Shown here: in pieces, positions 1 through 64,000 of the stretch | How the letters are laid out: each line of letters opens with the position of its first letter | Numbering within the stretch: the stretch's first letter is position 1 | Program-made: the position numbers and the translations under genes | NCBI GenBank assembly: GCA_965197475.1 | Contig: CBDANF010000003.1 | Coordinates: 832,001-896,000 of the forward strand | Reading direction: 5' to 3' | Length of the DNA stretch: 64,000 nucleotides | Source of the DNA: Candidatus Poribacteria bacterium | GTDB lineage: Bacteria; Poribacteria; WGA-4E; WGA-3G | The notes under the pieces: model-generated | The model's database searches: none | The model's input: the letters and a program-made list of their open reading frames with translations, nothing else | Told to the model about the DNA's origin: nothing

Positions 1-3000
1 ATGTCCTCGAACTATTGGGAAATAGTACGAACATTTACTGAGGCGGGAGAAATCGATAAATTGGTTTCAGTTGTTAAGGAAATAATAGAACAAGATAAGC
101 AAACAGGTTTTGGTTACGACTTCGCAAATAGAGCTGCACAGGAATGCATAAGGAACAAAAAACCAAATGCGGCAGTTGAAATCTACGAAAAAATGATGGA
201 AACGGGTAGGACAAACGTATACCATCAATTAGCTGATGCTTATGTTGCCACGGGGAACCGTGAAAAGGGAATTGAACTCTTACGCGAGAAGCTGCAAACT
301 GAGCCAACAGAATCAAAGGTCAGTATTATATTAGAACTCTCAGAATTCGATGAAACATTAGATGAACTTAAAGCCTTAGCAGCGAAACATGATGAAGTAA
401 TCGTTGATGACAAAGTTGACCCATCCTTACTTTATCTCGCGGCTGTGACGAAAATTGTGACGAAAGACATAGAAGGTTCAGACCCAATTGTAAATAAACT
501 TCTTGAACGCATCTCGCCACAATTTAGACTTCAATGGCTAAATACCTTAGCTGATACATATAGGGATAAAGCAGAGCAGGATCGCGAAATCCGCATGCTT
601 GAAGCTGCGACTGAGAAAGTTGACCCACAGAATCACTGGCAACTTTCGGATACTTATAGGAAACTTGGAACAGCATACTCACAAAAAGGTGAGAAAGAGA
701 AGGCACAGTACTTTTTCCGAAAAATGGGGACACTTCAACTCTTGCGGCGTACTGCACCAACATTTTGGGATAAAGAGAACGTTGCGCGAACATATATTCA
801 ACACGAAATGTGGGACGAAGCAGAACTTTTATTAACTGAAGTAATCAACGATCTATCGGCAGATCAACATTATAGAGAACGTGCTCAAAGACAATTGACG
901 ACAATCAAAAGGAACCGAGATGGCATTTCAGATACTGAACAGTCAACCCCTGAAACAGAGGGAATTAACATCGTGTTGCAGCGATCAATGGCACAACAAC
1001 ACATGCGCCGCAATCAAATCTCTGAAGCCATAGAAATCTACGAGCAGATTGCGAAAGTGATGCCAGAAGACCTTGAATCCCGATCACAACTTGCCGCACT
1101 TTATTCACGCCAAAAACAGCACAAAAAGGCTCTGGAAACTTGGGAAGCGTTACTTGAAGTTGATCCAGAAAACACAAAATACCAAGATGGGATTATAAAT
1201 GCATATCAAAGTGCAGGAAAGCTCAATGATGCAATTAAACTAGCAGAAAAATATATCCAGAACGATGCTGAAACTGGTGTTCATTACGCTCGTCTTGCAA
1301 AACTCTACGGCAGCAAAGGCGAGTTTGAAGATGCTATCACAACGTGTAAAAAAGCAATTGAACTTTCCCCGGGGAACGCACAAGTTTATCAGGAATTAGC
1401 GAATCTCTATCTGCGTAACAATAAGCTTGATGATGCAGAAAAAGCTTTCAACGAAGCCCTTCAATATTCTACACAGAGGTATGAACAACAAAACATTGAA
1501 CGACAATTAATGGATATCTACCGTCGGAGAGGAAAACTTGATGAATTTTTAAAAGAGGCAGAAAAGAAGGGTACACTTACCTATGATATGCAGAAGGAAC
1601 TCGCGCGCAATTATAGTAATCAAGGCAAGTTAGATGAAGCGACAAAGGCTTATGAGAAAGCACTTCAAATGACAACCCAGGAATGGGAACAGCGGGACAT
1701 TGAACGGTTGATATTATCACTTTACCGTCGTCAAGGAAATTTAGAAGAAAAGTTAAAGGAAGCGGAAAAGAACAATACCCTTACGTTCAATATGCAAGTA
1801 GAACTTGCCCGACAATATCGTACTAAAGGTGAATCGGACAAAGCTATCAGTGCCTATAAGAAGGCACTTGACATGACATCCAGAAGCTATGATCAGGAAA
1901 ACGTTTATAAAGAGTTGATGCAGGAATACGTCCGTCTTGGTAAGAATGATTTAGCCATAGAACTTCATGATTCGATGGCTCAGTCGAATTCAAGCGGCAC
2001 CTCTTCTTCATATAGTCAGTCGGCTGGTTTCGTTATTACCTTCGGTGGCGATGAGGCTCGGCAAACTTTAATTAACGTCTATAGAAGCCAAGGAAAACTT
2101 GATCAATTGAAAACAATCTTTGAAGGTAAACTTGCAAAGAATACGAATGATCCTATTGCTCTTGAAATAGTTGCGGAGATACATAGGAATTCCAAAAACC
2201 ATGAGAAAGCTGCTGAAACTTACCGGGAACTCAGCAAAGCTGACCCTCAGAATATACATGCTTTTTACAATGCAGCCGCTGAATTCAACAAAAGTGATAA
2301 ATCAGAACTTGCTGAAGAGATGTTAAATCAAGGTGCTGCGGCACTTTCATCCAGCAACCGTAAGGGAGAGGTGTGGTTCCTCTGTTCACTTGGTTCTATC
2401 TGTTATAGAGCAAAAATGTACACCCCTGCAATAAAGCTGTTTAAAGACGCGATCGCTGCCAATCAAACTCGTAGCCGCAGTAGTAGTAGATGGGAAGAGG
2501 AGGGATTATATGAACTCATCGGAAAAAGTGCTATCGCTACAGAACAGTATGAAGAAGCCGTTGAAGCATATCAGCAGCTGAAAAAGATTGCCCGCGATGG
2601 TAGAAAGAGAGAGAACGCAGAAAAAGCTATTAAACAGGCATTTAAAGATGGCAAACTTTACGAAAAACGGATTCCTGAACAGATTAAGAAAGTTGAAGCG
2701 GATCCGAATGATGTAAATGCGCGCCTCGCGCTTGCACAAAACTACGAATTAAGTGACAAACCTGAAGAGGCACTTGCACAATATGAAAAGATTAGCGAAC
2801 TTCAACCTGACAAATCTGAATGGCACAAAAAAATTGGTGACCTATACAATAGCTCTACCCAAACTAACAAGCAAGACAATTTAGAGAAGGCGGCTGCGGC
2901 TTATGAAAAAGCGATCACACTTGAGCCTACTTCGTATGAATTTTACGACTTGTTGGCAAAAATTCATAAAAAACAAGACAACCCATCAAAAGCTGAAGCC

Positions 3001-4212
3001 GTATATCGTCAAGCATTACAAGTTACTTTCGAACCCGCTGAATATGATTCAGATGTCAAAGATTCAACTGTCAATGCGATCCTGAAACTTTACGATGGTA
3101 AAGAACATGCAGATAAGCGGCTTGCCATTCTTGTAGAACTTGGTTCAAAAACAACTAACATTCCTATTTTGCACAAAATGTTAGGTGATACCTACGTAGA
3201 ATCAGGTGATACAGAAAAAGCCACGCTTGCATACAAGAAATGGTTAGAAATACTTAAAAATGATTCTAATCAGCGAAATCAGGCATCGAAATATTTTCAA
3301 CTGGCTGAAAGTCTTCTTAGCCAGGATATCATGCTGGATTTTGCGTTAGAACTTGCCAAACAAGCAGCTGAAAGCCGCTCTGATCCAATTTACTTTTCAA
3401 CATTGGGACATGCATACCTTGCTAACGAACAGTATGACCAAGCTTTAGAACAGTTCCAAGTTAGCCTAAACCTTATAACTCAGTCTGGAAGTTTCAGAGG
3501 CAACACAGTAGAACATCTATTGACACGCATCTCTCAAGCAGGAAAGAATGTGAAAGACAAATCACGTTACATTGAGATAATGGGAAAAGTGATTAATGCC
3601 ATTCCTGAGAAACTTGACATTCAGTTAACTGCGAACCTAAAATTAGCAGAATTCTGCCGTGAACTCGGAATGATTGACAAAGCAAAATTGTATATTCAGG
3701 AAACCGGCTTTTTCCCTGAAACCGCATGGTTAACCCTCGGCCCATTTGACAATACAGAGGGTGTCGGTTACAACACTGCCTACATCTCTGAAGAAATGGC
3801 AAAGATTGACATAAACGCGAAATACGAAGGCGTTACTGGACAAATGGCTTGGAAGCAAGGGACTGATGAAATCTTTGATGGATTCTTTGAGTTTGGCAAA
3901 GATGAAAAATGGTACGCTGCGTATGCTTGGATAACCTTTACCTCACCTGAGGAACGGAAAGCACAATTCCGATTCGACAGTGACGACCAAGGTAAAGTGT
4001 GGTTAAATGGGAAAAAGATGTATGCACACAGAAGAACTCGTGGTGCACAAATTGACCGCCGAACTATTCCGGTAACTCTCATCGCTGGTCAAAACTCTAT
4101 CCTCGTTAAGGTCTGTAATGAATCGCTTCCTTGGGGATTCTATCTGCGGATTACTGATACTGAAGGAAACCCTTTTAAAGATTTGAAACTTGGTGGACAA
4201 GGTGAGAATTAG
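1..4212 (+). CDS. Large TPR-repeat protein with C-terminal jelly-roll (PA14/galactose-binding-like) domain; may start upstream of the window
   Basis: 1403-aa ORF with many TPR motifs (e.g. YARLAKLYGSKGEFEDAITTCKKAIELSP); C-terminal WLTLGPF...SDDQGKVWLNG...LVKVCN pattern. Confidence 0.85.
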   Translation: MSSNYWEIVRTFTEAGEIDKLVSVVKEIIEQDKQTGFGYDFANRAAQECIRNKKPNAAVEIYEKMMETGRTNVYHQLADAYVATGNREKGIELLREKLQTEPTESKVSIILELSEFDETLDELKALAAKHDEVIVDDKVDPSLLYLAAVTKIVTKDIEGSDPIVNKLLERISPQFRLQWLNTLADTYRDKAEQDREIRMLEAATEKVDPQNHWQLSDTYRKLGTAYSQKGEKEKAQYFFRKMGTLQLLRRTAPTFWDKENVARTYIQHEMWDEAELLLTEVINDLSADQHYRERAQRQLTTIKRNRDGISDTEQSTPETEGINIVLQRSMAQQHMRRNQISEAIEIYEQIAKVMPEDLESRSQLAALYSRQKQHKKALETWEALLEVDPENTKYQDGIINAYQSAGKLNDAIKLAEKYIQNDAETGVHYARLAKLYGSKGEFEDAITTCKKAIELSPGNAQVYQELANLYLRNNKLDDAEKAFNEALQYSTQRYEQQNIERQLMDIYRRRGKLDEFLKEAEKKGTLTYDMQKELARNYSNQGKLDEATKAYEKALQMTTQEWEQRDIERLILSLYRRQGNLEEKLKEAEKNNTLTFNMQVELARQYRTKGESDKAISAYKKALDMTSRSYDQENVYKELMQEYVRLGKNDLAIELHDSMAQSNSSGTSSSYSQSAGFVITFGGDEARQTLINVYRSQGKLDQLKTIFEGKLAKNTNDPIALEIVAEIHRNSKNHEKAAETYRELSKADPQNIHAFYNAAAEFNKSDKSELAEEMLNQGAAALSSSNRKGEVWFLCSLGSICYRAKMYTPAIKLFKDAIAANQTRSRSSSRWEEEGLYELIGKSAIATEQYEEAVEAYQQLKKIARDGRKRENAEKAIKQAFKDGKLYEKRIPEQIKKVEADPNDVNARLALAQNYELSDKPEEALAQYEKISELQPDKSEWHKKIGDLYNSSTQTNKQDNLEKAAAAYEKAITLEPTSYEFYDLLAKIHKKQDNPSKAEAVYRQALQVTFEPAEYDSDVKDSTVNAILKLYDGKEHADKRLAILVELGSKTTNIPILHKMLGDTYVESGDTEKATLAYKKWLEILKNDSNQRNQASKYFQLAESLLSQDIMLDFALELAKQAAESRSDPIYFSTLGHAYLANEQYDQALEQFQVSLNLITQSGSFRGNTVEHLLTRISQAGKNVKDKSRYIEIMGKVINAIPEKLDIQLTANLKLAEFCRELGMIDKAKLYIQETGFFPETAWLTLGPFDNTEGVGYNTAYISEEMAKIDINAKYEGVTGQMAWKQGTDEIFDGFFEFGKDEKWYAAYAWITFTSPEERKAQFRFDSDDQGKVWLNGKKMYAHRRTRGAQIDRRTIPVTLIAGQNSILVKVCNESLPWGFYLRITDTEGNPFKDLKLGGQGEN

Positions 4213-4229
4213 CGCAAATTAATTTTCCG

Positions 4230-4560
4230 AAGATTTAAAATTTATATTTCAATGTGCCTAATTCCAATGCAAGTTCGGCTAAAGTTATAGGTTGGGTTTC
4301 GCATGTGCTCTATTGATATGCGTCAATTTAAGGAAGTTCTACATGTTCCACAAGACCGTAGGCGTGCTTTGGAAGCAATCATTGAGAAAAACAAAAACGC
4401 GTTTGTAGTCGCGCAATTCACGCGCTTCTTTTAGAATTTGTTGGGTTTTGCAAGTTCTACCCACCCTACGGTCCGGAAACTACAGTTAACTCATCTTGTA
4501 TAAGTTCGGTGCGGTTAGGAAACCGCACCTACATAAGGTAGAACCGAACCCTAACCTACA
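4230..4560. repeat. Cluster of GTAG-type REP-like palindromes
   Basis: gtaggcgtgctttggaagca 4358-4377; ggtgcggttaggaaaccgcacctac 4508-4532, near-identical to a copy near 53828-53852; further gggtttc/ctac variants. Confidence 0.6.
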
Positions 4561-4605
4561 TTTAAATTCTTATTGAACTCACTAATTCTATTGCGAGGAT
4601 ATTAC

Positions 4606-4949
4606 ATGTTAAGAAAAAATGGCTATTTAATGTTTGTTTGTGTACTAACGCTTCTCGTCTTTAACTTCACTGCCATTTACGCCAATGATTTGGGAAGTAG
4701 TGAGAAAACTGCCCAACAGGATGTGTCTGTTATGGGTACTGCGCTTGATCTTGCAGGAAATTCGAGTTATGTAGAAATTGGTGACAGTGAGACTTTAAAC
4801 AACATTTCGGAACAGGTTACGGTGTCTGTATGGATCAGACCAACAGATTATCCAAAAAGATATACCAATATTCTTTTCAAAGGCAACAAGCGAATGCCGG
4901 GTATCACGCATCGCCAATTTGCATTCTGGCTGCGGCCTGATGGGAGCGT
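4606..4949 (+). pseudogene. 5' fragment of secreted LamG/concanavalin A-like domain protein, truncated at a rearrangement junction
   Basis: Signal peptide then ALDLAGNSSYVEIGDSETL..VTVSVWIRP LamG motif; sequence switches to the 124-bp repeat at 4950. Confidence 0.7.
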
Positions 4950-5073
4950 TCAATATCAATTTTTGTATAGGCGGTAGTATACAGTGATGGTAAACCTGTT
5001 GTGTCTGAATCGTTACCCTGCAGGTTTATGTATTTTGGCTTTATGGTTCGCTTATGCACATCCCGGTTATAAT
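4950..5073. repeat. 124-bp exact direct repeat, copy 1 (copy 2 at 6971-7094)
   Basis: tcaatatcaatttttgtatagg...catcccggttataat is identical at both sites. Confidence 0.95.
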
Positions 5074-5158
5074 ATCTGCCATTATCCGGGCCCCGCAGCG
5101 CATAAAGGGAAGTGCAGACAAAAAGTGTTAAAAGAAAATAGGATAATATACGTTTCAT
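4950..5158 (-). pseudogene. 5' part of a secreted hypothetical protein (gene X)
   Basis: MKRILSYFLLTLFVCTSLYA signal peptide after an aggagg RBS; continuation is found at 6690-7094. Confidence 0.7.
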
Positions 5159-5170
5159 CGTTTTACCTCC

Positions 5171-5950
5171 TTATGGTAAATCTAAAAATTTGTAGGGGTC
5201 AATACCCTCATCAAAACTTAAAATCTCTAAGTGTGAAGGAATTTCACTTCCTTTTCTTGGCTTATTTCCTGTAATAGAACTCCTAATCAATGCCTTTATG
5301 TCTTTAGCTGGAAAATCATCAGGGTGACCGAGATATCGAAGTGCCGAATTTACCTTCGTCCCATCTGGACTAACAACTTCTTCCCATTCTACATACACTT
5401 TTCCTGGAATAATCGGGTAAACCAATCCGTTGTCGCCAAAAGTGGCACCTTCAACGCGTTCACCCTGTTTCCACAATTTAATCCAAACACGCATGAGTAA
5501 TTCATGGCCTTCTGAGAAACCTTTAAAAGAGAATTTTCCAGCGGGAAAATCTTCAGGAATCTCAGGATAAGGACCAAACCCGTAAGGAGAAACACGTACC
5601 TTGCGCGTCTTTGTTTTAGACGAGGCAGCATTATTCACTGCACCACTGGTTTTAGTCTTTTCAGAACCAGTGTTTGACTCTTCAGTGGTATCTTCGTTGA
5701 CGAATGCCGTTTCTACATTTTCATTCCACTCGTCCTGCACGATTTCTCCTGTAGGGGTAGTTCGTTTCATTACTGCTTCTGTACCGTTTTTTTCATCTTC
5801 CAGTTGAGCAATGAATGCCTCATGTGCTTCTGTCTCCTTTTGGATCTTTGCCATTTCATTTTGATACCAGAGCAAACATCCGATGGAGCAGATAACACAC
5901 AAGATGAAAGCCCCGAGGAACCACCTGTTAACTAAGACATCCCAGTACAT
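5171..5950 (-). CDS. Membrane-anchored hypothetical protein
   Basis: ORF 5171..5980; likely start MYWDVL at 5950; N-terminal TM helix, coiled coil, VSPYGFGPYPEIP motif. Confidence 0.7.
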   Translation of the reverse strand: MYWDVLVNRWFLGAFILCVICSIGCLLWYQNEMAKIQKETEAHEAFIAQLEDEKNGTEAVMKRTTPTGEIVQDEWNENVETAFVNEDTTEESNTGSEKTKTSGAVNNAASSKTKTRKVRVSPYGFGPYPEIPEDFPAGKFSFKGFSEGHELLMRVWIKLWKQGERVEGATFGDNGLVYPIIPGKVYVEWEEVVSPDGTKVNSALRYLGHPDDFPAKDIKALIRSSITGNKPRKGSEIPSHLEILSFDEGIDPYKFLDLP

Positions 5951-6308
5951 TTTCGTTTCCTTTATCAAATTTGCTAACAAAATTTATCTTCTATCGTCGC
6001 GCATAGTCTGCGGATTGAATAATAGAAGGAACACGCATCAAAATCAATCTTAAATGCTTTACGGCATTCAACGAGAACGATCCGATGCAACAACAAAAGC
6101 CTGCGACAATATGCCTCGTTTGAGACGAAGTACGTGCGGGCGCGAAAATATCGCAGCATATAATTCCTGCAATAAGACCTTAGGTATTATAATCCAAGTT
6201 TCGGTGAATGTCAAATTTATTTTACGAAATTTATCGGTTTTTACGTCATTTTTGCCAAATTATACACGCGAATTTTGTTTTTGTCAAATTAAATTCCGAA
6301 AATCTCAC

Positions 6309-6680
6309 CTATTCATCTTCCTTGAAGTCTTGACTTTGTAATCCGTAACTCTGCATTCGGTGCTGCAGCTGACGGCGAGAAATACCCAACAATTCTGCCG
6401 CTTTAGTTTGTGTGCCGTTCGTTTTTGTCAAAGCTGCATACACATATTCCTTGATAATATCATCCAAGGCAATGCCACCTTCAGGGATGTCAATCTCAAA
6501 ATCCGTGGGTGGCAGTGAGGTGTCCAAAATTTCGGGAGGCAATTGATCTAAGTCAATGGATGCGTTTTCGGACAAAACATAGATACGATGGAGATAGTTT
6601 TCCAATTGGCGCACGTTCCCGGGCCAATGAAAACGGCACAGGGCAGACATTGCGCGCTGTGTAATTCGCATCGGTACTAG
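6309..6680 (-). pseudogene. C-terminal fragment of a sigma-54-dependent (NtrC-type) activator with Fis HTH
   Basis: WPGNVRQLEN motif and AL..TNG.QTKAAELLGISRRQL HTH; N-terminal AAA+ core absent. Confidence 0.85.
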
Positions 6681-6689
6681 ATAAAAGAG

Positions 6690-7094
6690 CATAGATTGCA
6701 GCTTTCTGCTTTTCCTCTTTATCTCTTTTCCTTTCTTCTTTAGTATCTCCCTCTCCCTCTATATCTCCAATGCCTCCATCATCCCACCAGTCAAAATCAG
6801 ACCTTTCTGCTTTCCTAATTATAGATCCTTCCCATGTGCCGATTTTTAAGTCAGGAGTCTGATTGATGACCCACGCATCAACTATGTAGTCACCTCCACA
6901 GGTTTCCTCTTCTCCTAATGGAGATGAACCGTTACAAGTGGATTTCGCATAAAAATCTATACCGTTCCACTCAATATCAATTTTTGTATAGGCGGTAGTA
7001 TACAGTGATGGTAAACCTGTTGTGTCTGAATCGTTACCCTGCAGGTTTATGTATTTTGGCTTTATGGTTCGCTTATGCACATCCCGGTTATAAT
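6690..7094 (-). pseudogene. 3' part of gene X, fused out of frame to the NtrC fragment and cut by IS3
   Basis: Shares HKRTIKPKYINLQGNDSDTTGLPSLYTTAYTKIDIE with 4950-5158 and continues WNGIDFYAK...; junction position approximate. Confidence 0.65.
6971..7094. repeat. 124-bp exact direct repeat, copy 2
   Basis: Identical to 4950-5073; abuts the IS3 left end. Confidence 0.95.
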
Positions 7095-7173
7095 TGTACT
7101 GCCACCGGAAATTCGGGCCGCTCTCTAAGACAAGATTATGGTATAATATTCATCTACTTGAAAGGAGTATCCG

Positions 7174-7464
7174 ATGGCGAAACGAAAACGAAGAAACTTC
7201 ACCTCCGAGTTTAAAGCCGAAGTTGTTCTTGAGGCTCTCAGCGTTGAAAGTTCCCAAGCAGAAGTGTGTCGGCGACATAACCTCATCGATGAACAACTTT
7301 CAAAGTGGAAGCGACAGCTTCTTGAAAAAGCGGCGACCCTCTTTGAACCCGCTGATAAACAGTCTGATGCCTCTGCGGAGCGGATCGCCCAACTTGAGCA
7401 ACTCGTTGGGCGGTTGACCTTGGCACTTGACATCCAAAAAAAAGCCTCAACTTACTTGAGTTAG
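7174..7464 (+). CDS. IS3 transposase OrfA
   Basis: RRNFTSEFKAEVV...QLSKWKRQ HTH_Tnp_1 pattern. Confidence 0.9.
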   Translation: MAKRKRRNFTSEFKAEVVLEALSVESSQAEVCRRHNLIDEQLSKWKRQLLEKAATLFEPADKQSDASAERIAQLEQLVGRLTLALDIQKKASTYLS

Positions 7465-7469
7465 CCTCG

Positions 7470-8300
7470 ATGGAGCAGCGAGAAATGGTTACGGCATTAC
7501 GGACAGACTTTTCGGTTCGGCAGATATGTGAGACACTCGGTTTCAACCGAAGCAACCTCTATTATCACTCCAAGCAGGCCCCGTGTGAAGCGGGCCTCCA
7601 GGATGAAATAGAGACGTTATCTTTGCTATATCCAACATACGGATATAGGCGTCCCACACAGTTGTTGGTGCGTAGCGGATACACCATCGGGTATAAACGT
7701 GTTGCCCGATTGATGAAGTCCGCCAACCTCTCGGTTTCTGTCAAGCGTGTCTGTCAAACCACGACATCCGTTGCGGGTGTGCGTCCCTGGAGCAATCGCC
7801 TTGAAAACCTTGATGTCTCCCGATGTAATCAGGTCTGGGTGGGCGATATTACCTACGTCCGCCTCAAAGGACACTTTATCTATGTTTGTCTGCTCATGGA
7901 TGTCTTCACTCGCATGATCAGAGGGTGGCATATCAGTCAACACTTGACGCAATCTCTGACGTTGAAACCCTTGGAGACAGCATTATGTCAAAGTGTCCCA
8001 GAGATCCATCATTCTGATCAAGGCGTTCAATATCTTTCAAATGCGTCCATCTCACTGCTTAGGCATCATGGGATTGAGATTTCAGTCGCCCGGAGAGGGT
8101 GTCCTTGGGAGAACGGATATGCTGAAAGACTTATCCGCACGCTCAAGGAAGAAGAAGTTCATCTCAATGACTATGAGGACATCCACGAAGCAAGAACCCG
8201 CATTGGGCATTTTATTACACAAGTGTATAATCACAAACGCCCTCACTCTGCGTTAGGGTATTTGACACCTGTGGAATTTGAGCAAAAAAACTTGTCTTAA
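7470..8300 (+). CDS. IS3 transposase OrfB (rve integrase core)
   Basis: YGYRR, WVGDITY, HHSDQGVQY, ENGYAER, RPHSALGY motifs. Confidence 0.92.
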   Translation: MEQREMVTALRTDFSVRQICETLGFNRSNLYYHSKQAPCEAGLQDEIETLSLLYPTYGYRRPTQLLVRSGYTIGYKRVARLMKSANLSVSVKRVCQTTTSVAGVRPWSNRLENLDVSRCNQVWVGDITYVRLKGHFIYVCLLMDVFTRMIRGWHISQHLTQSLTLKPLETALCQSVPEIHHSDQGVQYLSNASISLLRHHGIEISVARRGCPWENGYAERLIRTLKEEEVHLNDYEDIHEARTRIGHFITQVYNHKRPHSALGYLTPVEFEQKNLS

Positions 8301-8339
8301 CTTTGCTAAATTTTGGTCTGAATAAACGGTAGCACTTCA

Positions 8340-8879
8340 AAAGGACAAATTTTTTCTATAAACATATCGCTCCGCTGGAGCGAAAGATTACGTGCTTTAA
8401 CTATACTTTGGACAATTTTTAGAGTTCTTGAGTGATAGTCAAGGTCAATAGAAACATCTAAGACATTATAGTAAAATCTGTAATTATCTGGACACTGCTG
8501 TAGCGTCCACTTTCAGTTTGCGCAAGGACGACACAAACTAAAAGTTTGTGCTACAAAATATGCGGTAGGAACTGTTTCCCAACTGGACCGATAACAATGT
8601 CCAAGTAATTCTAAAATCTACTATAATATAAGATTTAATTGATACACATTTCGCCCCGCGGGCTAATAGGGGTTGTTCACCAGCGTTTCTATAAACATTT
8701 CGCCCCGTTGGGTCTGCCTTTGCTGCACCTATAATAGTTTTTCTGTGGGTTACAACTTTGCACAAAACTCGTAGAAAAATAGAAAGGACTTGAGAACACA
8801 ACATGAAACAGACAGAAATTGTCCAAACTTTAGTAACTATAAGGGAATTGATCGATTTTCAATAGGTAGCAAATTGAGT
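8340..8879. mobile_element. Nested MITEs: truncated MITE-A containing MITE-B (8401-8833), which contains MITE-C (8467-8625)
   Basis: A matches ~54000-54102; B matches 29913-30137 (TIR ctatactttggacaattt / aaattgtccaaactttag, TAA on both sides here); C is the reverse complement of 51559-51717. Confidence 0.85.
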
Positions 8880-9037
8880 TATAATTCTAAAGTGCTCTGC
8901 CTTGCTACAGTAGATTCGTCAATTCACGCTGAAATCTATCCTTACGGATATCCGTTCCCTCCTATTATCCTGTTGTTAACCTTCTGTATAGTTATAGTAT
9001 AATATTGAAAACTGCTAATTGTTCTGAGGTGGACACT

Positions 9038-10209
9038 ATGCAAAAATTATTTCTCAAAATTATTAAACCGCAGGCCTTTATTGGGTGCTTTATATTACTC
9101 ATATTAACCGGTATTTCACTTGTTTCTGCTGACGAGGAACACGGTGAATCAACCCGCCCCGACAGCTACGGACCAATCGGTGTAATGGGGGAGCAGGTGA
9201 GTTGATGCTTTCATATTGTTTTATGGGTATGGGTATGAATGGACTCCGAGATGGGGCTGATCCTATTTCAACCGAAGAAGCCCTCAAAACTTATGCTATG
9301 GTTCCGACCGTAATGCAGATGCAAATGCGCATGTTCGGTGCGATGTTTGCGCCTCACGATATTGTCACGTTCATGGCGATGACAAGTTATCGGAGTAATT
9401 TCATGGAAATGAAAGGCGCACATGCTCACGCTACTGGAGGACATGACCATGCTGTAGGAAATCACGAGATCGAGAGCGGCGGACTTGGCGACCTCAGGCT
9501 TTCTGCACTGATTCCTTTACTCAATAGATCAAATTTAGTCCTACTTCTTAAAGCGGGTGTCTCTATCCCGGTAGGTTCTATTCCTGTAGAAGGCACACAC
9601 GGTGGAACGGAGGAGGTAGTTCTTCCGTATCCGATGCAATTGGGTTCCGGTTCTTTTGAACTGATGCCTGGTGCAACCGCTGCGACAACACAGGGCAATT
9701 GGTCGTTTGGTTTGCAGGCGAATGCTGCAATTCCTCTCAATGAAAACAATCGAGGTTATAAATTGGGAACTTCTATTGGCACTACGGTTTGGGGCACACG
9801 CAAGCTCAATGACTGGCTCAGTGTTTCTATCCGTGGATCGTTTAAAAATTGGGGCAATATTTCTGGTCAAGATGCGGCATTCGCCCCAAAAGACGAGATG
9901 GAATCGACAGAAGATCATCATGATACTGAGGAGCATGGAACCCAGGATGCTCATCATGCAGCACCGATGGAGACAACCGATGTTTATTATATCGCGCCAA
10001 CGATGGACCCAAATCTTCGCGGCGGCACGCGCGGCAGTTTGTCAGCAGGTGTGAACTTCATCGTTCCTGACAGAGTCGGTGGTGTTTTGGCGGGGCAGCG
10101 GCTTGCTGTTGAGTTACAGATGCCGGTCTATGAGAATCTTGACGGACCACAGATGGGATTGGATTGGACTATTGTTGCTGGTTGGCAATACGCTTTTGCG
10201 TTATGGTAG
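9038..10209 (+). pseudogene. His-rich outer-membrane beta-barrel/transporter-like protein, frameshifted near 9192
   Basis: Signal peptide and RPDSYGPIGVMGE in one frame, GELMLSY...GLGDL...LPYPMQLGSG...GWQYAF in another. Confidence 0.7.
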
Positions 10210-10465
10210 AGCGGTTGTTGACTTTCGGCAGCTGGCTATTGGCTGTTGGTTATAACGTGCTGCTTACCAATTTTTTGGATGATCGGACTACTGCTTGGGT
10301 CTTAGGTTATTTCCAAGAGGATGCCGCAGCGTTCGGTGCTTAAATCTGTGCAGGTTAGACCGGGCGGTGGTTCTCGAATCGGTTGCGGTGTGATTGGATT
10401 GGTAGAGTAAAAGTTAACTCTTTTATAGAAGTGAACTCCTTAGTGGCGATTTCTAACTGCAGCTA

Positions 10466-10957
10466 TTACTGTGCCTCGCCTGCCTCCCGTAACACAAAAT
10501 CAATCAGCGAGTCGCTCATACGCATTCCGTTATTTCGCAATGCCATTAAAAGAGGCTTAATTGCATCAATCAAGCCTTCTTCCTTTGCCTCCAGCAAAAT
10601 ACCCGCCGTTCCCTTCACAATGAGTCCGACTCTTTTAGCCTCCTGCCGTGCCTTCTTCTCATCTATAATCACAAAAGAAGCCTTGTGCTCATTAGCAAGA
10701 GCCAAGACCTCGGCTTCACCGTCATCAAGCCCTTCATAAACCGCTGCGTTTTGCGGATCCGTTAAATCAACAGTTTTAATCCACGGAGCATCATTGAGTG
10801 CTTGTTGACGAACTTCTTTTTTCGTTCGGAGAAATTCCCTTTCAACTTCTCGTGGTATCCATACTTCTGTATAGAGATCCCGAAACAGAGAAAGAAGGTT
10901 TAGTCCCCAGAGCGAAACGAGGGGACTATTATTACTGATGATTGGCTTTACGGGCAT
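10466..10957 (-). CDS. DUF3368-type PIN-domain nuclease (toxin)
   Basis: IISNNSPL, IPREVERE, LDDGEAEVLALA, IIDEKKAR, GTAGILLEAK motifs. Confidence 0.85.
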   Translation of the reverse strand: MPVKPIISNNSPLVSLWGLNLLSLFRDLYTEVWIPREVEREFLRTKKEVRQQALNDAPWIKTVDLTDPQNAAVYEGLDDGEAEVLALANEHKASFVIIDEKKARQEAKRVGLIVKGTAGILLEAKEEGLIDAIKPLLMALRNNGMRMSDSLIDFVLREAGEAQ

Positions 10958-11591
10958 TCTCAAGCTCCTCTTTCAGATCTTCAGCTGTACCAAAAAGAGA
11001 AAGCTCATAATCCCCCATCAGATACCAAAATTTTTCGCGCGACACACCGGCAAGTCGTGCAGCGAGTCCACTGCTCAGTTCTTCATTTTCATAATATTTC
11101 ATCGCCAACGCTATACGCGCATCTTTATCAATTTCAAAAGACTCTGGATTCGAAGCCAGCAGATGTAAGATGTCTTCCGGCAACTTAACCCCTATTTCCT
11201 TCTCAAATGCGGCGATACTTCCGTGTGTGTTATGAAATGCATCGGCAATATCCACACCTTGGAGTATAGCAACAGTGAGGTCTCTTTTCGCTTCTTCCCA
11301 CTGTTTTGCGCGCAAGTATGCCTCACCCCGTGTATAATAGGATTCGGCAAACTTTGGCTTCAGGACAAGCATTTGGGTGTAGTCTGCAATAGCCTTGTTC
11401 AACTCGCCTTTGTCACGATACACATTACCGCGATAGTGGTGTGCATCGGCATAATCGGGGTTGAGTTTTATGGCTTTGGTATAATCAGCGATAGCAAGTT
11501 CCAACTCACCTTTTTTGCTGTGAGTTAACCCGCGATTGAAATACGTCTTGGCGAGTTTTTGATTGTGTTCTCTTGTCATTTTCTTCTCCAC
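10932..11591 (-). CDS. TPR repeats fused to a UPF0175-like antitoxin
   Basis: Three TPRs (YFNRG...AIADYTKAIKLNP); C-terminal ALAMKYYENEELSSGLAARLAGVSREKF; overlaps the PIN gene. Confidence 0.8.
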   Translation of the reverse strand: MEKKMTREHNQKLAKTYFNRGLTHSKKGELELAIADYTKAIKLNPDYADAHHYRGNVYRDKGELNKAIADYTQMLVLKPKFAESYYTRGEAYLRAKQWEEAKRDLTVAILQGVDIADAFHNTHGSIAAFEKEIGVKLPEDILHLLASNPESFEIDKDARIALAMKYYENEELSSGLAARLAGVSREKFWYLMGDYELSLFGTAEDLKEELENARKANHQ

Positions 11592-11613
11592 GATGTGGAT
11601 GACTTAAGGGTAA

Positions 11614-11836
11614 TCATAGCATGTCCGGTGAACAGATTTCAACCGATTTATTGGTATGAAGGGCGAGATACTCGCTTACTTCAAAATTCATTCGATCAAT
11701 CTCAGCAAAAAAGCCGCCCGCGGATAACTCATAATTCTTAGGATTGGTTTCGACTTGCGTAAGTTTTTCGACTTGTTTTTCAAAGCGTTTAATGCGATCC
11801 AGCGTTGCCTCAAACTCTTGATTGTTCCGAATCATT
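11614..11836 (-). CDS. Small hypothetical protein
   Basis: MIRNNQEFEATLDRIKRFEKQV... helical ORF. Confidence 0.45.
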
Positions 11837-12157
11837 GTGACCCACCTCAATTCTACCGTATTTGATGCTTGCATTGTGTATTGCTTGGAATTTATATAGT
11901 TTCCGGATCCTCTACTTGATCAAGTGTTTCAGAAAGTGGGCCAACACGCATTTTGAGTTTCTTCGCTAATCCTTTATCACCCCGGATTAAGTTAATAACT
12001 ATGCTTTCATAATCTGTTTTGTTTTGACATTTGAGAGATTTAGCGATTGTTTCAAGAGCACAACTATCATCCACTGGATAACGAGCTACCAGCTTGTCAA
12101 GGTTCCCATCTTCAATAAGTTTATTGAAACGATTAAGTTCATCAGTGAAAGGTGAAT

Positions 12158-12905
12158 TATAGTAAAACCTGTAATTACTTATACACTTTTATAATATCAT
12201 CAATAGAGGTCTCAGCGTTGTATTGACGTATTCGCTTGATGTTAGCGAAATCTTTCTCAATCGGATTCAACTCCGGTGAATACGGCGGTAAAAACAACAA
12301 ACTCGCACCGCATTCCCGGATCAATGCTTCTGTTTGTGAACCTTTGTGGAAAGAGGCATTATCCATAATCACAACGTGGCTGTCGTCAAGCAAAGGACAT
12401 AACATCTCCGAAAGCCATGCGTTGAAGGCAACCGCATCGCAACTACCTTCGAAAAGCACAGGCACTGTGAAACATCCATCAAGACGTGCCGCAATCAAGG
12501 TTGTGGTGGTATACCGATGACTTGGCACTTTATCTTCAACACGGACACCTTTCGGGCATAAGCATACCGACGGAAATCGGTTTCGGTGAAACCACTTTCG
12601 TCAAGATAAACCGGTTTTTTGCCATGCTCGTGTGTCTCTTGTTGAAGTGCCGAGAGATACTCTTGGCGTTTTACCGGACACTGTTCTTTGTAGGTCGTGG
12701 TCTTTTTTTTCGCGTGATATTGAGTTTTGCCAAGGCATAAAAGATGCCGTTTGTTGAAACACCGAAGTGTTTGGCACGTTCGGCGAGTGTGCTATCGGGA
12801 AAATCGGCAACATGTTGTTGAAGCGCATCATAATCAATGTGTCGGGGCCCTTTGGGACCCGGCTTCTCATAGGCAAAGGGGTCTTCTGCTTCTAATACCA
12901 TATCT
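12158..12905 (-). mobile_element. IS630-family element, 5'-truncated
   Basis: HTH part (TLAERAKHFGVS..ITRKK), A-run frameshift site near 12703-12710, DDE part VIMDNASFH...LPPYSPELNPIE; end tatagtaaaacctgtaatta. Confidence 0.85.
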
Positions 12906-12970
12906 AATTGACAATATAACATAAAGCGTATATATTCTATTGCAACCTTTTGAAATAAAGTGAGGAAGCA

Positions 12971-13189
12971 ATGAATAAAAAAGTTCCCAAAATTACCGAG
13001 AGTGTTGAAGAAATCAAATCCCTTATGAAGTGCTCTGCCCAAAGCTATCAAAAGCAAAGGCTCTTCATGTTGTATCATTTACAAAGTGGTCAAGCAAAAA
13101 ATCGTAAGCAAGTTGCCGATTTGTTAGGTGTGCATCGCACGACGATTGGAAACTGGTTGTCGTCATACGAAACAGGTGGTCTTGAAATA
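12971..13189 (+). pseudogene. N-terminal HTH fragment of a second IS630-family transposase, cut by the DUF1670 element
   Basis: QVADLLGVHRTTIGNWLSSYETGGLE ends exactly at the 13190 TIR. Confidence 0.8.
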
Positions 13190-13202
13190 GTATCAAATGA
13201 CC

Positions 13203-13417
13203 ATAGGATAGCTGGAAGGCTGATGTTCATTGGCTTCCCAGCGATCGTTGATGAGTGGGTTGCGTTGGGATCGCGAGCATCCTCTTTGAGAAATGATGCG
13301 TTTAGCGATAAACGTGTCTAAAGTATAGCAAAACCGGTAGCGGTTGTCAACCATATTTTCAAGGCACCTGCCCCGGTTTTGCGAAGTAAAGTTCGTCGGG
13401 AACATAGGATTAGGGTC
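13203..13417 (+). ncRNA. Candidate structured non-coding RNA (or ssDNA structure) inside the DUF1670 element
   Basis: Five consecutive hairpins, G-U pairs that work only on the + strand, GCGA tetraloop at 13305-13308; expression not shown. Confidence 0.4.
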
Positions 13418-14302
13418 TCATTGGGCTTCTCCTTGGTGAGTGGCTTCATCGTTTGAGTCTGAATTGGCAAGGTTTGCATCTATGGCTTGGAGTTGGGGCT
13501 GCGGAATCAGGTCCAGATATTGAGTGATAACGCGTTTAGAAAGTCGGGTGATCTGTGAGATTTTATCAATATCTGTGGTAGCGGTGCGAACGACTTTGAC
13601 GCTCTCATAATCGCGAATGTATCTATCAACTGCCTCCTTAGAGTGTTTGGTCTTTGCGGCAATCCTGGGGGTGAGATGTCCTTGAAGATAGAGGGTTATG
13701 ATCTCTTTCTTATGGGTAATAGCCCCCGATAAGTCATGGATATTGCCACGGGTGGGCAAGAGTTCTCCAGTGGTTTTTTGCCATTCATTAACATAATCAC
13801 AGACAACGGCATCGCAGACATTGAGCAAAACTGCCAAGTCGAGTTGTGTCAATAATGCCCCTTGGTCATAAGCTTGATGACACCAGCGGACCAAGCGATT
13901 GATCCGCAATTGCCGGGAGGTGAAACCGTTTCTAAAAGATTCAATATCCTCTGCGGCGAGGTAGGTCAGGATGATGGGTTTCATCCGAGTTTTGACGATG
14001 GACTTTCCTCTTTCTGGATGTTCATCAATAGGGACGGCCATCCAAACGAGTTGTCCATAACTTAGGAAACGCTCATCTGGGAGTTGATCACCGGTGGCGA
14101 GTTTTTCCAAGGGGAGGGTAATTACGAAATAGTCTTCAACGGTCTTGAGAATATCATCAACAATGGCGGTGGCAGTGACTTCGCCTTTGTCATACCCGTA
14201 GTCATTGAGAAAGCGATGGATAAGCAACTGTCGTAGGGATTTATCGTTGATGCGTCTGAATTTCTTCTCGTTGATTTGCGTGCGTGTTAGAGGTTTGCTC
14301 AT
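13418..14302 (-). CDS. DUF1670-like HTH protein B
   Basis: QAYDQGALLTQLDLAVLL, PTRGNIHDL..ITHKKEII, HSKEAVDRYIRDY; ATGA overlap with protein A. Confidence 0.8.
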   Translation of the reverse strand: MSKPLTRTQINEKKFRRINDKSLRQLLIHRFLNDYGYDKGEVTATAIVDDILKTVEDYFVITLPLEKLATGDQLPDERFLSYGQLVWMAVPIDEHPERGKSIVKTRMKPIILTYLAAEDIESFRNGFTSRQLRINRLVRWCHQAYDQGALLTQLDLAVLLNVCDAVVCDYVNEWQKTTGELLPTRGNIHDLSGAITHKKEIITLYLQGHLTPRIAAKTKHSKEAVDRYIRDYESVKVVRTATTDIDKISQITRLSKRVITQYLDLIPQPQLQAIDANLANSDSNDEATHQGEAQ

Positions 14303-15099
14303 GAGAGATCCTCCTTTTTTGTGTCCTCTGGTTCTGGGTGAAGGAGTTGGGTCATGCGATCGGTGTGTTGATATTCCTTGAACAGCGAGAGATACTCGCG
14401 TATCAACCGGTCAGAGAGATGAGAAATCAGGCGTATCTGAGCGTTAGGGAACCCTTGATGATGGAGCGTGGCAACTTGTGTGAAGTCCCTCAAGTAGCGG
14501 TAGACAGCCCGTTCGGAGTGGTTCGTCTTTTGCTCAATCTCGGTGAAGGTGTATGCTTTGAAGTACAGCTCGAGAATCTGCGTCTTATGAGACAGTCCCG
14601 GGCCCATGTCGTGTTTCGCCCCGCGCGTCATCACGAAATAGCCGGACTGCTTCAACGCTCGGATGTCGCGTTTGACGGTGGCAGGACTGGTGGTTAATAA
14701 CACCGCCAAATCCTCATAACTCAGCAAGGCTTCTTGGTCATAAGCTTCTTGGGTCAATCGGAGGATCCGATGCCGTCTGAGTCCTGCGAGCCCATAAGTC
14801 GCTAAAACTTCAAGGTCGGCTTCAACATCGTTGAGTTTGAGTCGACAGGAGACTTTTTTCGCTAAAGCGATGTGTTTGCCTGCGGGTTCCTCAGCGGCGA
14901 CTGCCTCGTAGCAGATTTGCCCTGATGTGAGTTGCACATCGGCATGTTGTTCAAAGTAGGTAGAAATCTGTTTATAGTAGGCTTCAGCAACGAGAGGCAT
15001 GAGATTAAAGTCTGCTGAAATCTTCTGAATAATCGCGGCTCTGGCATTCTTGGATTCGAGCCGAGTGATACCGTAAGCGGTATCCTTCTTGCGGTTCAT
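14299..15099 (-). CDS. DUF1670-like HTH protein A
   Basis: EAYDQEALLSYEDLAVLL, MTRGAKHDMGPGLSHK, HSERAVYRYLRDF; GGAGG RBS at 15105-15109 favours the ATG at 15099. Confidence 0.8.
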   Translation of the reverse strand: MNRKKDTAYGITRLESKNARAAIIQKISADFNLMPLVAEAYYKQISTYFEQHADVQLTSGQICYEAVAAEEPAGKHIALAKKVSCRLKLNDVEADLEVLATYGLAGLRRHRILRLTQEAYDQEALLSYEDLAVLLTTSPATVKRDIRALKQSGYFVMTRGAKHDMGPGLSHKTQILELYFKAYTFTEIEQKTNHSERAVYRYLRDFTQVATLHHQGFPNAQIRLISHLSDRLIREYLSLFKEYQHTDRMTQLLHPEPEDTKKEDLS

Positions 15100-15166
15100 A
15101 TTGACCTCCATGAATAGATTATCGGGGATCCGAGGACATCTACTCGTTAGTTTAACGAATACTAAT

Positions 15167-15195
15167 AGTATAACTCATGGGGTCATTTGATACAA
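15167..15195 (-). promoter_or_regulatory. Putative sigma70 promoter straddling the element end
   Basis: TTGTAT-N17-TATACT; the TT of the -35 lies outside the TIR. Confidence 0.45.
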
Positions 15196-15347
15196 ACTAT
15201 AAGTAAAGAAATAAGTTGAGTTGGGTTTCGCTGTGCTCTACCCCGCCAAATGCCATAGGCGTATTTGGCGTTGATTCCCTACACTTGATTTCTTATTTCG
15301 AACTCACGTTTACTATAGTTTGGACAATTTCATCCTATCAGGACTTC

Positions 15348-16332
15348 GGACCAGGTGTTAAATATGGTTTGTAAGCACACTTGAGACAGCTGCTGGTGTC
15401 TATCAAAAAATCATGGCAACACTTTATGATGTCTATTTCCCATGCGTAGAAGCACTGCGTCCGGGGCCAAAAAGTCGTTGTCCTGATAGTGAAATTCTCA
15501 CATTTGTTTGGGCTTCTTGAACTGACAGGAAGATAACGAACTCACAGGATACAACCTTATCAAGCACAACTCGGACATCTTTTCCCATATTTACCGGAAC
15601 GCTCTCGCTTCAATCGAAGTATGCGAAACCTGTGCCACGCAAGCGAAAACTCCGGAGGATTTTGACACAGTTCTTACCAGATGATAGGGTTTTCATTGTA
15701 GATAGTTTTCCTATCCCGGTTTGCGATTTCAAGCGTGCTGCGACTTCTACATCGTCTCTAAAATGTGCTGATGGCACCGGCACCTCGGCAACTTATGGAA
15801 AGTGTGCCACAAAAAGGCTTGACACTTTCTTAAGGTTTCGTGGTAGTCTGATAACCACCGTTTACGAACTATCTGTTGATTTGTGGTCGCCACTGCGGAT
15901 ACAGATGATCAAGAAATGCTCAGCTTACTATGTGAACGCGGCACTTGTCCTATTATCCTTGGAGATAAAGGATATTTCCGAGTAACTTGAGACTGATTTA
16001 CTTGAAACAGACAATGTGCGTCTTTTACCGACGCGGTGTCCAAATCAGAAAACACAATACCCAAAGCCGTTTCGGAAGTTGCACGGTAAAACGGTGGCGG
16101 ATTGAGACGACTATCAGTCAACTCACAAATCAGTTTAATGTTTCACAAATACGCGCCCGCGCTCATTGAAGTTTTCAAACACGGTTGAGCAATAAGTTGA
16201 TGGTTGGACATTAGGTGTTTTTTGAATCAATATTTAGGATGCCCGTTAATGGCACTCAAAGATGTCGTTTATACATAAACAATTTCAAAAAAGATAGAAA
16301 CATATTACAAAAAGTTAACTAACACAAGGCGT
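15348..16332 (+). mobile_element. Degenerate IS982-family element
   Basis: Fragments LPERSRFNR, IVDSFPIPVC, RWRIETTISQL broken by stops and frameshifts; right end acaaggcgt; left boundary approximate. Confidence 0.7.
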
Positions 16333-16351
16333 TATTTCTCAGGAGGTATTC

Positions 16352-18099
16352 ATGAATAATCCAAAATCTGGCTCAAAAAACCCTAAAAGCAAAACAAACA
16401 CAAAAGAAAACGGCAATAACATATCTGATACAAACTTTATCCGACAAGCAATTGAAGAAGATATAGCATCAAATAGATTTGATGGGAGGGTGCATACCCG
16501 ATTTCCTCCCGAACCGAGTGGATACCTCCATATCGGTCACGCCAAAGCCATCTGTATTAGTTTCGGCATCGCCGAAGACTATGGCGGACTTTACAACCTC
16601 CGATTCGACGACAGTAATCCGATCACAGAAGAGAGTGAATACGTAGAAGCGATTAAACGGGATGTCCGTTGGCTCGGATTTAATTGGGAGGAACGCGAAT
16701 TCCATGCCTCTGACTATTTCGAAACACTTTATGAATATGCTGTCAAACTGATAGAGAAAGGGAAAGCTTACGTCTGTGATCTGACACCAGAGGAAACGCG
16801 CACTTATCGTGGCACTTTAGTGACAGCCGGCAAAGATAGTCCCTACCGAAACCGTTCTATTGAAGAAAATCTAACGTTGTTCCGTGGGATGTGCGATGGT
16901 AAATTTTCCGACGGTTCTCGTACTCTCCGCGCCAAAATTGATATGGCAAGTCCGAATTTAAATATGCGCGACCCTGTGATGTATCGTGTTCTCCACACCC
17001 CACACTATCGACATGGGACCAATTGGTGCATCTATCCTACCTACGATTTCACACATGGACAATCCGATTCGATCGAAGGCGTTACACATTCCTTATGTGA
17101 CGTTCAGTTTGAAGATCATCGTCCGTTATATGACTGGTTTTTGGAATCGTTGGAAATTTACTCACCTCGACAGATTGAATTTGCTCGACTGAACCTTACC
17201 TACACTATACTATACTTGGTAAGCGGAAACTCAAAATCCTCGTTGAACAAGGACACGTCAAAGGGTGGGACGATCCGAGACTACCCACACTTGCGGGTAT
17301 GCGTCGTCGCGGTTATACTCCAGAATCTATCCGGGATTTCTGCAATCGCATCGGTGTGTCAAAAGCCGACAATCTTATTGAGATAGGACAATTGGAATAC
17401 TCTATCCGAAATGATCTGAACCGTCGCGCGTCTCGTGTGATGGGTGTCCTTAATCCGATTAAGGTTATTATTGATAACTATCCGGAAGGACAAGTTGAAA
17501 TGCTTGATGCCGATAATAATCCGGAAGATGAAAATGCAGGTACAAGAGAAATTCCATTTTCTCGAGAAATCTACATTGAACGTGAAGATTTTATGGAAGA
17601 CCCGCCGCGAAAATTTTATAGATTTGCTCCCGGACGAGAGGTTCGGCTTAAACATGCATACTATATCACCTGCGACCACGTTGTTAAAGATGAAAACACT
17701 GGTGAAATCGTTGATATCCACTGCACTTATGATCCAAAAACTCGTGGTGGTTGGTCTGATGATGAACGGAGGGTACAAGGCACACTGCACTGGGTTTCTG
17801 CTGAACATGCTGTTGATGCTGAGGTGCGCCTATACGGTTCGCTCTTTACAGAGCGCGAACCGGAAAACGTAGCGGATGGCACCGATTGGATACAATTCCT
17901 CAATCCGAATTCTTTAGAGATTCTAAATAATTGCAAGGTTGAACCGAGTCTTGTTGAGGCAATGCCTGAAAGTCGATATCAGTTCCTACGGATGGGATAT
18001 TTTTGCGTTGATCCAGACACAACACCAGAAAAATCGGTATTCAATCGTACAGTACCGCTGCGGGATAGCTGGGCAAAAATTCAGAAAGGACAGAAATGA
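16352..18099 (+). pseudogene. glnS: Glutamine--tRNA ligase, frameshifted by a 5-bp duplication at 17205-17214
   Basis: [45 protein letters not shown]; two overlapping ORFs. Confidence 0.85.
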
Positions 18100-19592
18100 A
18101 CAAAATACCTATTCCAAATGATCAAGTCAGGGTTCGTATGGCACCCTCTCCAACCGGTTTCTTACATATCGGTGGTGCGAGGACAGCACTATTCAATTGG
18201 GTGTTCGCCAAACACCACAACGGCAAATTCATCTTACGGATTGATGATACAGATAAGGCGCGTTCCACAGACGAATCTATGCATGAAATCTATACGGCAA
18301 TGAAGTGGTTAGGTCTTGAGTGGGACGAAGGCGGTGATAAAGGTGGAACCTACGGACCTTACGTGCAATCCGAACGGAAAGCCATCTACGAAAAATACGT
18401 TACGCAGCTGCTTGAAAACAGCAATGCATACCACTGCTATTGTACCCCCGAAGAATTAGAAGACATCCGCACAGAAGCGCGCACCGCGAAATCTACACGA
18501 TCCTACGACGGACGGTGCAAACACCTTACATCAGAAAACATTGAACGTTATATGGCAGAAGGCAGAAAACCGACCGTCCGTATAAAAATGCCTGACGCAC
18601 CAATCCGTGTTGACGACCTTATTCTCGGTTCACGCGACATTGATCCCGCCACCTTAGAGGATGAAGTGATTGTCCGTTCAAACGGCATGCCGAATTACAA
18701 TCTCACCTCTATTATAGACGATGTAGAAATGCAAATTACGCATGTAATCAGAGGAACAGAACACCTCAACAACACACCGAAACAGATTGCAATTGCGAAT
18801 GCACTCGGTTTGAATCTGCCACAATTCGCACATATTCCGCTGGTGCTTGATGATACCGGTAGAAAACTGAGTAAACGTCATCACGGTGACCTTGTCGCTG
18901 TCAACCGATACCGTGAGCAAGGGTATCTACCCGAAGCGATGCTGAACTTCGTTGCAAGACTCGGTTGGTCTTACGACGATAAACAGGAAATCTTCTCTGT
19001 TGATGAACTTATAGATAAATTTGACCTCGCACGGGTTGGCAAAAGCGGTAGTGTGTTTGATATTAAGAAGTTGGAGTGGCTCAACTCCCACTATATTAAC
19101 CAACTTGATGTGGCAGCACGGACAGACGCGGTGATACCTTTCTGGGAACAAGAAGGTTTAGTGGATTCCACGTCAAAGCGAGACTGGCTTGAGAAGATTG
19201 TGGAAGCCGTGGGTGAACGTCTTACAACGTTTCAAGACATCGTTCCACAAACTCGTTATTTCTTTACCGATGATTTTGAGTATGAGTCGAAAGCGGTCAA
19301 GAAATGGTGGGGAGGTTCAGACGAAAAGAAGCAAAAAACTTGTGAGATTCTGACAAATCTCGGACAGATTTTGGAAGAAGTTTCTGCGTTTGATCTCGAA
19401 ACGGTAGAAACTGCTATTTGGAAATACACAGATGAAAACGACATCAAACGCGTCGCTGCAATGCAGGCAATGCGGATTGCGCTGACGGGAACATCGTTCG
19501 GTCCAAGCCTTTTTGATATTGTTATCCTGCTCGGCAAAGACGAGGTTTTGAAGCGAATTCAAAAGGCGATAGCGGATTTAACACAAAAATAA
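18096..19592 (+). CDS. gltX: Glutamate--tRNA ligase
   Basis: [26 protein letters not shown]. Confidence 0.95.
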
Positions 19593-19612
19593 ACAGCGGA
19601 GAAAGAGGATTC

Positions 19613-20140
19613 ATGCCAACTCTCAATTGGATAGGAAAAGAAGCTGTCATCAATCACCACGATGAGGTGCCAATACACACTCTCACACTTGACCGTGACC
19701 GATCCTTCGGATACGATAATGAACCGCTTGGCACTGGCAATCTCCTCATTGAAGGTGACAATCTTACCGCGCTCAAGGCACTCCTACCCTACTACGCTGG
19801 CAAAGTCAAATGCATTTTCATTGATCCTCCCTATAATACTGGCAACGAAAGTTGGGTTTACAACGATAACGTTAACAACCCAACCATCCAGAAATGGCTT
19901 GGAAAAACTGTCGGCTCGCTGGCAGCAGATCTTTCTCGCCACGACAAATGGCTCTGCATGATGTATCCACGCCTCTGCTTACTTCATCAATTCCTCCGAA
20001 AAGATGGTGTGATCTTCATCACGCTTGACGATAACGAACAACCGAACCTACGTTTACTAATGAACGAAATTTTTGGTGAAACCAACTTTGTAGCCAATCT
20101 GATCTGGAGAAAAAAAATCGGGAGGCGGTCAAGACTCCGA
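19613..20140 (+). pseudogene. Type III R-M Mod methyltransferase, N-terminal fragment truncated by an IS
   Basis: MPTLNWIGK, EGDNL.ALK, IDPPYNTG, HDKWLCMMYPRL; extra A in the run near 20110; C-terminus and res gene absent. Confidence 0.85.
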
Positions 20141-21496
20141 CTGATATTTATCAAAATTCTTCATATGTCAATGTTTATCAATGTTTTCTTGGTATTTGTT
20201 CATGAGAATGCTCGCTGAGATCAGACAGCATCTGCCTCTGTCCTGAAAGTTCAAGTTGTCCTTGATGAAAGGTTTTTCGCACGGAGCGACTGACCTGCTG
20301 TATCAAAAGGTAGCTCATCACTTTCACACCTAAGTTCACATACGCGCCATTCCGTCCTTTTAGGCTCATGGATGCAAGGTTTAGGTCTGTTTTTAGATGC
20401 CGCCAATACTGTTCTATACCGTGGTGTTGAGACCATATCCGCAGGATTTCACAAGCACGGAGTGGTTTCCCGAATACGAGCATTGTTCGGACTTTGCCAC
20501 GGTCTGCAAAGAACAACACCACTACTTTTCCAAAAGTTGGACTTGTGGCTTTAGTCCGATAGACCGGTTTATCGCACCCCCATTGATTGGAGAGGAGTTT
20601 GATCGACTTTTTATGTTCCGAGAGTTTCGCCCTTTTTTCATCAATCGTCATCACATAGTTGCTTTTTCCGTGCACAAGGATCGTTTCAAATCCCATTTCT
20701 CGCAAGGTGTCAATCAAGTGGCGGCTACCATACCACGAATCAAAGGTGACCGGATAGTTTCGGATATCTATTCCGGTCCCTTCAAAGAAAGACAAGATTT
20801 CCTTGAACATAGTGATGACACAGGAGGGTTTATCCGTATTCCCGCGTCCTTGTTTGCTGATCAGTCGCATATTCAGGGGAATGATCCGTTTTCCAATCTT
20901 TAGGACGATCCCCAATATATTTTGCCCCTTCATCGGCTGTTTTGCTTGAGAAGACCACCAATTGGATGTGTAGGCGAGACCCTCTCCATAGCGGAAAACA
21001 AAGGTATCATCCACACTGATGACGATACACAGACGCGATAGAGAAGCAGCACTTTTTGATACTGCCTCCTGTAGCACCTCTAACGCAATAGAACACCCGA
21101 TACGCACAAAAAGATGCTGCCAGAGATAAAGACTCATCGTGTTCAGTTCCCGATATAGCCTCGTTTTCGGAATAGACAACGCATCCGCCACTTGATTCGG
21201 GTTAGTGAGCCCAAACAGATGGCAGGTTGACAAAAACACTAAGGTATTAACAAAATGCTGTTTCAAGGTCTGAAACTGTGAAGATAGAAGTTCTTGAAAA
21301 AAAGTGGTAGATTTGATAAGCTGAGTTAGCATGAGATATCCTCCTAATGTTTGTTTATATTCAAATCTGTAATTAGGATGCTATCTCATGCTATAAAAGT
21401 CAAGGAAAATGGACACAGCAAAAACGCATTTTCATGGTGCTATACCTTGTTTCTATTGATTATTATTAGGTTCAAGACCATTCTGAGAAATATCAG
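20141..21496 (-). mobile_element. IS701/IS4-superfamily-like DDE element
   Basis: TIR ctgatatttatcaaaat / attctgagaaatatcag around a 384-aa transposase. Confidence 0.8.
20178..21332 (-). CDS. DDE transposase
   Basis: SVDDT, TFDSWY, HGIEQYWRHLK motifs. Confidence 0.85.
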   Translation of the reverse strand: MLTQLIKSTTFFQELLSSQFQTLKQHFVNTLVFLSTCHLFGLTNPNQVADALSIPKTRLYRELNTMSLYLWQHLFVRIGCSIALEVLQEAVSKSAASLSRLCIVISVDDTFVFRYGEGLAYTSNWWSSQAKQPMKGQNILGIVLKIGKRIIPLNMRLISKQGRGNTDKPSCVITMFKEILSFFEGTGIDIRNYPVTFDSWYGSRHLIDTLREMGFETILVHGKSNYVMTIDEKRAKLSEHKKSIKLLSNQWGCDKPVYRTKATSPTFGKVVVLFFADRGKVRTMLVFGKPLRACEILRIWSQHHGIEQYWRHLKTDLNLASMSLKGRNGAYVNLGVKVMSYLLIQQVSRSVRKTFHQGQLELSGQRQMLSDLSEHSHEQIPRKH

Positions 21497-21567
21497 AAGG
21501 GTTAATTTCCTTAAGTTGACACATAATGGGTTTCGCAAACTCTACCCAACGGACGAATTAATGCAAT

Positions 21568-23756
21568 AGACATTATAATGATTTAAATAACAGGAGTTTC
21601 ATAACGCCAGGGTCTAAAGTTTAGTCGGAAGTTGTGTAAACCACAACAAGTTTCCATAACTAAATCACAAAACCCTTTCTTCCAATTCCTGAGTTTATCT
21701 TTGACAATGCGGCATCTTTTGACACCACTAATCGCATGTTCAACGCGTATGCGTATAGACGCTATCTTTCTATTGTTTTCTTTTTCTTCATTCGTCCGTT
21801 CTCTACCTCTCGGTTTTTTCTTCGGTTGAATGATGTTTATATCCGGGAGGGTGAAACCCTGAAAACCGGTATCTTGGGACAATGTGCTACCCTGTGGCAC
21901 ACAATAGCCCACCATATCGGCTATGTGTTTGTCATGGTGTCTTCCTTCAAAAGAGGGTGTCAATAGGACGACTTTGCAGGTCTCATTGATAATCAGATTA
22001 TTTTTCACTGTATGGCATTTCTTTTCGCAATAAGTCGTTTTGGACTTGGAAGTTTTTATTTTTCAGATTTCTCACGTTATACTTTCGGTGAGAAACTTCT
22101 CAAAGATGTTGGTTTCTCGGTAGTTATATTTATAGCCTGCCTCTGCGAGATACAGGGGCGTGTATCTTGTTGAGTAGTGGTGGTGTTGTCCATACCATGC
22201 CCTCTTGACGAAAGGCCAAAAAGCCTTCCATCGTATTGGTATGGATGTCGCCAGCCTCCCATTTCTCACTACGGTTAAGTGTCTCATGTTTCATTTCCTT
22301 ACCGATTTCGTTGTAGCTTCTATACTGATCGGTAATGAGTTCAGAATCTTCGGTATTGACGAATCTGTTGATGAAGTCGGAGATCGTCTCACCAGTGGCG
22401 TTGGATACGAGTTGTGCGATGGCGTGTCCACCACGTGCGACTGCGCCCAGCACGGCATCTTTAGCGGTGCCGCGTCCGCGTTTACGGGGTTCACCATCCT
22501 CCCGGTCATAGTCTTTGCGACGCTTACCACCGATATAGGTTTCATCTGCTTCAATGACCCCTTGTAGTAGGACATTATCCTTTCCCATCTCTGTGCGTAT
22601 AGCCATCATTAGACACCAAGCAGCTTTCTGTTTCATCCCTAAATCGCGCGCAAGTTGATGGGAGGACAAACTTTTCTTTGCGTTTGCCATGAGAGCGATA
22701 GCGAGAAACCACTTTTGGAGCGGTATCTTCGTGCCGTGAAATATTGTGCCGTGTGTCACCTTGAATGTAGCACGGCAATCGTGGCAGTTCCAGCGTCCGA
22801 CACGCCCAACCTCGTGTTCGTTCCGCCTTCGGACGTTTAGACTTGGACAATGCGGGCATTCTGGCGATTCTTTCCATCGGAGCCGCTCCAGATATTCGAT
22901 GCAATCCTCTTGCGTTGAGAACGTCTTCATCACCTTGATTAAATCCATCAGAAAACACTCCTGTTTTTTGGAGTTGCATTTTTCTGATAGTTTCTGATAC
23001 AATATCAGATAAGTGTGAACCAGAAAAGCAACTCGCTTTTTTGAGTTTCAAATAGGGGGTTGATACCCCCTATTTTCTTACTGATATTATACTATGAAAA
23101 CCCTTTATTTACAAGGGTTTAGCGCACTTTTCCAACTTTTGTCAAGTCCAAAACGACTTATTCCGTTTCTTTTTACCACTATAATACGCCTTTTGAGTTG
23201 ACGGGTCTTTTGGGCGTCGTATCGGGCGTTCGGTGCTATCATGAAAAAAATGTTCTCCTTCTTGATTTTGAGTTGATACTTTTGATGGAGCACATATAGG
23301 GGCGGGGTCTGTTTCCCGAGATGGCAACTCTCCAAGTTCTGCTAATGCTTTGTTCAATATCGATAAAAGCAAGTGAATCCATCTATTAGCAAGAGGTTGA
23401 GACATGCCAAAGAGCGCACCGAATAGCACTTGTTTCGGTGCTTCACGAAGGTAAATCAGTATAAATAGCAACATATCTTCAGGTGTATCAAAACGACTAT
23501 TTTTATACGGTTTATATCTCCGTTTTTTGCGCGGTTTTCCTGCAAGGGTATGTGTTTGAACATACTCTAAAAAACATTTAGTAAAATAAGGTGATAGTTC
23601 AGTCCAATCTTCTAAGGTATATCCGGTGAGGGACAGGAGCGTATCAGGTTTGTCCTTTAGTTCTTGAAAACTTATCATGAGTTAGCCTCCTATTGTCCGA
23701 TTGTAATAAGTATAATAGAGACTAACCAAACGGACAACTAATTAGTTATAATGTCT
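21568..23756 (-). mobile_element. IS5-family (ISL2-like) element interrupted by IS1595
   Basis: TIR agacattataa/ttataatgtct, AAT duplication; near-identical to the intact copy at 32916-33956; transposase split into 23174-23678 and 21583-22025. Confidence 0.9.
22026..23165 (-). mobile_element. IS1595-family element; transposase 22072-22948 frameshifted near 22222
   Basis: 23-bp TIR cgcaataagtcgttttggacttg; 8-bp TSD tttctttt; CPHC Zn ribbon, EADETYIGG, ITDQY, HTNTMEGF. Confidence 0.92.
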
Positions 23757-23791
23757 AATATAATCACTTAGAAATGGTATAAGAATTTAAT

Positions 23792-23902
23792 CTGATATTT
23801 CTTACAAAGGTGCAGAACCTAATAACAATCAACACAAATCAGGTATTACGCCATGAATATGCGTTTTCTTTTTGAAATCAGAAGGATTTTGAGAAATATC
23901 AG
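23792..23902. mobile_element. MITE derived from the 20141-21496 IS family
   Basis: ctgatatttc...gaaatatcag ends; first ~75 bp align to the IS end at 21420-21496 (reverse complement). Confidence 0.75.
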
Positions 23903-23954
23903 TAAAGTATAATCACTCGGACACCATTATGAAATAACAGCGCGCCTACAAGTA

Positions 23955-24046
23955 ATACCAAATTAACTTGATCCCACTCGGTAGGCGCGCTTTGTAAGCG
24001 CGCTGCTTGCCCAGAAAAAATAAGACTAATCCCGTTAATTTGGTAT
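23955..24046. mobile_element. MITE carrying a REP-like palindrome
   Basis: 13-bp TIR ataccaaattaac/gttaatttggtat; internal gtaggcgcgctttgtaagcgcgc 23981-24003. Confidence 0.6.
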
Positions 24047-24111
24047 AATACCTACGTATTTTAGTTTATTAGTGACGTATTGACGGGCTTAACAAAACCG
24101 TTCTCTCTTCT

Positions 24112-24624
24112 TCATTTTGCATGCCCTATGAGAAGCACTGCAGCAGGCAAAGAGGTTTCCGCAGACTTACCATAAGCCCAATCAATACTTCCAATATCAG
24201 CATCCGTTTCCAACTTATGATATGGCAAATTCCACGCTTTGAGCGTCGGTTCAAGGCAGGTAGCAACGGAGTCAACCCACTTTCCATCAGTGTCACGGTT
24301 GTGATACCCCCGATATCCGATAAACACAACGACAGGCACTTGCATGTTTATAACAGTGCCACGGATCGCATCACCAGATTCCAAGAAGCCTGTATTTTGG
24401 ATGATGATTATAGGCTTTTTACCACCAACATACAATCCTGCTGCGATCGCGAATGCCTCACCTTCGCGGGTTACTGTAATAACCTCAATTTCCTGATCTG
24501 CCCGCAATAGTTCATAAATCCGCGCGCTGCCGTTGTCTGGCACACCAACGGCATGGGTGATATTCTGTTTTTTCAACGCATCTACAATTATTTGTGCTGA
24601 TGCCACAAAACGTTCCTCATTCAT
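24112..24624 (-). CDS. TPP-dependent decarboxylase alpha subunit (ComD/phosphonopyruvate decarboxylase-like)
   Basis: GVPD, TREGEAFAIAAG, IQNTG, GYRG. Confidence 0.75.
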   Translation of the reverse strand: MNEERFVASAQIIVDALKKQNITHAVGVPDNGSARIYELLRADQEIEVITVTREGEAFAIAAGLYVGGKKPIIIIQNTGFLESGDAIRGTVINMQVPVVVFIGYRGYHNRDTDGKWVDSVATCLEPTLKAWNLPYHKLETDADIGSIDWAYGKSAETSLPAAVLLIGHAK

Positions 24625-24692
24625 GCAGTTGGGCAGGCACAGTGACCTACCCTTATGAAAATTACTGATAATCCGCTTCTATTTTTCGAAGT

Positions 24693-26636
24693 TTACTGTC
24701 TACCTTCAACCAATGCGTCAACCACTGTCGGATCGGCAAGGGTAGAGGTATCGCCAAGATCAGAAATGTCGCCTTCCGCTATTTTACGCAAAATGCGCCG
24801 CATAATCTTACCTGATCGCGTCTTCGGCAAAGCGGGTGTAAACTGAATCTTATCCGGCGTAGCGATAGGTCCAATGTGTTGCCGCACTGCCTGTTTGATA
24901 CCTGCCGCCACTTCTTCGGAGGCAGATTCACCCGTCATGAGTGTGACATACGCATAGATACCTTGTCCCTTGATGTCATGCGGGTATCCAACAACCGCAG
25001 CTTCCGCAACAGCATCATGCTGCCCGATCGCGCCTTCAACCTCAGCCGTTCCCAACCTATGTCCAGAGACATTCAGCACGTCGTCCACACGACCAGTAAT
25101 CCAGTAATATCCATCTTCATCACGCAGCACACCATCGCCTGTCATGTAATAGCCGGGGAATCGCCGAAAATAGACATCTATAAAGCGTTCATGGTCGCCA
25201 TACACTGTGCGCATGATCCCGGGCCAAGCAGTTTTAATGCAGAGATAGCCGGTCGCAGGATTCCCTTCCACTTCGTTTCCTTCTTCATCTAATATCACAG
25301 GTTCAATACCGAAGAATGGGAACGTTGCGGAGCCGGGCTTCAGCGGAGTCGCCGCGGGTAATGGCGTAATCAGAATTCCGCCTGTTTCGGTCTGCCACCA
25401 TGTATCAACAATCGGACACCGTTTCTCGCCAACTATGTTATAATACCATAACCATTCCGGTTCTTTAATCGGTTCCCCAACTGTTCCAAGCAATCGGAGC
25501 GTAGACCTGTCGTATTTTTCTACCCATGTATCGCCCTCCTTCATCAAGGCACGTAGTGCTGTAGGTGCGGTATAGAAAAGATTAATTTTATGTTTTTCTA
25601 CGACTTGCCAAAATCGTCCAAAATCTGGGTAATTCGGGACACCTTCAAACATAACGCTAATTGCACGATTAGCAAGCGGTCCGTAGATAATGTAAGAATG
25701 CCCGGTAATCCAACCTATATCAGCAGTGCACCAATAGACATCACCTTCATGATAGTCAAAAATCTGTTGATGGGTATAAGAGGTGTATACCATATAACCG
25801 CCCGTAGTATGCAAAACACCTTTCGGTTTTCCTGTTGAACCGGATGTATAAAGAATGAAAAGCGGGTCTTCAGCATTCATTACTACCGGTTCACATTCGG
25901 CATCCGCTGCTGCCATTGCTTCGTGCCACCAAACATCACGTGTAGCGTCAAAATCAACCTCATCACTAGTGCGTTTCACTACGACAACCTTTTCAATAGA
26001 CGGACAATCCGCTACTGCAGCATCGGCGTTTGCCTTCATCGGAATATCGCTTCGGGTGCCACGCATCGCTGTATCTTGTGTTATCAACAGTTTGCATGTC
26101 GAATCGTTAATGCGATCTCGCAGCGATTCTGCTGAAAACGCACCAAAAACGATGGAATGAACGGCACCGATCCTTGCACATGCCAACATCGCAATAGCCA
26201 ATTCTGGCACCATTTGCAAGTAGATACAGACACGGTCACCTTTTTTAACACCTTGTGATTTCAGGACATTGGAAAATTTTTTGACCTCTGCAAGCAGTTC
26301 ACTAAAACTAAATGTCTTATCTTCGGAAGGGTCATTTCCTTCCCAAATAATAGCTGTCTCATCGCCGTGTCCTGCTTCCACGTGCCGATCAAGGCAGTTA
26401 TAACAGGCGTTTAATGTGCCGCCTTCAAACCATTTTATCTGTGCATTTACAAAATCATAATCCCGAACCGTATCCCATTTTTGATACCACGTCAACCTGT
26501 CAGCAATTGTTGCCCAAAAACTTTCTGGGTCTTGAATTGATTCAGCGTATCGTGCCTGATACGCTTCTAAACTGTTGACGTGAGCGTCACCGATTGGATA
26601 GGCAGTCTCCTTCGGTGGAAATATATTGTTAGCCAT
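24693..26636 (-). CDS. acs: Acetyl-CoA synthetase
   Basis: [32 protein letters not shown]. Confidence 0.97.
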
Positions 26637-26694
26637 CTATTCTCTCCTGTATGAACTTATCTGTGCGTCATTCGGTTGTCTTGAGTTTGATTCC

Positions 26695-26723
26695 ATTTTA
26701 TAGCATAACGGGGAATGTGTCAA
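26695..26723 (-). promoter_or_regulatory. sigma70 promoter of acs
   Basis: TTGACA-N17-TAAAAT. Confidence 0.6.
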
Positions 26724-26747
26724 CACATATAGCTGCAACCCTGTAAC

Positions 26748-27752
26748 TTAAGTTAGATTTTCTTTTAGTTCCGCTAGAGTACTAATAGGTGTCTCGCTTA
26801 TGTTGTCAAACAATAGTGATCGAACTATCTCTGGTGTAGACGACTCATTTGCGATAAATCTGTCGCAAAAATTCAAATATTCTAAGTACTCAAAGTCACG
26901 TGCGGCTGATTGGTCTAAATGTTTCGTATTGTGGATAGTAGCACAGAGTATAAAGTACTCTAGATAACAGATGTACATTGGATATGCTAAATCTGGGTAA
27001 TTTTTCGAGGTGAATCTTTTTTCTTCAATTATTCGATCGCGAAGTTTTTTGACATCCCTTGGAGTAAGATGGAGAAATCCTGTGAAATATTCAATAATTT
27101 GGCCTACCGATCCATTTTCAATTTCTTTCAGTGCTTCTTTAGCAATGTAATCCAGTTCCTGTGTCACATAACCGAGTCCATCTTCCTCTAACATGTGTTT
27201 AAGTTCTTCCTTAGATGGAATTCTGTTATTCGGTCCTTGACGGAATCTTTGAGCTTCTGCGATCTTGCTAATAGTAAGTTTCGCTTTGTTGGAATCTAAT
27301 ACATCAGATTTCATCTGCATTTCGCGCTTGAAATCACTTATTCGGGATTCATAATGTGATATAAGTTCTTCCGGTGAGACTCGCTCCATTGATATAGAAA
27401 TAGATGATATGCAATTCCTTGCAATTTCTCTTGAGGTTAGAATAGTATGAAACTTTACGTCATAAAATGAATTGGGTTGTATCCGTATAGTAGGCGGTAT
27501 ATTGGTATTGCCTTTAATAACTATGGGATTTTTTATTAGTCTTAATCTTTCGCAAAGTATCTTCCTTTGTTTAGGTTCCCTGTTTGGCACAAGACATTCC
27601 ATTACAAATATCCGAGGGCAAAAGACATTATACTTTTCGTTTAGTTTGAGAAGTTCGTCGTTGCTAATAGCTTGGAAAGCACATCTGTCAAACAAGAGAA
27701 GTTTTCTGTCATGTGGGTAATTGTTGCTTTTTATACACTCAACGTGAATCAT
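26748..27752 (-). CDS. AT-rich hypothetical protein
   Basis: 334-aa ORF with no recognised family. Confidence 0.6.
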   Translation of the reverse strand: MIHVECIKSNNYPHDRKLLLFDRCAFQAISNDELLKLNEKYNVFCPRIFVMECLVPNREPKQRKILCERLRLIKNPIVIKGNTNIPPTIRIQPNSFYDVKFHTILTSREIARNCISSISISMERVSPEELISHYESRISDFKREMQMKSDVLDSNKAKLTISKIAEAQRFRQGPNNRIPSKEELKHMLEEDGLGYVTQELDYIAKEALKEIENGSVGQIIEYFTGFLHLTPRDVKKLRDRIIEEKRFTSKNYPDLAYPMYICYLEYFILCATIHNTKHLDQSAARDFEYLEYLNFCDRFIANESSTPEIVRSLLFDNISETPISTLAELKENLT

Positions 27753-28015
27753 GTTACTTGCCTTTTTTACAATAACTTTGACACACTAATACGTTGGTGA
27801 GAAAATTTTTAACATACAGTTTCGTTTTGGTGTATCTTGAAAATGGAAACATGATTTGAGATAGACCTTAGAAAAGACTTGGTTTAGTGGTTCACTCGCT
27901 AAACATTTATCATATAGAGAACGGACGGAATAGATCCAAAAGTCCCTCCCCCTTGATAAGGGGGGTAGGGGGGTTGGAAATTTAGGGATTTCAAAACATA
28001 GAATACTGAAATTAC

Positions 28016-28531
28016 TTAGCGAGTCAACCATTTAGTGACAAGAATCCCATATTCTGTACATTTTTCGATGACCACCTTTTCATTTTTGCAGTTTTCCAAA
28101 ATGAAGTAATTTTCTTTCAAATCCGCTATTTTGTTAATTGAAATACTCTGTTGATTAAGGTGTTCTATGAGAATGGTAGGAACAAAATAAAGTTCGTAGG
28201 TGTTATCGTCTACGGGATGAATTCCAATGACAACGTCTGAGGTTGCAGTGGATTGTCTGTATGTTTTAACACCCGACTTATACTCCCTATCAACTCCACC
28301 TCTTGCACCACCAGTAAAAGAAACGGAATTTTTGGCAGTTTTAACTTGGGCACGGATAATGTCTTCAGTATCATCATCTTCCTTACGCACGATGATAATG
28401 TCGTAAGGTGATAAAGGCAAATCAACCAAAGAAACGTTTTGATATTTTTTCATCAGAATTCCGGCCACAATGTGCTCATGAGCAAATCCGTCTACTGAAG
28501 CCTGTCTACCTCTTTCTTCTGAGTTAGCCAT
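28016..28531 (-). CDS. PD-(D/E)XK nuclease, probable type II restriction endonuclease
   Basis: E..V...PYDII...QVKTA; directly follows an MTase. Confidence 0.7.
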   Translation of the reverse strand: MANSEERGRQASVDGFAHEHIVAGILMKKYQNVSLVDLPLSPYDIIIVRKEDDDTEDIIRAQVKTAKNSVSFTGGARGGVDREYKSGVKTYRQSTATSDVVIGIHPVDDNTYELYFVPTILIEHLNQQSISINKIADLKENYFILENCKNEKVVIEKCTEYGILVTKWLTR

Positions 28532-28548
28532 GTCCTACCTCTGTCCGT

Positions 28549-29841
28549 TTATTTTTTGAGAACTAAAATCCAATCGGTGTTGATACGTTCTTCTCTTGGA
28601 ACCTTGATGAAATGTTTGATAATCTCCGAACCGAAATAGGTTTCAATTTCAAATCCAATTTCTTCTGCAATCGGCATCAGGTACTTCCAATTCTCAAATA
28701 ACTGCCCGCGAATTCGATTATTGCCAACGACAACGATGTACCTACCATCTTTGCGCAATACCTTGTAAACTTCGGCAAGGTTTTTTCGCATATCGTCAAG
28801 ATATTTGAAGGCGATGTATGCACGCCTCGGATCCGCTTCAAAAATGTTAGCCATCACTTTGTCCGCCTCTGGCACTCCTATTTCGTGTCGGTTTTTGTAA
28901 TTGCTGGCAGATACACTCTCCGTACCGACGTTCTGTTTCTTCAAAGCAGTTAATGAGTCCTGTGCGAAACCGAGCCAATACATCTCCAATTGATGGGTCC
29001 TCGGATAGTCAACGGCATTGACATACGGCGGAGAGGTTACCGCGAGATCGAAAAAATTATCCTCATACCTGATATTCCGGGCATCCATATCTTCTGGAAA
29101 ATCAACGGTAATGTCAGTCGGATAGTTTTGGGAAAACGCAATCATTTTCGGCACTTTGGTGAGAACTGTTTTTGCGAATCGGTTCAACGCATCGGAAGGC
29201 TTTACCAATTTGTTCAATTTCTTTCGAATCACTGTCCGTGTGCAATTATCATCGGCGTTGGAAACAGAACGGATAATAGACGAAAGGCAGACTTTGTAAA
29301 AATCTTTTATCTCACCGTTGGTGTCAAGTTGTTGGATCTGTTTCCTTAAATAGGATAACTCATAGAGGATTTCTGTGTTAAACCAGTTGTCTCTATAAGG
29401 AAAATTCGGTAAGTCGGATTCGGTAACCTGTGAGGAGTCGTAATTGAGGATAGCCTCCATAAGCGATTTTTGCGCAGACTTAAGTTCTCTTTCTGGCAAA
29501 GGGGTTACCTTCACTTTTGAAATAAAACGAGAAAATGGGTCAACATCTATTCCAACAGAGTTACGCTTAGAGAGAAGTGCCTCAACATTTGTTGTGCCGC
29601 TCCCAGCAAACGGATCCAAGATTAGTGCGTGTTCATGAGAATACCGTTTGATGAGCCAACGCGGTAATTCTGGAAAAAATTTGGCGGGGTACTTATGTAA
29701 GCCGTGCGTTAGCAGACTTTGGTCGTGACTGATAAATAGAAACCTATCTCCTTCTTTTGCAGGCAAGTCAACAGGAATATCCCCATCTACCCGAACAATA
29801 TTTTCGCCAAAGCCGTTTATAATTTCAGTTACGTTGTTCAT
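28549..29841 (-). CDS. DNA methyltransferase (N4-cytosine type)
   Basis: HKYPAKF, DPFAGSGTT, TSPPY. Confidence 0.88.
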   Translation of the reverse strand: MNNVTEIINGFGENIVRVDGDIPVDLPAKEGDRFLFISHDQSLLTHGLHKYPAKFFPELPRWLIKRYSHEHALILDPFAGSGTTNVEALLSKRNSVGIDVDPFSRFISKVKVTPLPERELKSAQKSLMEAILNYDSSQVTESDLPNFPYRDNWFNTEILYELSYLRKQIQQLDTNGEIKDFYKVCLSSIIRSVSNADDNCTRTVIRKKLNKLVKPSDALNRFAKTVLTKVPKMIAFSQNYPTDITVDFPEDMDARNIRYEDNFFDLAVTSPPYVNAVDYPRTHQLEMYWLGFAQDSLTALKKQNVGTESVSASNYKNRHEIGVPEADKVMANIFEADPRRAYIAFKYLDDMRKNLAEVYKVLRKDGRYIVVVGNNRIRGQLFENWKYLMPIAEEIGFEIETYFGSEIIKHFIKVPREERINTDWILVLKK

Positions 29842-29912
29842 CGTTTCTTTCTTGAATCTGTCAACAAAAAGGTTGTGCCTTTGGGCATCTGTTCCATTTT
29901 TCTAATATTTTA

Positions 29913-30137
29913 CTATACTTTGGACAATTTATAGAGTTCTTGAGTGATAGTCAAGGTCAATAGAAACACCTTAGACATCAATATAAGATTTATTGATACA
30001 CATATCGCCCCGCTGGGGCTGCCTTTGCTGAACCTATAATAGTTTTCTGTGGGTTACAACTTTGCACAAAACTCGTAGAAAAATAGAAAGGACTTGAGAA
30101 CACAACATGAAACAGACAGAAATTGTCCAAACTTTAG
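29913..30137. mobile_element. MITE-B, copy without the C insert
   Basis: 18-bp imperfect TIR; matches 8401-8833 minus the C insert; a lone end also at 15313-15330. Confidence 0.85.
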
Positions 30138-30199
30138 AATATTTCAATTGTAGCACAATTACTACATAGATGCAAGAACTCGTCAAAGCGTCACGAAAT

Positions 30200-30264
30200 A
30201 AATACGACCTATTTAGTAAGGTATACCATAATTATTTGACTTTTTTCGTAAGATATATTATAAT
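30200..30264 (+). promoter_or_regulatory. sigma70 promoter plus putative Rrf2/IscR-type box
   Basis: TTGACT-N17-TATAAT at 30236-30264; aaatacgacctatttagtaaggtat (30200-30224) resembles the IscR type 1 consensus. Confidence 0.55.
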
Positions 30265-30309
30265 TGTAGTAACCTGAATAGGTTGATATAAAAAAGGAGG
30301 GGGGGTCAG

Positions 30310-30747
30310 ATGCAGTTGTCCGCTAAGTTGAAATATGCAGTTTGTGCGATGTTAGAACTCGGTCTGCAATATCGTAAAGAATTCGTTTCGGTCACAGTGT
30401 TGGCGGAAAAACGTTGTATTCCAGGTCCGTTTTTGGAAAAACTTCTGTTACAACTAAAACATGCTGGGTTGACGACGAGTCGGCGTGGTCCTGAGGGTGG
30501 ATATAGTTTAGCACTGGCACCGGAAAAAATCCGGATAGGGGATATTTTTACTGCTTTAGAAGGCCCCGTCAATTTTACTGAGGGGTTTGAAGCACAGGAA
30601 TCGTATGAATTAGTTCCGTTTTTTGCGGAAATTGAGGAAAATGTCCGTGATGCATTAAACACAAAAACCCTGCATGAGCTCTGTTGCCATGCACGAAAAT
30701 ATAAAAAGTTATCGCAACCGACACATTCGCATCCATTCTTTATATGA
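30310..30747 (+). CDS. Rrf2-family regulator (CymR-like)
   Basis: FLEKLL.QLK.AGL..SRRGPEGGY.LA; lacks the IscR three-Cys motif; precedes cysK. Confidence 0.88.
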   Translation: MQLSAKLKYAVCAMLELGLQYRKEFVSVTVLAEKRCIPGPFLEKLLLQLKHAGLTTSRRGPEGGYSLALAPEKIRIGDIFTALEGPVNFTEGFEAQESYELVPFFAEIEENVRDALNTKTLHELCCHARKYKKLSQPTHSHPFFI

Positions 30748-30748
30748 A

Positions 30749-31699
30749 ATGAAAATCGCGAAAAACCTGACAAAACTTATCGGGAATACGCCGATGGTCC
30801 GGCTGAACGCACTGCCAGGTAAAGAGGATGCGACGATCTTTGCAAAGTTGGAATCCTACAATCCTGGCGGTAGCATCAAAGATCGCATTAGTTACGGAAT
30901 GGTAGTTGATGCAGAGGATCGCGGCATACTAAAACCGGGGGATACCATCGTTGAACCGACAGCAGGCAACACAGGGATCGGTCTCTCTATTGTTGGGGTT
31001 GCACGCGGTTATCGTGTAATTTTGACAATGCCGGAGTACGTTAGCAGCGAAAAATATGCACTCCTTTCTGCTTTTGGCGCGGAAATTGTGCTTACGCCGG
31101 AACACGGCGGTATGGCAAGCGCAATTTGGGAAGCAGAGGAAATTCTTCGACGAAATTCGCGACACTATATGCCGAACCAATTTACGAATCCCACAAACCC
31201 ACAGATTCACCGAGAGACAACTGCTGTTGAAATTCTGGAGTCCGTAGGAAGTAAAATAGATTTTTTGGTTATTGGGGTAGGAACAGGTGGAACGTTAACG
31301 GGCGTTGGTGAAGTGCTTAAGGCGCAGAATCCAAAAACCAAGGTTGTCGCTGTAGAACCCCTTGTTTCATCAGTACTTTCGGGCGGAGTGCCCGGACCTA
31401 CGCGAATAGATGGACTCGGGGCAGGAATGGTGCCAGAGGTGTTGAATGTGGACATCATTGATGATGTGATTGCGGTTTCTGAAGAGGTGGCGTATCAAAC
31501 CATGAAAGATATCTCAAAAAATGAAGGTTTGTTGGTCGGAATGTCGTCCGGTGCAAATGTGCATGCAGCATTGCAGGTCGCTAAAGCACAGGGACCAGAT
31601 AAAACTGTCGTCACAATTCTTCCAGATACAGGTGAACGTTACTTCAGTTTGAGTCGTTATTTTGAAATTGAATCCGATATTATGGAAACACTACCTTAA
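30749..31699 (+). CDS. cysK: Cysteine synthase
   Basis: LIGNTP, NPGGSIKDR, GTGGT, PDTGERY. Confidence 0.93.
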   Translation: MKIAKNLTKLIGNTPMVRLNALPGKEDATIFAKLESYNPGGSIKDRISYGMVVDAEDRGILKPGDTIVEPTAGNTGIGLSIVGVARGYRVILTMPEYVSSEKYALLSAFGAEIVLTPEHGGMASAIWEAEEILRRNSRHYMPNQFTNPTNPQIHRETTAVEILESVGSKIDFLVIGVGTGGTLTGVGEVLKAQNPKTKVVAVEPLVSSVLSGGVPGPTRIDGLGAGMVPEVLNVDIIDDVIAVSEEVAYQTMKDISKNEGLLVGMSSGANVHAALQVAKAQGPDKTVVTILPDTGERYFSLSRYFEIESDIMETLP

Positions 31700-31727
31700 A
31701 GGGAGTCTAAGTAGGAAAATAAGCGGA

Positions 31728-32486
31728 ATGACATTTCGAATTCAAAATGCTTCAATGATGAAATTGAAGCAGCAGATCAGTTTAACAGAGAATCCACAAG
31801 AAATCCTTTTCTCTCTTTTCAAACAGTTCAAAGATCGGGCAGCAATTGTCACAAGTGGTCAGTTGTCGGGCATGGTTCAGATCCATCTTGCCGCTGAAAA
31901 CAAACTACCATTTCGGGTATGTACGATTGACACGTTCCGCCTCTTTCCAGAAACATACACGTTTTTTGAACAAGTTGAAAAACGCTACGGTATTCAGATT
32001 GAACGTATCCAACCCGACACCACTGAAGTAGAAAAAATGGTTGCTGAACACGGAGAATACCTCTTTTTTGACAGCAAAGCAAAACAGAAGTACTGCTGTG
32101 ACATCCGCAAAATCAAACCCATGCAACAACTTTTAGAAACATTAGATGTGTGGATTACTGGCACGCGGAGAGATCAATCTGAAACACGACAAAATTTCCA
32201 GAAGGCAGAAGTCATTTCATCTACAATGCATTCTATCCTTAAGGTGAGTCCATTAATTCACTGGACAACTGAACAGGTGTGGGAATTTGTGCGTGAAAAC
32301 GATGTTCCTGTGCATCCGCTTTTTAAACCGGATGCACACGGACACTACTTTGAATCACTCGGATGTATGACTTGTACAACGCGAATCCAACCGGGCGAAC
32401 CTAAACGTGCAGGTCGATGGCGTTGGCAAAACGCAACAGATACTGATGAAAACAGTAAAGAGTGTGGATTACACTATGCTATTTAA
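31728..32486 (+). CDS. cysH: APS/PAPS reductase (CC and CxxC present, so APS type)
   Basis: IDT.RLFPETY, CCDIRK, WITG.RRDQS, SLGCMTCT, RAGRW, KECGLH. Confidence 0.9.
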   Translation: MTFRIQNASMMKLKQQISLTENPQEILFSLFKQFKDRAAIVTSGQLSGMVQIHLAAENKLPFRVCTIDTFRLFPETYTFFEQVEKRYGIQIERIQPDTTEVEKMVAEHGEYLFFDSKAKQKYCCDIRKIKPMQQLLETLDVWITGTRRDQSETRQNFQKAEVISSTMHSILKVSPLIHWTTEQVWEFVRENDVPVHPLFKPDAHGHYFESLGCMTCTTRIQPGEPKRAGRWRWQNATDTDENSKECGLHYAI

Positions 32487-32577
32487 TATCTAAACACTAC
32501 GGCGGATTTTCGTGCCGCCATTATGATACATAACATAAAGGATGGTGTCAGTAACTGACCCGATAAAGGAGGAAAAT

Positions 32578-32865
32578 ATGGCTATCACAGTTCGTATTCC
32601 AACCCCGCTGAGACGTTTGACACAGAATCTCGCGGAGGTTGAAACAGAAGGTACCAATATTCATGCCATCATTGAAAATTTGGACTCAGATTATCCAGGG
32701 ATGAAAGAACGTCTCTGTGATGAGGACGGAAATATCCGTAGGTTTGTGAATATCTATCTCAATGACGAGGATATCCGTTTTCTTGATGGAAAAGAGACAC
32801 CTGTATTAGATGGAGCTGAAATTTCAATAATTCCTGCCATTGCTGGTGGAAGAAACCTTTCTTAA
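32578..32865 (+). CDS. MoaD/ThiS ubiquitin-like sulfur carrier (CysO-like)
   Basis: VRIPTPLR, RRFVNIYLNDEDIR, IIPAIAGG followed by RNLS. Confidence 0.9.
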   Translation: MAITVRIPTPLRRLTQNLAEVETEGTNIHAIIENLDSDYPGMKERLCDEDGNIRRFVNIYLNDEDIRFLDGKETPVLDGAEISIIPAIAGGRNLS

Positions 32866-32915
32866 ATAGTATTTCGTGTAAGGGCGGATCTCCTATCCGT
32901 CCTTATGCGATTAAT

Positions 32916-33956
32916 AGACATTATAACTAATTAGTTGTCCGTTTGGTTAGTCTCTATTATACTTATTACAATCGGACAATAGGAGGCTAACTCATGATAA
33001 GTTTTCAAGAACTAAGGGACAAACCTGATACGCTCCTGTCCCTCACCGGATATACCTTAGAAGATTGGACTGAACTATCACCTTATTTTACTAAATGTTT
33101 TTTAGAGTATGTTCAAACACATACCCTTGCAGGAAAACCGCGCAAAAAACGGAGATATAAACCGTATAAAAATAGTCGTTTTGATACACCTGAAGATATG
33201 TTGCTATTTATACTGATTTACCTTCGTGAAGCACCGAAACAAGTGCTATTCGGTGCGCTCTTTGGCATGTCTCAACCTCTTGCTAATAGATGGATTCACT
33301 TGCTTTTATCGATATTGAACAAAGCATTAGCAGAACTTGGAGAGTTGCCATCTCGGGAAACAGACCCCGCCCCTATATGTGCTCCATCAAAAGTATCAAC
33401 TCAAAATCAAGAAGGAGAACATTTTTTTCATGATAGCACCGAACGCCCGATACGACGCCCAAAAGACCCGTCAACTCAAAAGGCGTATTATAGTGGTAAA
33501 AAGAAATGCCATACAGTGAAAAATAATCTGATTATCAATGAGACCTGCAAAGTCGTCCTATTGACACCTTCTTTTGAAGGAAGACACCCTGACAAACACA
33601 TAGCCGATATGGTGGGCTATTGTGTGCCACAGGGTAGCACATTGTCCCAAGATACCGGTTTTCAGGGTTTCGTTCTCCCGGATATAAACATCATTCAACC
33701 GAAGAAAAAACCGAGAGGTAGAGAACGGACGAATGAAGAAAAAGAAAACAATAGAAAGATAGCGTCTATACGCATACGCGTTGAACATGCGATTAGTGGT
33801 GTCAAAAGATGCCGCATTGTCAAAGATAAACTCAGGAATTGGAAGAAAGGGTTTTGTGATTTAGTTATGGAAACTTGTTGTGGTTTACACAACTTCCGAC
33901 TAAACTTTAGACCCTCGCGTTATGAAACTCCTGTTATTTAAATCATTATAATGTCT
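32916..33956 (+). mobile_element. IS5-family (ISL2-like) element, intact
   Basis: TIR agacattataa/ttataatgtct, AAT TSD, 315-aa transposase. Confidence 0.9.
32994..33941 (+). CDS. DDE_Tnp_4-type transposase
   Basis: DSTERPIRRP, YYSGKKK.HT.K, DTGFQG, RIRVEHAI. Confidence 0.9.
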   Translation: MISFQELRDKPDTLLSLTGYTLEDWTELSPYFTKCFLEYVQTHTLAGKPRKKRRYKPYKNSRFDTPEDMLLFILIYLREAPKQVLFGALFGMSQPLANRWIHLLLSILNKALAELGELPSRETDPAPICAPSKVSTQNQEGEHFFHDSTERPIRRPKDPSTQKAYYSGKKKCHTVKNNLIINETCKVVLLTPSFEGRHPDKHIADMVGYCVPQGSTLSQDTGFQGFVLPDINIIQPKKKPRGRERTNEEKENNRKIASIRIRVEHAISGVKRCRIVKDKLRNWKKGFCDLVMETCCGLHNFRLNFRPSRYETPVI

Positions 33957-33980
33957 AATACATAAGATTATCACAATAAT

Positions 33981-34694
33981 ATGGTAACTTTGCTTCCGAA
34001 AACCCTTGATGATATCTGCGACCACGCTAAGAAACAATTTCCTGATGAATGCTGCGGTGTAATATTGCAGGCAGGGACGCATGAATTTGTCAGACCGTGC
34101 CGCAATATTCAAAATGAGATGCATAGGGACGACCCTACTGCATATCCGCGCGATGCTCGTACAGCCTACTTAATGCACCCCGATGATTTAATTTCTATCC
34201 ATAAAGAGGCAGAAACACAACAGCGACCGATTAAGGCGTTTTACCATTCCCACCCGAACCACGAAGCATACTTCTCTGAGAAGGATAAATCGGACGCAAT
34301 GATGCGGGGGGAACCCGCATATCCAGGTGTAGCATATCTCGTCATCTCTATTTACGAAGACACAATTCGCGTTGTCAAAGCTTTTGAGTGGGACGAAGTC
34401 GCATCGGATTTTATTGAGACTCCAGTCCAAACGATTCCATCCGGAGCGATCCAAGCGACCTCTTTAAAGGTGCGTCTGACTTTTCCGCCCGAAAAAATCA
34501 CTGAACCTATTATTTACAACATCGGACAACAATTCCGTGTAGTTACCAATATCCGTCGCGCTAACGTGACAGAGGAGTCGGGGTGGATCATGTTAGAAAT
34601 ACGTGGTTCTTCCGATGAAATTGAACGTGCTATTGATTACCTAAAAAACATCAATGTCCAGGTTGAGCCTGTTGAAGGCGATGTTGTCCAATAG
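33981..34694 (+). CDS. JAB/M67 metallopeptidase (Mec-like) fused to a NIL-like domain
   Basis: FPDECCG, YHSHP...FSEKD; C-terminal LTFP...EPIIY...F.VVTNIRRANV...GW. Confidence 0.82.
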   Translation: MVTLLPKTLDDICDHAKKQFPDECCGVILQAGTHEFVRPCRNIQNEMHRDDPTAYPRDARTAYLMHPDDLISIHKEAETQQRPIKAFYHSHPNHEAYFSEKDKSDAMMRGEPAYPGVAYLVISIYEDTIRVVKAFEWDEVASDFIETPVQTIPSGAIQATSLKVRLTFPPEKITEPIIYNIGQQFRVVTNIRRANVTEESGWIMLEIRGSSDEIERAIDYLKNINVQVEPVEGDVVQ

Positions 34695-34854
34695 GTCATT
34701 ATTCCTGAATGTTCCCAAGTTCCGTTATAACCCATCAAAATTCACTTTTTTTCTTGAATTTAATATGAAAATAAGTCATAATTAAGATCGAATCTAACAC
34801 ATTGTTCCGAAAAACAACGAATTTGACTTAATCACTACCATTACGGAGCGGATA

Positions 34855-35475
34855 TTGAAAAATAGGTTGGGAGTAATCCAATTTCTATTATGTCTCATCA
34901 TCAGCAGCAGTTTCGTAGGGTGTGATGCTCCTAACACCAAAAAACAACCTTACGAAACACTCGTTTTTAATGTTGATGAAACCCAACTTGAACCTGTGAT
35001 AACGGATACAGTCCTCAAGATCAAAATAGCCTCACCGAAAAATTGGAAGATGATTGACAATTCAATGCTCACGCAAGTTGTTAACGAGTTGGATACCCAA
35101 CTCATGGGTGAACTAAAACTCGTTCCACGATGGATATTTTTAAATGAAGGTTCGCGTGCGATGTGTGTCGTGTCAAAGTTGGATGGTGTGGATATCGCGC
35201 CAGACGATAATTTATTAAAAACCCTTACGACTGCTTACCAAAATCAATTTCCAAATGCATTGGTTAAGCAAACAATTTTTATGAAAGATGCTTTCCGCGT
35301 CCATCAATTAATGGTTATTGCTACCGATTTTGTACTCATCAAACTGATTTGTGATGCACCCGAAACCCTCGTTTTTGAGGTTGATTACCGCATTCCTAGA
35401 GATGTCTACCAAATTGAACTGAAAGCAATTGAATCATCAATTGGTTCTATCAACCTAATCCAAAAACACCGGTAG
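34855..35475 (+). CDS. Hypothetical lipoprotein
   Basis: FVGC lipobox; 206 aa. Confidence 0.65.
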   Translation: MKNRLGVIQFLLCLIISSSFVGCDAPNTKKQPYETLVFNVDETQLEPVITDTVLKIKIASPKNWKMIDNSMLTQVVNELDTQLMGELKLVPRWIFLNEGSRAMCVVSKLDGVDIAPDDNLLKTLTTAYQNQFPNALVKQTIFMKDAFRVHQLMVIATDFVLIKLICDAPETLVFEVDYRIPRDVYQIELKAIESSIGSINLIQKHR

Positions 35476-35512
35476 ATGTGCTTTGAAAGCACTTCGCCGA
35501 AAGGAGAAACTT

Positions 35513-35806
35513 ATGTTCAGAAAACTTTCTGCTGTCCTGCTTATCGTAGTTATCTTGTTTGTCATTGGTTGTGCCACACATGTTCACCAAGTCGGGAACG
35601 GTGCGCAAGGCAATGAAACTATGGAAGCACGTCAATGGTATATCTTGTGGGGGCTAGTCCCGATTAACAACGTCGACACAAACACCATAGCGGCTCAGAC
35701 AACCGATTATGAAATCACGACTTCAATGACACCAGTTGATTTCATCATCAATGTGGTTGCTGGTTCCATCACAGTCAATTGCAGGACGGTTATCGTTCGG
35801 AAATAA
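35513..35806 (+). CDS. Bor/Iss-like small lipoprotein
   Basis: VIGCAT lipobox, QWYILWGLVP. Confidence 0.65.
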   Translation: MFRKLSAVLLIVVILFVIGCATHVHQVGNGAQGNETMEARQWYILWGLVPINNVDTNTIAAQTTDYEITTSMTPVDFIINVVAGSITVNCRTVIVRK

Positions 35807-36070
35807 CCGATAGCAGATTCGAGATATCAAAGGACAGAGCAAATGTCTGGTTTGTTTTGAAATTTGCTCTGGCCTTTGATTAAGCCTGCAACTATATTTA
35901 AAGAACCGTTTTCGTGCCGATATGTTATAATTGAGATAGAATAATTTGTAAAACTATTACTGCACCAATTGAACCTGAATTAAATCTGAAACCTTCTGAA
36001 CATTGCCTAAACATAACAACTTGAGTTATTTATTAAACATTAAATACTGTAGTACCATTAACATGAAAAT

Positions 36071-38386
36071 TTGATGCACATCCTGCAACCAGGACGGTTT
36101 CGTTCCCTCCAAAGATTTCTACCAGATTTTAATATAAGTTACAGTGTTCACCTCCGTCCTTACGTGCACATTATAACGATCTCAGCATTTTCCCTTGCAA
36201 TCGGATTAGGAATAGCACTTCACAACTATCTCGTATTTGAATTCCATGACAATTCGGGTGTAGTCGGGTGGGTAAGTGTTCACCAGTATCCAAAACAGCA
36301 AGAATTTTTATACTACCTACTCGCGCTTGTAGGAATTCCCATCATTATTTGGCTTTATTGGTTTGGATGGCTTACGTATTCACAATGGGCTGCCAAAGTA
36401 ACTAATCAATCGATACACCGTGTGTTGAGACTAAATGCACTTGCCTCAGTGCCATTGTGGTTAAGTTGGCTACAGATTTATAACTTTGATCAAGCAGGTT
36501 TTTTAGGATTAACGCTTCCAATCGGGTTAACGCTCTTATTTAAATTGGTTCTATTCGGTCTCAGGTTTCAGCCTATCGAAGGAAAACGCGATACGGTATC
36601 ATCAGAACCGCTCACCCTTCAAGATGGGAAAACGTCCACAATGCCGAGAGGTCTACGTTTACTTCTCCGCGGGTGTGAATACATTCTTCTCCCCATTTTT
36701 ATCTACTTGCTCATGTATAACGGTAATATTAATGGGGGCATTGATATGTTCCATGAAGGTGAGCGGCTTGCCCCTCTGAATGAGATGCTCCATGGTGGAG
36801 TAGTCTTCAGTGATGTCTATGTCCAACATGGGCTTTTTCAGAATGCGTATTTAGCGTGGTTTGGCAGTAAAATCTTTGAACCGACACTGATGGGGGTGCG
36901 CTCTATGGAACGCGTCTTGGGTCCACTCGGTTACATTGCGCTATATCTGCTCGGTTTGCAAGTATTTCGTGGAAGATTTTTAACCGCCTTTATCTGTTTC
37001 CTCATCGCTTCTGGAAGCAATTTTTCAGTATCACCAAGACATTGTCTCGGTTTACTCAGTTTCGTTTGTGTTGCTAATTATCTAACGTCCCATCGCGAGA
37101 AAGGACTTTTTCTCCCTTGGCAACGCAATTTGTCTGAAAAACCGACATGGGTCTCGTTTCTCTTTAAGTTTGGTTGGAAACTTATTCTGGCGGGATTTTT
37201 TACAAGTTTGGCGTTCTGGTACAGTACTGAAGTTGGCTTGTATACGCTCGGTGCTATCAGTCTTTTTCTGATGAGTTACTGCTTACAACGTAGGATTCAA
37301 ATACACCTACGACCTTTGCCGTTAATCAGTTATTATAGTGGACTTCTATTGGGTTTTCTTCCAGTGGCAATCTATTTTCTGGCACACGGTGCGTTGGACG
37401 ATGCTATCTGGAATTCGTATATTCAGTGCAAATACCAGATTGCCACGTGGGGTCTCAAATTTCCATCTCTATCGGGAACCCTCTCTATCTTATTAGAAGA
37501 AGGATGGCAGGCGTTTTTCCTCAGCGGAGGATTTCGATGGTATCTTCCGATCTGTATTTTCATGTTTACTGCGGCATTCCTTACATATCGACGGTTATGT
37601 AGAAGTAATGTACCCCCAGACGACGCGCTGAAACTTCTACTCCTGTTACTTGGCGGTATTGCATTTTTCCGTACTGCGCTCGGTAGATCGGATGGCGGAC
37701 ATTTAAATTTTGGTGCTACCTTTCTGTGGCCGCTCTGTCTGTTCCCGTTAGACAGAGGTATATCAGAAATGCTCAGCAAACTTTTTGGTGGAGAAATGGG
37801 AGAAGGTTTTCGTTCGCGTCTCTCTTTACTGACAGATAAAGCGCGCTGGCAACGTGCCTTGAAAGCAGCGTGGATACTTATTCCAACAGCAATGTGTATC
37901 TGGTATGTTGGCGCGGTTCATCATCCACTGAATGGTTTTAGCAACAAATGGGATCGGATGCTTGCAAACCAATTTAAACAGAGCATTGCAACTGAGGAAT
38001 TGGAACGCGCAGGGAACGTTGATCTCCCGGATAATCAGGTTGAACAGATTCAAAAGGTGGTGGCTTACATTCAGGAAAACACTGCGTCAGATGAAAAAAT
38101 CTTTGATTTTACAAGTCAGGGGGCATATTTTTTCTTTGCAAACCGACCAAGTGTCACCCGATTTCACATGGTCTCGTATGCATCAACACCAGGGATGCAG
38201 CGCGAGGTGATCTCATCCTTGGAAAGCGATCAGACGCGGTTGGTTATTTTCAAGACAGGGGGTTGGTTTGACAATGTAGACGGTATCCCTGTTGAGGAAC
38301 GGCATCCACTTATCGCACAATACTTGGAAGATAACTATGAACTTGCTATTGATATTAATGGGGCAGAGATTTTGTTGCGCAGATGA
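36071..38386 (+). CDS. Polytopic membrane protein (GT-C glycosyltransferase-like)
   Basis: Many TM helices, DMFHEG..., soluble C-terminal domain. Confidence 0.6.
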   Translation: MMHILQPGRFRSLQRFLPDFNISYSVHLRPYVHIITISAFSLAIGLGIALHNYLVFEFHDNSGVVGWVSVHQYPKQQEFLYYLLALVGIPIIIWLYWFGWLTYSQWAAKVTNQSIHRVLRLNALASVPLWLSWLQIYNFDQAGFLGLTLPIGLTLLFKLVLFGLRFQPIEGKRDTVSSEPLTLQDGKTSTMPRGLRLLLRGCEYILLPIFIYLLMYNGNINGGIDMFHEGERLAPLNEMLHGGVVFSDVYVQHGLFQNAYLAWFGSKIFEPTLMGVRSMERVLGPLGYIALYLLGLQVFRGRFLTAFICFLIASGSNFSVSPRHCLGLLSFVCVANYLTSHREKGLFLPWQRNLSEKPTWVSFLFKFGWKLILAGFFTSLAFWYSTEVGLYTLGAISLFLMSYCLQRRIQIHLRPLPLISYYSGLLLGFLPVAIYFLAHGALDDAIWNSYIQCKYQIATWGLKFPSLSGTLSILLEEGWQAFFLSGGFRWYLPICIFMFTAAFLTYRRLCRSNVPPDDALKLLLLLLGGIAFFRTALGRSDGGHLNFGATFLWPLCLFPLDRGISEMLSKLFGGEMGEGFRSRLSLLTDKARWQRALKAAWILIPTAMCIWYVGAVHHPLNGFSNKWDRMLANQFKQSIATEELERAGNVDLPDNQVEQIQKVVAYIQENTASDEKIFDFTSQGAYFFFANRPSVTRFHMVSYASTPGMQREVISSLESDQTRLVIFKTGGWFDNVDGIPVEERHPLIAQYLEDNYELAIDINGAEILLRR

Positions 38387-38465
38387 AGGTTGAACTTGAT
38401 AGGGTGGGAATTCGTGGGAAGTGAGCGGATAAAGCCGCGCTTGCAGAAAAGTAAACTGTCTGCTG

Positions 38466-39536
38466 CTATATGTTCTCTTGTTGTGCGACAAAAATGCGGT
38501 AGATGTCTTCAAACAGTCTCACATCTGTTAGGGTATCTTCAGCAGATGAACGGAACGGTTCGGGGTTGTGTAGGTTTTTAATGAAATATTCCGCTTCTCT
38601 ATGATATGCCCATGTCCAGGAGGGTCTGGGAATTGGTCGTGTAACCTCCTGCTCTTCTCCAGCGCGATAAATTTCAACCTCTGCAGGTGTGTTCTTCAGC
38701 AACAGCGGCGGTGCCCAAGTATGAATCCACCCGTGCTGAAAGTAAATCTGTGAATGCTCATCCCAACGGTAATGCGAAACATGCCCGGTTTCCAGTGTTA
38801 CTCGTGTGCCACCCATATCAAAAATTACAACGCCTGTATATCCGTTTTCATTCAAATCAACCGCTTTCACGGTAACATTGTCACCAGCATCAAGAAGCCA
38901 TCGCATTAGATTGATATTGTGCGTGTACTGCTGAAGGTATCCGATGTATGCTCCCCTCCATTTTTCTGGAAGCCAGTCGGGGAATTTCTGCGGTGCGCTC
39001 GGTTTCGGTTCATCCGTACTGTCCATAGGCGTATCAAGATTGCACACCCAATCCCCGCCAAAGCCGTGATTTCGTGCATAAGTTAAGCGTCCGAGTTCAT
39101 CGGTTTCACGGAATTGGGTGATCTTCGCCTTGACAATCTCGTTGCCAGCATCATAACGTTTCATGTAGCCTACCATCAGCTTTTTACCGGATTCTTTTGA
39201 GGCATCAACAATCGCCTGTGCTTGTTCAACTGAAACAGCCATCGGTTTTTCCATAAAGACGTGTTTTCCCGCACGCAAGAGGTCTTTTGCAATCTCACCC
39301 TGCAAGGCGAAATCGGCGGAAACTGCAACCGCTTCAATATCGGCGTTTTGGGCAAGTTCAGTGTGGTCTCGATAGAGATGCGGAATTCCGAACCGCTTTT
39401 GGACTTTTTCACCGAGTTCAGAACGCATCTCTGCAAGTCCAACAATTTCACACTCAGGAATACTCGCAAAATTTGGGATATGCACCTTCTGTGCCATAAA
39501 CCCACAGCCGATATAACCGATTTTAACTTTTTCCAT
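38466..39536 (-). CDS. Gfo/Idh/MocA oxidoreductase
   Basis: IGCGFMA, KHVFMEKP, VGYMKRYD. Confidence 0.9.
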   Translation of the reverse strand: MEKVKIGYIGCGFMAQKVHIPNFASIPECEIVGLAEMRSELGEKVQKRFGIPHLYRDHTELAQNADIEAVAVSADFALQGEIAKDLLRAGKHVFMEKPMAVSVEQAQAIVDASKESGKKLMVGYMKRYDAGNEIVKAKITQFRETDELGRLTYARNHGFGGDWVCNLDTPMDSTDEPKPSAPQKFPDWLPEKWRGAYIGYLQQYTHNINLMRWLLDAGDNVTVKAVDLNENGYTGVVIFDMGGTRVTLETGHVSHYRWDEHSQIYFQHGWIHTWAPPLLLKNTPAEVEIYRAGEEQEVTRPIPRPSWTWAYHREAEYFIKNLHNPEPFRSSAEDTLTDVRLFEDIYRIFVAQQENI

Positions 39537-39980
39537 TTAGCGGTCTCCTTCGTCCACAAGCGATTCTATCTGATCTACTGCTGTTTGCGCACCTTCCCGC
39601 ACAAGCGCGGAGGCATCATTCTGTGCCAGCTGCTTGAGTTTGTTGAGGCTAAGCTTAGCTTCCAATTTGCCGAGTGCAACCGCAATGAAATAACGAACAT
39701 CAGCATCCTCATCGTCAAGAGCGTCAAGTAGTGCTTCTGTATCAGAAAGAGAGGCAAGATGCCGTTCCACATCACCGATATTAATCAACGATTGTGCCGC
39801 TATACGTCGAGAGTGGATATCACCATAACGTAAGGACACAAGTAATTCGTCATTACCCGCGGAAATTGTCTTAAGAGTATCCCAATCACAATCCAAACAA
39901 AACCATGAATTTCCGCCTAACTGCTGGACGTTTGCATTGCCACACTTAGGGCATTCCCCAAATTCCTGTTGTCGATTCAT
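39537..39980 (-). CDS. Zn-ribbon plus HEAT-repeat protein
   Basis: CPKC...CLDC; LDDEDADVRYFIAVALG; ATGA overlap with the upstream gene. Confidence 0.75.
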   Translation of the reverse strand: MNRQQEFGECPKCGNANVQQLGGNSWFCLDCDWDTLKTISAGNDELLVSLRYGDIHSRRIAAQSLINIGDVERHLASLSDTEALLDALDDEDADVRYFIAVALGKLEAKLSLNKLKQLAQNDASALVREGAQTAVDQIESLVDEGDR

Positions 39981-40369
39981 GAGGGACCTATTGCCTCCAA
40001 TTCTGGTAAATCTCGCCAAATTTCTGGACCTTCTGGCTTGAAATTAATTGTTGCGATGAACTGCATGCCGTGATAGAAGTTGATTTTGAACTTGCCGCCG
40101 CCGAAATTCTGTTTGAGGTAATCCAAAGGTGCATCAATTAGCGGACCCATTTCATCTGCGTAATAGAAAACGAGCGGTTTGAACCGAACAGTGTTACCTA
40201 CAGGTTCTTGCACCAAAAGCTGCGCGGAAGTGGCAGGAAAGAGCACCTGAAAGGCATCCCATAGATCAGCAACAGTAGGGTTCGGTTTCCCGATTCGCTT
40301 TTTGAAATCGTTTTCAAGATATTCAGAGAACGTGTTAAAAACCCAGTCCATGATTTGTGTCCTTTTCAA
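39977..40369 (-). CDS. Hypothetical protein
   Basis: 130-aa ORF translationally coupled to the next gene. Confidence 0.65.
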   Translation of the reverse strand: MKRTQIMDWVFNTFSEYLENDFKKRIGKPNPTVADLWDAFQVLFPATSAQLLVQEPVGNTVRFKPLVFYYADEMGPLIDAPLDYLKQNFGGGKFKINFYHGMQFIATINFKPEGPEIWRDLPELEAIGPS

Positions 40370-40394
40370 GTAATACCAATGGGATTTCGAGGTA

Positions 40395-40962
40395 TCAATC
40401 GAAATTAACGCGTGTATAGATGTCGCGCAAAGATAGTTTGCATCCGATGGAAGAGAGTGTTAGCGTGTCTTGAAGCGCGTGAAATTCCTTCGACTTCCAC
40501 GCTGCACCTTGAAGACGATGATGTTCAACATGCACCTTGTCTTGTGAAACGAGGATATATTCTTTCAGGATACTGTTGATAGTATTCGAACTTCTCACTT
40601 CTGTCATAAACTTCGGTTGAGGGTGAAAGCACCTCTATGATAACAACTGGATTGAGAAGTGTGTCAAAGGTTTCATCTTCAAATTCTGGTTCGCCGCAAA
40701 AAACGACTACATCCGGATAGAAATAGGAAACCATCGGACTTGTCTTCACACGCATATCGTTGGTAACAACTTCACACTCCTATCCTCTTAATTGGATGTT
40801 AAGTTCAGTGGCTATATCCAACGTAATGCGTGTATGCGCGAGACTTGCTCTGGACATCGCGAGTATCTCTCCGCTGAGGTATTCGCTTTTGAGCGTCTCC
40901 TTGCGTTCCAAAGACATATATTCCTCATGAGTAAAAAGGGTTTGTGCACCAAGAGATGACAT
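40395..40962 (-). pseudogene. Uma2-family endonuclease with in-frame stop and frameshift
   Basis: KSEYLSGEILAM, YPDVVV, IEVLSPST, EYILVSQD spread over three ORFs. Confidence 0.85.
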
Positions 40963-41126
40963 GCGTGCCTCCATGGATATGATTATGGTCGATTATAAGA
41001 TTAAAGATACACGTTTGAATCAGCGCGCCTACCGGTATATGTAATATAACATTATAAGCCAGGAGCCTTCAAGAAGTCCTTCCAATCAAAATTCGGCAGA
41101 GGGAACTCCTCTGTAGCTTTACATTG

Positions 41127-41540
41127 TCAGAACGTGGCAGCTTTTTCAAAGAACTCAATATCCACGCGCTCAACTTGTGCGGAACGCGCATTCTCTGCCA
41201 CACGTTGAACCACCATCTCCCGCACAAACGGGATCGGAATCCGTTTAACCCGATGCACAACCTCTTCCGTACAAGGCACATTGGTGTTGTCAAGGAAAGG
41301 TCCATCCTGAGGGGCAACTTCAGCAGGATGATCACACGTCTCTGGCACAAGTTGCTGTAACCGCATAGAGACGTAATCGGTCACCCACTGTTGAAACTTT
41401 TCGGTGCTTTCAGATTCTGCAGCACTGACTTGTGGAGTCTGCTCCAACTTCTCATTAATACTGACAAGCAGATTTTCCAAACGTGCCAAACGGTCTTCAA
41501 CACTCGTGAGTCGTTCTTGAACGTTAATTTGGTCGCTCAT
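41127..41540 (-). CDS. Coiled-coil plus PCP_red-like domain protein
   Basis: C-terminal CTEEVVHRVKRIPIPFVREMVVQRVAENAR. Confidence 0.65.
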   Translation of the reverse strand: MSDQINVQERLTSVEDRLARLENLLVSINEKLEQTPQVSAAESESTEKFQQWVTDYVSMRLQQLVPETCDHPAEVAPQDGPFLDNTNVPCTEEVVHRVKRIPIPFVREMVVQRVAENARSAQVERVDIEFFEKAATF

Positions 41541-41549
41541 GTTTCCTCC

Positions 41550-42269
41550 TTAAATTGTCCAATACTTCCAGAGGTCTTCTGGAATTTCATATCTAATTTC
41601 TTCACGCCGTTTATGGTGATAGCGTGCAAATATGCCGACACGTGGGATGTCCTTGATATTACCAGAACCTGTATGGCACAGATATGCGTGCCATAGCACA
41701 ACATCTCCAGCAGACGCTATAAATTCCCGCGCTCCCTCTGGCGATGAATCTGAAAAGATATTCCAACTCCAACCCTCAATATCTGTAAAACTACCATCAA
41801 CTTGTTCAGGATATTTAAGGAAGTATTGATGTGTTGTACGGTGGCTCTTAGGCCAAAAGACAAAAGCCCCACCACCGGGTTCAACATCGTATAGATAGGT
41901 TGTTGCTCCCATCATAAATGGACTCCATCCGCCGGGACCGTAAGCATCAATGTGTCCACCACCCGGCATTGACCATTCCGCATCCGGATTAGGCCATTTC
42001 ACAAGCGGTGCTCCGCCTCCACCTGTAAACTGACCGCCACCGAGTTGCTCAATAATCGCTTGCATTGCAGACAATTGTCCGAAATTTGGGGAAAAACCGA
42101 AGTTTTCCACCACATATTTGTCGGGCCAGGTGTCTGGAGTCTCTAAACTGGAATTGAAATGCTTCCAAATCTGTTCCCGCCACCCATCAATTACATCTGT
42201 ACCGATCAAGTTTTCAAGAATAAGATACCCGTTTTCCTGAAACAATTTCACCTGTTTTGCTGTTAGCAT
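41550..42269 (-). CDS. PhyH-family 2OG-Fe(II) dioxygenase
   Basis: FQENGYL, HID, WPKSH, AGDVVLWH..L.H. Confidence 0.85.
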   Translation of the reverse strand: MLTAKQVKLFQENGYLILENLIGTDVIDGWREQIWKHFNSSLETPDTWPDKYVVENFGFSPNFGQLSAMQAIIEQLGGGQFTGGGGAPLVKWPNPDAEWSMPGGGHIDAYGPGGWSPFMMGATTYLYDVEPGGGAFVFWPKSHRTTHQYFLKYPEQVDGSFTDIEGWSWNIFSDSSPEGAREFIASAGDVVLWHAYLCHTGSGNIKDIPRVGIFARYHHKRREEIRYEIPEDLWKYWTI

Positions 42270-42320
42270 ACAAGTTTCCTCTATTGTTAAGGCATAAGAG
42301 TTTTGACCTTGCCTAAAATC

Positions 42321-43625
42321 CTAACGCCGCGGTCGGAAAGAGGGAATGCCTGTTTTATCAAATCGCTCTTTGACCGCTTTCATAAGTTCAGACGTTATTT
42401 CGCGATACCCGTGTTCGCGAGCATATTTTTCAACACTTTTGACAACCATGCCCCGTGCAAATGAGGGTACACGCCTTAACCTTTCTTCCGCCGCATCATT
42501 CCACTTTAAATCGTAGTCCGGTTCCGTTCCAAAGGCAGTCCGTTTCTCAAACTGAACAGGTTGTTGTCCCTGTTGCCCGGGTTGATATTCACAAGATTCA
42601 TCTGCAGCAAGGTAGTTGCCAGTCGTAGCATACGCACGTGCTCTACATCCGCCACACACCTCTCTGAATTCACACGCGCCACATTTACCTTGTAGCATAT
42701 CCCGATCTCGCAACTCATGAAAAGTTTCCGACTCATTCCACAGTTTGACAAAACTCTCATCTTTGAGATTGCCAACGCTGACAGGTAGATACGGACACGG
42801 TGTCAGTTCACCTTCAGGACTGATGCGGCAATAATAGATACCACACGGGCACGTGCCACTCGGATAACCTTGTAGGAACGCAGAATCGGACTGCTGTTCA
42901 TAGATAACGCGTTTGTAGTGAGGCGCGCATTTCGCCGCGATGAGCATCTTACCGCTATATTCTGCCTGCAGTTGGAACATCGTCTCAAGCATCTTCTCAT
43001 ATTGTGCAGGCGTAATGTCCATTACCGTTTTGCCTCTCCCCGTTCGCACGAGAAAATAGAGATTTAGCACTTTCGCACCCAATTGATAGGCAAATTCAAC
43101 AATCTCAGGGATTTCGTCATAATTCCACTGCGTCACAGAGGTTTGGACGAGGAAGTCAAGTTGTGCACGCTTGAGTGATTCAACGCCGTTCATTGTGGCT
43201 TTCCACGCGCCTTCCATGCCGCGAAACTGATCGTGATTCGATGGTTGAATAGAATCAATGCTCAACCCCGCGCCAGTAACGCCGTGCTGTTGCATCTTTT
43301 CAACCACCTCGTCGTTCAATAGGACACCGTTTGTTCCCATCACAACAAGAAATCCGGTATCGGAAGCGTATTTTGAAATCTCAAGAATATCCGGACGCAA
43401 CAAAGGTTCACCGCCCGTGAGGATAAGAAGGATATGCGGATTGATTTCAGCTATCTCATCAATGACACGAAAACACTCTGATTGGCTCAACTCCGCATCT
43501 CTAAGATAACCGTGTGGGAACTCGTCTGTGTCTACAAATCCCGCAGGAAGATAGCAGTGCGTACATTTCAGATTGCACAATCTGGTAATATTCCATGAGA
43601 CTGCCTGAACTTTTGTGTTTTCCAT
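42321..43625 (-). CDS. Radical SAM/SPASM protein (AhbC/AhbD/NirJ-like) with C-terminal PCP_red domain
   Basis: WNITRLCNLKCTHC, TGGEP, CAPHY, SPASM cysteines, GGCRARA; WNDAAEERLRRVPSFARGM. Confidence 0.85.
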   Translation of the reverse strand: MENTKVQAVSWNITRLCNLKCTHCYLPAGFVDTDEFPHGYLRDAELSQSECFRVIDEIAEINPHILLILTGGEPLLRPDILEISKYASDTGFLVVMGTNGVLLNDEVVEKMQQHGVTGAGLSIDSIQPSNHDQFRGMEGAWKATMNGVESLKRAQLDFLVQTSVTQWNYDEIPEIVEFAYQLGAKVLNLYFLVRTGRGKTVMDITPAQYEKMLETMFQLQAEYSGKMLIAAKCAPHYKRVIYEQQSDSAFLQGYPSGTCPCGIYYCRISPEGELTPCPYLPVSVGNLKDESFVKLWNESETFHELRDRDMLQGKCGACEFREVCGGCRARAYATTGNYLAADESCEYQPGQQGQQPVQFEKRTAFGTEPDYDLKWNDAAEERLRRVPSFARGMVVKSVEKYAREHGYREITSELMKAVKERFDKTGIPSFRPRR

Positions 43626-44084
43626 TTAATTTCTCAATAGCAACGCGAGCGCGAAAACAATTAATCCTGAAAAAAGTGTTAAATGTCCAAAAACATTGAT
43701 ATGACGGGGCACGGTAGTTTGACTATCGGGTTGTGCTGCCTCAAGGTGTCGCCGATAAAGTGAACTGTATAGTCCCCAAAAAAGTGCCATCAATCCAAAT
43801 GCAGCAAACTTTGCAGCAGAATATATCATATACTCCGATTTTAATTGCATATCGTTATTCCATGCAACAATAAAGATTACAATCCCGCCTGTAAGTAAAA
43901 GGACATTAATCATCACTTGCATCCAGTGGCGAAAGCGATTGTGTATTTCCAACAGGTCATGTGCTGGTAGGTTTTGCCGAACTATTGGCATTGCAATCAA
44001 GGTTGAAAATACAACCCCTCCGAACCAGATTATTGCTGCAATGAGATGAATACTTCGGATGAAAAGTTCTACGATATGGCGCAT
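43626..44084 (-). CDS. Four-TM CopD/DUF2269-like membrane protein
   Basis: IHLIAAIIWFGG motif. Confidence 0.6.
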   Translation of the reverse strand: MRHIVELFIRSIHLIAAIIWFGGVVFSTLIAMPIVRQNLPAHDLLEIHNRFRHWMQVMINVLLLTGGIVIFIVAWNNDMQLKSEYMIYSAAKFAAFGLMALFWGLYSSLYRRHLEAAQPDSQTTVPRHINVFGHLTLFSGLIVFALALLLRN

Positions 44085-44086
44085 TT

Positions 44087-44818
44087 CTAACTCTGCACTG
44101 CAATTGACGTTGGGGTTCGAGAATCAACAATCCGAAGCAAATGACTCGCGAACATAATGATTTCTACTGCTTCCTCCGCTGTAACAGAAACATTTCGATG
44201 GCTATGCGGATTTTTGTAAAGTCCGATTGCTCCTGCCAAAAGATGTGCTGTGGCTTCTCTTTCCGGTTTAGACTGATTTTGATCTGTTAATGGCCCGTTA
44301 TCAACATGGAAAGCTTTTCGCATCAAATCAACGCCATAATCTACTGCAGTGTAGCCACCAGCATTCCGAACAGCTATTTCCACTGTTTTAAATGCTTCAA
44401 ATATAGCAGTGTCGTACTTACCTCTCAGAAAGTTTGAATTGACATCTTCGGCTATGGAAGAGTGAAGCAACTGTTTAGGTAATAGATTCGCTTTACGATA
44501 GGCTTCTAAAGCATCTGCGCTTTTTACGCCTTCTCCTTTTCTCGTAATGGAAACCATATCAGGATAGAATCCTCGTGTAGGTACAATAAAACCTTCTCTT
44601 TCTAACCATGCCCATGCTTCCCTAAGTGCCATCATAATTCTATCTCGATACTCACCAGGATATTTTTCAACAGTACGTCGCGAAGTGAAATTCTGTAGAC
44701 TAAACTGGTCGTCTGATTCAGGAAGGGATTGGAAGTGCTGCAAAACAAGCCCTGCTAATTCTTCAACTTCAAGATTTAGCAGAGTTTCAGGATCTGAAAT
44801 TAAATCGTAAAAAAACAA
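44087..44818 (-). CDS. TIGR02391-family protein
   Basis: LH..I....F..G.Y..AIFEAFK.VE, GAIGLYKNPHSH. Confidence 0.8.
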   Translation of the reverse strand: MFFYDLISDPETLLNLEVEELAGLVLQHFQSLPESDDQFSLQNFTSRRTVEKYPGEYRDRIMMALREAWAWLEREGFIVPTRGFYPDMVSITRKGEGVKSADALEAYRKANLLPKQLLHSSIAEDVNSNFLRGKYDTAIFEAFKTVEIAVRNAGGYTAVDYGVDLMRKAFHVDNGPLTDQNQSKPEREATAHLLAGAIGLYKNPHSHRNVSVTAEEAVEIIMFASHLLRIVDSRTPTSIAVQS

Positions 44819-44829
44819 CTTTAGTTCTC

Positions 44830-46794
44830 CTAAAGAGATAAGTGATTCTTATCTGGTATCTGTTGCTGAGACAAATCCCATAGTAGTATTATTCCGTCCC
44901 TACATCCACTGGCGAGTATTTGACCATCAGGACTGAACGCAACATCCTGGACAATACCAGTATGCCCAATGAGCGTGGATTCGCATTGTCCTGTAACAAC
45001 ATCCCATAAACCCACATTTTTACTCCCACTCACGAGAGTGGCACCATCTGGACTGAAACTCACACTACTGACTCCGCATTCAAATCCTGTGAAAATAGTT
45101 TTGTTTGCTCCAGAAACACTATCCCATAACCGCACTGTGCGGTCATTTCCCCCACTAGCGATCATGTGACCATCAGGGCTAAAAGCAATACTCCAGACAC
45201 AACCTGTATGCCCAATGAGGGTAGTTTTATGTACTCCAGAAACACTATCCCATAACCGCACTGTCTGATCATCACTTACACTAGCGAGTATGCGGCCATC
45301 TGGACTAAAACTGACATCCGTAACTCCGTTTTCATGCCCTATAAGAGTAATTATTTCCTGTCTATTAAGAACATCCCATAATCGTACCGTGTTATCTGGA
45401 TAATTTCCCCCACTAGCAAGTATGCGGCCATCAGGACTGAATGCAACACTTGATACAATGCCTGAATGCCCCTTAAATAGTCCTCCAAATAAGGTTTTTT
45501 GTTGTTCTGTAACTGTATCCCATAACCGTACTGTGTGATCCGAACCCCCACTGGCAAGTGTGCGGCCATCAGGACTGAACGCAACACCATGAACACTGAC
45601 TGTATGTCCTATAAGTGTAGACATATGCTGTCCTGTAGATGTGTCCCACAATCTAATTGATTCGTCCCAATCCCCGCTGGCAAGTATGCGGCCATCAGGA
45701 CTGAATGCAACGCTATTAACACTGGGCGTATGGCCTGCAAATATAACTTTAAGTCTTCCACTACCAGCGTTCCAGATTCGTACTGTGCTATCTGTTCCCC
45801 CGCTAGCTATTGCTCGACCATCAGTCGTAAAGGTGACATCTGTAACAATGCCTGTATGTCCAGTGAGTGTTTTACACTTTTTGCCAGTGAAAACATTCCA
45901 TAGCCGAATTTCGCTAGCACTTGCAACTGCAAGTTTAGTACCATCAGCACTAATATCAAGACTTTCAACACCATGCGGATGTTCTATTTCAAGTGTAGTT
46001 TTGCGTTGTCCTGTGGTCACGTCCCACAGAAGCAACATATTTTTTAACTTTCTTTCCCAAATTTCAATTGGATCATGTGAAAAAAAAGTATTACTTCCAC
46101 TTGCAAGAGTTTTACAATCAGGACTAAAGGCTATGCTGCATATTGAACTCATATGTCCTACAAGTGTAGTTTTGGGTTTTCCTGTGGATGTCTCCCATAA
46201 TCGCACTGTTTTATCTGAACTTCCACTTGCAATGGTAGCACCGTCGGATGAAAATGCAACCGCAGAAACACTATCTGTATGTTCAGTGAGTGTAGTCTTT
46301 AGTTTTCCTGTAGATACTTCCCACAACCGTACCGTGTTATCCAAACTCCCACTAGCAAGAATACTACCGTCGGGTGAAAATGCAACCGCAGAAACACTAT
46401 CTGTATGTTCAGTGAGTGTAGTCTTTAGTTTTCCTGTAGATACTTCCCACAACCGTACCGTGTTATCCGAACCACCACTCACTAGAAAATTACCATCGGA
46501 ATTAAAGGCAACACTTAATACCTCTCCAGTGTGTCCAACTAATAAACTAAGCTCTCCACCGGTACGTGCGTCATACATCCAAATCCCAATTGCACTAGAG
46601 ACAGCGAAGCAAGTACTATCAGGTGAACAAGCAATATTACCAGTAATTTTCCCTTTACCGAGCCGTGCTTTGACACCTTGAGGTAAATACCACTGCGGAG
46701 AATCTTGGGATAAAGTAGTTTGTAACCCGAAGAAAGAAGTGATGGATCGGTTAAATCGAGAAGAAAAAGTTGGTTTCATTGAGTAATCGTCCAT
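44830..46794 (-). CDS. WD40-repeat protein
   Basis: About 14 GH..V..VAFSPDG..LASG..D.TVRLWD repeats; LPQGVKARLGKG N-terminus. Confidence 0.95.
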   Translation of the reverse strand: MDDYSMKPTFSSRFNRSITSFFGLQTTLSQDSPQWYLPQGVKARLGKGKITGNIACSPDSTCFAVSSAIGIWMYDARTGGELSLLVGHTGEVLSVAFNSDGNFLVSGGSDNTVRLWEVSTGKLKTTLTEHTDSVSAVAFSPDGSILASGSLDNTVRLWEVSTGKLKTTLTEHTDSVSAVAFSSDGATIASGSSDKTVRLWETSTGKPKTTLVGHMSSICSIAFSPDCKTLASGSNTFFSHDPIEIWERKLKNMLLLWDVTTGQRKTTLEIEHPHGVESLDISADGTKLAVASASEIRLWNVFTGKKCKTLTGHTGIVTDVTFTTDGRAIASGGTDSTVRIWNAGSGRLKVIFAGHTPSVNSVAFSPDGRILASGDWDESIRLWDTSTGQHMSTLIGHTVSVHGVAFSPDGRTLASGGSDHTVRLWDTVTEQQKTLFGGLFKGHSGIVSSVAFSPDGRILASGGNYPDNTVRLWDVLNRQEIITLIGHENGVTDVSFSPDGRILASVSDDQTVRLWDSVSGVHKTTLIGHTGCVWSIAFSPDGHMIASGGNDRTVRLWDSVSGANKTIFTGFECGVSSVSFSPDGATLVSGSKNVGLWDVVTGQCESTLIGHTGIVQDVAFSPDGQILASGCRDGIILLWDLSQQQIPDKNHLSL

Positions 46795-46924
46795 GTTTAT
46801 TCAGACAGGATTTAAGAATGTTCGGAATCGTCTAATTCTGACTCAAAGTGTTTGTCTAAAGAATTTGACAAAAAGTAGTATAAATATATTCGTTCTTTTC
46901 AATACATAACGTAATCATGTGAAA

Positions 46925-47238
46925 TTATACGTCCTTACATCGTTCATAAAAGTTCACGCCAACTCGCTCAATTTGTGCAACCATATCAGGATTTCCTATC
47001 TTGCTGAAAACAGAGAGGTCAATCGTATAAGGTAAAAGCAAATCGTCAAGATCGATGTCAATTTTAGAAAGCACGTTATGTGTTACCCCCTCACCGCAAA
47101 GGGTTAGGTCAAGTCCGAACCGTTTCGATATGTGCCTGTGGCGCGTGAACCGTACAAAATCGCCCTCTCAATCTGCGGATACTGCTTGAAAACCTCGTGT
47201 ATTTTTTGGAGAGTTCGGTCTGATAAGCCGTATTTCAT
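46925..47238 (-). pseudogene. Minimal nucleotidyltransferase (MNT antitoxin-like) with 1-bp deletion near 47110
   Basis: MKYGLS...LYGSRATGTYRNGSD|DLTL...LDDLLLPYTIDL; not in the ORF track. Confidence 0.8.
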
Positions 47239-47300
47239 AGCGACTCTTCCTGTTTTAGGTGTTCTATTTTTGTCAACAACGTCTCAAATTCTGAGTAATA

Positions 47301-47422
47301 CAGGACTTACGCATTCCCCCTTGATAAGGGGGGTTAGGGGGTTAAAAAGGCGTTATTTTAGCTATTTAACCCCCTAAATCCCCCTTATCAGTGGGACTTT
47401 AAGAAAAAATGCGTAAGTCCTG
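47301..47422. mobile_element. MITE with CAGGACTTACGCA ends
   Basis: Perfect 13-bp TIR, TAATA on both sides; internal cccccttgataagggggg palindrome also near 27947-27965. Confidence 0.8.
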
Positions 47423-47520
47423 TAATATATGTTGAGAATTGCCGAAACAACCTCTTCGGCGGTATCCTCATTGTGCGCGCTCTTTTTTGGTGGTTCTAAG
47501 AAATTGCGTTGATTAGGATA

Positions 47521-48264
47521 TTAAGTGCGTGCTTGCAAACGTGCGATCTCTTCTCGGAGTTGTGCGACTTCTGCTTCCGCTTCCTGTCGTGCGGAGGCTT
47601 CCCGTTCTGCGCGTTCCTCGGCAGTATCCGCACGTATTGTCTCAGCTTCTGCACGTGTTCGCACCCACTCACTCGCAACCGGATCATAGATACCTATTTC
47701 CTGATGCCTTATGCGGAAATCTAAACCCAAGGACGATGAACGCAAACCACCATTCTCGCCAGGCGGAACCGGCACGTAGATGCCATCAACTAACTCAAAA
47801 CCCATTAGCGGTGATGGCAAATACAGACCCTCGGCATCATACAAGAAATAGTCTTGTATCTTGAGTGACGCGTAGATATCCATCTTGTCAGTTAAGTCAT
47901 TCTGATATGTGTTTTTGCTGCTGAACTCCATTACGAATTCTGGCACTTTACCCTCTTCCCACACCAAGTATGTCCGCCTTGCCTTCATTCCTATTCCGAA
48001 AGAGACAAGAACATCTGGAGATATAGACTTATTAGGTGAACCTTCCACATAATACATCAGAATATCACCAGAGATATAGACAGACGGGTTATGTGAGAAA
48101 TGTGCCTCAAGTGCTTCTAATGTCCAAAACAACTGATGCCTATGCAGATCGCTTGCTGCCATCGGTTTTCCATCCTCTTCAGGATAAAGTGTCAATGCAT
48201 CTGTGGGGACATAAGAGACCTGTTCCTTTTCTGCGTTAGTTGCCATAATGTTCTCCTTTACCAA
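47521..48264 (-). CDS. Uma2-family endonuclease with coiled-coil tail
   Basis: YPEEDGKPMA, SPDVLV, EGKVPEFVMEFSS, YFLYD. Confidence 0.88.
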   Translation of the reverse strand: MVKENIMATNAEKEQVSYVPTDALTLYPEEDGKPMAASDLHRHQLFWTLEALEAHFSHNPSVYISGDILMYYVEGSPNKSISPDVLVSFGIGMKARRTYLVWEEGKVPEFVMEFSSKNTYQNDLTDKMDIYASLKIQDYFLYDAEGLYLPSPLMGFELVDGIYVPVPPGENGGLRSSSLGLDFRIRHQEIGIYDPVASEWVRTRAEAETIRADTAEERAEREASARQEAEAEVAQLREEIARLQART

Positions 48265-48359
48265 AAGATGCGTGAAAACAACGGTTAAGATTTTTTGTGC
48301 TGTCTATATTGTGTCTTAATTATAGCCGAAAACTGAGAGGGTATCAAGCATTTAAGGTT

Positions 48360-48869
48360 TTAGAACTGCGCGGGAAAGTTTCCGCGTGCGGCATCCATCA
48401 CTTCGCCAGTAATTTCGGTATGCCCGTTATCTTTAGCAAAACTTTCAATTCCCATCTTTGCCATCGGACGGACAAAACTTGGGATGCGTTCTAAACGCTC
48501 GAGTGCTTCAGGTGTCCATGTGAGACCATCAGGTTCAGGTTCAGATTTTTCCTCAAAAGCATCCGAGATAACTGAGGTGAAGGGACATTTGCCTCCCTCA
48601 GCAGTTTCTGATGGCATGTTCGGCATTGAATCCTGCTTTGCAGTCTCTAACTGCGAACGAACCATCTGCATCGGTTGTGCCGCTTCGCTACTACCGCCGA
48701 GTTGAAGGTCCAAGGATTTTAGCATCTGTGTTTCCGATGGATTGAGAAACATGGCAATTTCTGTAAAGCAGTCGGGACATTCAAAAACAGCCGTGACAGA
48801 ACCCTGTTCAGGATGGGTTATGTCTTTAAATTTCATTGCTGTGTCGCAGTCTATACATAAGAATTTCAT
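48360..48869 (-). CDS. Zn-ribbon plus PCP_red domain protein
   Basis: MKFLCIDC...CPDC; CPF; WTPEALERLERIPSFVRPMAK. Confidence 0.8.
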   Translation of the reverse strand: MKFLCIDCDTAMKFKDITHPEQGSVTAVFECPDCFTEIAMFLNPSETQMLKSLDLQLGGSSEAAQPMQMVRSQLETAKQDSMPNMPSETAEGGKCPFTSVISDAFEEKSEPEPDGLTWTPEALERLERIPSFVRPMAKMGIESFAKDNGHTEITGEVMDAARGNFPAQF

Positions 48870-48908
48870 CGTTTAATCTCCGTATTTTAGCGTGGAAAGT
48901 GACCTATG

Positions 48909-49790
48909 TTATGTATTAAAGAAATCTTGAATCTTTTGCGCTACCTCTATAATTGTTCTGCTTGCGGGGGTATCGGGGTGTTCATTAACATAAGGTGTGC
49001 CGTTGTCGCTACAACTTGATAATTTTGGATCGAAGGGGATTTTGCCGAGCGTTGTTAACTGAAACAAATTATCAGGGGTTTCCTCAGTAGAAAAAAGTGG
49101 TTCGTATTCACCGCAGTGTTTACACACATAGAACGACATATTTTCAACAACGCCTATAATCGGTACCTTGAGAATGTCTCTCGCCATCGTAATAGATTTT
49201 TTGACAATCAGGTGTGAGACTTCGGAGGGGATTGTTACGACGACCACGCCACCAAGGTTTGGGATAAGTTCAGCCACATTCGGCAGACGATCAGAACCTG
49301 GTGGCAGATCAAGCAGAAGATAATCCAATTCTCCCCATTCGGTATCACCGATGAACTCCCGCAGTGCGCCTACCTCCATTGTGGAACGCCATGTGAAAGC
49401 ATCCTTTTGGGTGTGTGCATTCCACAGCACCGGTGCGTCATCTTCAGACAGGAGCAGATCCATTGAGATAATCTTTACACCAAGGAAACTGATAGCCGGT
49501 TTAACACCTGATGATGTGTATTCAAGCGTTGCGTTGCGAACCCCCATCATCTTAGCAATCGTTGGACCGTTGATGTCTGCATCAACAACTCCGACAGCAT
49601 AACCTGCCAACGTTAGTGCGGTAGCGAGGTTTGCAGTAATAGCACTTTTACCGACACCGCCTTTTCCGCTCATTATCACGACTGTCTGTTTTACCGAAGC
49701 GAGGCGTTTGCTAATGCGGTTCGCTTGTGCTGTGACTTGCCCTATAATGTTGGAACCGGCATCATCCGGGAGTTCCTTGTAACTTTTCAC
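48909..49790 (-). CDS. Mrp/NBP35 (ApbC) family ATPase
   Basis: SGKGGVGKS, DADINGP, WGELDYLLLDLPPG, VENMS...CKHC. Confidence 0.9.
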   Translation of the reverse strand: MKSYKELPDDAGSNIIGQVTAQANRISKRLASVKQTVVIMSGKGGVGKSAITANLATALTLAGYAVGVVDADINGPTIAKMMGVRNATLEYTSSGVKPAISFLGVKIISMDLLLSEDDAPVLWNAHTQKDAFTWRSTMEVGALREFIGDTEWGELDYLLLDLPPGSDRLPNVAELIPNLGGVVVVTIPSEVSHLIVKKSITMARDILKVPIIGVVENMSFYVCKHCGEYEPLFSTEETPDNLFQLTTLGKIPFDPKLSSCSDNGTPYVNEHPDTPASRTIIEVAQKIQDFFNT

Positions 49791-51061
49791 TTTTTCTGGC
49801 TGATGGCGTATAAAGCATCATAACTGCGCAAATAGAGAGTACCATCTGCGATTACCGGCGATGCAGCAACGGTTTCGCCAATTGAATTGGTAGCCACGAT
49901 TTCAAATTCTCGCCCTGCCTTAACAACATTGACGACACCGTCCCGTGCTGTTAAATAGATATAGCCATTTGCATAGACAGGCGAAGAGCGATGCCGTTGC
50001 CGGTGCGTTCGGTGCTCATAAAGTTGTTCTCCTGTTTTGGCATCAAGGCAGATAAGAACGCCGTTTTCTCTACATAGATAGACGAGACCGTCGTGAATAA
50101 GTGGAGATGGCACGTCTGGTGTGCCTTGTGGGAGTTTCCAGATTTGCCACTTGGAATCTGTAATATTGCCTGTTCCCGATGGGTCTAAACCCAGAACAGG
50201 CCCGTTTTTAGCAGAGGGGACGACAATAAGACCTTCCGTTGCTACAGGAGAGGCTACAAGCCGGAACGATGGGTTATACCTTTCTCGCGAATTCAAACCG
50301 CCACATCGCCAAATTTCCCTGCCATCTTCAAGATTATGTGCCGTGACATAGTCTGCGCCATGCACAACAAGGAATTCACGTTGCGTATCACGGTAAAGAA
50401 TTGGAGAAGTATAGGCGTGTTCACATTCTCTCCTTGCATCACTTTTCCTGTCATGCTTCCAAACTTCTTCGCCAGTCATCTTGTCAAGTGCAAGGACTAA
50501 CCATGCGTTGCTGTGAATAAGTTGAATGTATAATTTATCTTTGTCCAGCAGCGGTGTCATTGACATAAGAAACTCGAGTCTAAACTTACCGTAACGTTCC
50601 TCCAGATTTGTCTGCCAAACCGGGTTTCCTTCAAAATCGTAACAAGCGAGATCGCCCGTTCCGAGAAACGCCCAGACATGTTCACCATCAGTTGTTGGTG
50701 AGGGTGCAGCGAAGTTGACTTCATCGCCGTGATCAGAACGGTTACCTTGTGCTAAAGAGCGTTTCCACAGTTCCTCACCTTCTGTGGTGACACACATTAG
50801 AACAAGTTCTCTTCCGTCAGCGGATGTCAGGAAAATCTTATCTCCCCAGACAATAGGTGTAGAGGCACCCTCGCCCGGTAGTGGTAGCCGCCATCGCACA
50901 TTTTCGGTTTGGCTCCACTGGATTGGCACATCAGCTTCTTGGCTTATGCCGTCGTTGTTTGGTCCCCGCCACTGGTGCCAGTTTTCGGCGGAACCGTTGC
51001 TAATTAGAATAAGAAACGCAAGTAGAAAAATTAACGCGCGACTGACAATGTGTTTTTGCAT
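49787..51061 (-). CDS. Secreted PQQ-like beta-propeller protein
   Basis: ENWHQWRGP, STPIV, ASPV repeats. Confidence 0.85.
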   Translation of the reverse strand: MQKHIVSRALIFLLAFLILISNGSAENWHQWRGPNNDGISQEADVPIQWSQTENVRWRLPLPGEGASTPIVWGDKIFLTSADGRELVLMCVTTEGEELWKRSLAQGNRSDHGDEVNFAAPSPTTDGEHVWAFLGTGDLACYDFEGNPVWQTNLEERYGKFRLEFLMSMTPLLDKDKLYIQLIHSNAWLVLALDKMTGEEVWKHDRKSDARRECEHAYTSPILYRDTQREFLVVHGADYVTAHNLEDGREIWRCGGLNSRERYNPSFRLVASPVATEGLIVVPSAKNGPVLGLDPSGTGNITDSKWQIWKLPQGTPDVPSPLIHDGLVYLCRENGVLICLDAKTGEQLYEHRTHRQRHRSSPVYANGYIYLTARDGVVNVVKAGREFEIVATNSIGETVAASPVIADGTLYLRSYDALYAISQKK

Positions 51062-51558
51062 TATGGGTCTCCATTTTCATTGAACCTTGTGGGTTCCGTT
51101 GTGTAGTGTGTACCTCTTGCATGGCGTGTCAACAATTTATGCATTGTGAAGTTCAACGATTCTCATCTGTCCATAAGCCCCGATCAGGACCGTTCCATTG
51201 GTACGGAACTATTTTTGATAAAGTTCCCACATTATACTCTGGGAACTTACACCCTGTCTCTATTACATAACCTTCATTTGTGAATATGGGGAACTCTAAT
51301 TTGGTGAGAGAAGTAACAGGTTCGATTTCCAGCCATACGTCAAGATCACCGATTACTGTTTTGTAGAAAAAGTCGGCAGAATGGCTTTCATGTTTCAGAA
51401 TCATGATTACGCCAGATTGTTTAACTTCTCCGTTAATAGATTTTTAGCGCGGGGTTTACCCATTTTCGCGGGATGCCGATAAAAGTAACAATTTCATTAT
51501 CTCTACCGTCATCAGTTTGTGTTTCTGTCACCGAAGGTATTCCTTCATGATGTTATAT

Positions 51559-51717
51559 TATAGTAGATTTTAGAATTACTTGGACATTGTTATAGGTCCA
51601 GTTGGGAAACAGTTCCTACCGCATATTTTGTAGCACAAACTTTTAGTTTGTGTCGTCCTTGCGCAAACTGAAAGTGGACGCTACAGCAGTGTCCAGATAA
51701 TTACAGATTTTACTATA
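51559..51717. mobile_element. MITE-C (IS630-type ends) with REP cargo
   Basis: Reverse complement of 8467-8625; TATA at both ends; one end matches the IS630 end at 12158 at 15 of 16 positions. Confidence 0.85.
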
Positions 51718-51753
51718 AGATAGCATATTCTACACGAATATGCTATCTTTTTT
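51717..51753. terminator. 14-bp perfect hairpin downstream of the USP gene
   Basis: aagatagcatattc-tacac-gaatatgctatctt; the T-run is on the + strand. Confidence 0.4.
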
Positions 51754-51821
51754 AATACAGTTAACACTAAAACCTGATGCGAAGAACTTAGAGGAAGATA
51801 CTTGCCACACCATAACCCAGC

Positions 51822-53753
51822 CTATTTTGGATCTGCTGGTTGTTTACCTTGATAATACTCACCCAACACCTCATTGGCAAGACTTCTGCCATCCTCAATG
51901 ACACGTGCAGCGAAATCAAGTGTGACTTGCGAAATACGAGCTTCTTGTGCGCGCTGTTCAATACGGGTTTGAGTGATATTTCGCATAAAACCGGCAGGGA
52001 CTAAATTCAACCGTTCTATAGCATCTTCTGTCCATTCAAGGACACTTTCAATGTCAAAAGTCCTTTCAGTGTTTTGAGATTCAGTTTGCGCTTGCATGGC
52101 TCTGAGTTCGGGAGCATCTTCACGGACTGCTGCTGCTTCACCCATGCTGTCATCAATGATCTGCGTGGCGAAATCATTTGTGATAGTACCGATCTTTTGG
52201 GAACGTGCGGATTTTTCGATTCGCGCTTTCACATTGCGCCGCATATAGCCGCGTGGCACGGTGCGCAGTGCTTTCTTTGCTTGGTCTGACCATTGCAATC
52301 GGACACCATCAAATGTCTCCTCTTCTGCAGTACCGCCTTCGTCAATAGCGATGTGCTCAATGGAATCTTTGTCAACCATCTGGAAACGTTCTGGCGGCGA
52401 ACTACAAACAGGACATTGGACGGGTTGTTGGTCATGTGCTGCGTAGCCACATTCGCCACAGATATAGGTTTGCACGGCACCCGCTTCCAAAACCTTCTGC
52501 TCAGCCATCTCTTTAGCGACTCGTGTTAGCTTTTCAGAAGCGCGTTGTGGCATAATCGCTTCCATCGCCTTGTCAATCACACTTTCGGTTATAACAGAAT
52601 GTCCACGCTCAATAGCAAACCGATGCACTGCGGTCTTCGCGATGCCACGCACTAGCGGGGGTGCTTTCTCCATCCGATCCATTGCCTCTTGTGTCCAAAC
52701 GAGGGTTTCTTCCGCTTTTACATCAATTTGGGGAAAATAACGTTGGCTTGACAGCAGCACGTTACAGGGAGCAAGACGTAAGAGGTTTTCAGCTGTACTG
52801 CCGATGTCCGAATCTTGTTCATTATGGACACCAATTCTGCCTAAAACGAGGAGCCACGGGTTAGTTTTACGGGTGTATTGTAGTATTTTTTCATAAGCTT
52901 TTCCATCGAGGAGTGTGATTTTTAGTTGATAGTCGTGTTCTTCTTTTGCTATAGAACGGGCAACTTCAAGGTGCGATTGATATATTTTTGCAAGCCCGGT
53001 ATCTATTACCTCTTCATGCAGCTGCTCCTGCTCTTTAAATCTGAATGTTCTCGCGGCTCGTTCAGTTAGCACATTTACAACGGAATTGAAAACGATATAG
53101 TGTAGATAGGGATCATATACGCCTACGGCTTCCACCTGTCTGTTGAACTTTTGCCCAAGGTAGATAGCGGTTTTCAACCCAGAAAAAGATTCAGGACTCC
53201 CGTCAATTCCGACGAGGATATTTCCGCTTTGTTCTTCAATAGGTTCAAGGTTTCGGACAACAAGCGTATCGGTAGTGATACGGCGGACAACACGTTCACA
53301 TACGCCACCGATTAGGCTATCCTTAACAGCACCCATACCGAGTGCGCCCATAATAACCAGATCGTAATCGCTTTCTTGAATGTCCTCAACCAGTTTGATG
53401 TAGTGCTTGCCTTCAGGCATTTTCGGTTCAAATGGAATGTCATGTTTTTCGCACTTCAGTTTCATTACCTCAAGATAGGAATCTGAAATAAGTTGGAGTC
53501 CCATGGTAATGAGTGTGTCATGGATGCGGCGCTGCTTTTCGAGTTCAACCTCATCCTGATACTCCTCCGGCAAGGTATACTCCATCTGTTTGAAGCGTAC
53601 ATCGTGCATTTTTGCAGCGTAGACGTGTGAACCAACCAGCTGCGAATTAAATTTTTTTGCGAATTCAACAGCTAAGTCTATACTGGCATCCGAATAGTCA
53701 GAATTATCTACCGGCACATAAATTTTTTTCATAATCTTTTTCTCACTTGTCAT
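51822..53753 (-). CDS. Tandem USP plus three PCP_red domains plus rubredoxin-like domain
   Basis: IYVPVDNS / ILVGIDGS USP starts; CGECGY...CPVC; three W(T/S)..A..R...P repeats. Confidence 0.85.
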   Translation of the reverse strand: MTSEKKIMKKIYVPVDNSDYSDASIDLAVEFAKKFNSQLVGSHVYAAKMHDVRFKQMEYTLPEEYQDEVELEKQRRIHDTLITMGLQLISDSYLEVMKLKCEKHDIPFEPKMPEGKHYIKLVEDIQESDYDLVIMGALGMGAVKDSLIGGVCERVVRRITTDTLVVRNLEPIEEQSGNILVGIDGSPESFSGLKTAIYLGQKFNRQVEAVGVYDPYLHYIVFNSVVNVLTERAARTFRFKEQEQLHEEVIDTGLAKIYQSHLEVARSIAKEEHDYQLKITLLDGKAYEKILQYTRKTNPWLLVLGRIGVHNEQDSDIGSTAENLLRLAPCNVLLSSQRYFPQIDVKAEETLVWTQEAMDRMEKAPPLVRGIAKTAVHRFAIERGHSVITESVIDKAMEAIMPQRASEKLTRVAKEMAEQKVLEAGAVQTYICGECGYAAHDQQPVQCPVCSSPPERFQMVDKDSIEHIAIDEGGTAEEETFDGVRLQWSDQAKKALRTVPRGYMRRNVKARIEKSARSQKIGTITNDFATQIIDDSMGEAAAVREDAPELRAMQAQTESQNTERTFDIESVLEWTEDAIERLNLVPAGFMRNITQTRIEQRAQEARISQVTLDFAARVIEDGRSLANEVLGEYYQGKQPADPK

Positions 53754-53754
53754 T

Positions 53755-53885
53755 TATAGTATAATCTAAAAGTATGTGAACATTCCCATGGTAGGTACGT
53801 TTCCTAACCGCACCATTTACTCAATCCCGGTACGGTTAGGAAACCGCACCTACCACAGTGTATAATAATTATGGATTTTACTATA
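53755..53885. mobile_element. IS630-type MITE containing an inverted REP pair
   Basis: tatagtataatc...gattttactata; ggtaggtacgtttcctaaccgcacc / ggtacggttaggaaaccgcacctacc. Confidence 0.7.
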
Positions 53886-53888
53886 AAA

Positions 53889-54102
53889 ACCCAAGTTGCC
53901 ACCTTTGCCACCTATACCATGAAAAACGTCATCTACACAGAATTTTCAGATAAGTACTGCTCACAGTTACTGGACATACCACCCTGCTGGAGTGGAAGAA
54001 AGGACTAGCTTTTTTCTATAAACATATCGCTCCGCTGGAGCGAAAGATTAAACACCCTAACCATAAGGGAATTGATCGATTTTCAAAGGTAGCAACTTGG
54101 GT
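53889..54102. mobile_element. MITE-A (IS982-like ACCC ends)
   Basis: TIR acccaagttgccacct / aggtagcaacttgggt; 7-bp TSD tataaaa. Confidence 0.8.
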
Positions 54103-54118
54103 TATAAAAGAAAGGAGC

Positions 54119-54391
54119 TCACTCTGTTTCCGTATTATCAAAAGGCTTGTAGCGAGCACCAATGATACCTCCAAGGATGTGTGCTATCAGGACTGCTGGC
54201 CATAAGTACACCATAGCTGTTTGCCATTGCCAGTGGAGAATAAAACGCCGCACAACAATATTAAGCACAATCGGAATATATAAACATCTGCTCCAAGGAC
54301 GACTGAATTTTTTATACCGTACACGAAAAAATCCAAACGGGAAATGAACCACAAATGCTGCGATGGAAATTAAGAGGTTCAGATCCTTCAT
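54119..54391 (-). CDS. Small membrane protein
   Basis: PFGFFR..KKFSRPW...IP; coupled to the SCO gene. Confidence 0.7.
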   Translation of the reverse strand: MKDLNLLISIAAFVVHFPFGFFRVRYKKFSRPWSRCLYIPIVLNIVVRRFILHWQWQTAMVYLWPAVLIAHILGGIIGARYKPFDNTETE

Positions 54392-55023
54392 TTTCCGAGA
54401 AGTGTTTTGACATCCTTACGTAAACGTGTCATCATTGGTTTGCTGCGACTATCGTAATAGCCGTGAATGTTTCCATCTGGTGCAACGAGAACAAACCTTG
54501 TGCTATGGGGAAACGCACCTTCGTGATGTGCAGCAGCTAATTTAAAACCTTTGTTAGCCAATTGGTAAATTTGTTCCTTTTCACCCGTTAGGAAATGCCA
54601 TCGTTGTTCGTCTGCACCATATCGCCCCGCATAACGCGAGAGAACTTCTGACGTATCTCGCTCCGGATCCACTGTGAAAGAAACAAAATAGACAGGTTCT
54701 GAGTCAAATTCCGATTGCAGGTTTACCATTTCCTGCGTCATCACAGGACAAATCGTAGGACAGTGGGTGAAAATAAAATCTGCAACCCAGATCTTTCCCA
54801 CCATATCAGATAAGCCTAACGGTTGTCCTTGCTGGTTCATCAGACTAAAATCGGGAACCTTCGCTGCAACAACATCAGTCCCAGAATCCGGTTTTTTATT
54901 GAAGACTGACCATAAATTGAGAACAGCAATACCGATTATGATGACACCCAACACGACCCACAACAGTGTGATCTTTTCAAGTCTGCGTTCGTCTTGATCA
55001 AGGTTGTCAGTCTGATTCTCCAT
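54388..55023 (-). CDS. SCO1/SenC copper chaperone
   Basis: FTHCPTICP, VDPERDT, HSTRFVLV. Confidence 0.93.
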   Translation of the reverse strand: MENQTDNLDQDERRLEKITLLWVVLGVIIIGIAVLNLWSVFNKKPDSGTDVVAAKVPDFSLMNQQGQPLGLSDMVGKIWVADFIFTHCPTICPVMTQEMVNLQSEFDSEPVYFVSFTVDPERDTSEVLSRYAGRYGADEQRWHFLTGEKEQIYQLANKGFKLAAAHHEGAFPHSTRFVLVAPDGNIHGYYDSRSKPMMTRLRKDVKTLLGK

Positions 55024-55068
55024 AATTGCCGCGCCTACAGCGGACAGGATTAAGTAACTGTCCGTACC

Positions 55069-55410
55069 TTAGTGAGAGTTCGTATCAACAACTTCTGCCG
55101 GTTTTTCAACGCCTGCGTGCCGTGTTTTTGAAGTTAGATCGGGCATCAGCATAATGACAAGGAAAACACAGATGAGAAAAGGTGTAATAACGATAACCGC
55201 CAAAGTGCGCTTTTCAAACTTTAGATGCATGAAATAAGTAGCAACTAAGAAAGCCTTACTGCATGCCAAACCGATAAGTAGTATGACTTTGAGGGCGGTA
55301 GGGAAATCCGGGATAACTATGAGAACCTCAACGACTGTCAACCCAGCAAGCCACCAAAAAATAGTCATGTACTTCGGATGCTCATTATGTCCGTTCTGTG
55401 CCATATTCAT
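55069..55410 (-). CDS. Cytochrome c oxidase subunit IV
   Basis: LTVVEV, KAFLVATYFMHLKFE. Confidence 0.88.
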   Translation of the reverse strand: MNMAQNGHNEHPKYMTIFWWLAGLTVVEVLIVIPDFPTALKVILLIGLACSKAFLVATYFMHLKFEKRTLAVIVITPFLICVFLVIMLMPDLTSKTRHAGVEKPAEVVDTNSH

Positions 55411-55416
55411 GTCCTC

Positions 55417-56067
55417 CTATATTAAATAGATAAAGGTGAAAACCATAATCCAAATAAGGTCAACGAAGTGCCAATAAAGCCCAACAATTTCCACTTCATG
55501 GTTAAACTCGGCAGTATAACGCCCCGACCATCCGTTTCTCAATATAACGATAAGATAAATCACGCCACCGGTTACGTGTAGCCCGTGGAAACCTGTGATA
55601 GCGTAGAAAGTAGGACCAAAAAGCGTAGAGCCGCTAATTACCGCATCAGATAGACCATGTTCAGGAATTCCAGTAAGCGTCAATCCGTGTTTAATTAAAT
55701 GATACCATTCATACGCCTGCAATCCGAGGAAGATAATACCACCTAAAATCGTTAAACCCAGAAAATCACACATTCTACCGACGTTGCCTTTTTGAATTGA
55801 CTCTAACGCTTTAACCATTGTGACGCTACTACAAATCAAGAGGAACGTCATAAAAGCAGTCAAGGAAATACCGAGTATTTCGTTTGGTGGGACCCATCCG
55901 ATTACACCTGCACCTATTCGGATTGCTGCATAAGCCGCGAGCAATGCGCCAAATGACATTGTATCGCCAATCAGGAAAACCCACATGCCGAGTTTTCCAA
56001 GGCTATCAGGCGTAAGCGATGGTTCGTATATGTCTTCAGTATGTTCTAAAGTGGTAGCTTGTTCCAC
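55417..56067 (-). CDS. Cytochrome c oxidase subunit III
   Basis: KLGMWVFL, TGFHGLHV, GLYWHFVDLIW. Confidence 0.92.
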   Translation of the reverse strand: MEQATTLEHTEDIYEPSLTPDSLGKLGMWVFLIGDTMSFGALLAAYAAIRIGAGVIGWVPPNEILGISLTAFMTFLLICSSVTMVKALESIQKGNVGRMCDFLGLTILGGIIFLGLQAYEWYHLIKHGLTLTGIPEHGLSDAVISGSTLFGPTFYAITGFHGLHVTGGVIYLIVILRNGWSGRYTAEFNHEVEIVGLYWHFVDLIWIMVFTFIYLI

Positions 56068-56236
56068 TATACTAAGCTCCTTTTCTATAATTTATACACT
56101 GTGGTAGGGCGGTTTGAAACTGCGCCTACAATGGATTCACATATTTTTTGATTTTACTAATTTGATTAGAAGTTTTCTCATAAAGTGCGTGTTTGCGAGG
56201 CTTAGAAGACCTCGCGCTACAACGAGTGATTAGGGA

Positions 56237-57106
56237 TTAATGCGTGCCTACTTCAATTCGGGCATCCGCAATTGCTGCAATCTCACTGTCAATCTCAAAT
56301 CCGATAAAATCTCGTCCTTCCTTACGCGCTGCTATCCCAGTAGAACCTGACCCTGCAAAAGGATCGCAGACGACAGAACCTTCAGCAGAGAAAATTCTAA
56401 TTAAGTGTCGCAACAAAGGAACTGGTTTGGCAGCAATGTGCCCAAATTTCTCACGCGGTTTAGAAACGGGAATGACAGTTCCAGGAAAACGGTGTTTTTC
56501 AACAACCGGATCAGATACGTCAATCAGTCCAGTCTGATGTTGAAGCCAATTGTCCACGAACGTCCCTTCACGCGGGGACTGTGCCAAGATAACAAGTTCC
56601 ATCTGTGGCTTGAGTTGTGGTGTTTTCCTACCGCCCAAAGCCTTAATTATCCTCTCTTTTTCATCAACCGGCAGATCACGTTTGCGGACGAAGTGGTCTT
56701 GTGTAAACGCTTTAGCTTGTCCCTCATATCGCCACGCCAACATATCCCGTATTTCAAAACCTGCATCCTCTATAGCGAGTGTCGCTCGATGCGAAAGTCT
56801 TGGGTGCGAAAAACATAGCACAAACCCGCCCGGTTTGATAATTCTAAACCATTGTTCTGCTATCGGTTTTAAGAATCGATATAGATTATGTCCTTGAGCT
56901 CGGTCAAACTTCATCCCGACAGGCAACCCGCCCACAACACCTTTTTTCTGCCTGGATCGTATTCGTTGTGTATCCCAACTGTCATCCATTCCATCAAGGA
57001 AATAGGGCGGGTCAGTTAAAATGAGAGACACACTTTGCGGTGCAACTTTTGACATCCCTTTTCGGCAGTCTATACACTCGATCCGGGAGTCAAAACTTTT
57101 TTTCAT
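56237..57106 (-). CDS. Orphan DNA methyltransferase (beta class)
   Basis: TDPPY, KP, DPFAGSGST. Confidence 0.9.
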   Translation of the reverse strand: MKKSFDSRIECIDCRKGMSKVAPQSVSLILTDPPYFLDGMDDSWDTQRIRSRQKKGVVGGLPVGMKFDRAQGHNLYRFLKPIAEQWFRIIKPGGFVLCFSHPRLSHRATLAIEDAGFEIRDMLAWRYEGQAKAFTQDHFVRKRDLPVDEKERIIKALGGRKTPQLKPQMELVILAQSPREGTFVDNWLQHQTGLIDVSDPVVEKHRFPGTVIPVSKPREKFGHIAAKPVPLLRHLIRIFSAEGSVVCDPFAGSGSTGIAARKEGRDFIGFEIDSEIAAIADARIEVGTH

Positions 57107-57148
57107 TATTGCACCGCTAAAATTAAATTTCCTTCAGAGGAATATGCC

Positions 57149-57388
57149 TTATGCTTTCAAATCTTTGTTAGCACGCCGGAAATGATAGAAAACGCTGCCG
57201 CCAACAATACCGAAAACCGTGAACGGCATCGCCATCATAAAAAGCACACTCCAATTAAAACCTCTGGCAATCGGTTCATCAAGGTTTTTACAAGCGGGAC
57301 ATGCTTCAAGGGTGGCAGGAATAATTGAACTCACAAATCCGATAATGAGAACCCATAAAAGAATTTGGCGAATCATACGCGTCTCCAT
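57149..57388 (-). CDS. Small membrane protein with ACPAC motif (oxidase-associated)
   Basis: Signal-like N-terminus, ACPAC, GFNWSVLFMMAMP. Confidence 0.7.
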   Translation of the reverse strand: METRMIRQILLWVLIIGFVSSIIPATLEACPACKNLDEPIARGFNWSVLFMMAMPFTVFGIVGGSVFYHFRRANKDLKA

Positions 57389-57981
57389 TAAGCGATATAT
57401 ACCAAGAAGTAGAGGATCGGCCACAACGCGACCACAAAAATCCAATAAATCGTACAGGTTTCAACACCAGTATAACTAACAGCGGAAAACCTTCCTGCAA
57501 CCGCCATACCAACAACAATCACCAGCCAAATTACTGCTCCTAACACATGAACCGCATGACATCCGATAAGCACATAAAAGATACCACCATACACGCCAGA
57601 CTGCAGCGTCAATCCGTTTCGGACAAGTTGTACCCATTCACTCCCTTGGATTACCAGAAATAGCAATCCTAACGTCCCTGTGAATATCAACCAATTGCGA
57701 AGTTGCTTCACTCGATCTTTCTGAATTGCACACAGTGCCTGAAACATCGTATAGCCGCTTATAATTAGCAGTACGGTATTGATACCTGTTACTACGCGTG
57801 GTAGTTGGATGTCAGCGTGCGACAATGGGGGCCATGTAACATTCCCCATCCGAAATACCAGAAATGCCCCGATCAAACCGACGAATAACATCGTCTCAGC
57901 ACCGAGTAGGATTAAAACTGCCAATTTAGCGTTACTCAATGGGCGATTTTTGGTGATTTCCATTTCACTCTGTACCATCAT
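57388..57981 (-). CDS. Cytochrome c oxidase subunit III (second paralog)
   Basis: ETMLFVGL, HAVHV, YWIFVVALW. Confidence 0.9.
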   Translation of the reverse strand: MMVQSEMEITKNRPLSNAKLAVLILLGAETMLFVGLIGAFLVFRMGNVTWPPLSHADIQLPRVVTGINTVLLIISGYTMFQALCAIQKDRVKQLRNWLIFTGTLGLLFLVIQGSEWVQLVRNGLTLQSGVYGGIFYVLIGCHAVHVLGAVIWLVIVVGMAVAGRFSAVSYTGVETCTIYWIFVVALWPILYFLVYIA

Positions 57982-58218
57982 CCACGGATTCTACTTTTTA
58001 CAATTTTAACGATAACCTCAATAAGTGCAGCACCTATCAGACAGCATCCGATAATACCTGCTATTACTGTGGTCACCACGGAAACAACTTTTTTTACGGA
58101 AGGCGGTGCTTCAAATCCCACCACTAACGCTAACGTTGTGATGGAAAACAATCCGATAAACAGTAAACACAATATAATGCCTACTTTGCGATTTCGTTTG
58201 CGGCGTTCGTTCGCTCAT
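57978..58218 (-). pseudogene. Small membrane protein frameshifted by a 4-bp duplication at 58204-58211
   Basis: Removing one gaac gives MSERRKRNRKVGIILCLL..., with ATGA overlaps at both ends. Confidence 0.6.
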
Positions 58219-58559
58219 GAGTTCTCCAAGGGATCTGGCCCATAACGGTTTGCACCATCTGTTCCTTTAAGAAATCCCAATTCAACAAGGGTCCAAATGG
58301 CCCCTATAATTGGGATAAACCCGATCAATATCCACCAAGCTGATTTATCACGATCATGCCAGCGTTTCGCGGATATTGCTAAGCCTGGCCAAATTGCTAT
58401 GATAGAATAGAGAATGTAAAGGACCATTCCAACTTCACCAATTGTGACAGACAGAAGTAAGACGATAAACGGAGCAACACTTAATATCAGAACCATCAAC
58501 CAGTATTTTGCGCGATTGATTCTACCATTAAATGAAAACAGCAACTCGTTAAGACTCAT
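58215..58559 (-). CDS. DUF805 membrane protein
   Basis: FSFNGRINRAKYW, KRWHDRDKS, NRYGPDP. Confidence 0.92.
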   Translation of the reverse strand: MSLNELLFSFNGRINRAKYWLMVLILSVAPFIVLLLSVTIGEVGMVLYILYSIIAIWPGLAISAKRWHDRDKSAWWILIGFIPIIGAIWTLVELGFLKGTDGANRYGPDPLENS

Positions 58560-58588
58560 ATTGATCTCCTTTTCACTAGTAAGTTTGT

Positions 58589-59512
58589 TTATATTTTGTC
58601 AATTGCCATCGTAATAAATATTAGCGGCAGATACAGTAGAGATGCGTATAGTACATATCGTGCTGCTTTCACTGAGTGTGTTTTTTCTAAATAGATGCCA
58701 CTCGCCAGAAACATACCACCTATTAATAGCGCAGCGAAAAAGTAAATTCCTCCTGCAATGTTGAAAAGCGTAGGAAGAAGACCGATACCGAATAGTGCAA
58801 GGCAGTTGATTACAATCTGACGGCGTGTGCTTGTTCCATCAGGGTGTATAACTGGCAACAACTTCAATCCAGCTTTTGCGTAGTCCTCACGGTATATATA
58901 TGCTATTGCCAGAGAATGCGGAAGTTGCCATAAAAAGAGAATGGCAAATAATACCCATGCTTGACTTGTTAGCGTGTCTCGGGCTGCAACCCATCCAACG
59001 ACAGGTGGTAAAGCACCAGGAAACGCCCCGATAATGGTGCACAACGATGTTTTCCGCTTGAGCGGTGTATATACAAACAGATAACTGACCACTATTAGGG
59101 AAATAACAAACCCGCTAAGCGGATTTACGATAAACGTCAAGTAAAGCATACCACTCCCTGTAAGCCCTATACAGAAAAGCAGTGCTTCTATCGGACGCAT
59201 CCTTCCTGCTGGAAGGGGTCTTTGCTGTGTTCGTGGCATCTGAGAATCTACATCACGTTCCAGATATTGGTTAAGACCTAAGACACCTGCTGCTGTTAAC
59301 CCCGCACCAATAAGCGTGTGTAGAAAGAGCAACCAATTTACCGCATTATGTGTGCCGAGATAAAAACCTGCAGCGGTCGTAACCAATATCATCAGTACCA
59401 ATCGCGGTTTGATGAGTTCCAGATAATCTTCTGCTCGCCTCACGAAAACTGAGGATCTTGAAGGTGGATTTGCCACATCTCTATTTTCAGGTAATACTGC
59501 TGTTGAACGCAT
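58589..59512 (-). CDS. cyoE: Protoheme IX farnesyltransferase (heme O synthase)
   Basis: LIKPR, ERDVD..M.RT..RPLP.GR, YTPLKR, WQLPH. Confidence 0.93.
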   Translation of the reverse strand: MRSTAVLPENRDVANPPSRSSVFVRRAEDYLELIKPRLVLMILVTTAAGFYLGTHNAVNWLLFLHTLIGAGLTAAGVLGLNQYLERDVDSQMPRTQQRPLPAGRMRPIEALLFCIGLTGSGMLYLTFIVNPLSGFVISLIVVSYLFVYTPLKRKTSLCTIIGAFPGALPPVVGWVAARDTLTSQAWVLFAILFLWQLPHSLAIAYIYREDYAKAGLKLLPVIHPDGTSTRRQIVINCLALFGIGLLPTLFNIAGGIYFFAALLIGGMFLASGIYLEKTHSVKAARYVLYASLLYLPLIFITMAIDKI

Positions 59513-59522
59513 TTTAATTATC

Positions 59523-60476
59523 TCATTCTGTAACCAGCGTATTGCTGACAGGGGTTTCTATAGGAATTGACGTATCTGTAAATCGGAAAATTTTCAATGT
59601 AATCACAAAACTACTCACCAACATCAGTGCACCGACTGCTACATGAGCAGTCGTAATAATATCTGTGAGTAGTGCTGATGCTGTTGCACCAAAAGCAGTT
59701 TGTTTGGTAATATAGGCTCCAACACCGAGCATCAACTGTACTGCAAGTAAACCAAGCAATAGCAAAGGCAACGACTGACCAATACTTTGGGTGTCCCCGC
59801 CCGGACTAAAGAACCGTCTTGCCAATAAGAAAATATGAAGTGCTACCAAGAATGCAAAAAGAAGATGTGCATCAAGTCTATTTCCTGTATGCCGTAAAAC
59901 TGCACCGAAGATGAGCTGAACATATATCAGGCAGGTTGTAATTAGGCTTAACCTTCTTAATTTTTTTGCGAGAACGTCTTCTATTTGTCTTTCGGGTTGG
60001 TTTTCAAACCAATCTCGTGAGGTAAACCAACATATTCCGCATAGCAGCGCAAAAAATGTTTGTGCCAGACACGCATGCACAATAGCTAAATTAAGATTAA
60101 GCTTCGTAACTCGGAGTCCACCAAGGACTCCCTGCACGCTCACACCGATGAGTGCTGCAAGTCCAAGCCATTTTATCCACCTGCGTGAGTCTTTCACTAT
60201 CAGCATGATAAACAGGACTATCGTTAACAGTCCAACTAACGAACCCATCAAGCGATGGCTATGTTCATATAGGATGCCACCCACCATCTCTGATAATGGA
60301 TAGTCAAACATGTTATATCCGAAACTCGTCGGCCAATCTGGTACTGCCAATCCTGATTCCGTGCTTGTAACAATCCCTCCAATAACAATCAATAGAAAAG
60401 TTGCCCCTGCGGTGAGGAGTGCTATCCGATAAAGCCAAGGGCTATAACTGATTTGCTTCTTCATGCTAATTTCCAC
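59523..60476 (-). CDS. ctaA: Heme A synthase (COX15/CtaA)
   Basis: SGLAVPDWP, EHSHR, QGVLGGLRV. Confidence 0.88.
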   Translation of the reverse strand: MEISMKKQISYSPWLYRIALLTAGATFLLIVIGGIVTSTESGLAVPDWPTSFGYNMFDYPLSEMVGGILYEHSHRLMGSLVGLLTIVLFIMLIVKDSRRWIKWLGLAALIGVSVQGVLGGLRVTKLNLNLAIVHACLAQTFFALLCGICWFTSRDWFENQPERQIEDVLAKKLRRLSLITTCLIYVQLIFGAVLRHTGNRLDAHLLFAFLVALHIFLLARRFFSPGGDTQSIGQSLPLLLLGLLAVQLMLGVGAYITKQTAFGATASALLTDIITTAHVAVGALMLVSSFVITLKIFRFTDTSIPIETPVSNTLVTE

Positions 60477-60541
60477 CGAGGTGGCTTCCTCTGGTAGGCT
60501 CGGTCTTTAACCGCGCCTATTCTACGACGTGCCTATCTCAG

Positions 60542-62503
60542 CTAATCTCCTGCACTTGCAGGCGAATGTTCAGGCTGCGCTTGCGGTATCCAATCGGATT
60601 CTTCACCGGGAACGCTGTATTCATAGGGACCACGGTAAACAGTTGGAATTTGGGCAAAATTGCCGTGTGGCACGGGTGTCGGTGCCTCCCATTCCAACGT
60701 GTTGACATGCCATGGATTCTTTTCAGCGACCTTACCACGGTACATGCTCCAGAAGAAGTTAAACAGCAAAATAAGTTGAACTGCTCCGAGTGTAAATGCA
60801 CTCATCGTAATAAAGATATTCATTCCTTCAAACCCTTGTAGATACTCGGTCTGTAACGGATTATCTATGCGGCGTCTATGTAAACCTACGCCGAGAATGT
60901 GCATAGGAAAGAAGGTACAGTTGAAGGCAATGAACGTCAACCAAAAATGAATTTTGCACAATAAATCGTTCATATAGCGACCATACATTTTCGGGAACCA
61001 GAAGATGATACCGCCAAAGATCGCAAACAAACTTCCGCCAAAAACGACATAGTGAATATGTGCCACAATGAAGTATGTGTCGTGGATAGCAATATCAACA
61101 GGTGTGTTTGCCATATAGATACCACTGAGTCCGCCAATCACAAACATGGACACAAATGCTATAGCGTGAAGCATCGGCGTTGCAAACCGAATTGAACCGC
61201 GGTACATAGTGCCAAGCCAGTTAAATGTCTTAATGGCTGAAGGCACCGCGATGAGCATCGTTGTGGTCATAAAGAAAGCACCCATTCCGGGTTGCATGCC
61301 ACTTTGGAACATGTGGTGTCCCCAGACAACCCATCCCAAAAACGCAATTGCGATCATCGCGTAGACCATAGACCGATAACCGAAAATCGGTTTACGTGAA
61401 AAGACTGCTACCAATTCGGAAGCAATACCCATCCCCGGTAGAATGAGGATGTATACTTCGGGGTGACCAAAGAACCAGAACAAGTGTTGCCAGAGGAGCG
61501 GATCACCACCTCCTTCAGCCGTAGGGGTGAAGAATGTGGTTCCCGCAAGTCTATCGAAAATGAGAAGTGCTAAAGCGGAAGACAGGACGGGGAAAGCAAG
61601 AAGCAACAGGATCGCAACGATGAAAAGTGACCAAATGACCAACGGAAGTCTAAAGAACGTCATCCCCGGTGCGCGCATGTTGATAATTGTGGTGATATAG
61701 TTAATTGAACCCACTAATGAAGAGAATCCTTGTATCAACAAACTGATTGCCCATAAGTTCATCCCCCAACCAACACCTGTCCATGTTGGATCAACCGATA
61801 ACGGCGCATAACCTGTCCAACCCGCTGATGCATGACCACCCGGCACGAAAAACCCTGCTACCATGACGATTGCAGCAAGCACGGCAAGCCAAAAAGAGAG
61901 CATGTTGAGAACAGGAAACGCCATATCCCGTGTGCCGATCATCAGTGGAATCAGGAAATTTCCGAAGGCACCAACCAAAATGGGCACAACTACAAAGAAC
62001 ACCATTATGGTCGCATGCATCGTAAACAACATGTTATAAAATTCACCCGTCATCACCCCGCCCGGAAGGTACGCCTCAATCCATTCTGTTTCCTCGGATT
62101 CAAAAATATTTGTCCACATTCTGTCAGCCCAGGTTACGGCTTCACCGGTCTCCTGAAATTCATCAGAGACACCGATGATAGGTAACGGTTTTGCACCCCT
62201 TCCTGGCTGTCCTTCTAACTCCGGTATTTCTGGGTATGCGAGTTGCCATCTAAAGAGCATCGCAAGTCCGCCGCCAAGAAACAACATTAGCAGCCCATAA
62301 ATCAGGAACTGCTTACCGATCATCTTGTGGTCAAGCGAAAAGATATATTTTCTAATAAAACCTTCTTCATGATGATGTGCATGGGCATCGTGATGGTCAC
62401 CATTATGCTCAGGAGCATGCGCTGCTACGTCATTATCTTCATGCACAGCATCATGATTTTCATCGTTGTCGTGTTCATGTGACATATTTTCGTTTTCTTG
62501 CAT
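60542..62503 (-). CDS. ctaD: Cytochrome c oxidase subunit I (type A1)
   Basis: DHKMIG, WFFGHPEVY, WGHH, VAHIH; likely start MQENEN. Confidence 0.95.
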   Translation of the reverse strand: MQENENMSHEHDNDENHDAVHEDNDVAAHAPEHNGDHHDAHAHHHEEGFIRKYIFSLDHKMIGKQFLIYGLLMLFLGGGLAMLFRWQLAYPEIPELEGQPGRGAKPLPIIGVSDEFQETGEAVTWADRMWTNIFESEETEWIEAYLPGGVMTGEFYNMLFTMHATIMVFFVVVPILVGAFGNFLIPLMIGTRDMAFPVLNMLSFWLAVLAAIVMVAGFFVPGGHASAGWTGYAPLSVDPTWTGVGWGMNLWAISLLIQGFSSLVGSINYITTIINMRAPGMTFFRLPLVIWSLFIVAILLLLAFPVLSSALALLIFDRLAGTTFFTPTAEGGGDPLLWQHLFWFFGHPEVYILILPGMGIASELVAVFSRKPIFGYRSMVYAMIAIAFLGWVVWGHHMFQSGMQPGMGAFFMTTTMLIAVPSAIKTFNWLGTMYRGSIRFATPMLHAIAFVSMFVIGGLSGIYMANTPVDIAIHDTYFIVAHIHYVVFGGSLFAIFGGIIFWFPKMYGRYMNDLLCKIHFWLTFIAFNCTFFPMHILGVGLHRRRIDNPLQTEYLQGFEGMNIFITMSAFTLGAVQLILLFNFFWSMYRGKVAEKNPWHVNTLEWEAPTPVPHGNFAQIPTVYRGPYEYSVPGEESDWIPQAQPEHSPASAGD

Positions 62504-62574
62504 AGTTATTTTAACTCCTTCTGCGACCCAGGCAAGCATAAGGTTAGCTTGGTTTTAGGTCATCTCCGCAGAAT

Positions 62575-63435
62575 TTACTGAGGCCACCTTTCTGCTTTCC
62601 AAGCATCGTAGCCAGCTTGCGTATGTACATTGAGGTATCCAATCATCCCGGAGTGTCCAAATCCACAGAGTTCGGCACACGGAATTTCATAACGCCACAC
62701 CTTTACATTGAGTTGTTTCACATCTGCTTTGTTGTAAGTATTGAGTTCGTCAGCAACCTTGAGTGTCAAGGTATCATCAGTTTCCAGAACAATGTTACCG
62801 GTTACTGGCGGCGTATTCGGATCAGCGAACGTTAGCGTTCCCGTATAGCATCCTTTCTTTCTCACGTTTTCGAGGTTTACAATCGGTCCCTCCTCCAAAT
62901 CTGTATCAAACCAAACATTAATAGATCTGCCGGGAAGTGCGTCCTGTTTCAGGCGCAATTGCGGCACGAAAAAACTGTGGATAACATCTTTAGCGGTTAA
63001 ACGGACATGTACGATCTTATTAGCAGGTACATGCAAGTGACTTTCCAACTCAAGGTCGTCATCCGTTCCTAATTCGTTATCCGGACCGGGATAGATCATA
63101 TACCAATTAAATTGCTCACCTCTGACTTGAACCACAACATCGGGATTCTCAGGAAACTCCGATGGAGATTTAATCTTATTCCACTGTGGATAACTAAGCA
63201 TCGCCAATCCGAACACAATTACAGTAGTAGCCGCAGTCCAGATGATTTCAAGCTTCGTACTTCCTTCAATGTACTCAGCGCGATGTCCTTCCCGATGACG
63301 GTATTTAATAAGGAATGTTATAAGTGTCACCATCACAAGGACAAACGCTACCAAGGTGATCCAATAAATAAGTGTGAAGAGGTTATCAACGCCCTTCCCG
63401 AACGTTGAAATGTTTTCTGGGAGCCATCGAAGCAT
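62575..63435 (-). CDS. coxB: Cytochrome c oxidase subunit II
   Basis: LEIIWT, DVIHSF, CAELCGFGHSGM CuA motif; aaggag RBS. Confidence 0.93.
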   Translation of the reverse strand: MLRWLPENISTFGKGVDNLFTLIYWITLVAFVLVMVTLITFLIKYRHREGHRAEYIEGSTKLEIIWTAATTVIVFGLAMLSYPQWNKIKSPSEFPENPDVVVQVRGEQFNWYMIYPGPDNELGTDDDLELESHLHVPANKIVHVRLTAKDVIHSFFVPQLRLKQDALPGRSINVWFDTDLEEGPIVNLENVRKKGCYTGTLTFADPNTPPVTGNIVLETDDTLTLKVADELNTYNKADVKQLNVKVWRYEIPCAELCGFGHSGMIGYLNVHTQAGYDAWKAERWPQ

Positions 63436-63516
63436 TAAATTCTCCTTAACAGGTGCGCAAAAGGCGAGTTTTACAGCCTCATTCGGAAAAAAGCGCACTA
63501 AAATTATTCTTATAGT

Positions 63517-64000
63517 TCAATTCGTTTGGGAGGACGCAGTAAACGTAGCCCCCAAATAAGTCAATACACAAAACACACCGGTAATCATTATAGAGAGCGT
63601 CCACGACGGCATTTCGCCAACCGTCGTTAAGGTATTTTTGTAAAGGCTATGGCGAAAAGCTGCAAGTCCATAAGTTAAAGGATTCAGTTTCATTACCCAT
63701 CCCAACCAACCGGGCGTTCCAGCACTTGGAAAAAACGCACCGGACAACAGCCATATCGGAATGAGTATCAGGTTCATAACAGCATGAAAACCTTGCGTAG
63801 AGTCCATTCTCCAAGCAATCAGTAAACCCAGGTTTGTCAAACCAAAGGCTAAGAGGGTCATCACACCTAATGTAGTGAGAAGTGATGTTACCCCAAATCG
63901 GATTCCAGTTAGTGGGGCAAGGAATAACAAAAGTAATCCTTGAAGTAATGCTAAAGTCGTTCCTCCTAATGCTTGCCCAAGGACAATACCCCATCTCGAC
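63517..64000 (-). CDS. ABC-2 type permease (partial; runs off the window)
   Basis: LSGAFFP, NPLTYG. Confidence 0.85.
   Translation of the reverse strand, partial: SRWGIVLGQALGGTTLALLQGLLLLFLAPLTGIRFGVTSLLTTLGVMTLLAFGLTNLGLLIAWRMDSTQGFHAVMNLILIPIWLLSGAFFPSAGTPGWLGWVMKLNPLTYGLAAFRHSLYKNTLTTVGEMPSWTLSIMITGVFCVLTYLGATFTASSQTN

Follow-up and report, generated by a model that had tools for sequence, protein, structure and literature searches.

A predicted outward-facing promoter in the non-coding 3' tail of a DUF1670 insertion element from Candidatus Poribacteria

In this study, we followed up a stretch of 215 nt (positions 13203-13417) within a 64,000-nt window, the whole stretch of DNA that was analysed, from a Candidatus Poribacteria genome. 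We found that this stretch is the non-coding 3' tail of a mobile element of about 2022 bp that carries two DUF1670 genes. Judging from the alignment of related tails, its conserved core is probably a strong promoter that lies on the gene strand and faces out of the element. Considering all the results together, the explanation that we favor, with reasonable though far from complete confidence, is that these 215 nt, acting on the minus strand, serve as the control and end module at the non-coding 3' end of a DUF1670 insertion element.

The whole element spans 13185-15206 on the minus strand, as delimited by blastn against the genome and by the aligned ends of its copies. It belongs to a setting of sponge bacteria, and this genome carries 19 full copies plus one with an internal deletion (blastn); the tail sequence likewise matched 20 places in the genome. 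The left (3') terminal inverted repeat, GTATCAAATGACC (13190-13202), is a perfect 13-nt inverted repeat whose partner lies at 15181-15193. Allowing at most one mismatch, the repeat has 41 matches in the genome, 40 of which are the ends of the 20 known copies, and no separate autonomous partner with common terminal repeats was found among them. A tblastn search of a plasmid collection with protein B matched nothing. Relatives were sampled as 83 distinct tails, 278 loci and 159 genomes of the order, complemented by a metagenome scan with a 10-sequence alignment. A small open reading frame in the tail (70 aa, 13193-13405, minus strand) was rejected as a gene: it is open in close copies only, and the frames and longest open reading frames vary among 36 tails.

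Both genes are encoded on the minus strand. Gene A (14299-15111, 270 aa) matches DUF1670 (PF07900, E = 1.1e-60) and HTH_11, and gene B (13418-14302, 294 aa) matches DUF1670 (PF07900, E = 1.5e-61); the family matches of both are limited to DUF1670 and helix-turn-helix families, with no NCBIfam family for B and sub-threshold NCBIfam matches only for A. The model of protein B (pLDDT 86) combines a winged helix with a sigma region-4-like helix-turn-helix, with a best Z of 6.3 in a model comparison that effectively covered residues 128-247, for which helix-turn-helix domains were the only matches. A Foldseek search of the B model against the PDB at E ≤ 0.001 matched nothing. A full-text literature search found no paper for DUF1670 or PF07900, and none of the papers found on Poribacteria and insertion sequences appeared, from titles and the opening of the abstracts, to deal with this element.

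Insertion takes place within the last Lys codon of T9SS sorting-domain genes, whose Lys-stop the element restores. In the junction AAATAG (13185-13190, plus strand), the first two bases, AA, are target sequence, either duplicated or retained, and ATAG is the element end, which supplies the host gene with the third base of its Lys codon and a TAG stop. The left junction reads AAATAG in every copy and the right one AA[AG]T[AG][AG]; empty orthologous sites read ...aaga/AAGTAG and ...aaga/AAGTAA, the slash marking the boundary. This genome holds 43 detectable targets, 18 of them occupied; the target can be written as CGN-AAR-ATG-NTN-ATN-NNN-AAR-stop.

The predicted promoter is of the sigma-70 type and covers 13322-13350 on the minus strand, with a -35 hexamer TTGACA (13350-13345), a 17-nt spacer and a -10 hexamer TATACT (13327-13322). 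The -10 is extended by a TG at 13330-13329, and transcription would start at about 13315. Measured against the sigma-70 consensus, the use of which in Poribacteria is assumed, the site has 11 of 12 matches plus the TG. A promoter scan over 2.5 kb returned eight sites, two of them at 11/12, the other of these being located outside the element; no plus-strand promoter was found inside it. The hexamers coincide with the invariant blocks of a tail alignment that averages 62% column identity. An exact TATACT occurs in 80 of the 83 distinct tails, preceded by TG in 79 of those 80, and the -35, by reading, is TTGACA with a spacing of 17 or 18 nt, or TTGGCA or TTGATA with one of 17 nt. Metagenome relatives whose tails (65-92 nt) could not otherwise be aligned also contain TTGACA-16/18-TAnnnT. 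Among metagenome tails whose B protein is at least 74% identical, 12 of 13 reached a promoter score of at least 10 (the 13th scored 9.5), as compared with 1 of 52 tails on the opposite strand. In the clade at 57-66% identity only 1 of 39 tails did, which would make the promoter a clade feature and not a family requirement. While its motif, orientation and conservation can be read from these comparisons, we infer that it fires and that its RNA has a function.

The preliminary description of this DNA had instead proposed a candidate ncRNA on the plus strand, based on five back-to-back hairpins with strand-asymmetric structure. The hairpins are where it placed them, as exemplified by the perfect arms gcaaaaccgg/ccggttttgc (13328-13337/13373-13382) and by cgttta-GCGA-taaacg (13299-13314), and the RNAfold centroid contains those at 13211-13242, 13295-13318 and 13328-13382. 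However, the fold is just modestly beyond shuffles on either strand: the plus strand has -68 kcal/mol and a z of -1.91 (7 of 200 shuffles as good), the minus strand -54 kcal/mol and a z of -2.39 (3 of 200). These z-scores do not support a plus-strand asymmetry, and the G-U pairs said to favor that strand are mixed, with P1 and hairpin 5 leaning minus and hairpin 4 leaning plus. RNAalifold gave no consensus fold for 25 full tails on the plus strand (-1.26 kcal/mol). In a better sub-alignment P1 appeared in the consensus of both strands, and the transcribed segment of the long set reached a z of -6.5 on the minus and -4.5 on the plus strand against column shuffles. An Rfam scan of 12800-15400, with E up to 1, found no match.

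The five-hairpin structure as such does not hold in natural variants, from which hairpins 2, 3 and 5 are absent; all three are dispensable. Hairpins 2 and 3 (13243-13299) are deleted in a short-tail subfamily that is multi-copy in genome G136, and a 33-34-nt gap lies over them in loci L065-L069, L080, L081, L120 and L123. Hairpin 5 (13328-13382, minus strand) is a probable intrinsic terminator of the A-B genes. Its perfect 10-bp arms are followed on the minus strand by TATACTTT, and by reading the U-rich run after the stem is UAUACUUU; a terminator scan did not call it, its loop being longer than the 8-nt limit of that scan. The 3' arm and U-rich tail of hairpin 5 overlap the spacer and -10 of the promoter, and its wobble pairs are kept as minus-only at 19 loci and as plus-only at 3. 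The 3' half (plus-strand numbering) is missing from 155-nt and 125-nt tails. Hairpin 4 (P4, 13291-13318, minus strand) is a stem-loop with which the predicted minus-strand transcript would begin. It is kept in some lineages with differing arm sequences, but over half of the lineages lack it or have a weak form, with a fold z below -1 in 16 of 40 lineages on the minus strand and 22 of 40 on the plus strand; its wobble cells fit plus in 62 cases and minus in 28. A search for covariation found double changes in 5 of its 10 pairs and a score above that of shuffles (0.116 vs 0.082, matched by 0 of 500); the fold is present in those 16-22 of 40 lineages.

P1 (13206-13245), which includes the hairpin at 13211-13242, is a 13-pair inverted repeat with a conserved loop that adjoins the terminal repeat. 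It is the sole one of the five hairpins kept across the Poribacteria family, with 81% of cells paired as compared with 27-49% in slid controls. The same search found no covariation in P1 (one double change, with a score matched by 181 of 500 shuffles), so that it is kept without compensatory changes; across relatives, its G-U cells fit minus only in 53 cases and plus only in 32. P1 is not found at this position in the right end of the element, nor in the clade at 74-79% identity. As part of the explanation that we favor, P1 would be a lineage-specific insert and not a family-wide RNA scaffold, and together with the terminal repeat it is most likely a protein-binding end.

Long forms (n = 31) have 136-141 nt between the -10 and the element end, and short forms (n = 9) have 104-108 nt; every natural deletion left the segment from promoter to end intact or just shortened it. 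Contigs from four sponge metatranscriptome runs (two studies) cover the tail and bridge to the flanks in sorting-domain genes; these are assembled Logan contigs, which carry no strand or end information and may include DNA carry-over. Contig depth was highest in the bin 13174-13247 in two of the four runs, a measure unable to rank parts of the stretch.

We propose the following model for the minus strand, read from 13417 to 13185. First, hairpin 5 would terminate the A-B transcript; next, the strong sigma-70 promoter that overlaps this hairpin would direct transcription out of the element. From about 13315 this would yield a non-coding RNA with some 125-130 nt inside the element, passing through the hairpin 4 stem-loop, P1 and the terminal inverted repeat before exiting. 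Beyond the element, the RNA would be antisense to the flank, usually the 3' end of a T9SS sorting-domain gene. We prefer a role for it in regulating the element: the RNA may oppose or process convergent host-gene read-through into genes B and A, and the promoter may drive A-B where the element end meets a 5' end, as in tandem junctions. What weakens the first of these roles is that copies lying in a palindrome, and not behind a gene, retain the promoter as well.

One alternative, which we regard as unlikely, is that the promoter serves mainly to express A and B from joined 3' and 5' ends, in a circle or a head-to-tail dimer, so that the transposase is boosted only in a transposition intermediate and the hairpins are incidental leader structure. 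The promoter of gene A itself looks weak (by reading, a TTGTAT located in the terminal repeat and, after 17 nt, TATACT or TAGAAT) and was not called by the promoter scan. That of the tail is near consensus. A looser pattern applied to the 278 loci also revealed head-to-tail junctions with a 2-nt spacer (3' end, TT, 5' end) in L218 and L269, from which the promoter would be able to read into the next copy. However, both junctions can equally be explained as second insertions into the restored AAATAG target, the exact pattern of a circle or tandem junction was found in none of the 159 genomes of the order, and the RNA contigs of the four runs contained no joined ends. Moreover, a single end contains the entire promoter, which would remain active in the integrated element; in this it differs from assembled junction promoters.

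We find it less probable still that the tail is a purely DNA-level, asymmetric 3' end whose conserved blocks bind the DUF1670 proteins or host factors. The motif would then only look like a promoter, P1 would be a dyad binding site, and the tail would give no functional RNA. P1 taken by itself may be purely a DNA site, given that its sequence and loop are conserved without compensatory change next to the terminal repeat. In addition, B is composed of DNA-binding helix-turn-helix domains, and the last ~40 nt of the element in the clade at 74-77% identity form a near-perfect palindrome of its terminal repeat. What a protein site would not lead one to expect is the presence of both sigma-70 hexamers, the TG and a 17-18-nt spacing in 80 of 83 tails, or the recurrence of TTGACA-N17-TATAAT in clades whose tails are otherwise unrelated.

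The preliminary description had also suggested a guide or cofactor RNA. Transferred to the minus strand, this would mean that an outward RNA comprising the hairpins, the terminal repeat and the read-out flank binds the DUF1670 proteins and helps in target choice, which we consider very improbable. Like omega RNA, such a transcript would be encoded on the gene strand beyond the last gene and would cross the element end, and the length from promoter to end is constant. Furthermore, near-identical elements use a second target class besides the sorting-domain Lys-stop, the loop of a 12-bp palindrome, and a flank-derived guide could explain this; one subfamily inserts into a REP-like palindrome. 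One such pair is L125 (=L070), in a sorting-domain target, and L141 (=L028), in the palindrome, which are about 90% identical. By eye in alignment A2, however, their transcribed tails differ by six scattered substitutions and no block, so that loop sequences varying with the target were not found. Sorting-domain gene ends are still occupied by L219 and L274, relatives whose tail has 0 nt, and by the promoter-less clade at 57-66% identity; a tail-encoded guide is unlikely because relatives without the tail still reach the same target. At the 18 occupied sites, the 60 nt beside the junction are strongly divergent and have only a degenerate coding motif in common. Apart from the missing Rfam match and the lack of covariation in P1, we found no fold typical of the known RNA-guided nucleases or recombinases, as judged from the family matches of A and B and the B fold over residues 128-247. 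Within the explanation that we favor, the target would be chosen by the proteins and not by a tail RNA.

A bolder version, to which we give marginally less credit, is that the outward RNA is a working partner of the DUF1670 proteins, a protein family without a known catalytic fold, and a flank-derived target memory that steers or licenses the next insertion. If this were true, the RNA of each copy would carry its own end and a piece of its current target, the next insertions would go into look-alike sites (sorting-domain gene ends or the REP-like palindrome), and the two unrelated targets of ~90% identical elements would be explained. The evidence weakens this reading, which keeps a small probability for the promoter-bearing clade. 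Finally, the original proposal of a structured plus-strand ncRNA filling 13203-13417, or of a 193-bp foreign insertion with an 8-bp duplication, is the least credible and already largely refuted: in its favor are the lower energy of the plus strand, the wobble of hairpin 4 and the fact that host-gene read-through would transcribe this strand, but its z is just -1.9, no consensus fold and no plus-strand promoter within the element were found, hairpins 2, 3 and 5 are deleted in variants, and the interior is present in all 83 distinct tails. The repeat cataggat indeed exists at 13202-13209 and 13403-13410; relatives have acagggag, acaggcgg or ataatagg in place of its second copy, which is not conserved, no tail has a single cataggat without the interior, and about 0.35 such 8-bp direct repeats are expected by chance in 215 nt (23005 position pairs / 65536). 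Of the initial ncRNA idea, the generic notion survives, while the strand, the hairpin set, the guide role and the insertion reading fail, the sole strand-specific signal being the conserved sigma-70 promoter on the minus (gene) strand.

In the reading that we prefer, three things would overlap compactly in the tail: a terminator, a strong outward promoter and the asymmetric end of the element. An outward promoter at the end of an insertion sequence is a known kind of feature; its setting here is unusual, and we consider this setting more valuable than the tail: a DUF1670 element inserts with single-base precision in the last Lys codon and repairs the reading frame. The gene-strand promoter points the experimenter to the strand and to the 30 bases worth testing. 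Two questions are now separated, target choice, which does not appear to be tail-encoded, and regulation of the element, the likely job of the tail.

Several known systems share features with this element. In IS200/IS605, omega RNA is a gene-strand ncRNA at the element 3' end that reaches up to the boundary. The RNA predicted here from the promoter position would resemble it, as a gene-strand RNA at the 3' end that would reach the boundary and could carry the flank. However, its partner would be DUF1670 and not TnpB or IscB with their RuvC nuclease, and the subterminal hairpins without duplication of IS200/IS605 are replaced by terminal inverted repeats with a 2-bp AA at both junctions. The target specificity persists in tail-less relatives, those with tails of 0-92 nt lack the scaffold, and neither an Rfam match nor more than one double change in P1 was found.

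IS110 elements carry a bridge RNA in the 5' non-coding end and encode a DEDD/serine recombinase, and many members insert into REP-like palindromes. Our element is likewise site-specific with a non-coding end, and one subfamily lies in a REP-like palindrome; its RNA, instead, would come from the 3' end, beyond the last gene, the DUF1670 proteins include no DEDD/serine recombinase, and with two target classes and six scattered tail changes we found no programmable loops. In IS911, IS30 and IS21, junction promoters take the -35 from one end and the -10 from the other and are lost upon integration. The possible transcription from one end across joined ends into the transposase gene and the tandem junctions with a 2-nt spacer are reminiscent of them, whereas the promoter here is complete and permanent.

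As in Tn7, where TnsD recognizes attTn7, the site is given by conserved coding sequence at the 3' end of a host gene, and the host protein stays intact upon insertion. In contrast to Tn7, insertion here occurs inside the last codon, with the Lys-stop restored by the element, dozens of paralogous sorting-domain genes take the place of one target gene, and the element has just 2 kb and two small helix-turn-helix proteins.

Outward promoters at insertion-sequence ends include pOUT/RNA-OUT of IS10, OP6110 at the 3' end of IS6110, and the ISAba1 and ISEcp1 types. As in these, a complete sigma-70-type promoter lies no more than about 130 nt from the end, and its RNA is predicted to run across the terminal repeat. 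Here, however, the promoter is downstream of the last gene and overlaps the terminator of that gene, and it faces a convergent host gene, so that activation of the neighbour is impossible. RNA-OUT is antisense to the start of its own transposase, unlike the tail RNA proposed here, and the protein family of the element, DUF1670, is an uncharacterised one.

The tail (13203-13417) is the non-coding 3' end of a repeat element of about 2022 bp (13185-15206), whose two overlapping genes, A (14299-15111) and B (13418-14302), lie on the minus strand and both match DUF1670 (PF07900, about E 1e-61). Perfect 13-nt terminal inverted repeats, GTATCAAATGACC, occupy 13190-13202 and 15181-15193. The genome carries 19 full copies and one with an internal deletion, and 40 of its 41 matches to the terminal repeat (at most one mismatch) are the ends of these 20 copies; therefore, no other element has these ends. 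We found the element in 41 of 159 genomes of the order and, in a sample of the phylum, in 43 of 176 genomes, all within three families of that order. Pairwise diversity among the genome's copies is 0-4% in the tail and most of gene B and 7-17% in gene A and the 5' end, the tail being no better conserved than gene B. This 3'-ward fall (all 19 copies, 13200-15200) suggests that the copies are mosaics or that their 3' half underwent gene conversion.

Judged from its insertion sites, the DUF1670 element is a site-specific insertion element, convergent with T9SS type A sorting-domain genes, whose Lys-stop end it restores. At 83 of 98 distinct sites (78 recognized by pattern, five more by eye), the sequence to the left of the tail codes for ...YFY...TRKMLIxK, with an element-borne AAATAG as its end. 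TIGR04183, the T9SS type A sorting domain, covers this flank to the last residue (36.6 bits, cut-off 23); against PF18962 the flank scores 23.4 bits, under the cut-off of 27. The right junction retains a variable AA[AG]T[AG][AG], and in two sister genomes the orthologous sites are empty, with the sequences ...aaga|AAGTAG and ...aaga|AAGTAA. Together, these sequences place the entry inside the last Lys codon, with AA on both sides and the element's ATAG rebuilding Lys-stop, as in the full copy at G000:C3:49937-51958 (contig C3 of the window's genome, G000). Of the 43 detectable gene ends of this type in this genome, 18 are occupied, and all 25 empty ones finish in AAR plus a stop. Downstream of several unoccupied genes (G000:C3:3307392, 3303692, 3280592, 1738994 and 2198375) we observed the motif tgtctgaaccaggattt, which may be another short repeat or terminator family.

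Some relatives use a second class of target, the loop of a 12-bp palindrome, GAAACCGAGTTT...AAACTCGGTTTC. This subfamily, about 80% identical in gene B, inserts in the loop of GAAACCGAGTTT-CTTC-AAAACTCGGTTTC (loci L138-L141, L151 and L202, from genomes G035 and G026 and a metagenome).

The window's own copy is atypical. The usual sorting-domain flank is absent, and on the left a fragment of an IS630-like element adjoins it. The stretch 13182-16500 is 100% identical over 3319 nt to C2:1160540-1163858 of the genome, and this setting arose either by duplication or recombination in the recent past, or when the assembly was joined at a repeat. The IS630-like helix-turn-helix ORF fragment of the left flank (12893-13187) continues differently in other copies (C3:97178 and C2:1380469), and an IS630-family element at 12157-12895 (DDE_3 and HTH_Tnp_IS630 fragments) occurs about 18 times in the genome (91-100% identity).

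A consensus scan located in the tail a predicted sigma-70-type promoter that points out of the element on the minus strand (-35 TTGACA at 13350-13345; spacer 17 nt; TG-n-TATACT, last base 13322), with 11 of 12 consensus matches and an extended -10. Over 2.5 kb the scan returned 8 sites against a shuffle mean of 3.5, and the only other 11/12 match lies outside the element. In the tail alignment, the blocks that do not vary (AAGTATAGCAAAA and GTCAA, as written on the plus strand) are exactly these hexamers. Tails from 139 loci gave 83 distinct sequences, of which 40 share less than 95% identity with one another. Of the 83, 80 have an exact TATACT, which TG precedes in 79; by reading, the remaining three have TATAAT, TACACT and TAAACT. 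With a 17-nt spacer, 37 tails have TTGACA as the -35, 7 have TTGGCA and 6 have TTGATA; by reading, 24 further tails have TTGACA at 18 nt. Metagenome relatives with a gene B 74-80% identical have tails of only 65-92 nt that cannot be aligned with the window's, and these carry an outward-pointing TTGACA-16/18-TATAAT, TATCAT or TAATAT right after gene B. Where B is at least 74% identical, the promoter score is at least 10 in 12 of 13 distinct tails and 9.5 in the 13th. On the opposite strand only 1 of 52 reaches 10; among the 39 tails of the 57-66% identity clade a single one does. The internal-deletion derivative (G000:C3:94114-94563), in which 13180-13340 is fused to 14908-15204 and which lies at the end of a sorting-domain gene, has retained the -10 and lost the -35. 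By reading, gene A's own promoter likely lies at 15160-15193, with a weak -35 TTGTAT within the right terminal repeat and, 17 nt downstream, a putative -10 (TATACT in the window; in relatives TAGAAT or TATAAT); this promoter was not among the consensus-scan sites.

On the same strand, hairpin 5 (13328-13382; 10-bp arms gcaaaaccgg at 13328-13337 and ccggttttgc at 13373-13382) stands just upstream of and over the promoter and is followed by UAUACUUU. Hairpin 5 would therefore end the A-B transcript, and the -10 would supply its U-rich tail; a terminator scan did not call it because of a loop limit of 8 nt. RNA from the promoter is predicted to start near 13315; 31 long forms place the -10 at 136-141 nt from the element end, and 9 short forms at 104-108 nt. 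Considering these features, we find it rather likely that the tail, read on the gene strand, consists of the hairpin 5 terminator overlapped by a conserved strong outward promoter, and then a short non-coding leader that leaves the element. This leader would run through hairpin 4, P1 (the inverted repeat at 13206-13245 that contains hairpin 1) and the terminal repeat before passing out of the element. The role we prefer is self-regulation, in which the outward RNA would oppose host read-through into B and A, and the promoter would drive A-B where ends are joined or in tandem. Among 278 loci, two junctions were seen in which the 3' end of one copy is followed after 2-3 nt by the 5' end of another (L218:46-78 and L269:1543-1575). 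These head-to-tail arrangements represent tandem dimers or, alternatively, a second insertion into the AAATAG target once restored; an exact pattern for joined or tandem ends found none in 159 genomes, and no joints were seen in the contigs of four sponge metatranscriptome runs. In these four runs, from two studies, contigs span the whole element including the tail, although contigs give neither strand, ends nor level, and DNA carry-over is possible; in X17, one sponge RNA run, contigs extend from the tail into the sorting-domain gene flanks. Of the 20 runs in which the stretch occurs, 8 are listed as RNA.

A guide or cofactor RNA encoded by the tail, as proposed in the preliminary description, appears improbable. 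In hairpin 4 (cgttta-GCGA-taaacg, 13299-13314) the arms vary by subfamily, double changes affect 5 of 10 pairs, and the covariation score (0.116 vs 0.082) was equalled in 0 of 500 shuffles. Of the 40 lineages, only 16 on the minus strand and 22 on the plus strand give it a fold z below -1, and the GCGA loop is limited to a close group. P1 has 81% of cells paired over 13 pairs (27-49% with slid partners) but a single double change and a covariation score equalled in 181 of 500 shuffles; it is conserved as an inverted repeat but not proven to be an RNA helix. P1 is also lineage-specific, being inserted in the window's clade between ATGACC and ATGAG, whereas the terminal repeat runs straight on as ...ATGACC-CC-ATGAG both at the right end and, in the 74-79% clade, at either end. 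In the 74-77% clade (L213, L215, L212, L218, L211), the terminal repeat at the 3' end, and only there, pairs almost perfectly with an inner inverted copy of itself, so that the last 40 nt or so are palindromic (z -4 to -6 for either strand).

Tails also vary in content. Those of about 155 nt (L053, L058, L063, L064; for G144, the genome of L063, one locus only was examined) lack the plus-strand 3' arm of hairpin 5, and those of about 125 nt (L065-L069, L080, L081, L113-L126; multi-copy in G136, with a one-base variant of the terminal repeat) lack this arm and hairpins 2 (13243-13272) and 3 (13277-13299). In the 57-66% clade they range from 0 to about 170 nt, with none at all in L219 and L274, yet such elements still end in GGTCAT(T/A)TGATACTAT and adjoin sorting-domain gene ends. 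Target choice is therefore unlikely to depend on a tail-encoded RNA. Moreover, the last 60 nt of the 18 occupied sites share only a degenerate coding motif, which as sequence fits protein recognition better than base pairing. Nor did changes in the tail track the target: L125, with a sorting-domain target, and L141, with a palindrome target, share about 90% identity over the whole element, their differences being concentrated in gene B (element positions about 1150-1300 and 1700-1750), and their transcribed tails (rows L070 and L028 of the tail alignment A2) differ by only 6 scattered substitutions, counted by eye.

Still less credible is a candidate RNA on the plus strand. The hairpins and the direct repeat are present as described, and hairpins 1 (a long stem, 13211-13242), 4 and 5 appear in the RNAfold centroid; the dense fold is real but not exceptional, being only modestly better than dinucleotide shuffles, and the strand argument fails. 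The plus strand folds at -68 kcal/mol (z -1.91; 7 of 200 shuffles as good) and the minus strand at -54 kcal/mol (z -2.39; 3 of 200), and the conserved promoter is on the minus strand. Wobble pairs, held to favour the plus strand, indicate no consistent strand (minus-only vs plus-only cells, 53 vs 32 in P1 and 28 vs 62 in hairpin 4; 19 minus vs 3 plus loci in hairpin 5). RNAalifold on 25 whole plus-strand tails gave no consensus fold (-1.26 kcal/mol); the better-aligned promoter-to-end segment gave one on both strands, chiefly P1, with z -6.5 on the minus and -4.5 on the plus strand against column shuffles (31 long forms). No Rfam family matched 12800-15400 at E up to 1. A coding tail was also rejected, as the 70-aa minus-strand ORF filling it is not conserved in relatives.

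Finally, a small insertion with an 8-bp target duplication is refuted, since the cataggat pair (13202-13209 and 13403-13410; by our own arithmetic, about 0.35 8-bp direct repeats are expected by chance within 215 nt) is not conserved and the interior is present in all 83 distinct tails.

Regarding the proteins, we collected 1004 DUF1670 representatives at E up to 0.001, and H197, K198, H220 and Y228 are invariant across 61 sequences. Fused triple forms (P0134, P0135, P0140 and P0145; 930-952 aa) contain three DUF1670 stretches each. A literature search found no paper on DUF1670 or PF07900, and a plasmid search with B gave no match. Foldseek with the AlphaFold model of B (mean pLDDT 86) returned no PDB match at E up to 0.001, and the best hit of a wide structural search had a Z of 6.3. 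In this model, residues 128-192 look like a winged helix, and residues 195-247 like sigma region 4 or a LuxR-type helix-turn-helix.

Follow-up and report, generated by a model that had tools for sequence, protein, structure and literature searches.

A PCP_red-bearing, AhbD-like radical SAM gene set beside respiratory oxidase genes in Candidatus Poribacteria and its relatives in other phyla

The PCP_red domain is known otherwise from the chlorophyll-making enzyme DPOR, in which it forms the C-terminus of subunit BchB/ChlB (2KRU, 2L09, 2YNM chain D). Radical SAM enzymes of the AhbD/NirJ2 type act on iron tetrapyrroles, whose propionate side chains they remodel. AhbD, the oxygen-independent radical SAM heme b synthase, converts coproheme to heme b, and both AhbD and NirJ2 belong to siroheme-dependent pathways. 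In the membrane protein HemJ, a histidine binds heme. According to the portions available of one report, AhbD is found in coproporphyrin-pathway organisms that have no other AHB genes (PMC13564367).

We identified a set of PCP_red genes adjoining respiratory oxidase genes in a genome of Candidatus Poribacteria, a sponge-associated bacterium. The window analysed here is a stretch of 64,000 nucleotides. The source is a MAG of 5.70 Mb (completeness 92.7%, contamination 7%), so that absence calls in this genome are weak evidence. Pfam profile search revealed six copies of PCP_red (PF08369) on four co-oriented proteins, with hhalign supporting the weak sixth, which confirms that the motifs of about 50 residues noticed in the initial annotation are this domain; domain coordinates, taken from a whole-genome scan and converted to window numbering, agree with the motif positions within ~15 nt. 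The PCP_red genes, mrp, the CopD-like gene, sco, cox, ctaA and cyoE are all encoded on the minus strand, as had been read from the letters. The six copies are the genome's only PCP_red matches and all lie inside the cluster, and their grouping is therefore not due to chance. PCP_red is present in 36 of 41 related genomes, 33 of which have six matches. The features of the region are:

54388..63498, minus: sco and aa3-type oxidase operon with ctaA and cyoE (context; translations read)
54388-55023, minus: sco (Pfam SCO1-SenC, 106 bits)
54027..54043, minus: terminator-like hairpin (consensus scan only)
51822..53753, minus: USP_PCP, 643 aa, submodule B (Pfam)
52566..52697, minus: PCP_red copy 1 of USP_PCP (47.5 bits, genome scan)
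52170..52292, minus: PCP_red copy 2 of USP_PCP (35.5 bits, genome scan)
51912..52034, minus: PCP_red copy 3 of USP_PCP (33.8 bits, genome scan)
49787..51061, minus: PQQ_2/BamB-like beta-propeller (Pfam PQQ_2, 86.8 bits)
48909..49790, minus: Mrp-type P-loop ATPase, divergent second paralogue, 293 aa, submodule A (Pfam)
48360..48869, minus: Zn_PCP, 169 aa, submodule A (Pfam)
48579..48587, minus: Cys-Pro-Phe motif of Zn_PCP, residues 95-97, resembling a heme-regulatory Cys-Pro (orthologue alignment)
48384..48518, minus: PCP_red of Zn_PCP (65.6 bits, genome scan)
44087..48264, minus: variable insertion between submodules A and B (outside the conserved set)
47521-48264, minus: Uma2 (Pfam; 24/67 Poribacteria loci)
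44830-46794, minus: WD40 (GH...WD repeats read in translation; 4/67 Poribacteria loci)
44087-44818, minus: Hypoth_Ymh (Pfam; 5/67 Poribacteria loci)
43626..44084, minus: CopD/DUF4149/HemJ-superfamily four-helix membrane protein, 152 aa, submodule B (Pfam)
42321..43625, minus: rSAM_PCP, AhbD/NirJ2-like radical SAM/SPASM protein with one PCP_red, 434 aa, submodule B (Pfam)
42369..42503, minus: PCP_red of rSAM_PCP (60.3 bits, genome scan)
41550..42269, minus: PhyH-type Fe(II)/2-oxoglutarate oxygenase-like protein (Pfam PhyH, 36.2 bits)
41127..41540, minus: cc_PCP, 137 aa (Pfam and hhalign)
41139..41267, minus: divergent sixth PCP_red, on cc_PCP (23.6 bits, genome scan)

Among the oxidase-side genes, the Pfam scan took in mrp, the CopD-like gene and sco only; cox1-4, ctaA and cyoE were identified by reading their translations, with no profile scan.

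The sixth PCP_red is divergent. Residues 93-134 of cc_PCP match the Pfam model at 22.1 bits, below its 32.5-bit cut-off, and comparison of a profile of 21 cc_PCP orthologues with the other five copies gave an hhalign probability of 90.4% (E 1.4e-6, residues 88-134). Residues 79-137 are nearly invariant in these orthologues, and the N-terminus is predicted, from reading the sequence, to form a coiled coil. Only a P, an R and an A are invariant among the six window copies. In an AlphaFold2 model of Zn_PCP the domain forms three helices (pLDDT ~88) and matches 2KRU (Z 9.1), 2L09 (Z 7.3) and residues 479-528 of ChlB in 2YNM (Z 7.3, rmsd 1.0 A). The domain thus shares both its Pfam family and its three-helix fold with BchB/ChlB, whereas the four window proteins have no nitrogenase-like BchB core detectable by Pfam, and neither BchN nor BchL is among the Pfam-scanned cluster proteins. 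The modules joined to PCP_red here are instead Usp, rubredoxin-like, zinc-ribbon, coiled-coil and radical SAM ones, and a single protein can hold as many as 5-6 copies. The 59 long PCP_red representatives include 40 Usp fusions and 7 rSAM/SPASM fusions.

Three of the genes constitute submodule B. USP_PCP contains tandem Usp domains, one PCP_red, a rubredoxin-like CxxC...CxxC knuckle and two further PCP_red (Pfam: Usp 116.9 bits; PCP_red 97.4 bits in total over three stretches; RUBY_RBDX 22.1 bits, under the 26.5 cut-off), and family identity is 37-49% across 19 cluster representatives. The radical SAM protein, rSAM_PCP, carries the cluster motif C17-x3-C21-x2-C24 and matches Radical_SAM (84.1 bits), SPASM (32 bits) and PCP_red (56.1 bits, residues 375-419). 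The CopD-like gene abuts its start, and the product has Pfam matches to CopD (34.0 bits, cut-off 32.1) and, weakly, to DUF4149. This protein resembles HemJ, CopD and DUF4149 proteins in its length of ~150 aa, its four predicted helices and the invariant His and W-x-G motif of the first helix. However, it fails both the UPF0093 model of HemJ (20 vs 34.2 bits) and the NCBIfam CopD equivalog (32.5 vs 195), and differs from these proteins in always adjoining an AhbD-like radical SAM gene. In Nitrospirota, USP_PCP is followed directly by rSAM_PCP in 52 of 53 loci; the Nitrospira CopD-like homologue, which matches window positions 43707-44048 (E 1e-7), adjoins the radical SAM gene in 53/53, in the order opposite to that of Poribacteria. 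Homologues of rSAM_PCP from Brocadiales (49% identity) bear three PCP_red on the radical SAM protein itself. Thus, rSAM_PCP accompanies USP_PCP and a CopD/HemJ-like membrane protein across phyla.

Over its full length, rSAM_PCP matches AhbD (TIGR04545) at 328.9 bits and NirJ2 (TIGR04055) at 309.3 bits, with cut-offs of 500 for both; among 78 NCBIfam rSAM families that gave matches, NirJ scored 183 bits and the best peptide-maturase model 133. The protein shares the radical SAM core, SPASM and the CxxxCxxC motif with AhbD and NirJ2, but it lies below their cut-offs and carries PCP_red, for which the 353-422-aa frames of canonical AhbD are too short. AhbD-like proteins of this kind form a separate score class (297-344 bits), in which every full-length case has an in-frame PCP_red. 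Across 61 Nitrospirota genomes, this class was present in 17 of 34 with PCP_red and in 0 of 27 without. Canonical-type and fused AhbD occur together in Brocadiales genome G042 (495 and 334 bits), in Nitrospinia genome G043 (511 and 341 bits) and in three Nitrospirota genomes (G046, G077, G052). Because both forms coexist, the fused form is a paralogue, and its substrate or role may differ. Overall, rSAM_PCP belongs to a distinct subfamily within the AhbD/NirJ2-type enzymes.

Like AhbD and NirJ2, rSAM_PCP occurs in genomes with a coproheme-producing route. The Poribacteria genome encodes ferrochelatase adjacent to HemY/CgoX, and a HemN-like gene (188 bits vs a cut-off of 325); HemF was not found in this MAG. 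A ChdC-like protein falls short of the model cut-offs of 235 and 253, scoring only 43 and 38.5 bits, and a Chlor_dismutase-family protein (Pfam, 60.6 bits) could be a divergent coproheme decarboxylase. Three Nitrospira genomes encode ferrochelatase, have no ChdC over cut-off, and contain the fused form as their sole AhbD-like gene. A heme link for the PCP_red cluster is plausible.

Submodule A consists of the Mrp paralogue and Zn_PCP. The paralogue shares with Mrp, ApbC, NBP35 and MrpORP the deviant Walker A P-loop (GKGGVGKS) and a CxxC pair (C223, C226), both invariant in 67 orthologues, as well as PF10609 (242.8 bits; ~237-245 bits for its class). It is diverged, scoring 169.9 bits with the ApbC model (cut-off 348) and 240.5 with MrpORP (cut-off 450), whereas the better-scoring housekeeping Mrp on contig C2 (349 bits) reaches 299.9 with ApbC. 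The paralogue also differs from these known ATPases in lacking an N-terminal extension and in its obligate pairing with a zinc-ribbon PCP_red protein. Zn_PCP comprises an N-terminal four-Cys zinc ribbon, a flexible linker with an invariant G-x-C-P-F and a C-terminal PCP_red (residues 118-162, 63.1 bits); 66 orthologues all share C5, C8, C31, C34, G93, C95, P96 and F97. The CPF motif sits in a stretch of pLDDT ~44-49 in the model. Of the 438 PCP_red domains in 150 representatives, 21 follow such a (G/K/S)CPF box. Cys-Pro motifs are described, in the sections available of one source, as transient heme-binding sites located in loops (PMC10377097). Together with the invariant first-helix histidine of the CopD-like protein, the CPF motif in its flexible linker hints at heme handling.

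The Mrp paralogue lies directly upstream of Zn_PCP in 67/67 Poribacteria loci and in 54/54 Nitrospirota/Nitrospinota loci of at least 15 kb. In the genomes checked, this special Mrp class was found only where Zn_PCP exists: in 3 of 4 Zn_PCP-positive genomes, and in none of five that have the fused radical SAM gene and no full-length Zn_PCP (four of the eight Zn_PCP-less Nitrospirota and Brocadiales G042), in which Mrp was of the housekeeping type only, or none was detected at the threshold used. Zn_PCP is missing from 8 of the 17 Nitrospirota genomes with the fused radical SAM protein, and the Mrp/Zn_PCP pair is almost confined, in the Nitrospirota sample, to genomes that also have it; submodule B is found without A, and A rarely without B. 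The pair is therefore a second, obligately paired unit. Gene-neighbourhood comparison showed that both submodules recur in other phyla. The tie that the initial annotation drew between Mrp and the PCP_red proteins finds strong genetic linkage for Zn_PCP but not for USP_PCP and rSAM_PCP: none of 53 Nitrospirota loci has an Mrp less than 10 kb from them, nor is one nearby in the two Brocadiales submodule B loci examined.

In 65 of 67 Poribacteria loci, PCP_red proteins adjoin the aa3 oxidase locus, and SCO is found upstream of USP_PCP in as many. In one Nitrospira genome, the neighbour of a PCP_red protein is a bd-like oxidase. In Nitrospirota, tblastn detected no aa3-operon or sco proteins near submodule B (0/53 loci) or A (0/54), and oxidase genes were absent from the two loci scanned with Pfam. 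In a sister family, PCP_red was detected in 0/5 genomes and the AhbD-like gene was missing from 4/5, yet heme-copper oxidase COX1 was present in 5/5. This rules out the suggestion that the module serves oxidase cofactor maturation as a general requirement.

Several neighbours vary between lineages. The beta-propeller, whose N-terminus resembles a signal peptide on reading and whose gene shares its last 4 nt with the start of mrp, is present in 67/67 Poribacteria loci, and is not upstream of Mrp in the Nitrospira locus L245; it is a Poribacteria-specific neighbour. A small conserved ORF, s83 (51153-51404), is found in 49/67 Poribacteria loci. The distance from Zn_PCP to the CopD-like gene ranges from 109 to 9002 nt in the 67 loci. 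The PhyH-like gene, between rSAM_PCP and cc_PCP, accompanies the radical SAM gene in 32/67 Poribacteria loci, and its product and the 2OG oxygenase encoded close to the module in Nitrospira are not homologues. The hairpin, which follows the cox-sco-s90 operon and precedes USP_PCP, suggests that the PCP_red genes are separate transcription units.

Three other explanations were considered. As the initial annotation proposed, PCP_red might be a tag by which proteins dock on a SIMIBI ATPase. Every PCP_red protein would then bind the dedicated Mrp dimer, as BchB would bind BchL, and receive from it [4Fe-4S] clusters or, as from BchL, ATP-driven electrons. The obligate pairing of this Mrp class with Zn_PCP, its restriction to Zn_PCP-positive genomes, its invariant Walker A and cluster-bridging CxxC motifs, and the several [4Fe-4S] clusters that rSAM_PCP requires, as its SPASM domain indicates, would fit such docking. 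Moreover, among the structural matches listed, the sole domain-bearing DPOR entry is the L-protein complex 2YNM, and the available part of a cryo-EM account has BchL touching only BchB, with residues not given (PMC12022308). We nevertheless consider docking unlikely, given that Mrp is within 10 kb of USP_PCP/rSAM_PCP in 0/53 Nitrospirota and 0/2 Brocadiales loci, that eight of the 17 fused-rSAM genomes do without Zn_PCP, that one ATPase dimer could hardly accommodate proteins in which PCP_red occurs up to 5-6 times, and that the literature searched, as far as accessible, documents no PCP_red-BchL contact.

Alternatively, PCP_red may be a tetrapyrrole-handling module that, with the Cys-Pro box, transiently binds coproheme or heme, the multi-copy proteins acting as heme buffers or relays among the radical SAM enzyme, the CopD/HemJ-like protein and oxidases. 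The occurrence of PCP_red in BchB of the tetrapyrrole enzyme DPOR, the invariant CPF box of Zn_PCP, an excess of CP-hydrophobic motifs upstream of the domain (23 of 44 motifs lie in the upstream windows vs 10.5 expected) and the proximity to two types of heme-containing oxidase are consistent with this idea, as is a representative (P0146) in which three PCP_red are fused to Haem_oxygenas_2, although that family includes non-heme di-iron enzymes. We judge it improbable, however, as 417 of 438 copies have no CP box, the invariant P, R and A of the window copies cannot ligate metal, and, in the accessible parts of two sources, the BchB lid over Pchlide is a helix at ~398-420, not the terminal PCP_red (PMC12022308, PMC4071322). 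It is very improbable that rSAM_PCP is instead a peptide or protein maturase with no heme link, its PCP_red recognising the substrate and the PCP_red proteins serving as substrates or scaffolds. SPASM enzymes are frequently RiPP maturases, in line with the many rSAM families matched, and s83 is a conserved small ORF; but the best peptide-maturase model scores below NirJ and far below AhbD and NirJ2, no conserved small ORF lies beside the module in the Nitrospira locus L165, and the CopD/HemJ-like protein, oxidases and heme A/O synthases form a tetrapyrrole-related gene context.

We put at about even the chances of a heme-type radical SAM system (coproheme to a heme b-like product) in which PCP_red links the partners, with Mrp/Zn_PCP as an optional add-on. 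In such a heme-type system, rSAM_PCP would catalyse AhbD-like oxidative decarboxylation of coproheme or of a closely related heme-type substrate. The roles that we propose for its partners derive from domain content and linkage. The 45-residue, three-helix PCP_red may act as a common binding element that keeps the enzyme and its helper proteins together in a single complex, and the USP/rubredoxin protein may be a nucleotide-sensing or electron-relay partner of rSAM_PCP. The CopD-like protein would accept or pass on heme at the membrane, with terminal oxidases among the recipients. Where present, the Mrp/Zn_PCP add-on might load or repair the [4Fe-4S] clusters of rSAM_PCP, or shuttle heme via the invariant Cys-Pro.

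No published account of a PCP_red/rSAM module was found in the literature searched. The gene set is common to Poribacteria, nitrite-oxidising bacteria and anammox bacteria. The PCP_red/AhbD-like radical SAM system is an undescribed and widespread one, and the Poribacteria region is one version of it.

We identified six copies of the PCP_red domain (PF08369) on four proteins of the window, all encoded on the minus strand, which is the orientation of every gene from 38.4 to 63.5 kb:

51822-53753, minus strand: USP_PCP, 643-aa tandem USP protein with a rubredoxin-like knuckle and three PCP_red stretches, 97.4 bits summed (Pfam)
48360-48869, minus strand: Zn_PCP, 169-aa zinc-ribbon protein with PCP_red, 63.1 bits (Pfam)
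42321-43625, minus strand: rSAM_PCP, 434-aa AhbD/NirJ2-like radical SAM/SPASM protein with PCP_red, 56.1 bits (Pfam)
41127-41540, minus strand: cc_PCP, 137-aa coiled-coil protein with PCP_red, 22.1 bits, under the cut-off (Pfam)

Membership was judged by the Pfam PF08369 gathering score of 32.5 bits. Five copies score above it singly (65.6, 60.3, 47.5, 35.5 and 33.8 bits in a whole-genome scan) and the sixth, in cc_PCP, lies beneath it at 22.1-23.6 bits. An hhalign comparison using 21 orthologues supports homology between the cc_PCP copy and the five clear ones (probability 90.4%, E 1.4e-6, 46 columns). Only the residues P, R and A are invariant across all six. An AlphaFold2 model of Zn_PCP, the one protein modelled, contains a confident three-helix C-terminal domain (helices 120-128, 134-147 and 155-162, pLDDT about 88) that matches solved PCP_red structures (2KRU, Z 9.1; 2L09, Z 7.3) as well as residues 479-528 of ChlB (2YNM_D, Z 7.3, rmsd 1.0 A). 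A scan of the 5.70-Mb assembly returned exactly these six matches and none elsewhere. Pfam, hhalign for the weak copy, the genome scan and the structural match thus bear out the initial annotation, which had noticed PCP_red-like domains on these proteins. As the only six matches of the genome sit here, and as the domains are clustered on one contig in related genomes, chance clustering is ruled out.

PCP_red was detected in 36 of 41 related Poribacteria genomes, including every member of families f1 (24/24), f2 (6/6) and f3 (5/5) and none of the sister family f4 (0/5), and 33 of these 36 carry six matches clustered on one contig. The 67 Poribacteria loci that span 15 kb or more are arranged as sco, s90 (a small ORF), USP_PCP, in some cases s83 (a second small ORF), a PQQ propeller gene, Mrp and Zn_PCP, with Mrp and PQQ in 67/67 loci and USP_PCP and SCO in 65/67 each. 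A block encoding a CopD-like membrane protein, rSAM_PCP, PhyH and cc_PCP lies within 10 kb downstream in 31 of the 62 loci with enough downstream sequence, and the spacing from Zn_PCP to the CopD-like gene ranges from 109 to 9002 nt. In the window, variable insertions fill the corresponding gap (44087-48264), namely genes for Uma2, a WD40-repeat protein and Hypoth_Ymh; the spacer is an insertion hotspot. In other Poribacteria it is empty or holds other gene sets, including a methyltransferase. The PQQ propeller, Uma2, WD40 and Ymh genes, being lineage-specific or variable, are not core components. Nor is the PhyH/2OG oxygenase, given that a 2OG oxygenase occurs in only 20 of 53 Nitrospira loci and is non-homologous to PhyH.

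Several smaller features accompany these genes. The 83-aa ORF s83 (51153-51404), a putative gene between USP_PCP and the PQQ propeller gene, was detected in 49/67 loci. Just upstream of the USP_PCP start codon, a 16-nt inverted repeat with a 14-nt spacer (53799-53844, 94% complementary) may act as an operator or form an RNA hairpin. A perfect hairpin (51717-51749; 14-bp stem, 5-nt loop) about 70 nt past the stop codon of the same gene suggests that USP_PCP is transcribed as a separate unit. Between Uma2 and WD40, the 726-nt spacer contains a G-rich, imperfect 35-nt inverted repeat (47315-47396, 74% complementary) that looks like a REP-type element. A HEAT-repeat protein (39537-40019, HEAT_2 34.8 bits) is encoded close to the PCP_red genes of the window, and a Nitrospira locus encodes a 464-aa HEAT protein, also with PBS-lyase HEAT matches, near a bd-like oxidase (L277:11227-12618). 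Perhaps by coincidence, perhaps not, both phyla have HEAT-repeat proteins near their PCP_red genes.

The known setting of PCP_red is the dark-operative reductase DPOR, which has a nitrogenase-like BchN/BchB core together with BchL. The four PCP_red proteins of the window differ from it, as they contain no nitrogenase-component domain in Pfam, and their matches to the BchB model are restricted to the last 55-67 model residues. The window Mrp scores only 17 bits on Fer4_NifH, below the cut-off. With the BchN/BchB core absent, a DPOR-like or nitrogenase-like reductase is ruled out. In published DPOR work, the protochlorophyllide lid is a BchB helix around residues 398-420, outside the terminal domain (PMC12022308, PMC4071322), and in the cryo-EM states BchB is the sole contact of BchL (PMC12022308); the supplements of the latter paper contained nothing on the BchB C-terminus. 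The only DPOR entry among the structural matches listed is the L-protein complex 2YNM, and, judging from those matches, the PCP_red domain may be ordered only in that complex. We found no account of the module in full-text searches on PCP_red or PF08369, or on AhbD in combination with Nitrospira, Planctomycetes or Poribacteria, although supplements may bear on the point.

A profile of the six window copies, searched against 1.84 billion entries (E at most 1e-3), recovered 1,781 cluster representatives at 50% identity. Among the 59 representatives of at least 377 aa within the top 150, PCP_red is joined to Usp in 40, to radical SAM and/or SPASM in seven and to Haem_oxygenas_2 in one; the other 11 have PCP_red without another partner domain (one with a rubredoxin-like domain too). 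The Haem_oxygenas_2 fusion, P0146 (463 aa), has three PCP_red domains along with a rubredoxin-like knuckle and a Haem_oxygenas_2/TENA-PQQC-like domain.

Searching with an alignment of USP_PCP representatives, we obtained 581 genomic stretches and examined the best 80. These are almost all from Nitrospirota, with one labelled Nitrospinia and one Woeseiaceae, and 53 are at least 15 kb in length. In 52 of the 53, a gene about 45% identical to rSAM_PCP directly follows USP_PCP, and in all 53 a DUF4149/CopD-like membrane protein follows the radical SAM gene. The Nitrospirota protein is homologous to the CopD-like protein of the window (E 1e-7), and the gene order is reversed relative to Poribacteria. 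Genes for Mrp, aa3 oxidase and SCO were detected in none of the 53 loci. The radical SAM homologues of Brocadiales, which share 49% identity and are called 'nirJ 3' in one source, have three PCP_red domains on the enzyme itself. Two of these loci were examined and lack Mrp, USP and zinc-ribbon neighbors, and the Brocadiales neighborhoods yielded no conserved partner except a histidine kinase and response regulator. One Nitrospira genome (G041, Nitrospira sp. NFB02) has 12 PCP_red domains on five proteins. One of its loci encodes a 333-aa protein that consists of four PCP_red copies and nothing else (L276:8604-9602), about 14 kb from the Mrp-Zn_PCP pair; oxidase or heme neighbors were not found for it.

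The window Mrp meets the PF10609 model (242.8 bits), and its GKGGVGKS motif, C223 and C226 are invariant in 67 sequences. It falls below the equivalog cut-offs for ApbC (169.9 versus 348 bits) and MrpORP (240.5 versus 450 bits), and a better-scoring Mrp is encoded elsewhere in the same genome (PF10609 349 bits; ApbC 299.9 versus 169.9 for the cluster copy). A protein homologue search with the window Mrp retrieved sequences from Poribacteria alone, all sharing at least 79% identity. Zn_PCP homologues with two to three PCP_red copies led to 512 genomic stretches, and an Mrp 40-44% identical to that of the window lies immediately upstream of Zn_PCP in all 54 loci that span 15 kb or more and in 76 of the full 80. 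In each of the four misses, the fetched locus begins no more than about 360 nt from Zn_PCP, too close for an upstream gene to have been captured. PF10609 scores place the Mrp adjoining Zn_PCP in a low-scoring class (241-245 bits; window copy, 236.9 bits). Three of four Zn_PCP-positive genomes checked have this class on top of paralogues scoring about 350 and 300 bits, and it was found in none of five Zn_PCP-negative ones.

Across 61 Nitrospirota genomes, full-length Zn_PCP occurs in nine, eight of which also have the fused radical SAM gene; the 17 genomes with a fused gene comprise eight with Zn_PCP, eight without and one with a fragment only. These co-occurrence counts indicate that Mrp and Zn_PCP are obligately paired and accompany the radical SAM module, which is itself able to stand alone. 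The fetched ranges holding the Mrp-Zn_PCP pair and the USP_PCP-rSAM_PCP-CopD-like genes are about 100-120 kb apart in Nitrospira sp. NFB02 and roughly 10-14 kb apart in some Nitrospirales. In NFB02 the pair is preceded by Rrf2, a sulfite reductase fused to TusA, CysH (PAPS reductase) and CysNC (L245:1533-8945), a context that links it to sulfur assimilation in that genome. The initial annotation had proposed that PCP_red tags dock client proteins on the Mrp dimer. One Mrp class has a strong genetic tie to one PCP_red protein, but USP_PCP and rSAM_PCP occur widely without that Mrp, and the docking model survives as a proposal narrowed to Mrp with Zn_PCP.

The same annotation suggested maturation of oxidase cofactors as a possible purpose. 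The Poribacteria cluster follows a sco/aa3 operon that includes ctaA and cyoE, with a 365-nt spacer and a terminator-like hairpin (54027-54043) in between. Nitrospira NFB02 has another PCP_red protein (166 aa, two copies of the domain), whose gene is part of a co-oriented series encoding, in order, a HEAT-repeat protein, an O-methyltransferase, DUF420, this PCP_red protein, a 363-aa unknown and a cytochrome bd subunit I-like protein. Family f4 encodes COX1 in 5/5 genomes and PCP_red in 0/5 (an AhbD-like gene, of canonical type, is present in 1/5). As f4 has COX1 without PCP_red, the module is not generally needed for heme-copper oxidase maturation, and the proposal does not hold as a general requirement. 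Two ORFs on the oxidase side were also noted. The 90-aa hydrophobic s90 (54119-54391), which overlaps the sco stop codon and is kept in 65/67 Poribacteria loci, may be a small oxidase-assembly membrane protein. A 289-aa ORF between two cox3-like genes (56237-57106; 21/67 loci) looks like a DNA methyltransferase, named from its DPPY motif alone.

The translation of rSAM_PCP contains the motif C17-x3-C21-x2-C24, and its Pfam matches are Radical_SAM (84.1 bits) plus SPASM (32 bits). On the AhbD model TIGR04545 it reaches 328.9 bits, below the equivalog cut-off of 500, with 309.3 and 278 bits on NirJ2 and TIGR04053, both under cut-off; peptide maturase models gave at most 133 bits. In the Nitrospirota survey (34 PCP_red-positive and 27 PCP_red-negative genomes), a canonical AhbD class (398-533 bits, frames of 353-422 aa) is present in 21/27 PCP_red-negative genomes. 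An AhbD-like class of 297-344 bits occurs in 17/34 PCP_red-positive and 0/27 PCP_red-negative genomes, and its full-length cases have PCP_red in the same frame.

The heme pathways surrounding this enzyme vary. In the window genome, ferrochelatase adjoins HemY/CgoX, HemF and AhbC were not found, a HemN-like gene scores 188 bits against a cut-off of 325, and a Chlor_dismutase-family protein scores no higher than 43 and 38.5 bits against two HemQ/ChdC models (cut-offs 235 and 253). In three Nitrospira genomes the fused gene is the only AhbD-like one; these genomes encode ferrochelatase, lack AhbC and have no ChdC that passes its cut-off. The Brocadiales genome G042 encodes a bona fide AhbC (735 bits), and ferrochelatase was not detected in it. 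The step common to these backgrounds is the conversion of coproheme to heme b. A review describes AhbD in coproporphyrin-pathway organisms without other AHB genes (PMC13564367). In several genomes where ferrochelatase is present and neither ChdC nor canonical AhbD is recognisable, the PCP_red-fused enzyme is the obvious candidate for the last heme step. Counting against a simple equivalence of the fused enzyme with AhbD, canonical-type and fused genes coexist in G042 (495 and 334 bits), in the Nitrospinia genome G043 (511 and 341 bits) and in three Nitrospirota genomes as well.

Two of the accompanying proteins have features of possible relevance to heme. The CopD-like protein has an invariant first-helix His and W-x-G motif (15 Poribacteria and 14 Nitrospirota sequences), and this His resembles the heme-binding histidine of HemJ. 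The protein falls below the HemJ gathering score (UPF0093, PF03653; 20 versus 34.2 bits) and above the Pfam CopD cut-off (34.0 versus 32.1 bits). In Zn_PCP, the four zinc-ribbon Cys and a G-x-C-P-F box (residues 93-97) are invariant among 66 orthologues with three phylum labels. The box lies in a low-confidence linker of the AlphaFold2 model (block pLDDT 44-49). Of the 438 PCP_red domains in 150 representatives, 21 are preceded by a (G/K/S)CPF box, and 23 of 44 non-CxxC CP-hydrophobic motifs fall inside the 35-residue upstream windows versus 10.5 expected. According to PMC10377097, Cys-Pro motifs, in which a CP dipeptide precedes a hydrophobic residue within a flexible loop, often serve to bind heme transiently. 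The Zn_PCP box fits this definition (K-C-P-F at 94-97, with C, P and F invariant) and is a heme-related hint, a putative heme-binding motif.

Given the analyses presented here, we regard the PCP_red genes as a real, conserved and uncharacterised system, which from sequence would be best read, with confidence about evenly divided, as a heme-type radical SAM enzyme that resembles AhbD and has helpers linked through PCP_red. We also considered a more specific mechanism, which we judge improbable, in which the dedicated Mrp would not be an Fe-S carrier and would instead serve as a BchL/NifH-like, ATP-driven donor of low-potential electrons (or a cluster-repair machine), recruited via PCP_red to the heme-making radical SAM enzyme. 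In that event, aerobes such as Nitrospira and Poribacteria could run an oxygen-sensitive AhbD-type heme synthase, and PCP_red would be an ancient recognition module common to the nitrogenase-like DPOR and a heme system.

If the reading as an AhbD-like enzyme with PCP_red-linked helpers is true, a new, obligately paired Mrp subfamily would be defined, and PCP_red would gain its first role outside chlorophyll synthesis. It would also raise the question of how an oxygen-sensitive radical SAM enzyme keeps working in aerobes. The system would supply a missing piece of heme biosynthesis in major sponge symbionts and in Nitrospira, Nitrospina and anammox bacteria, the latter three being organisms that matter for the nitrogen cycle.
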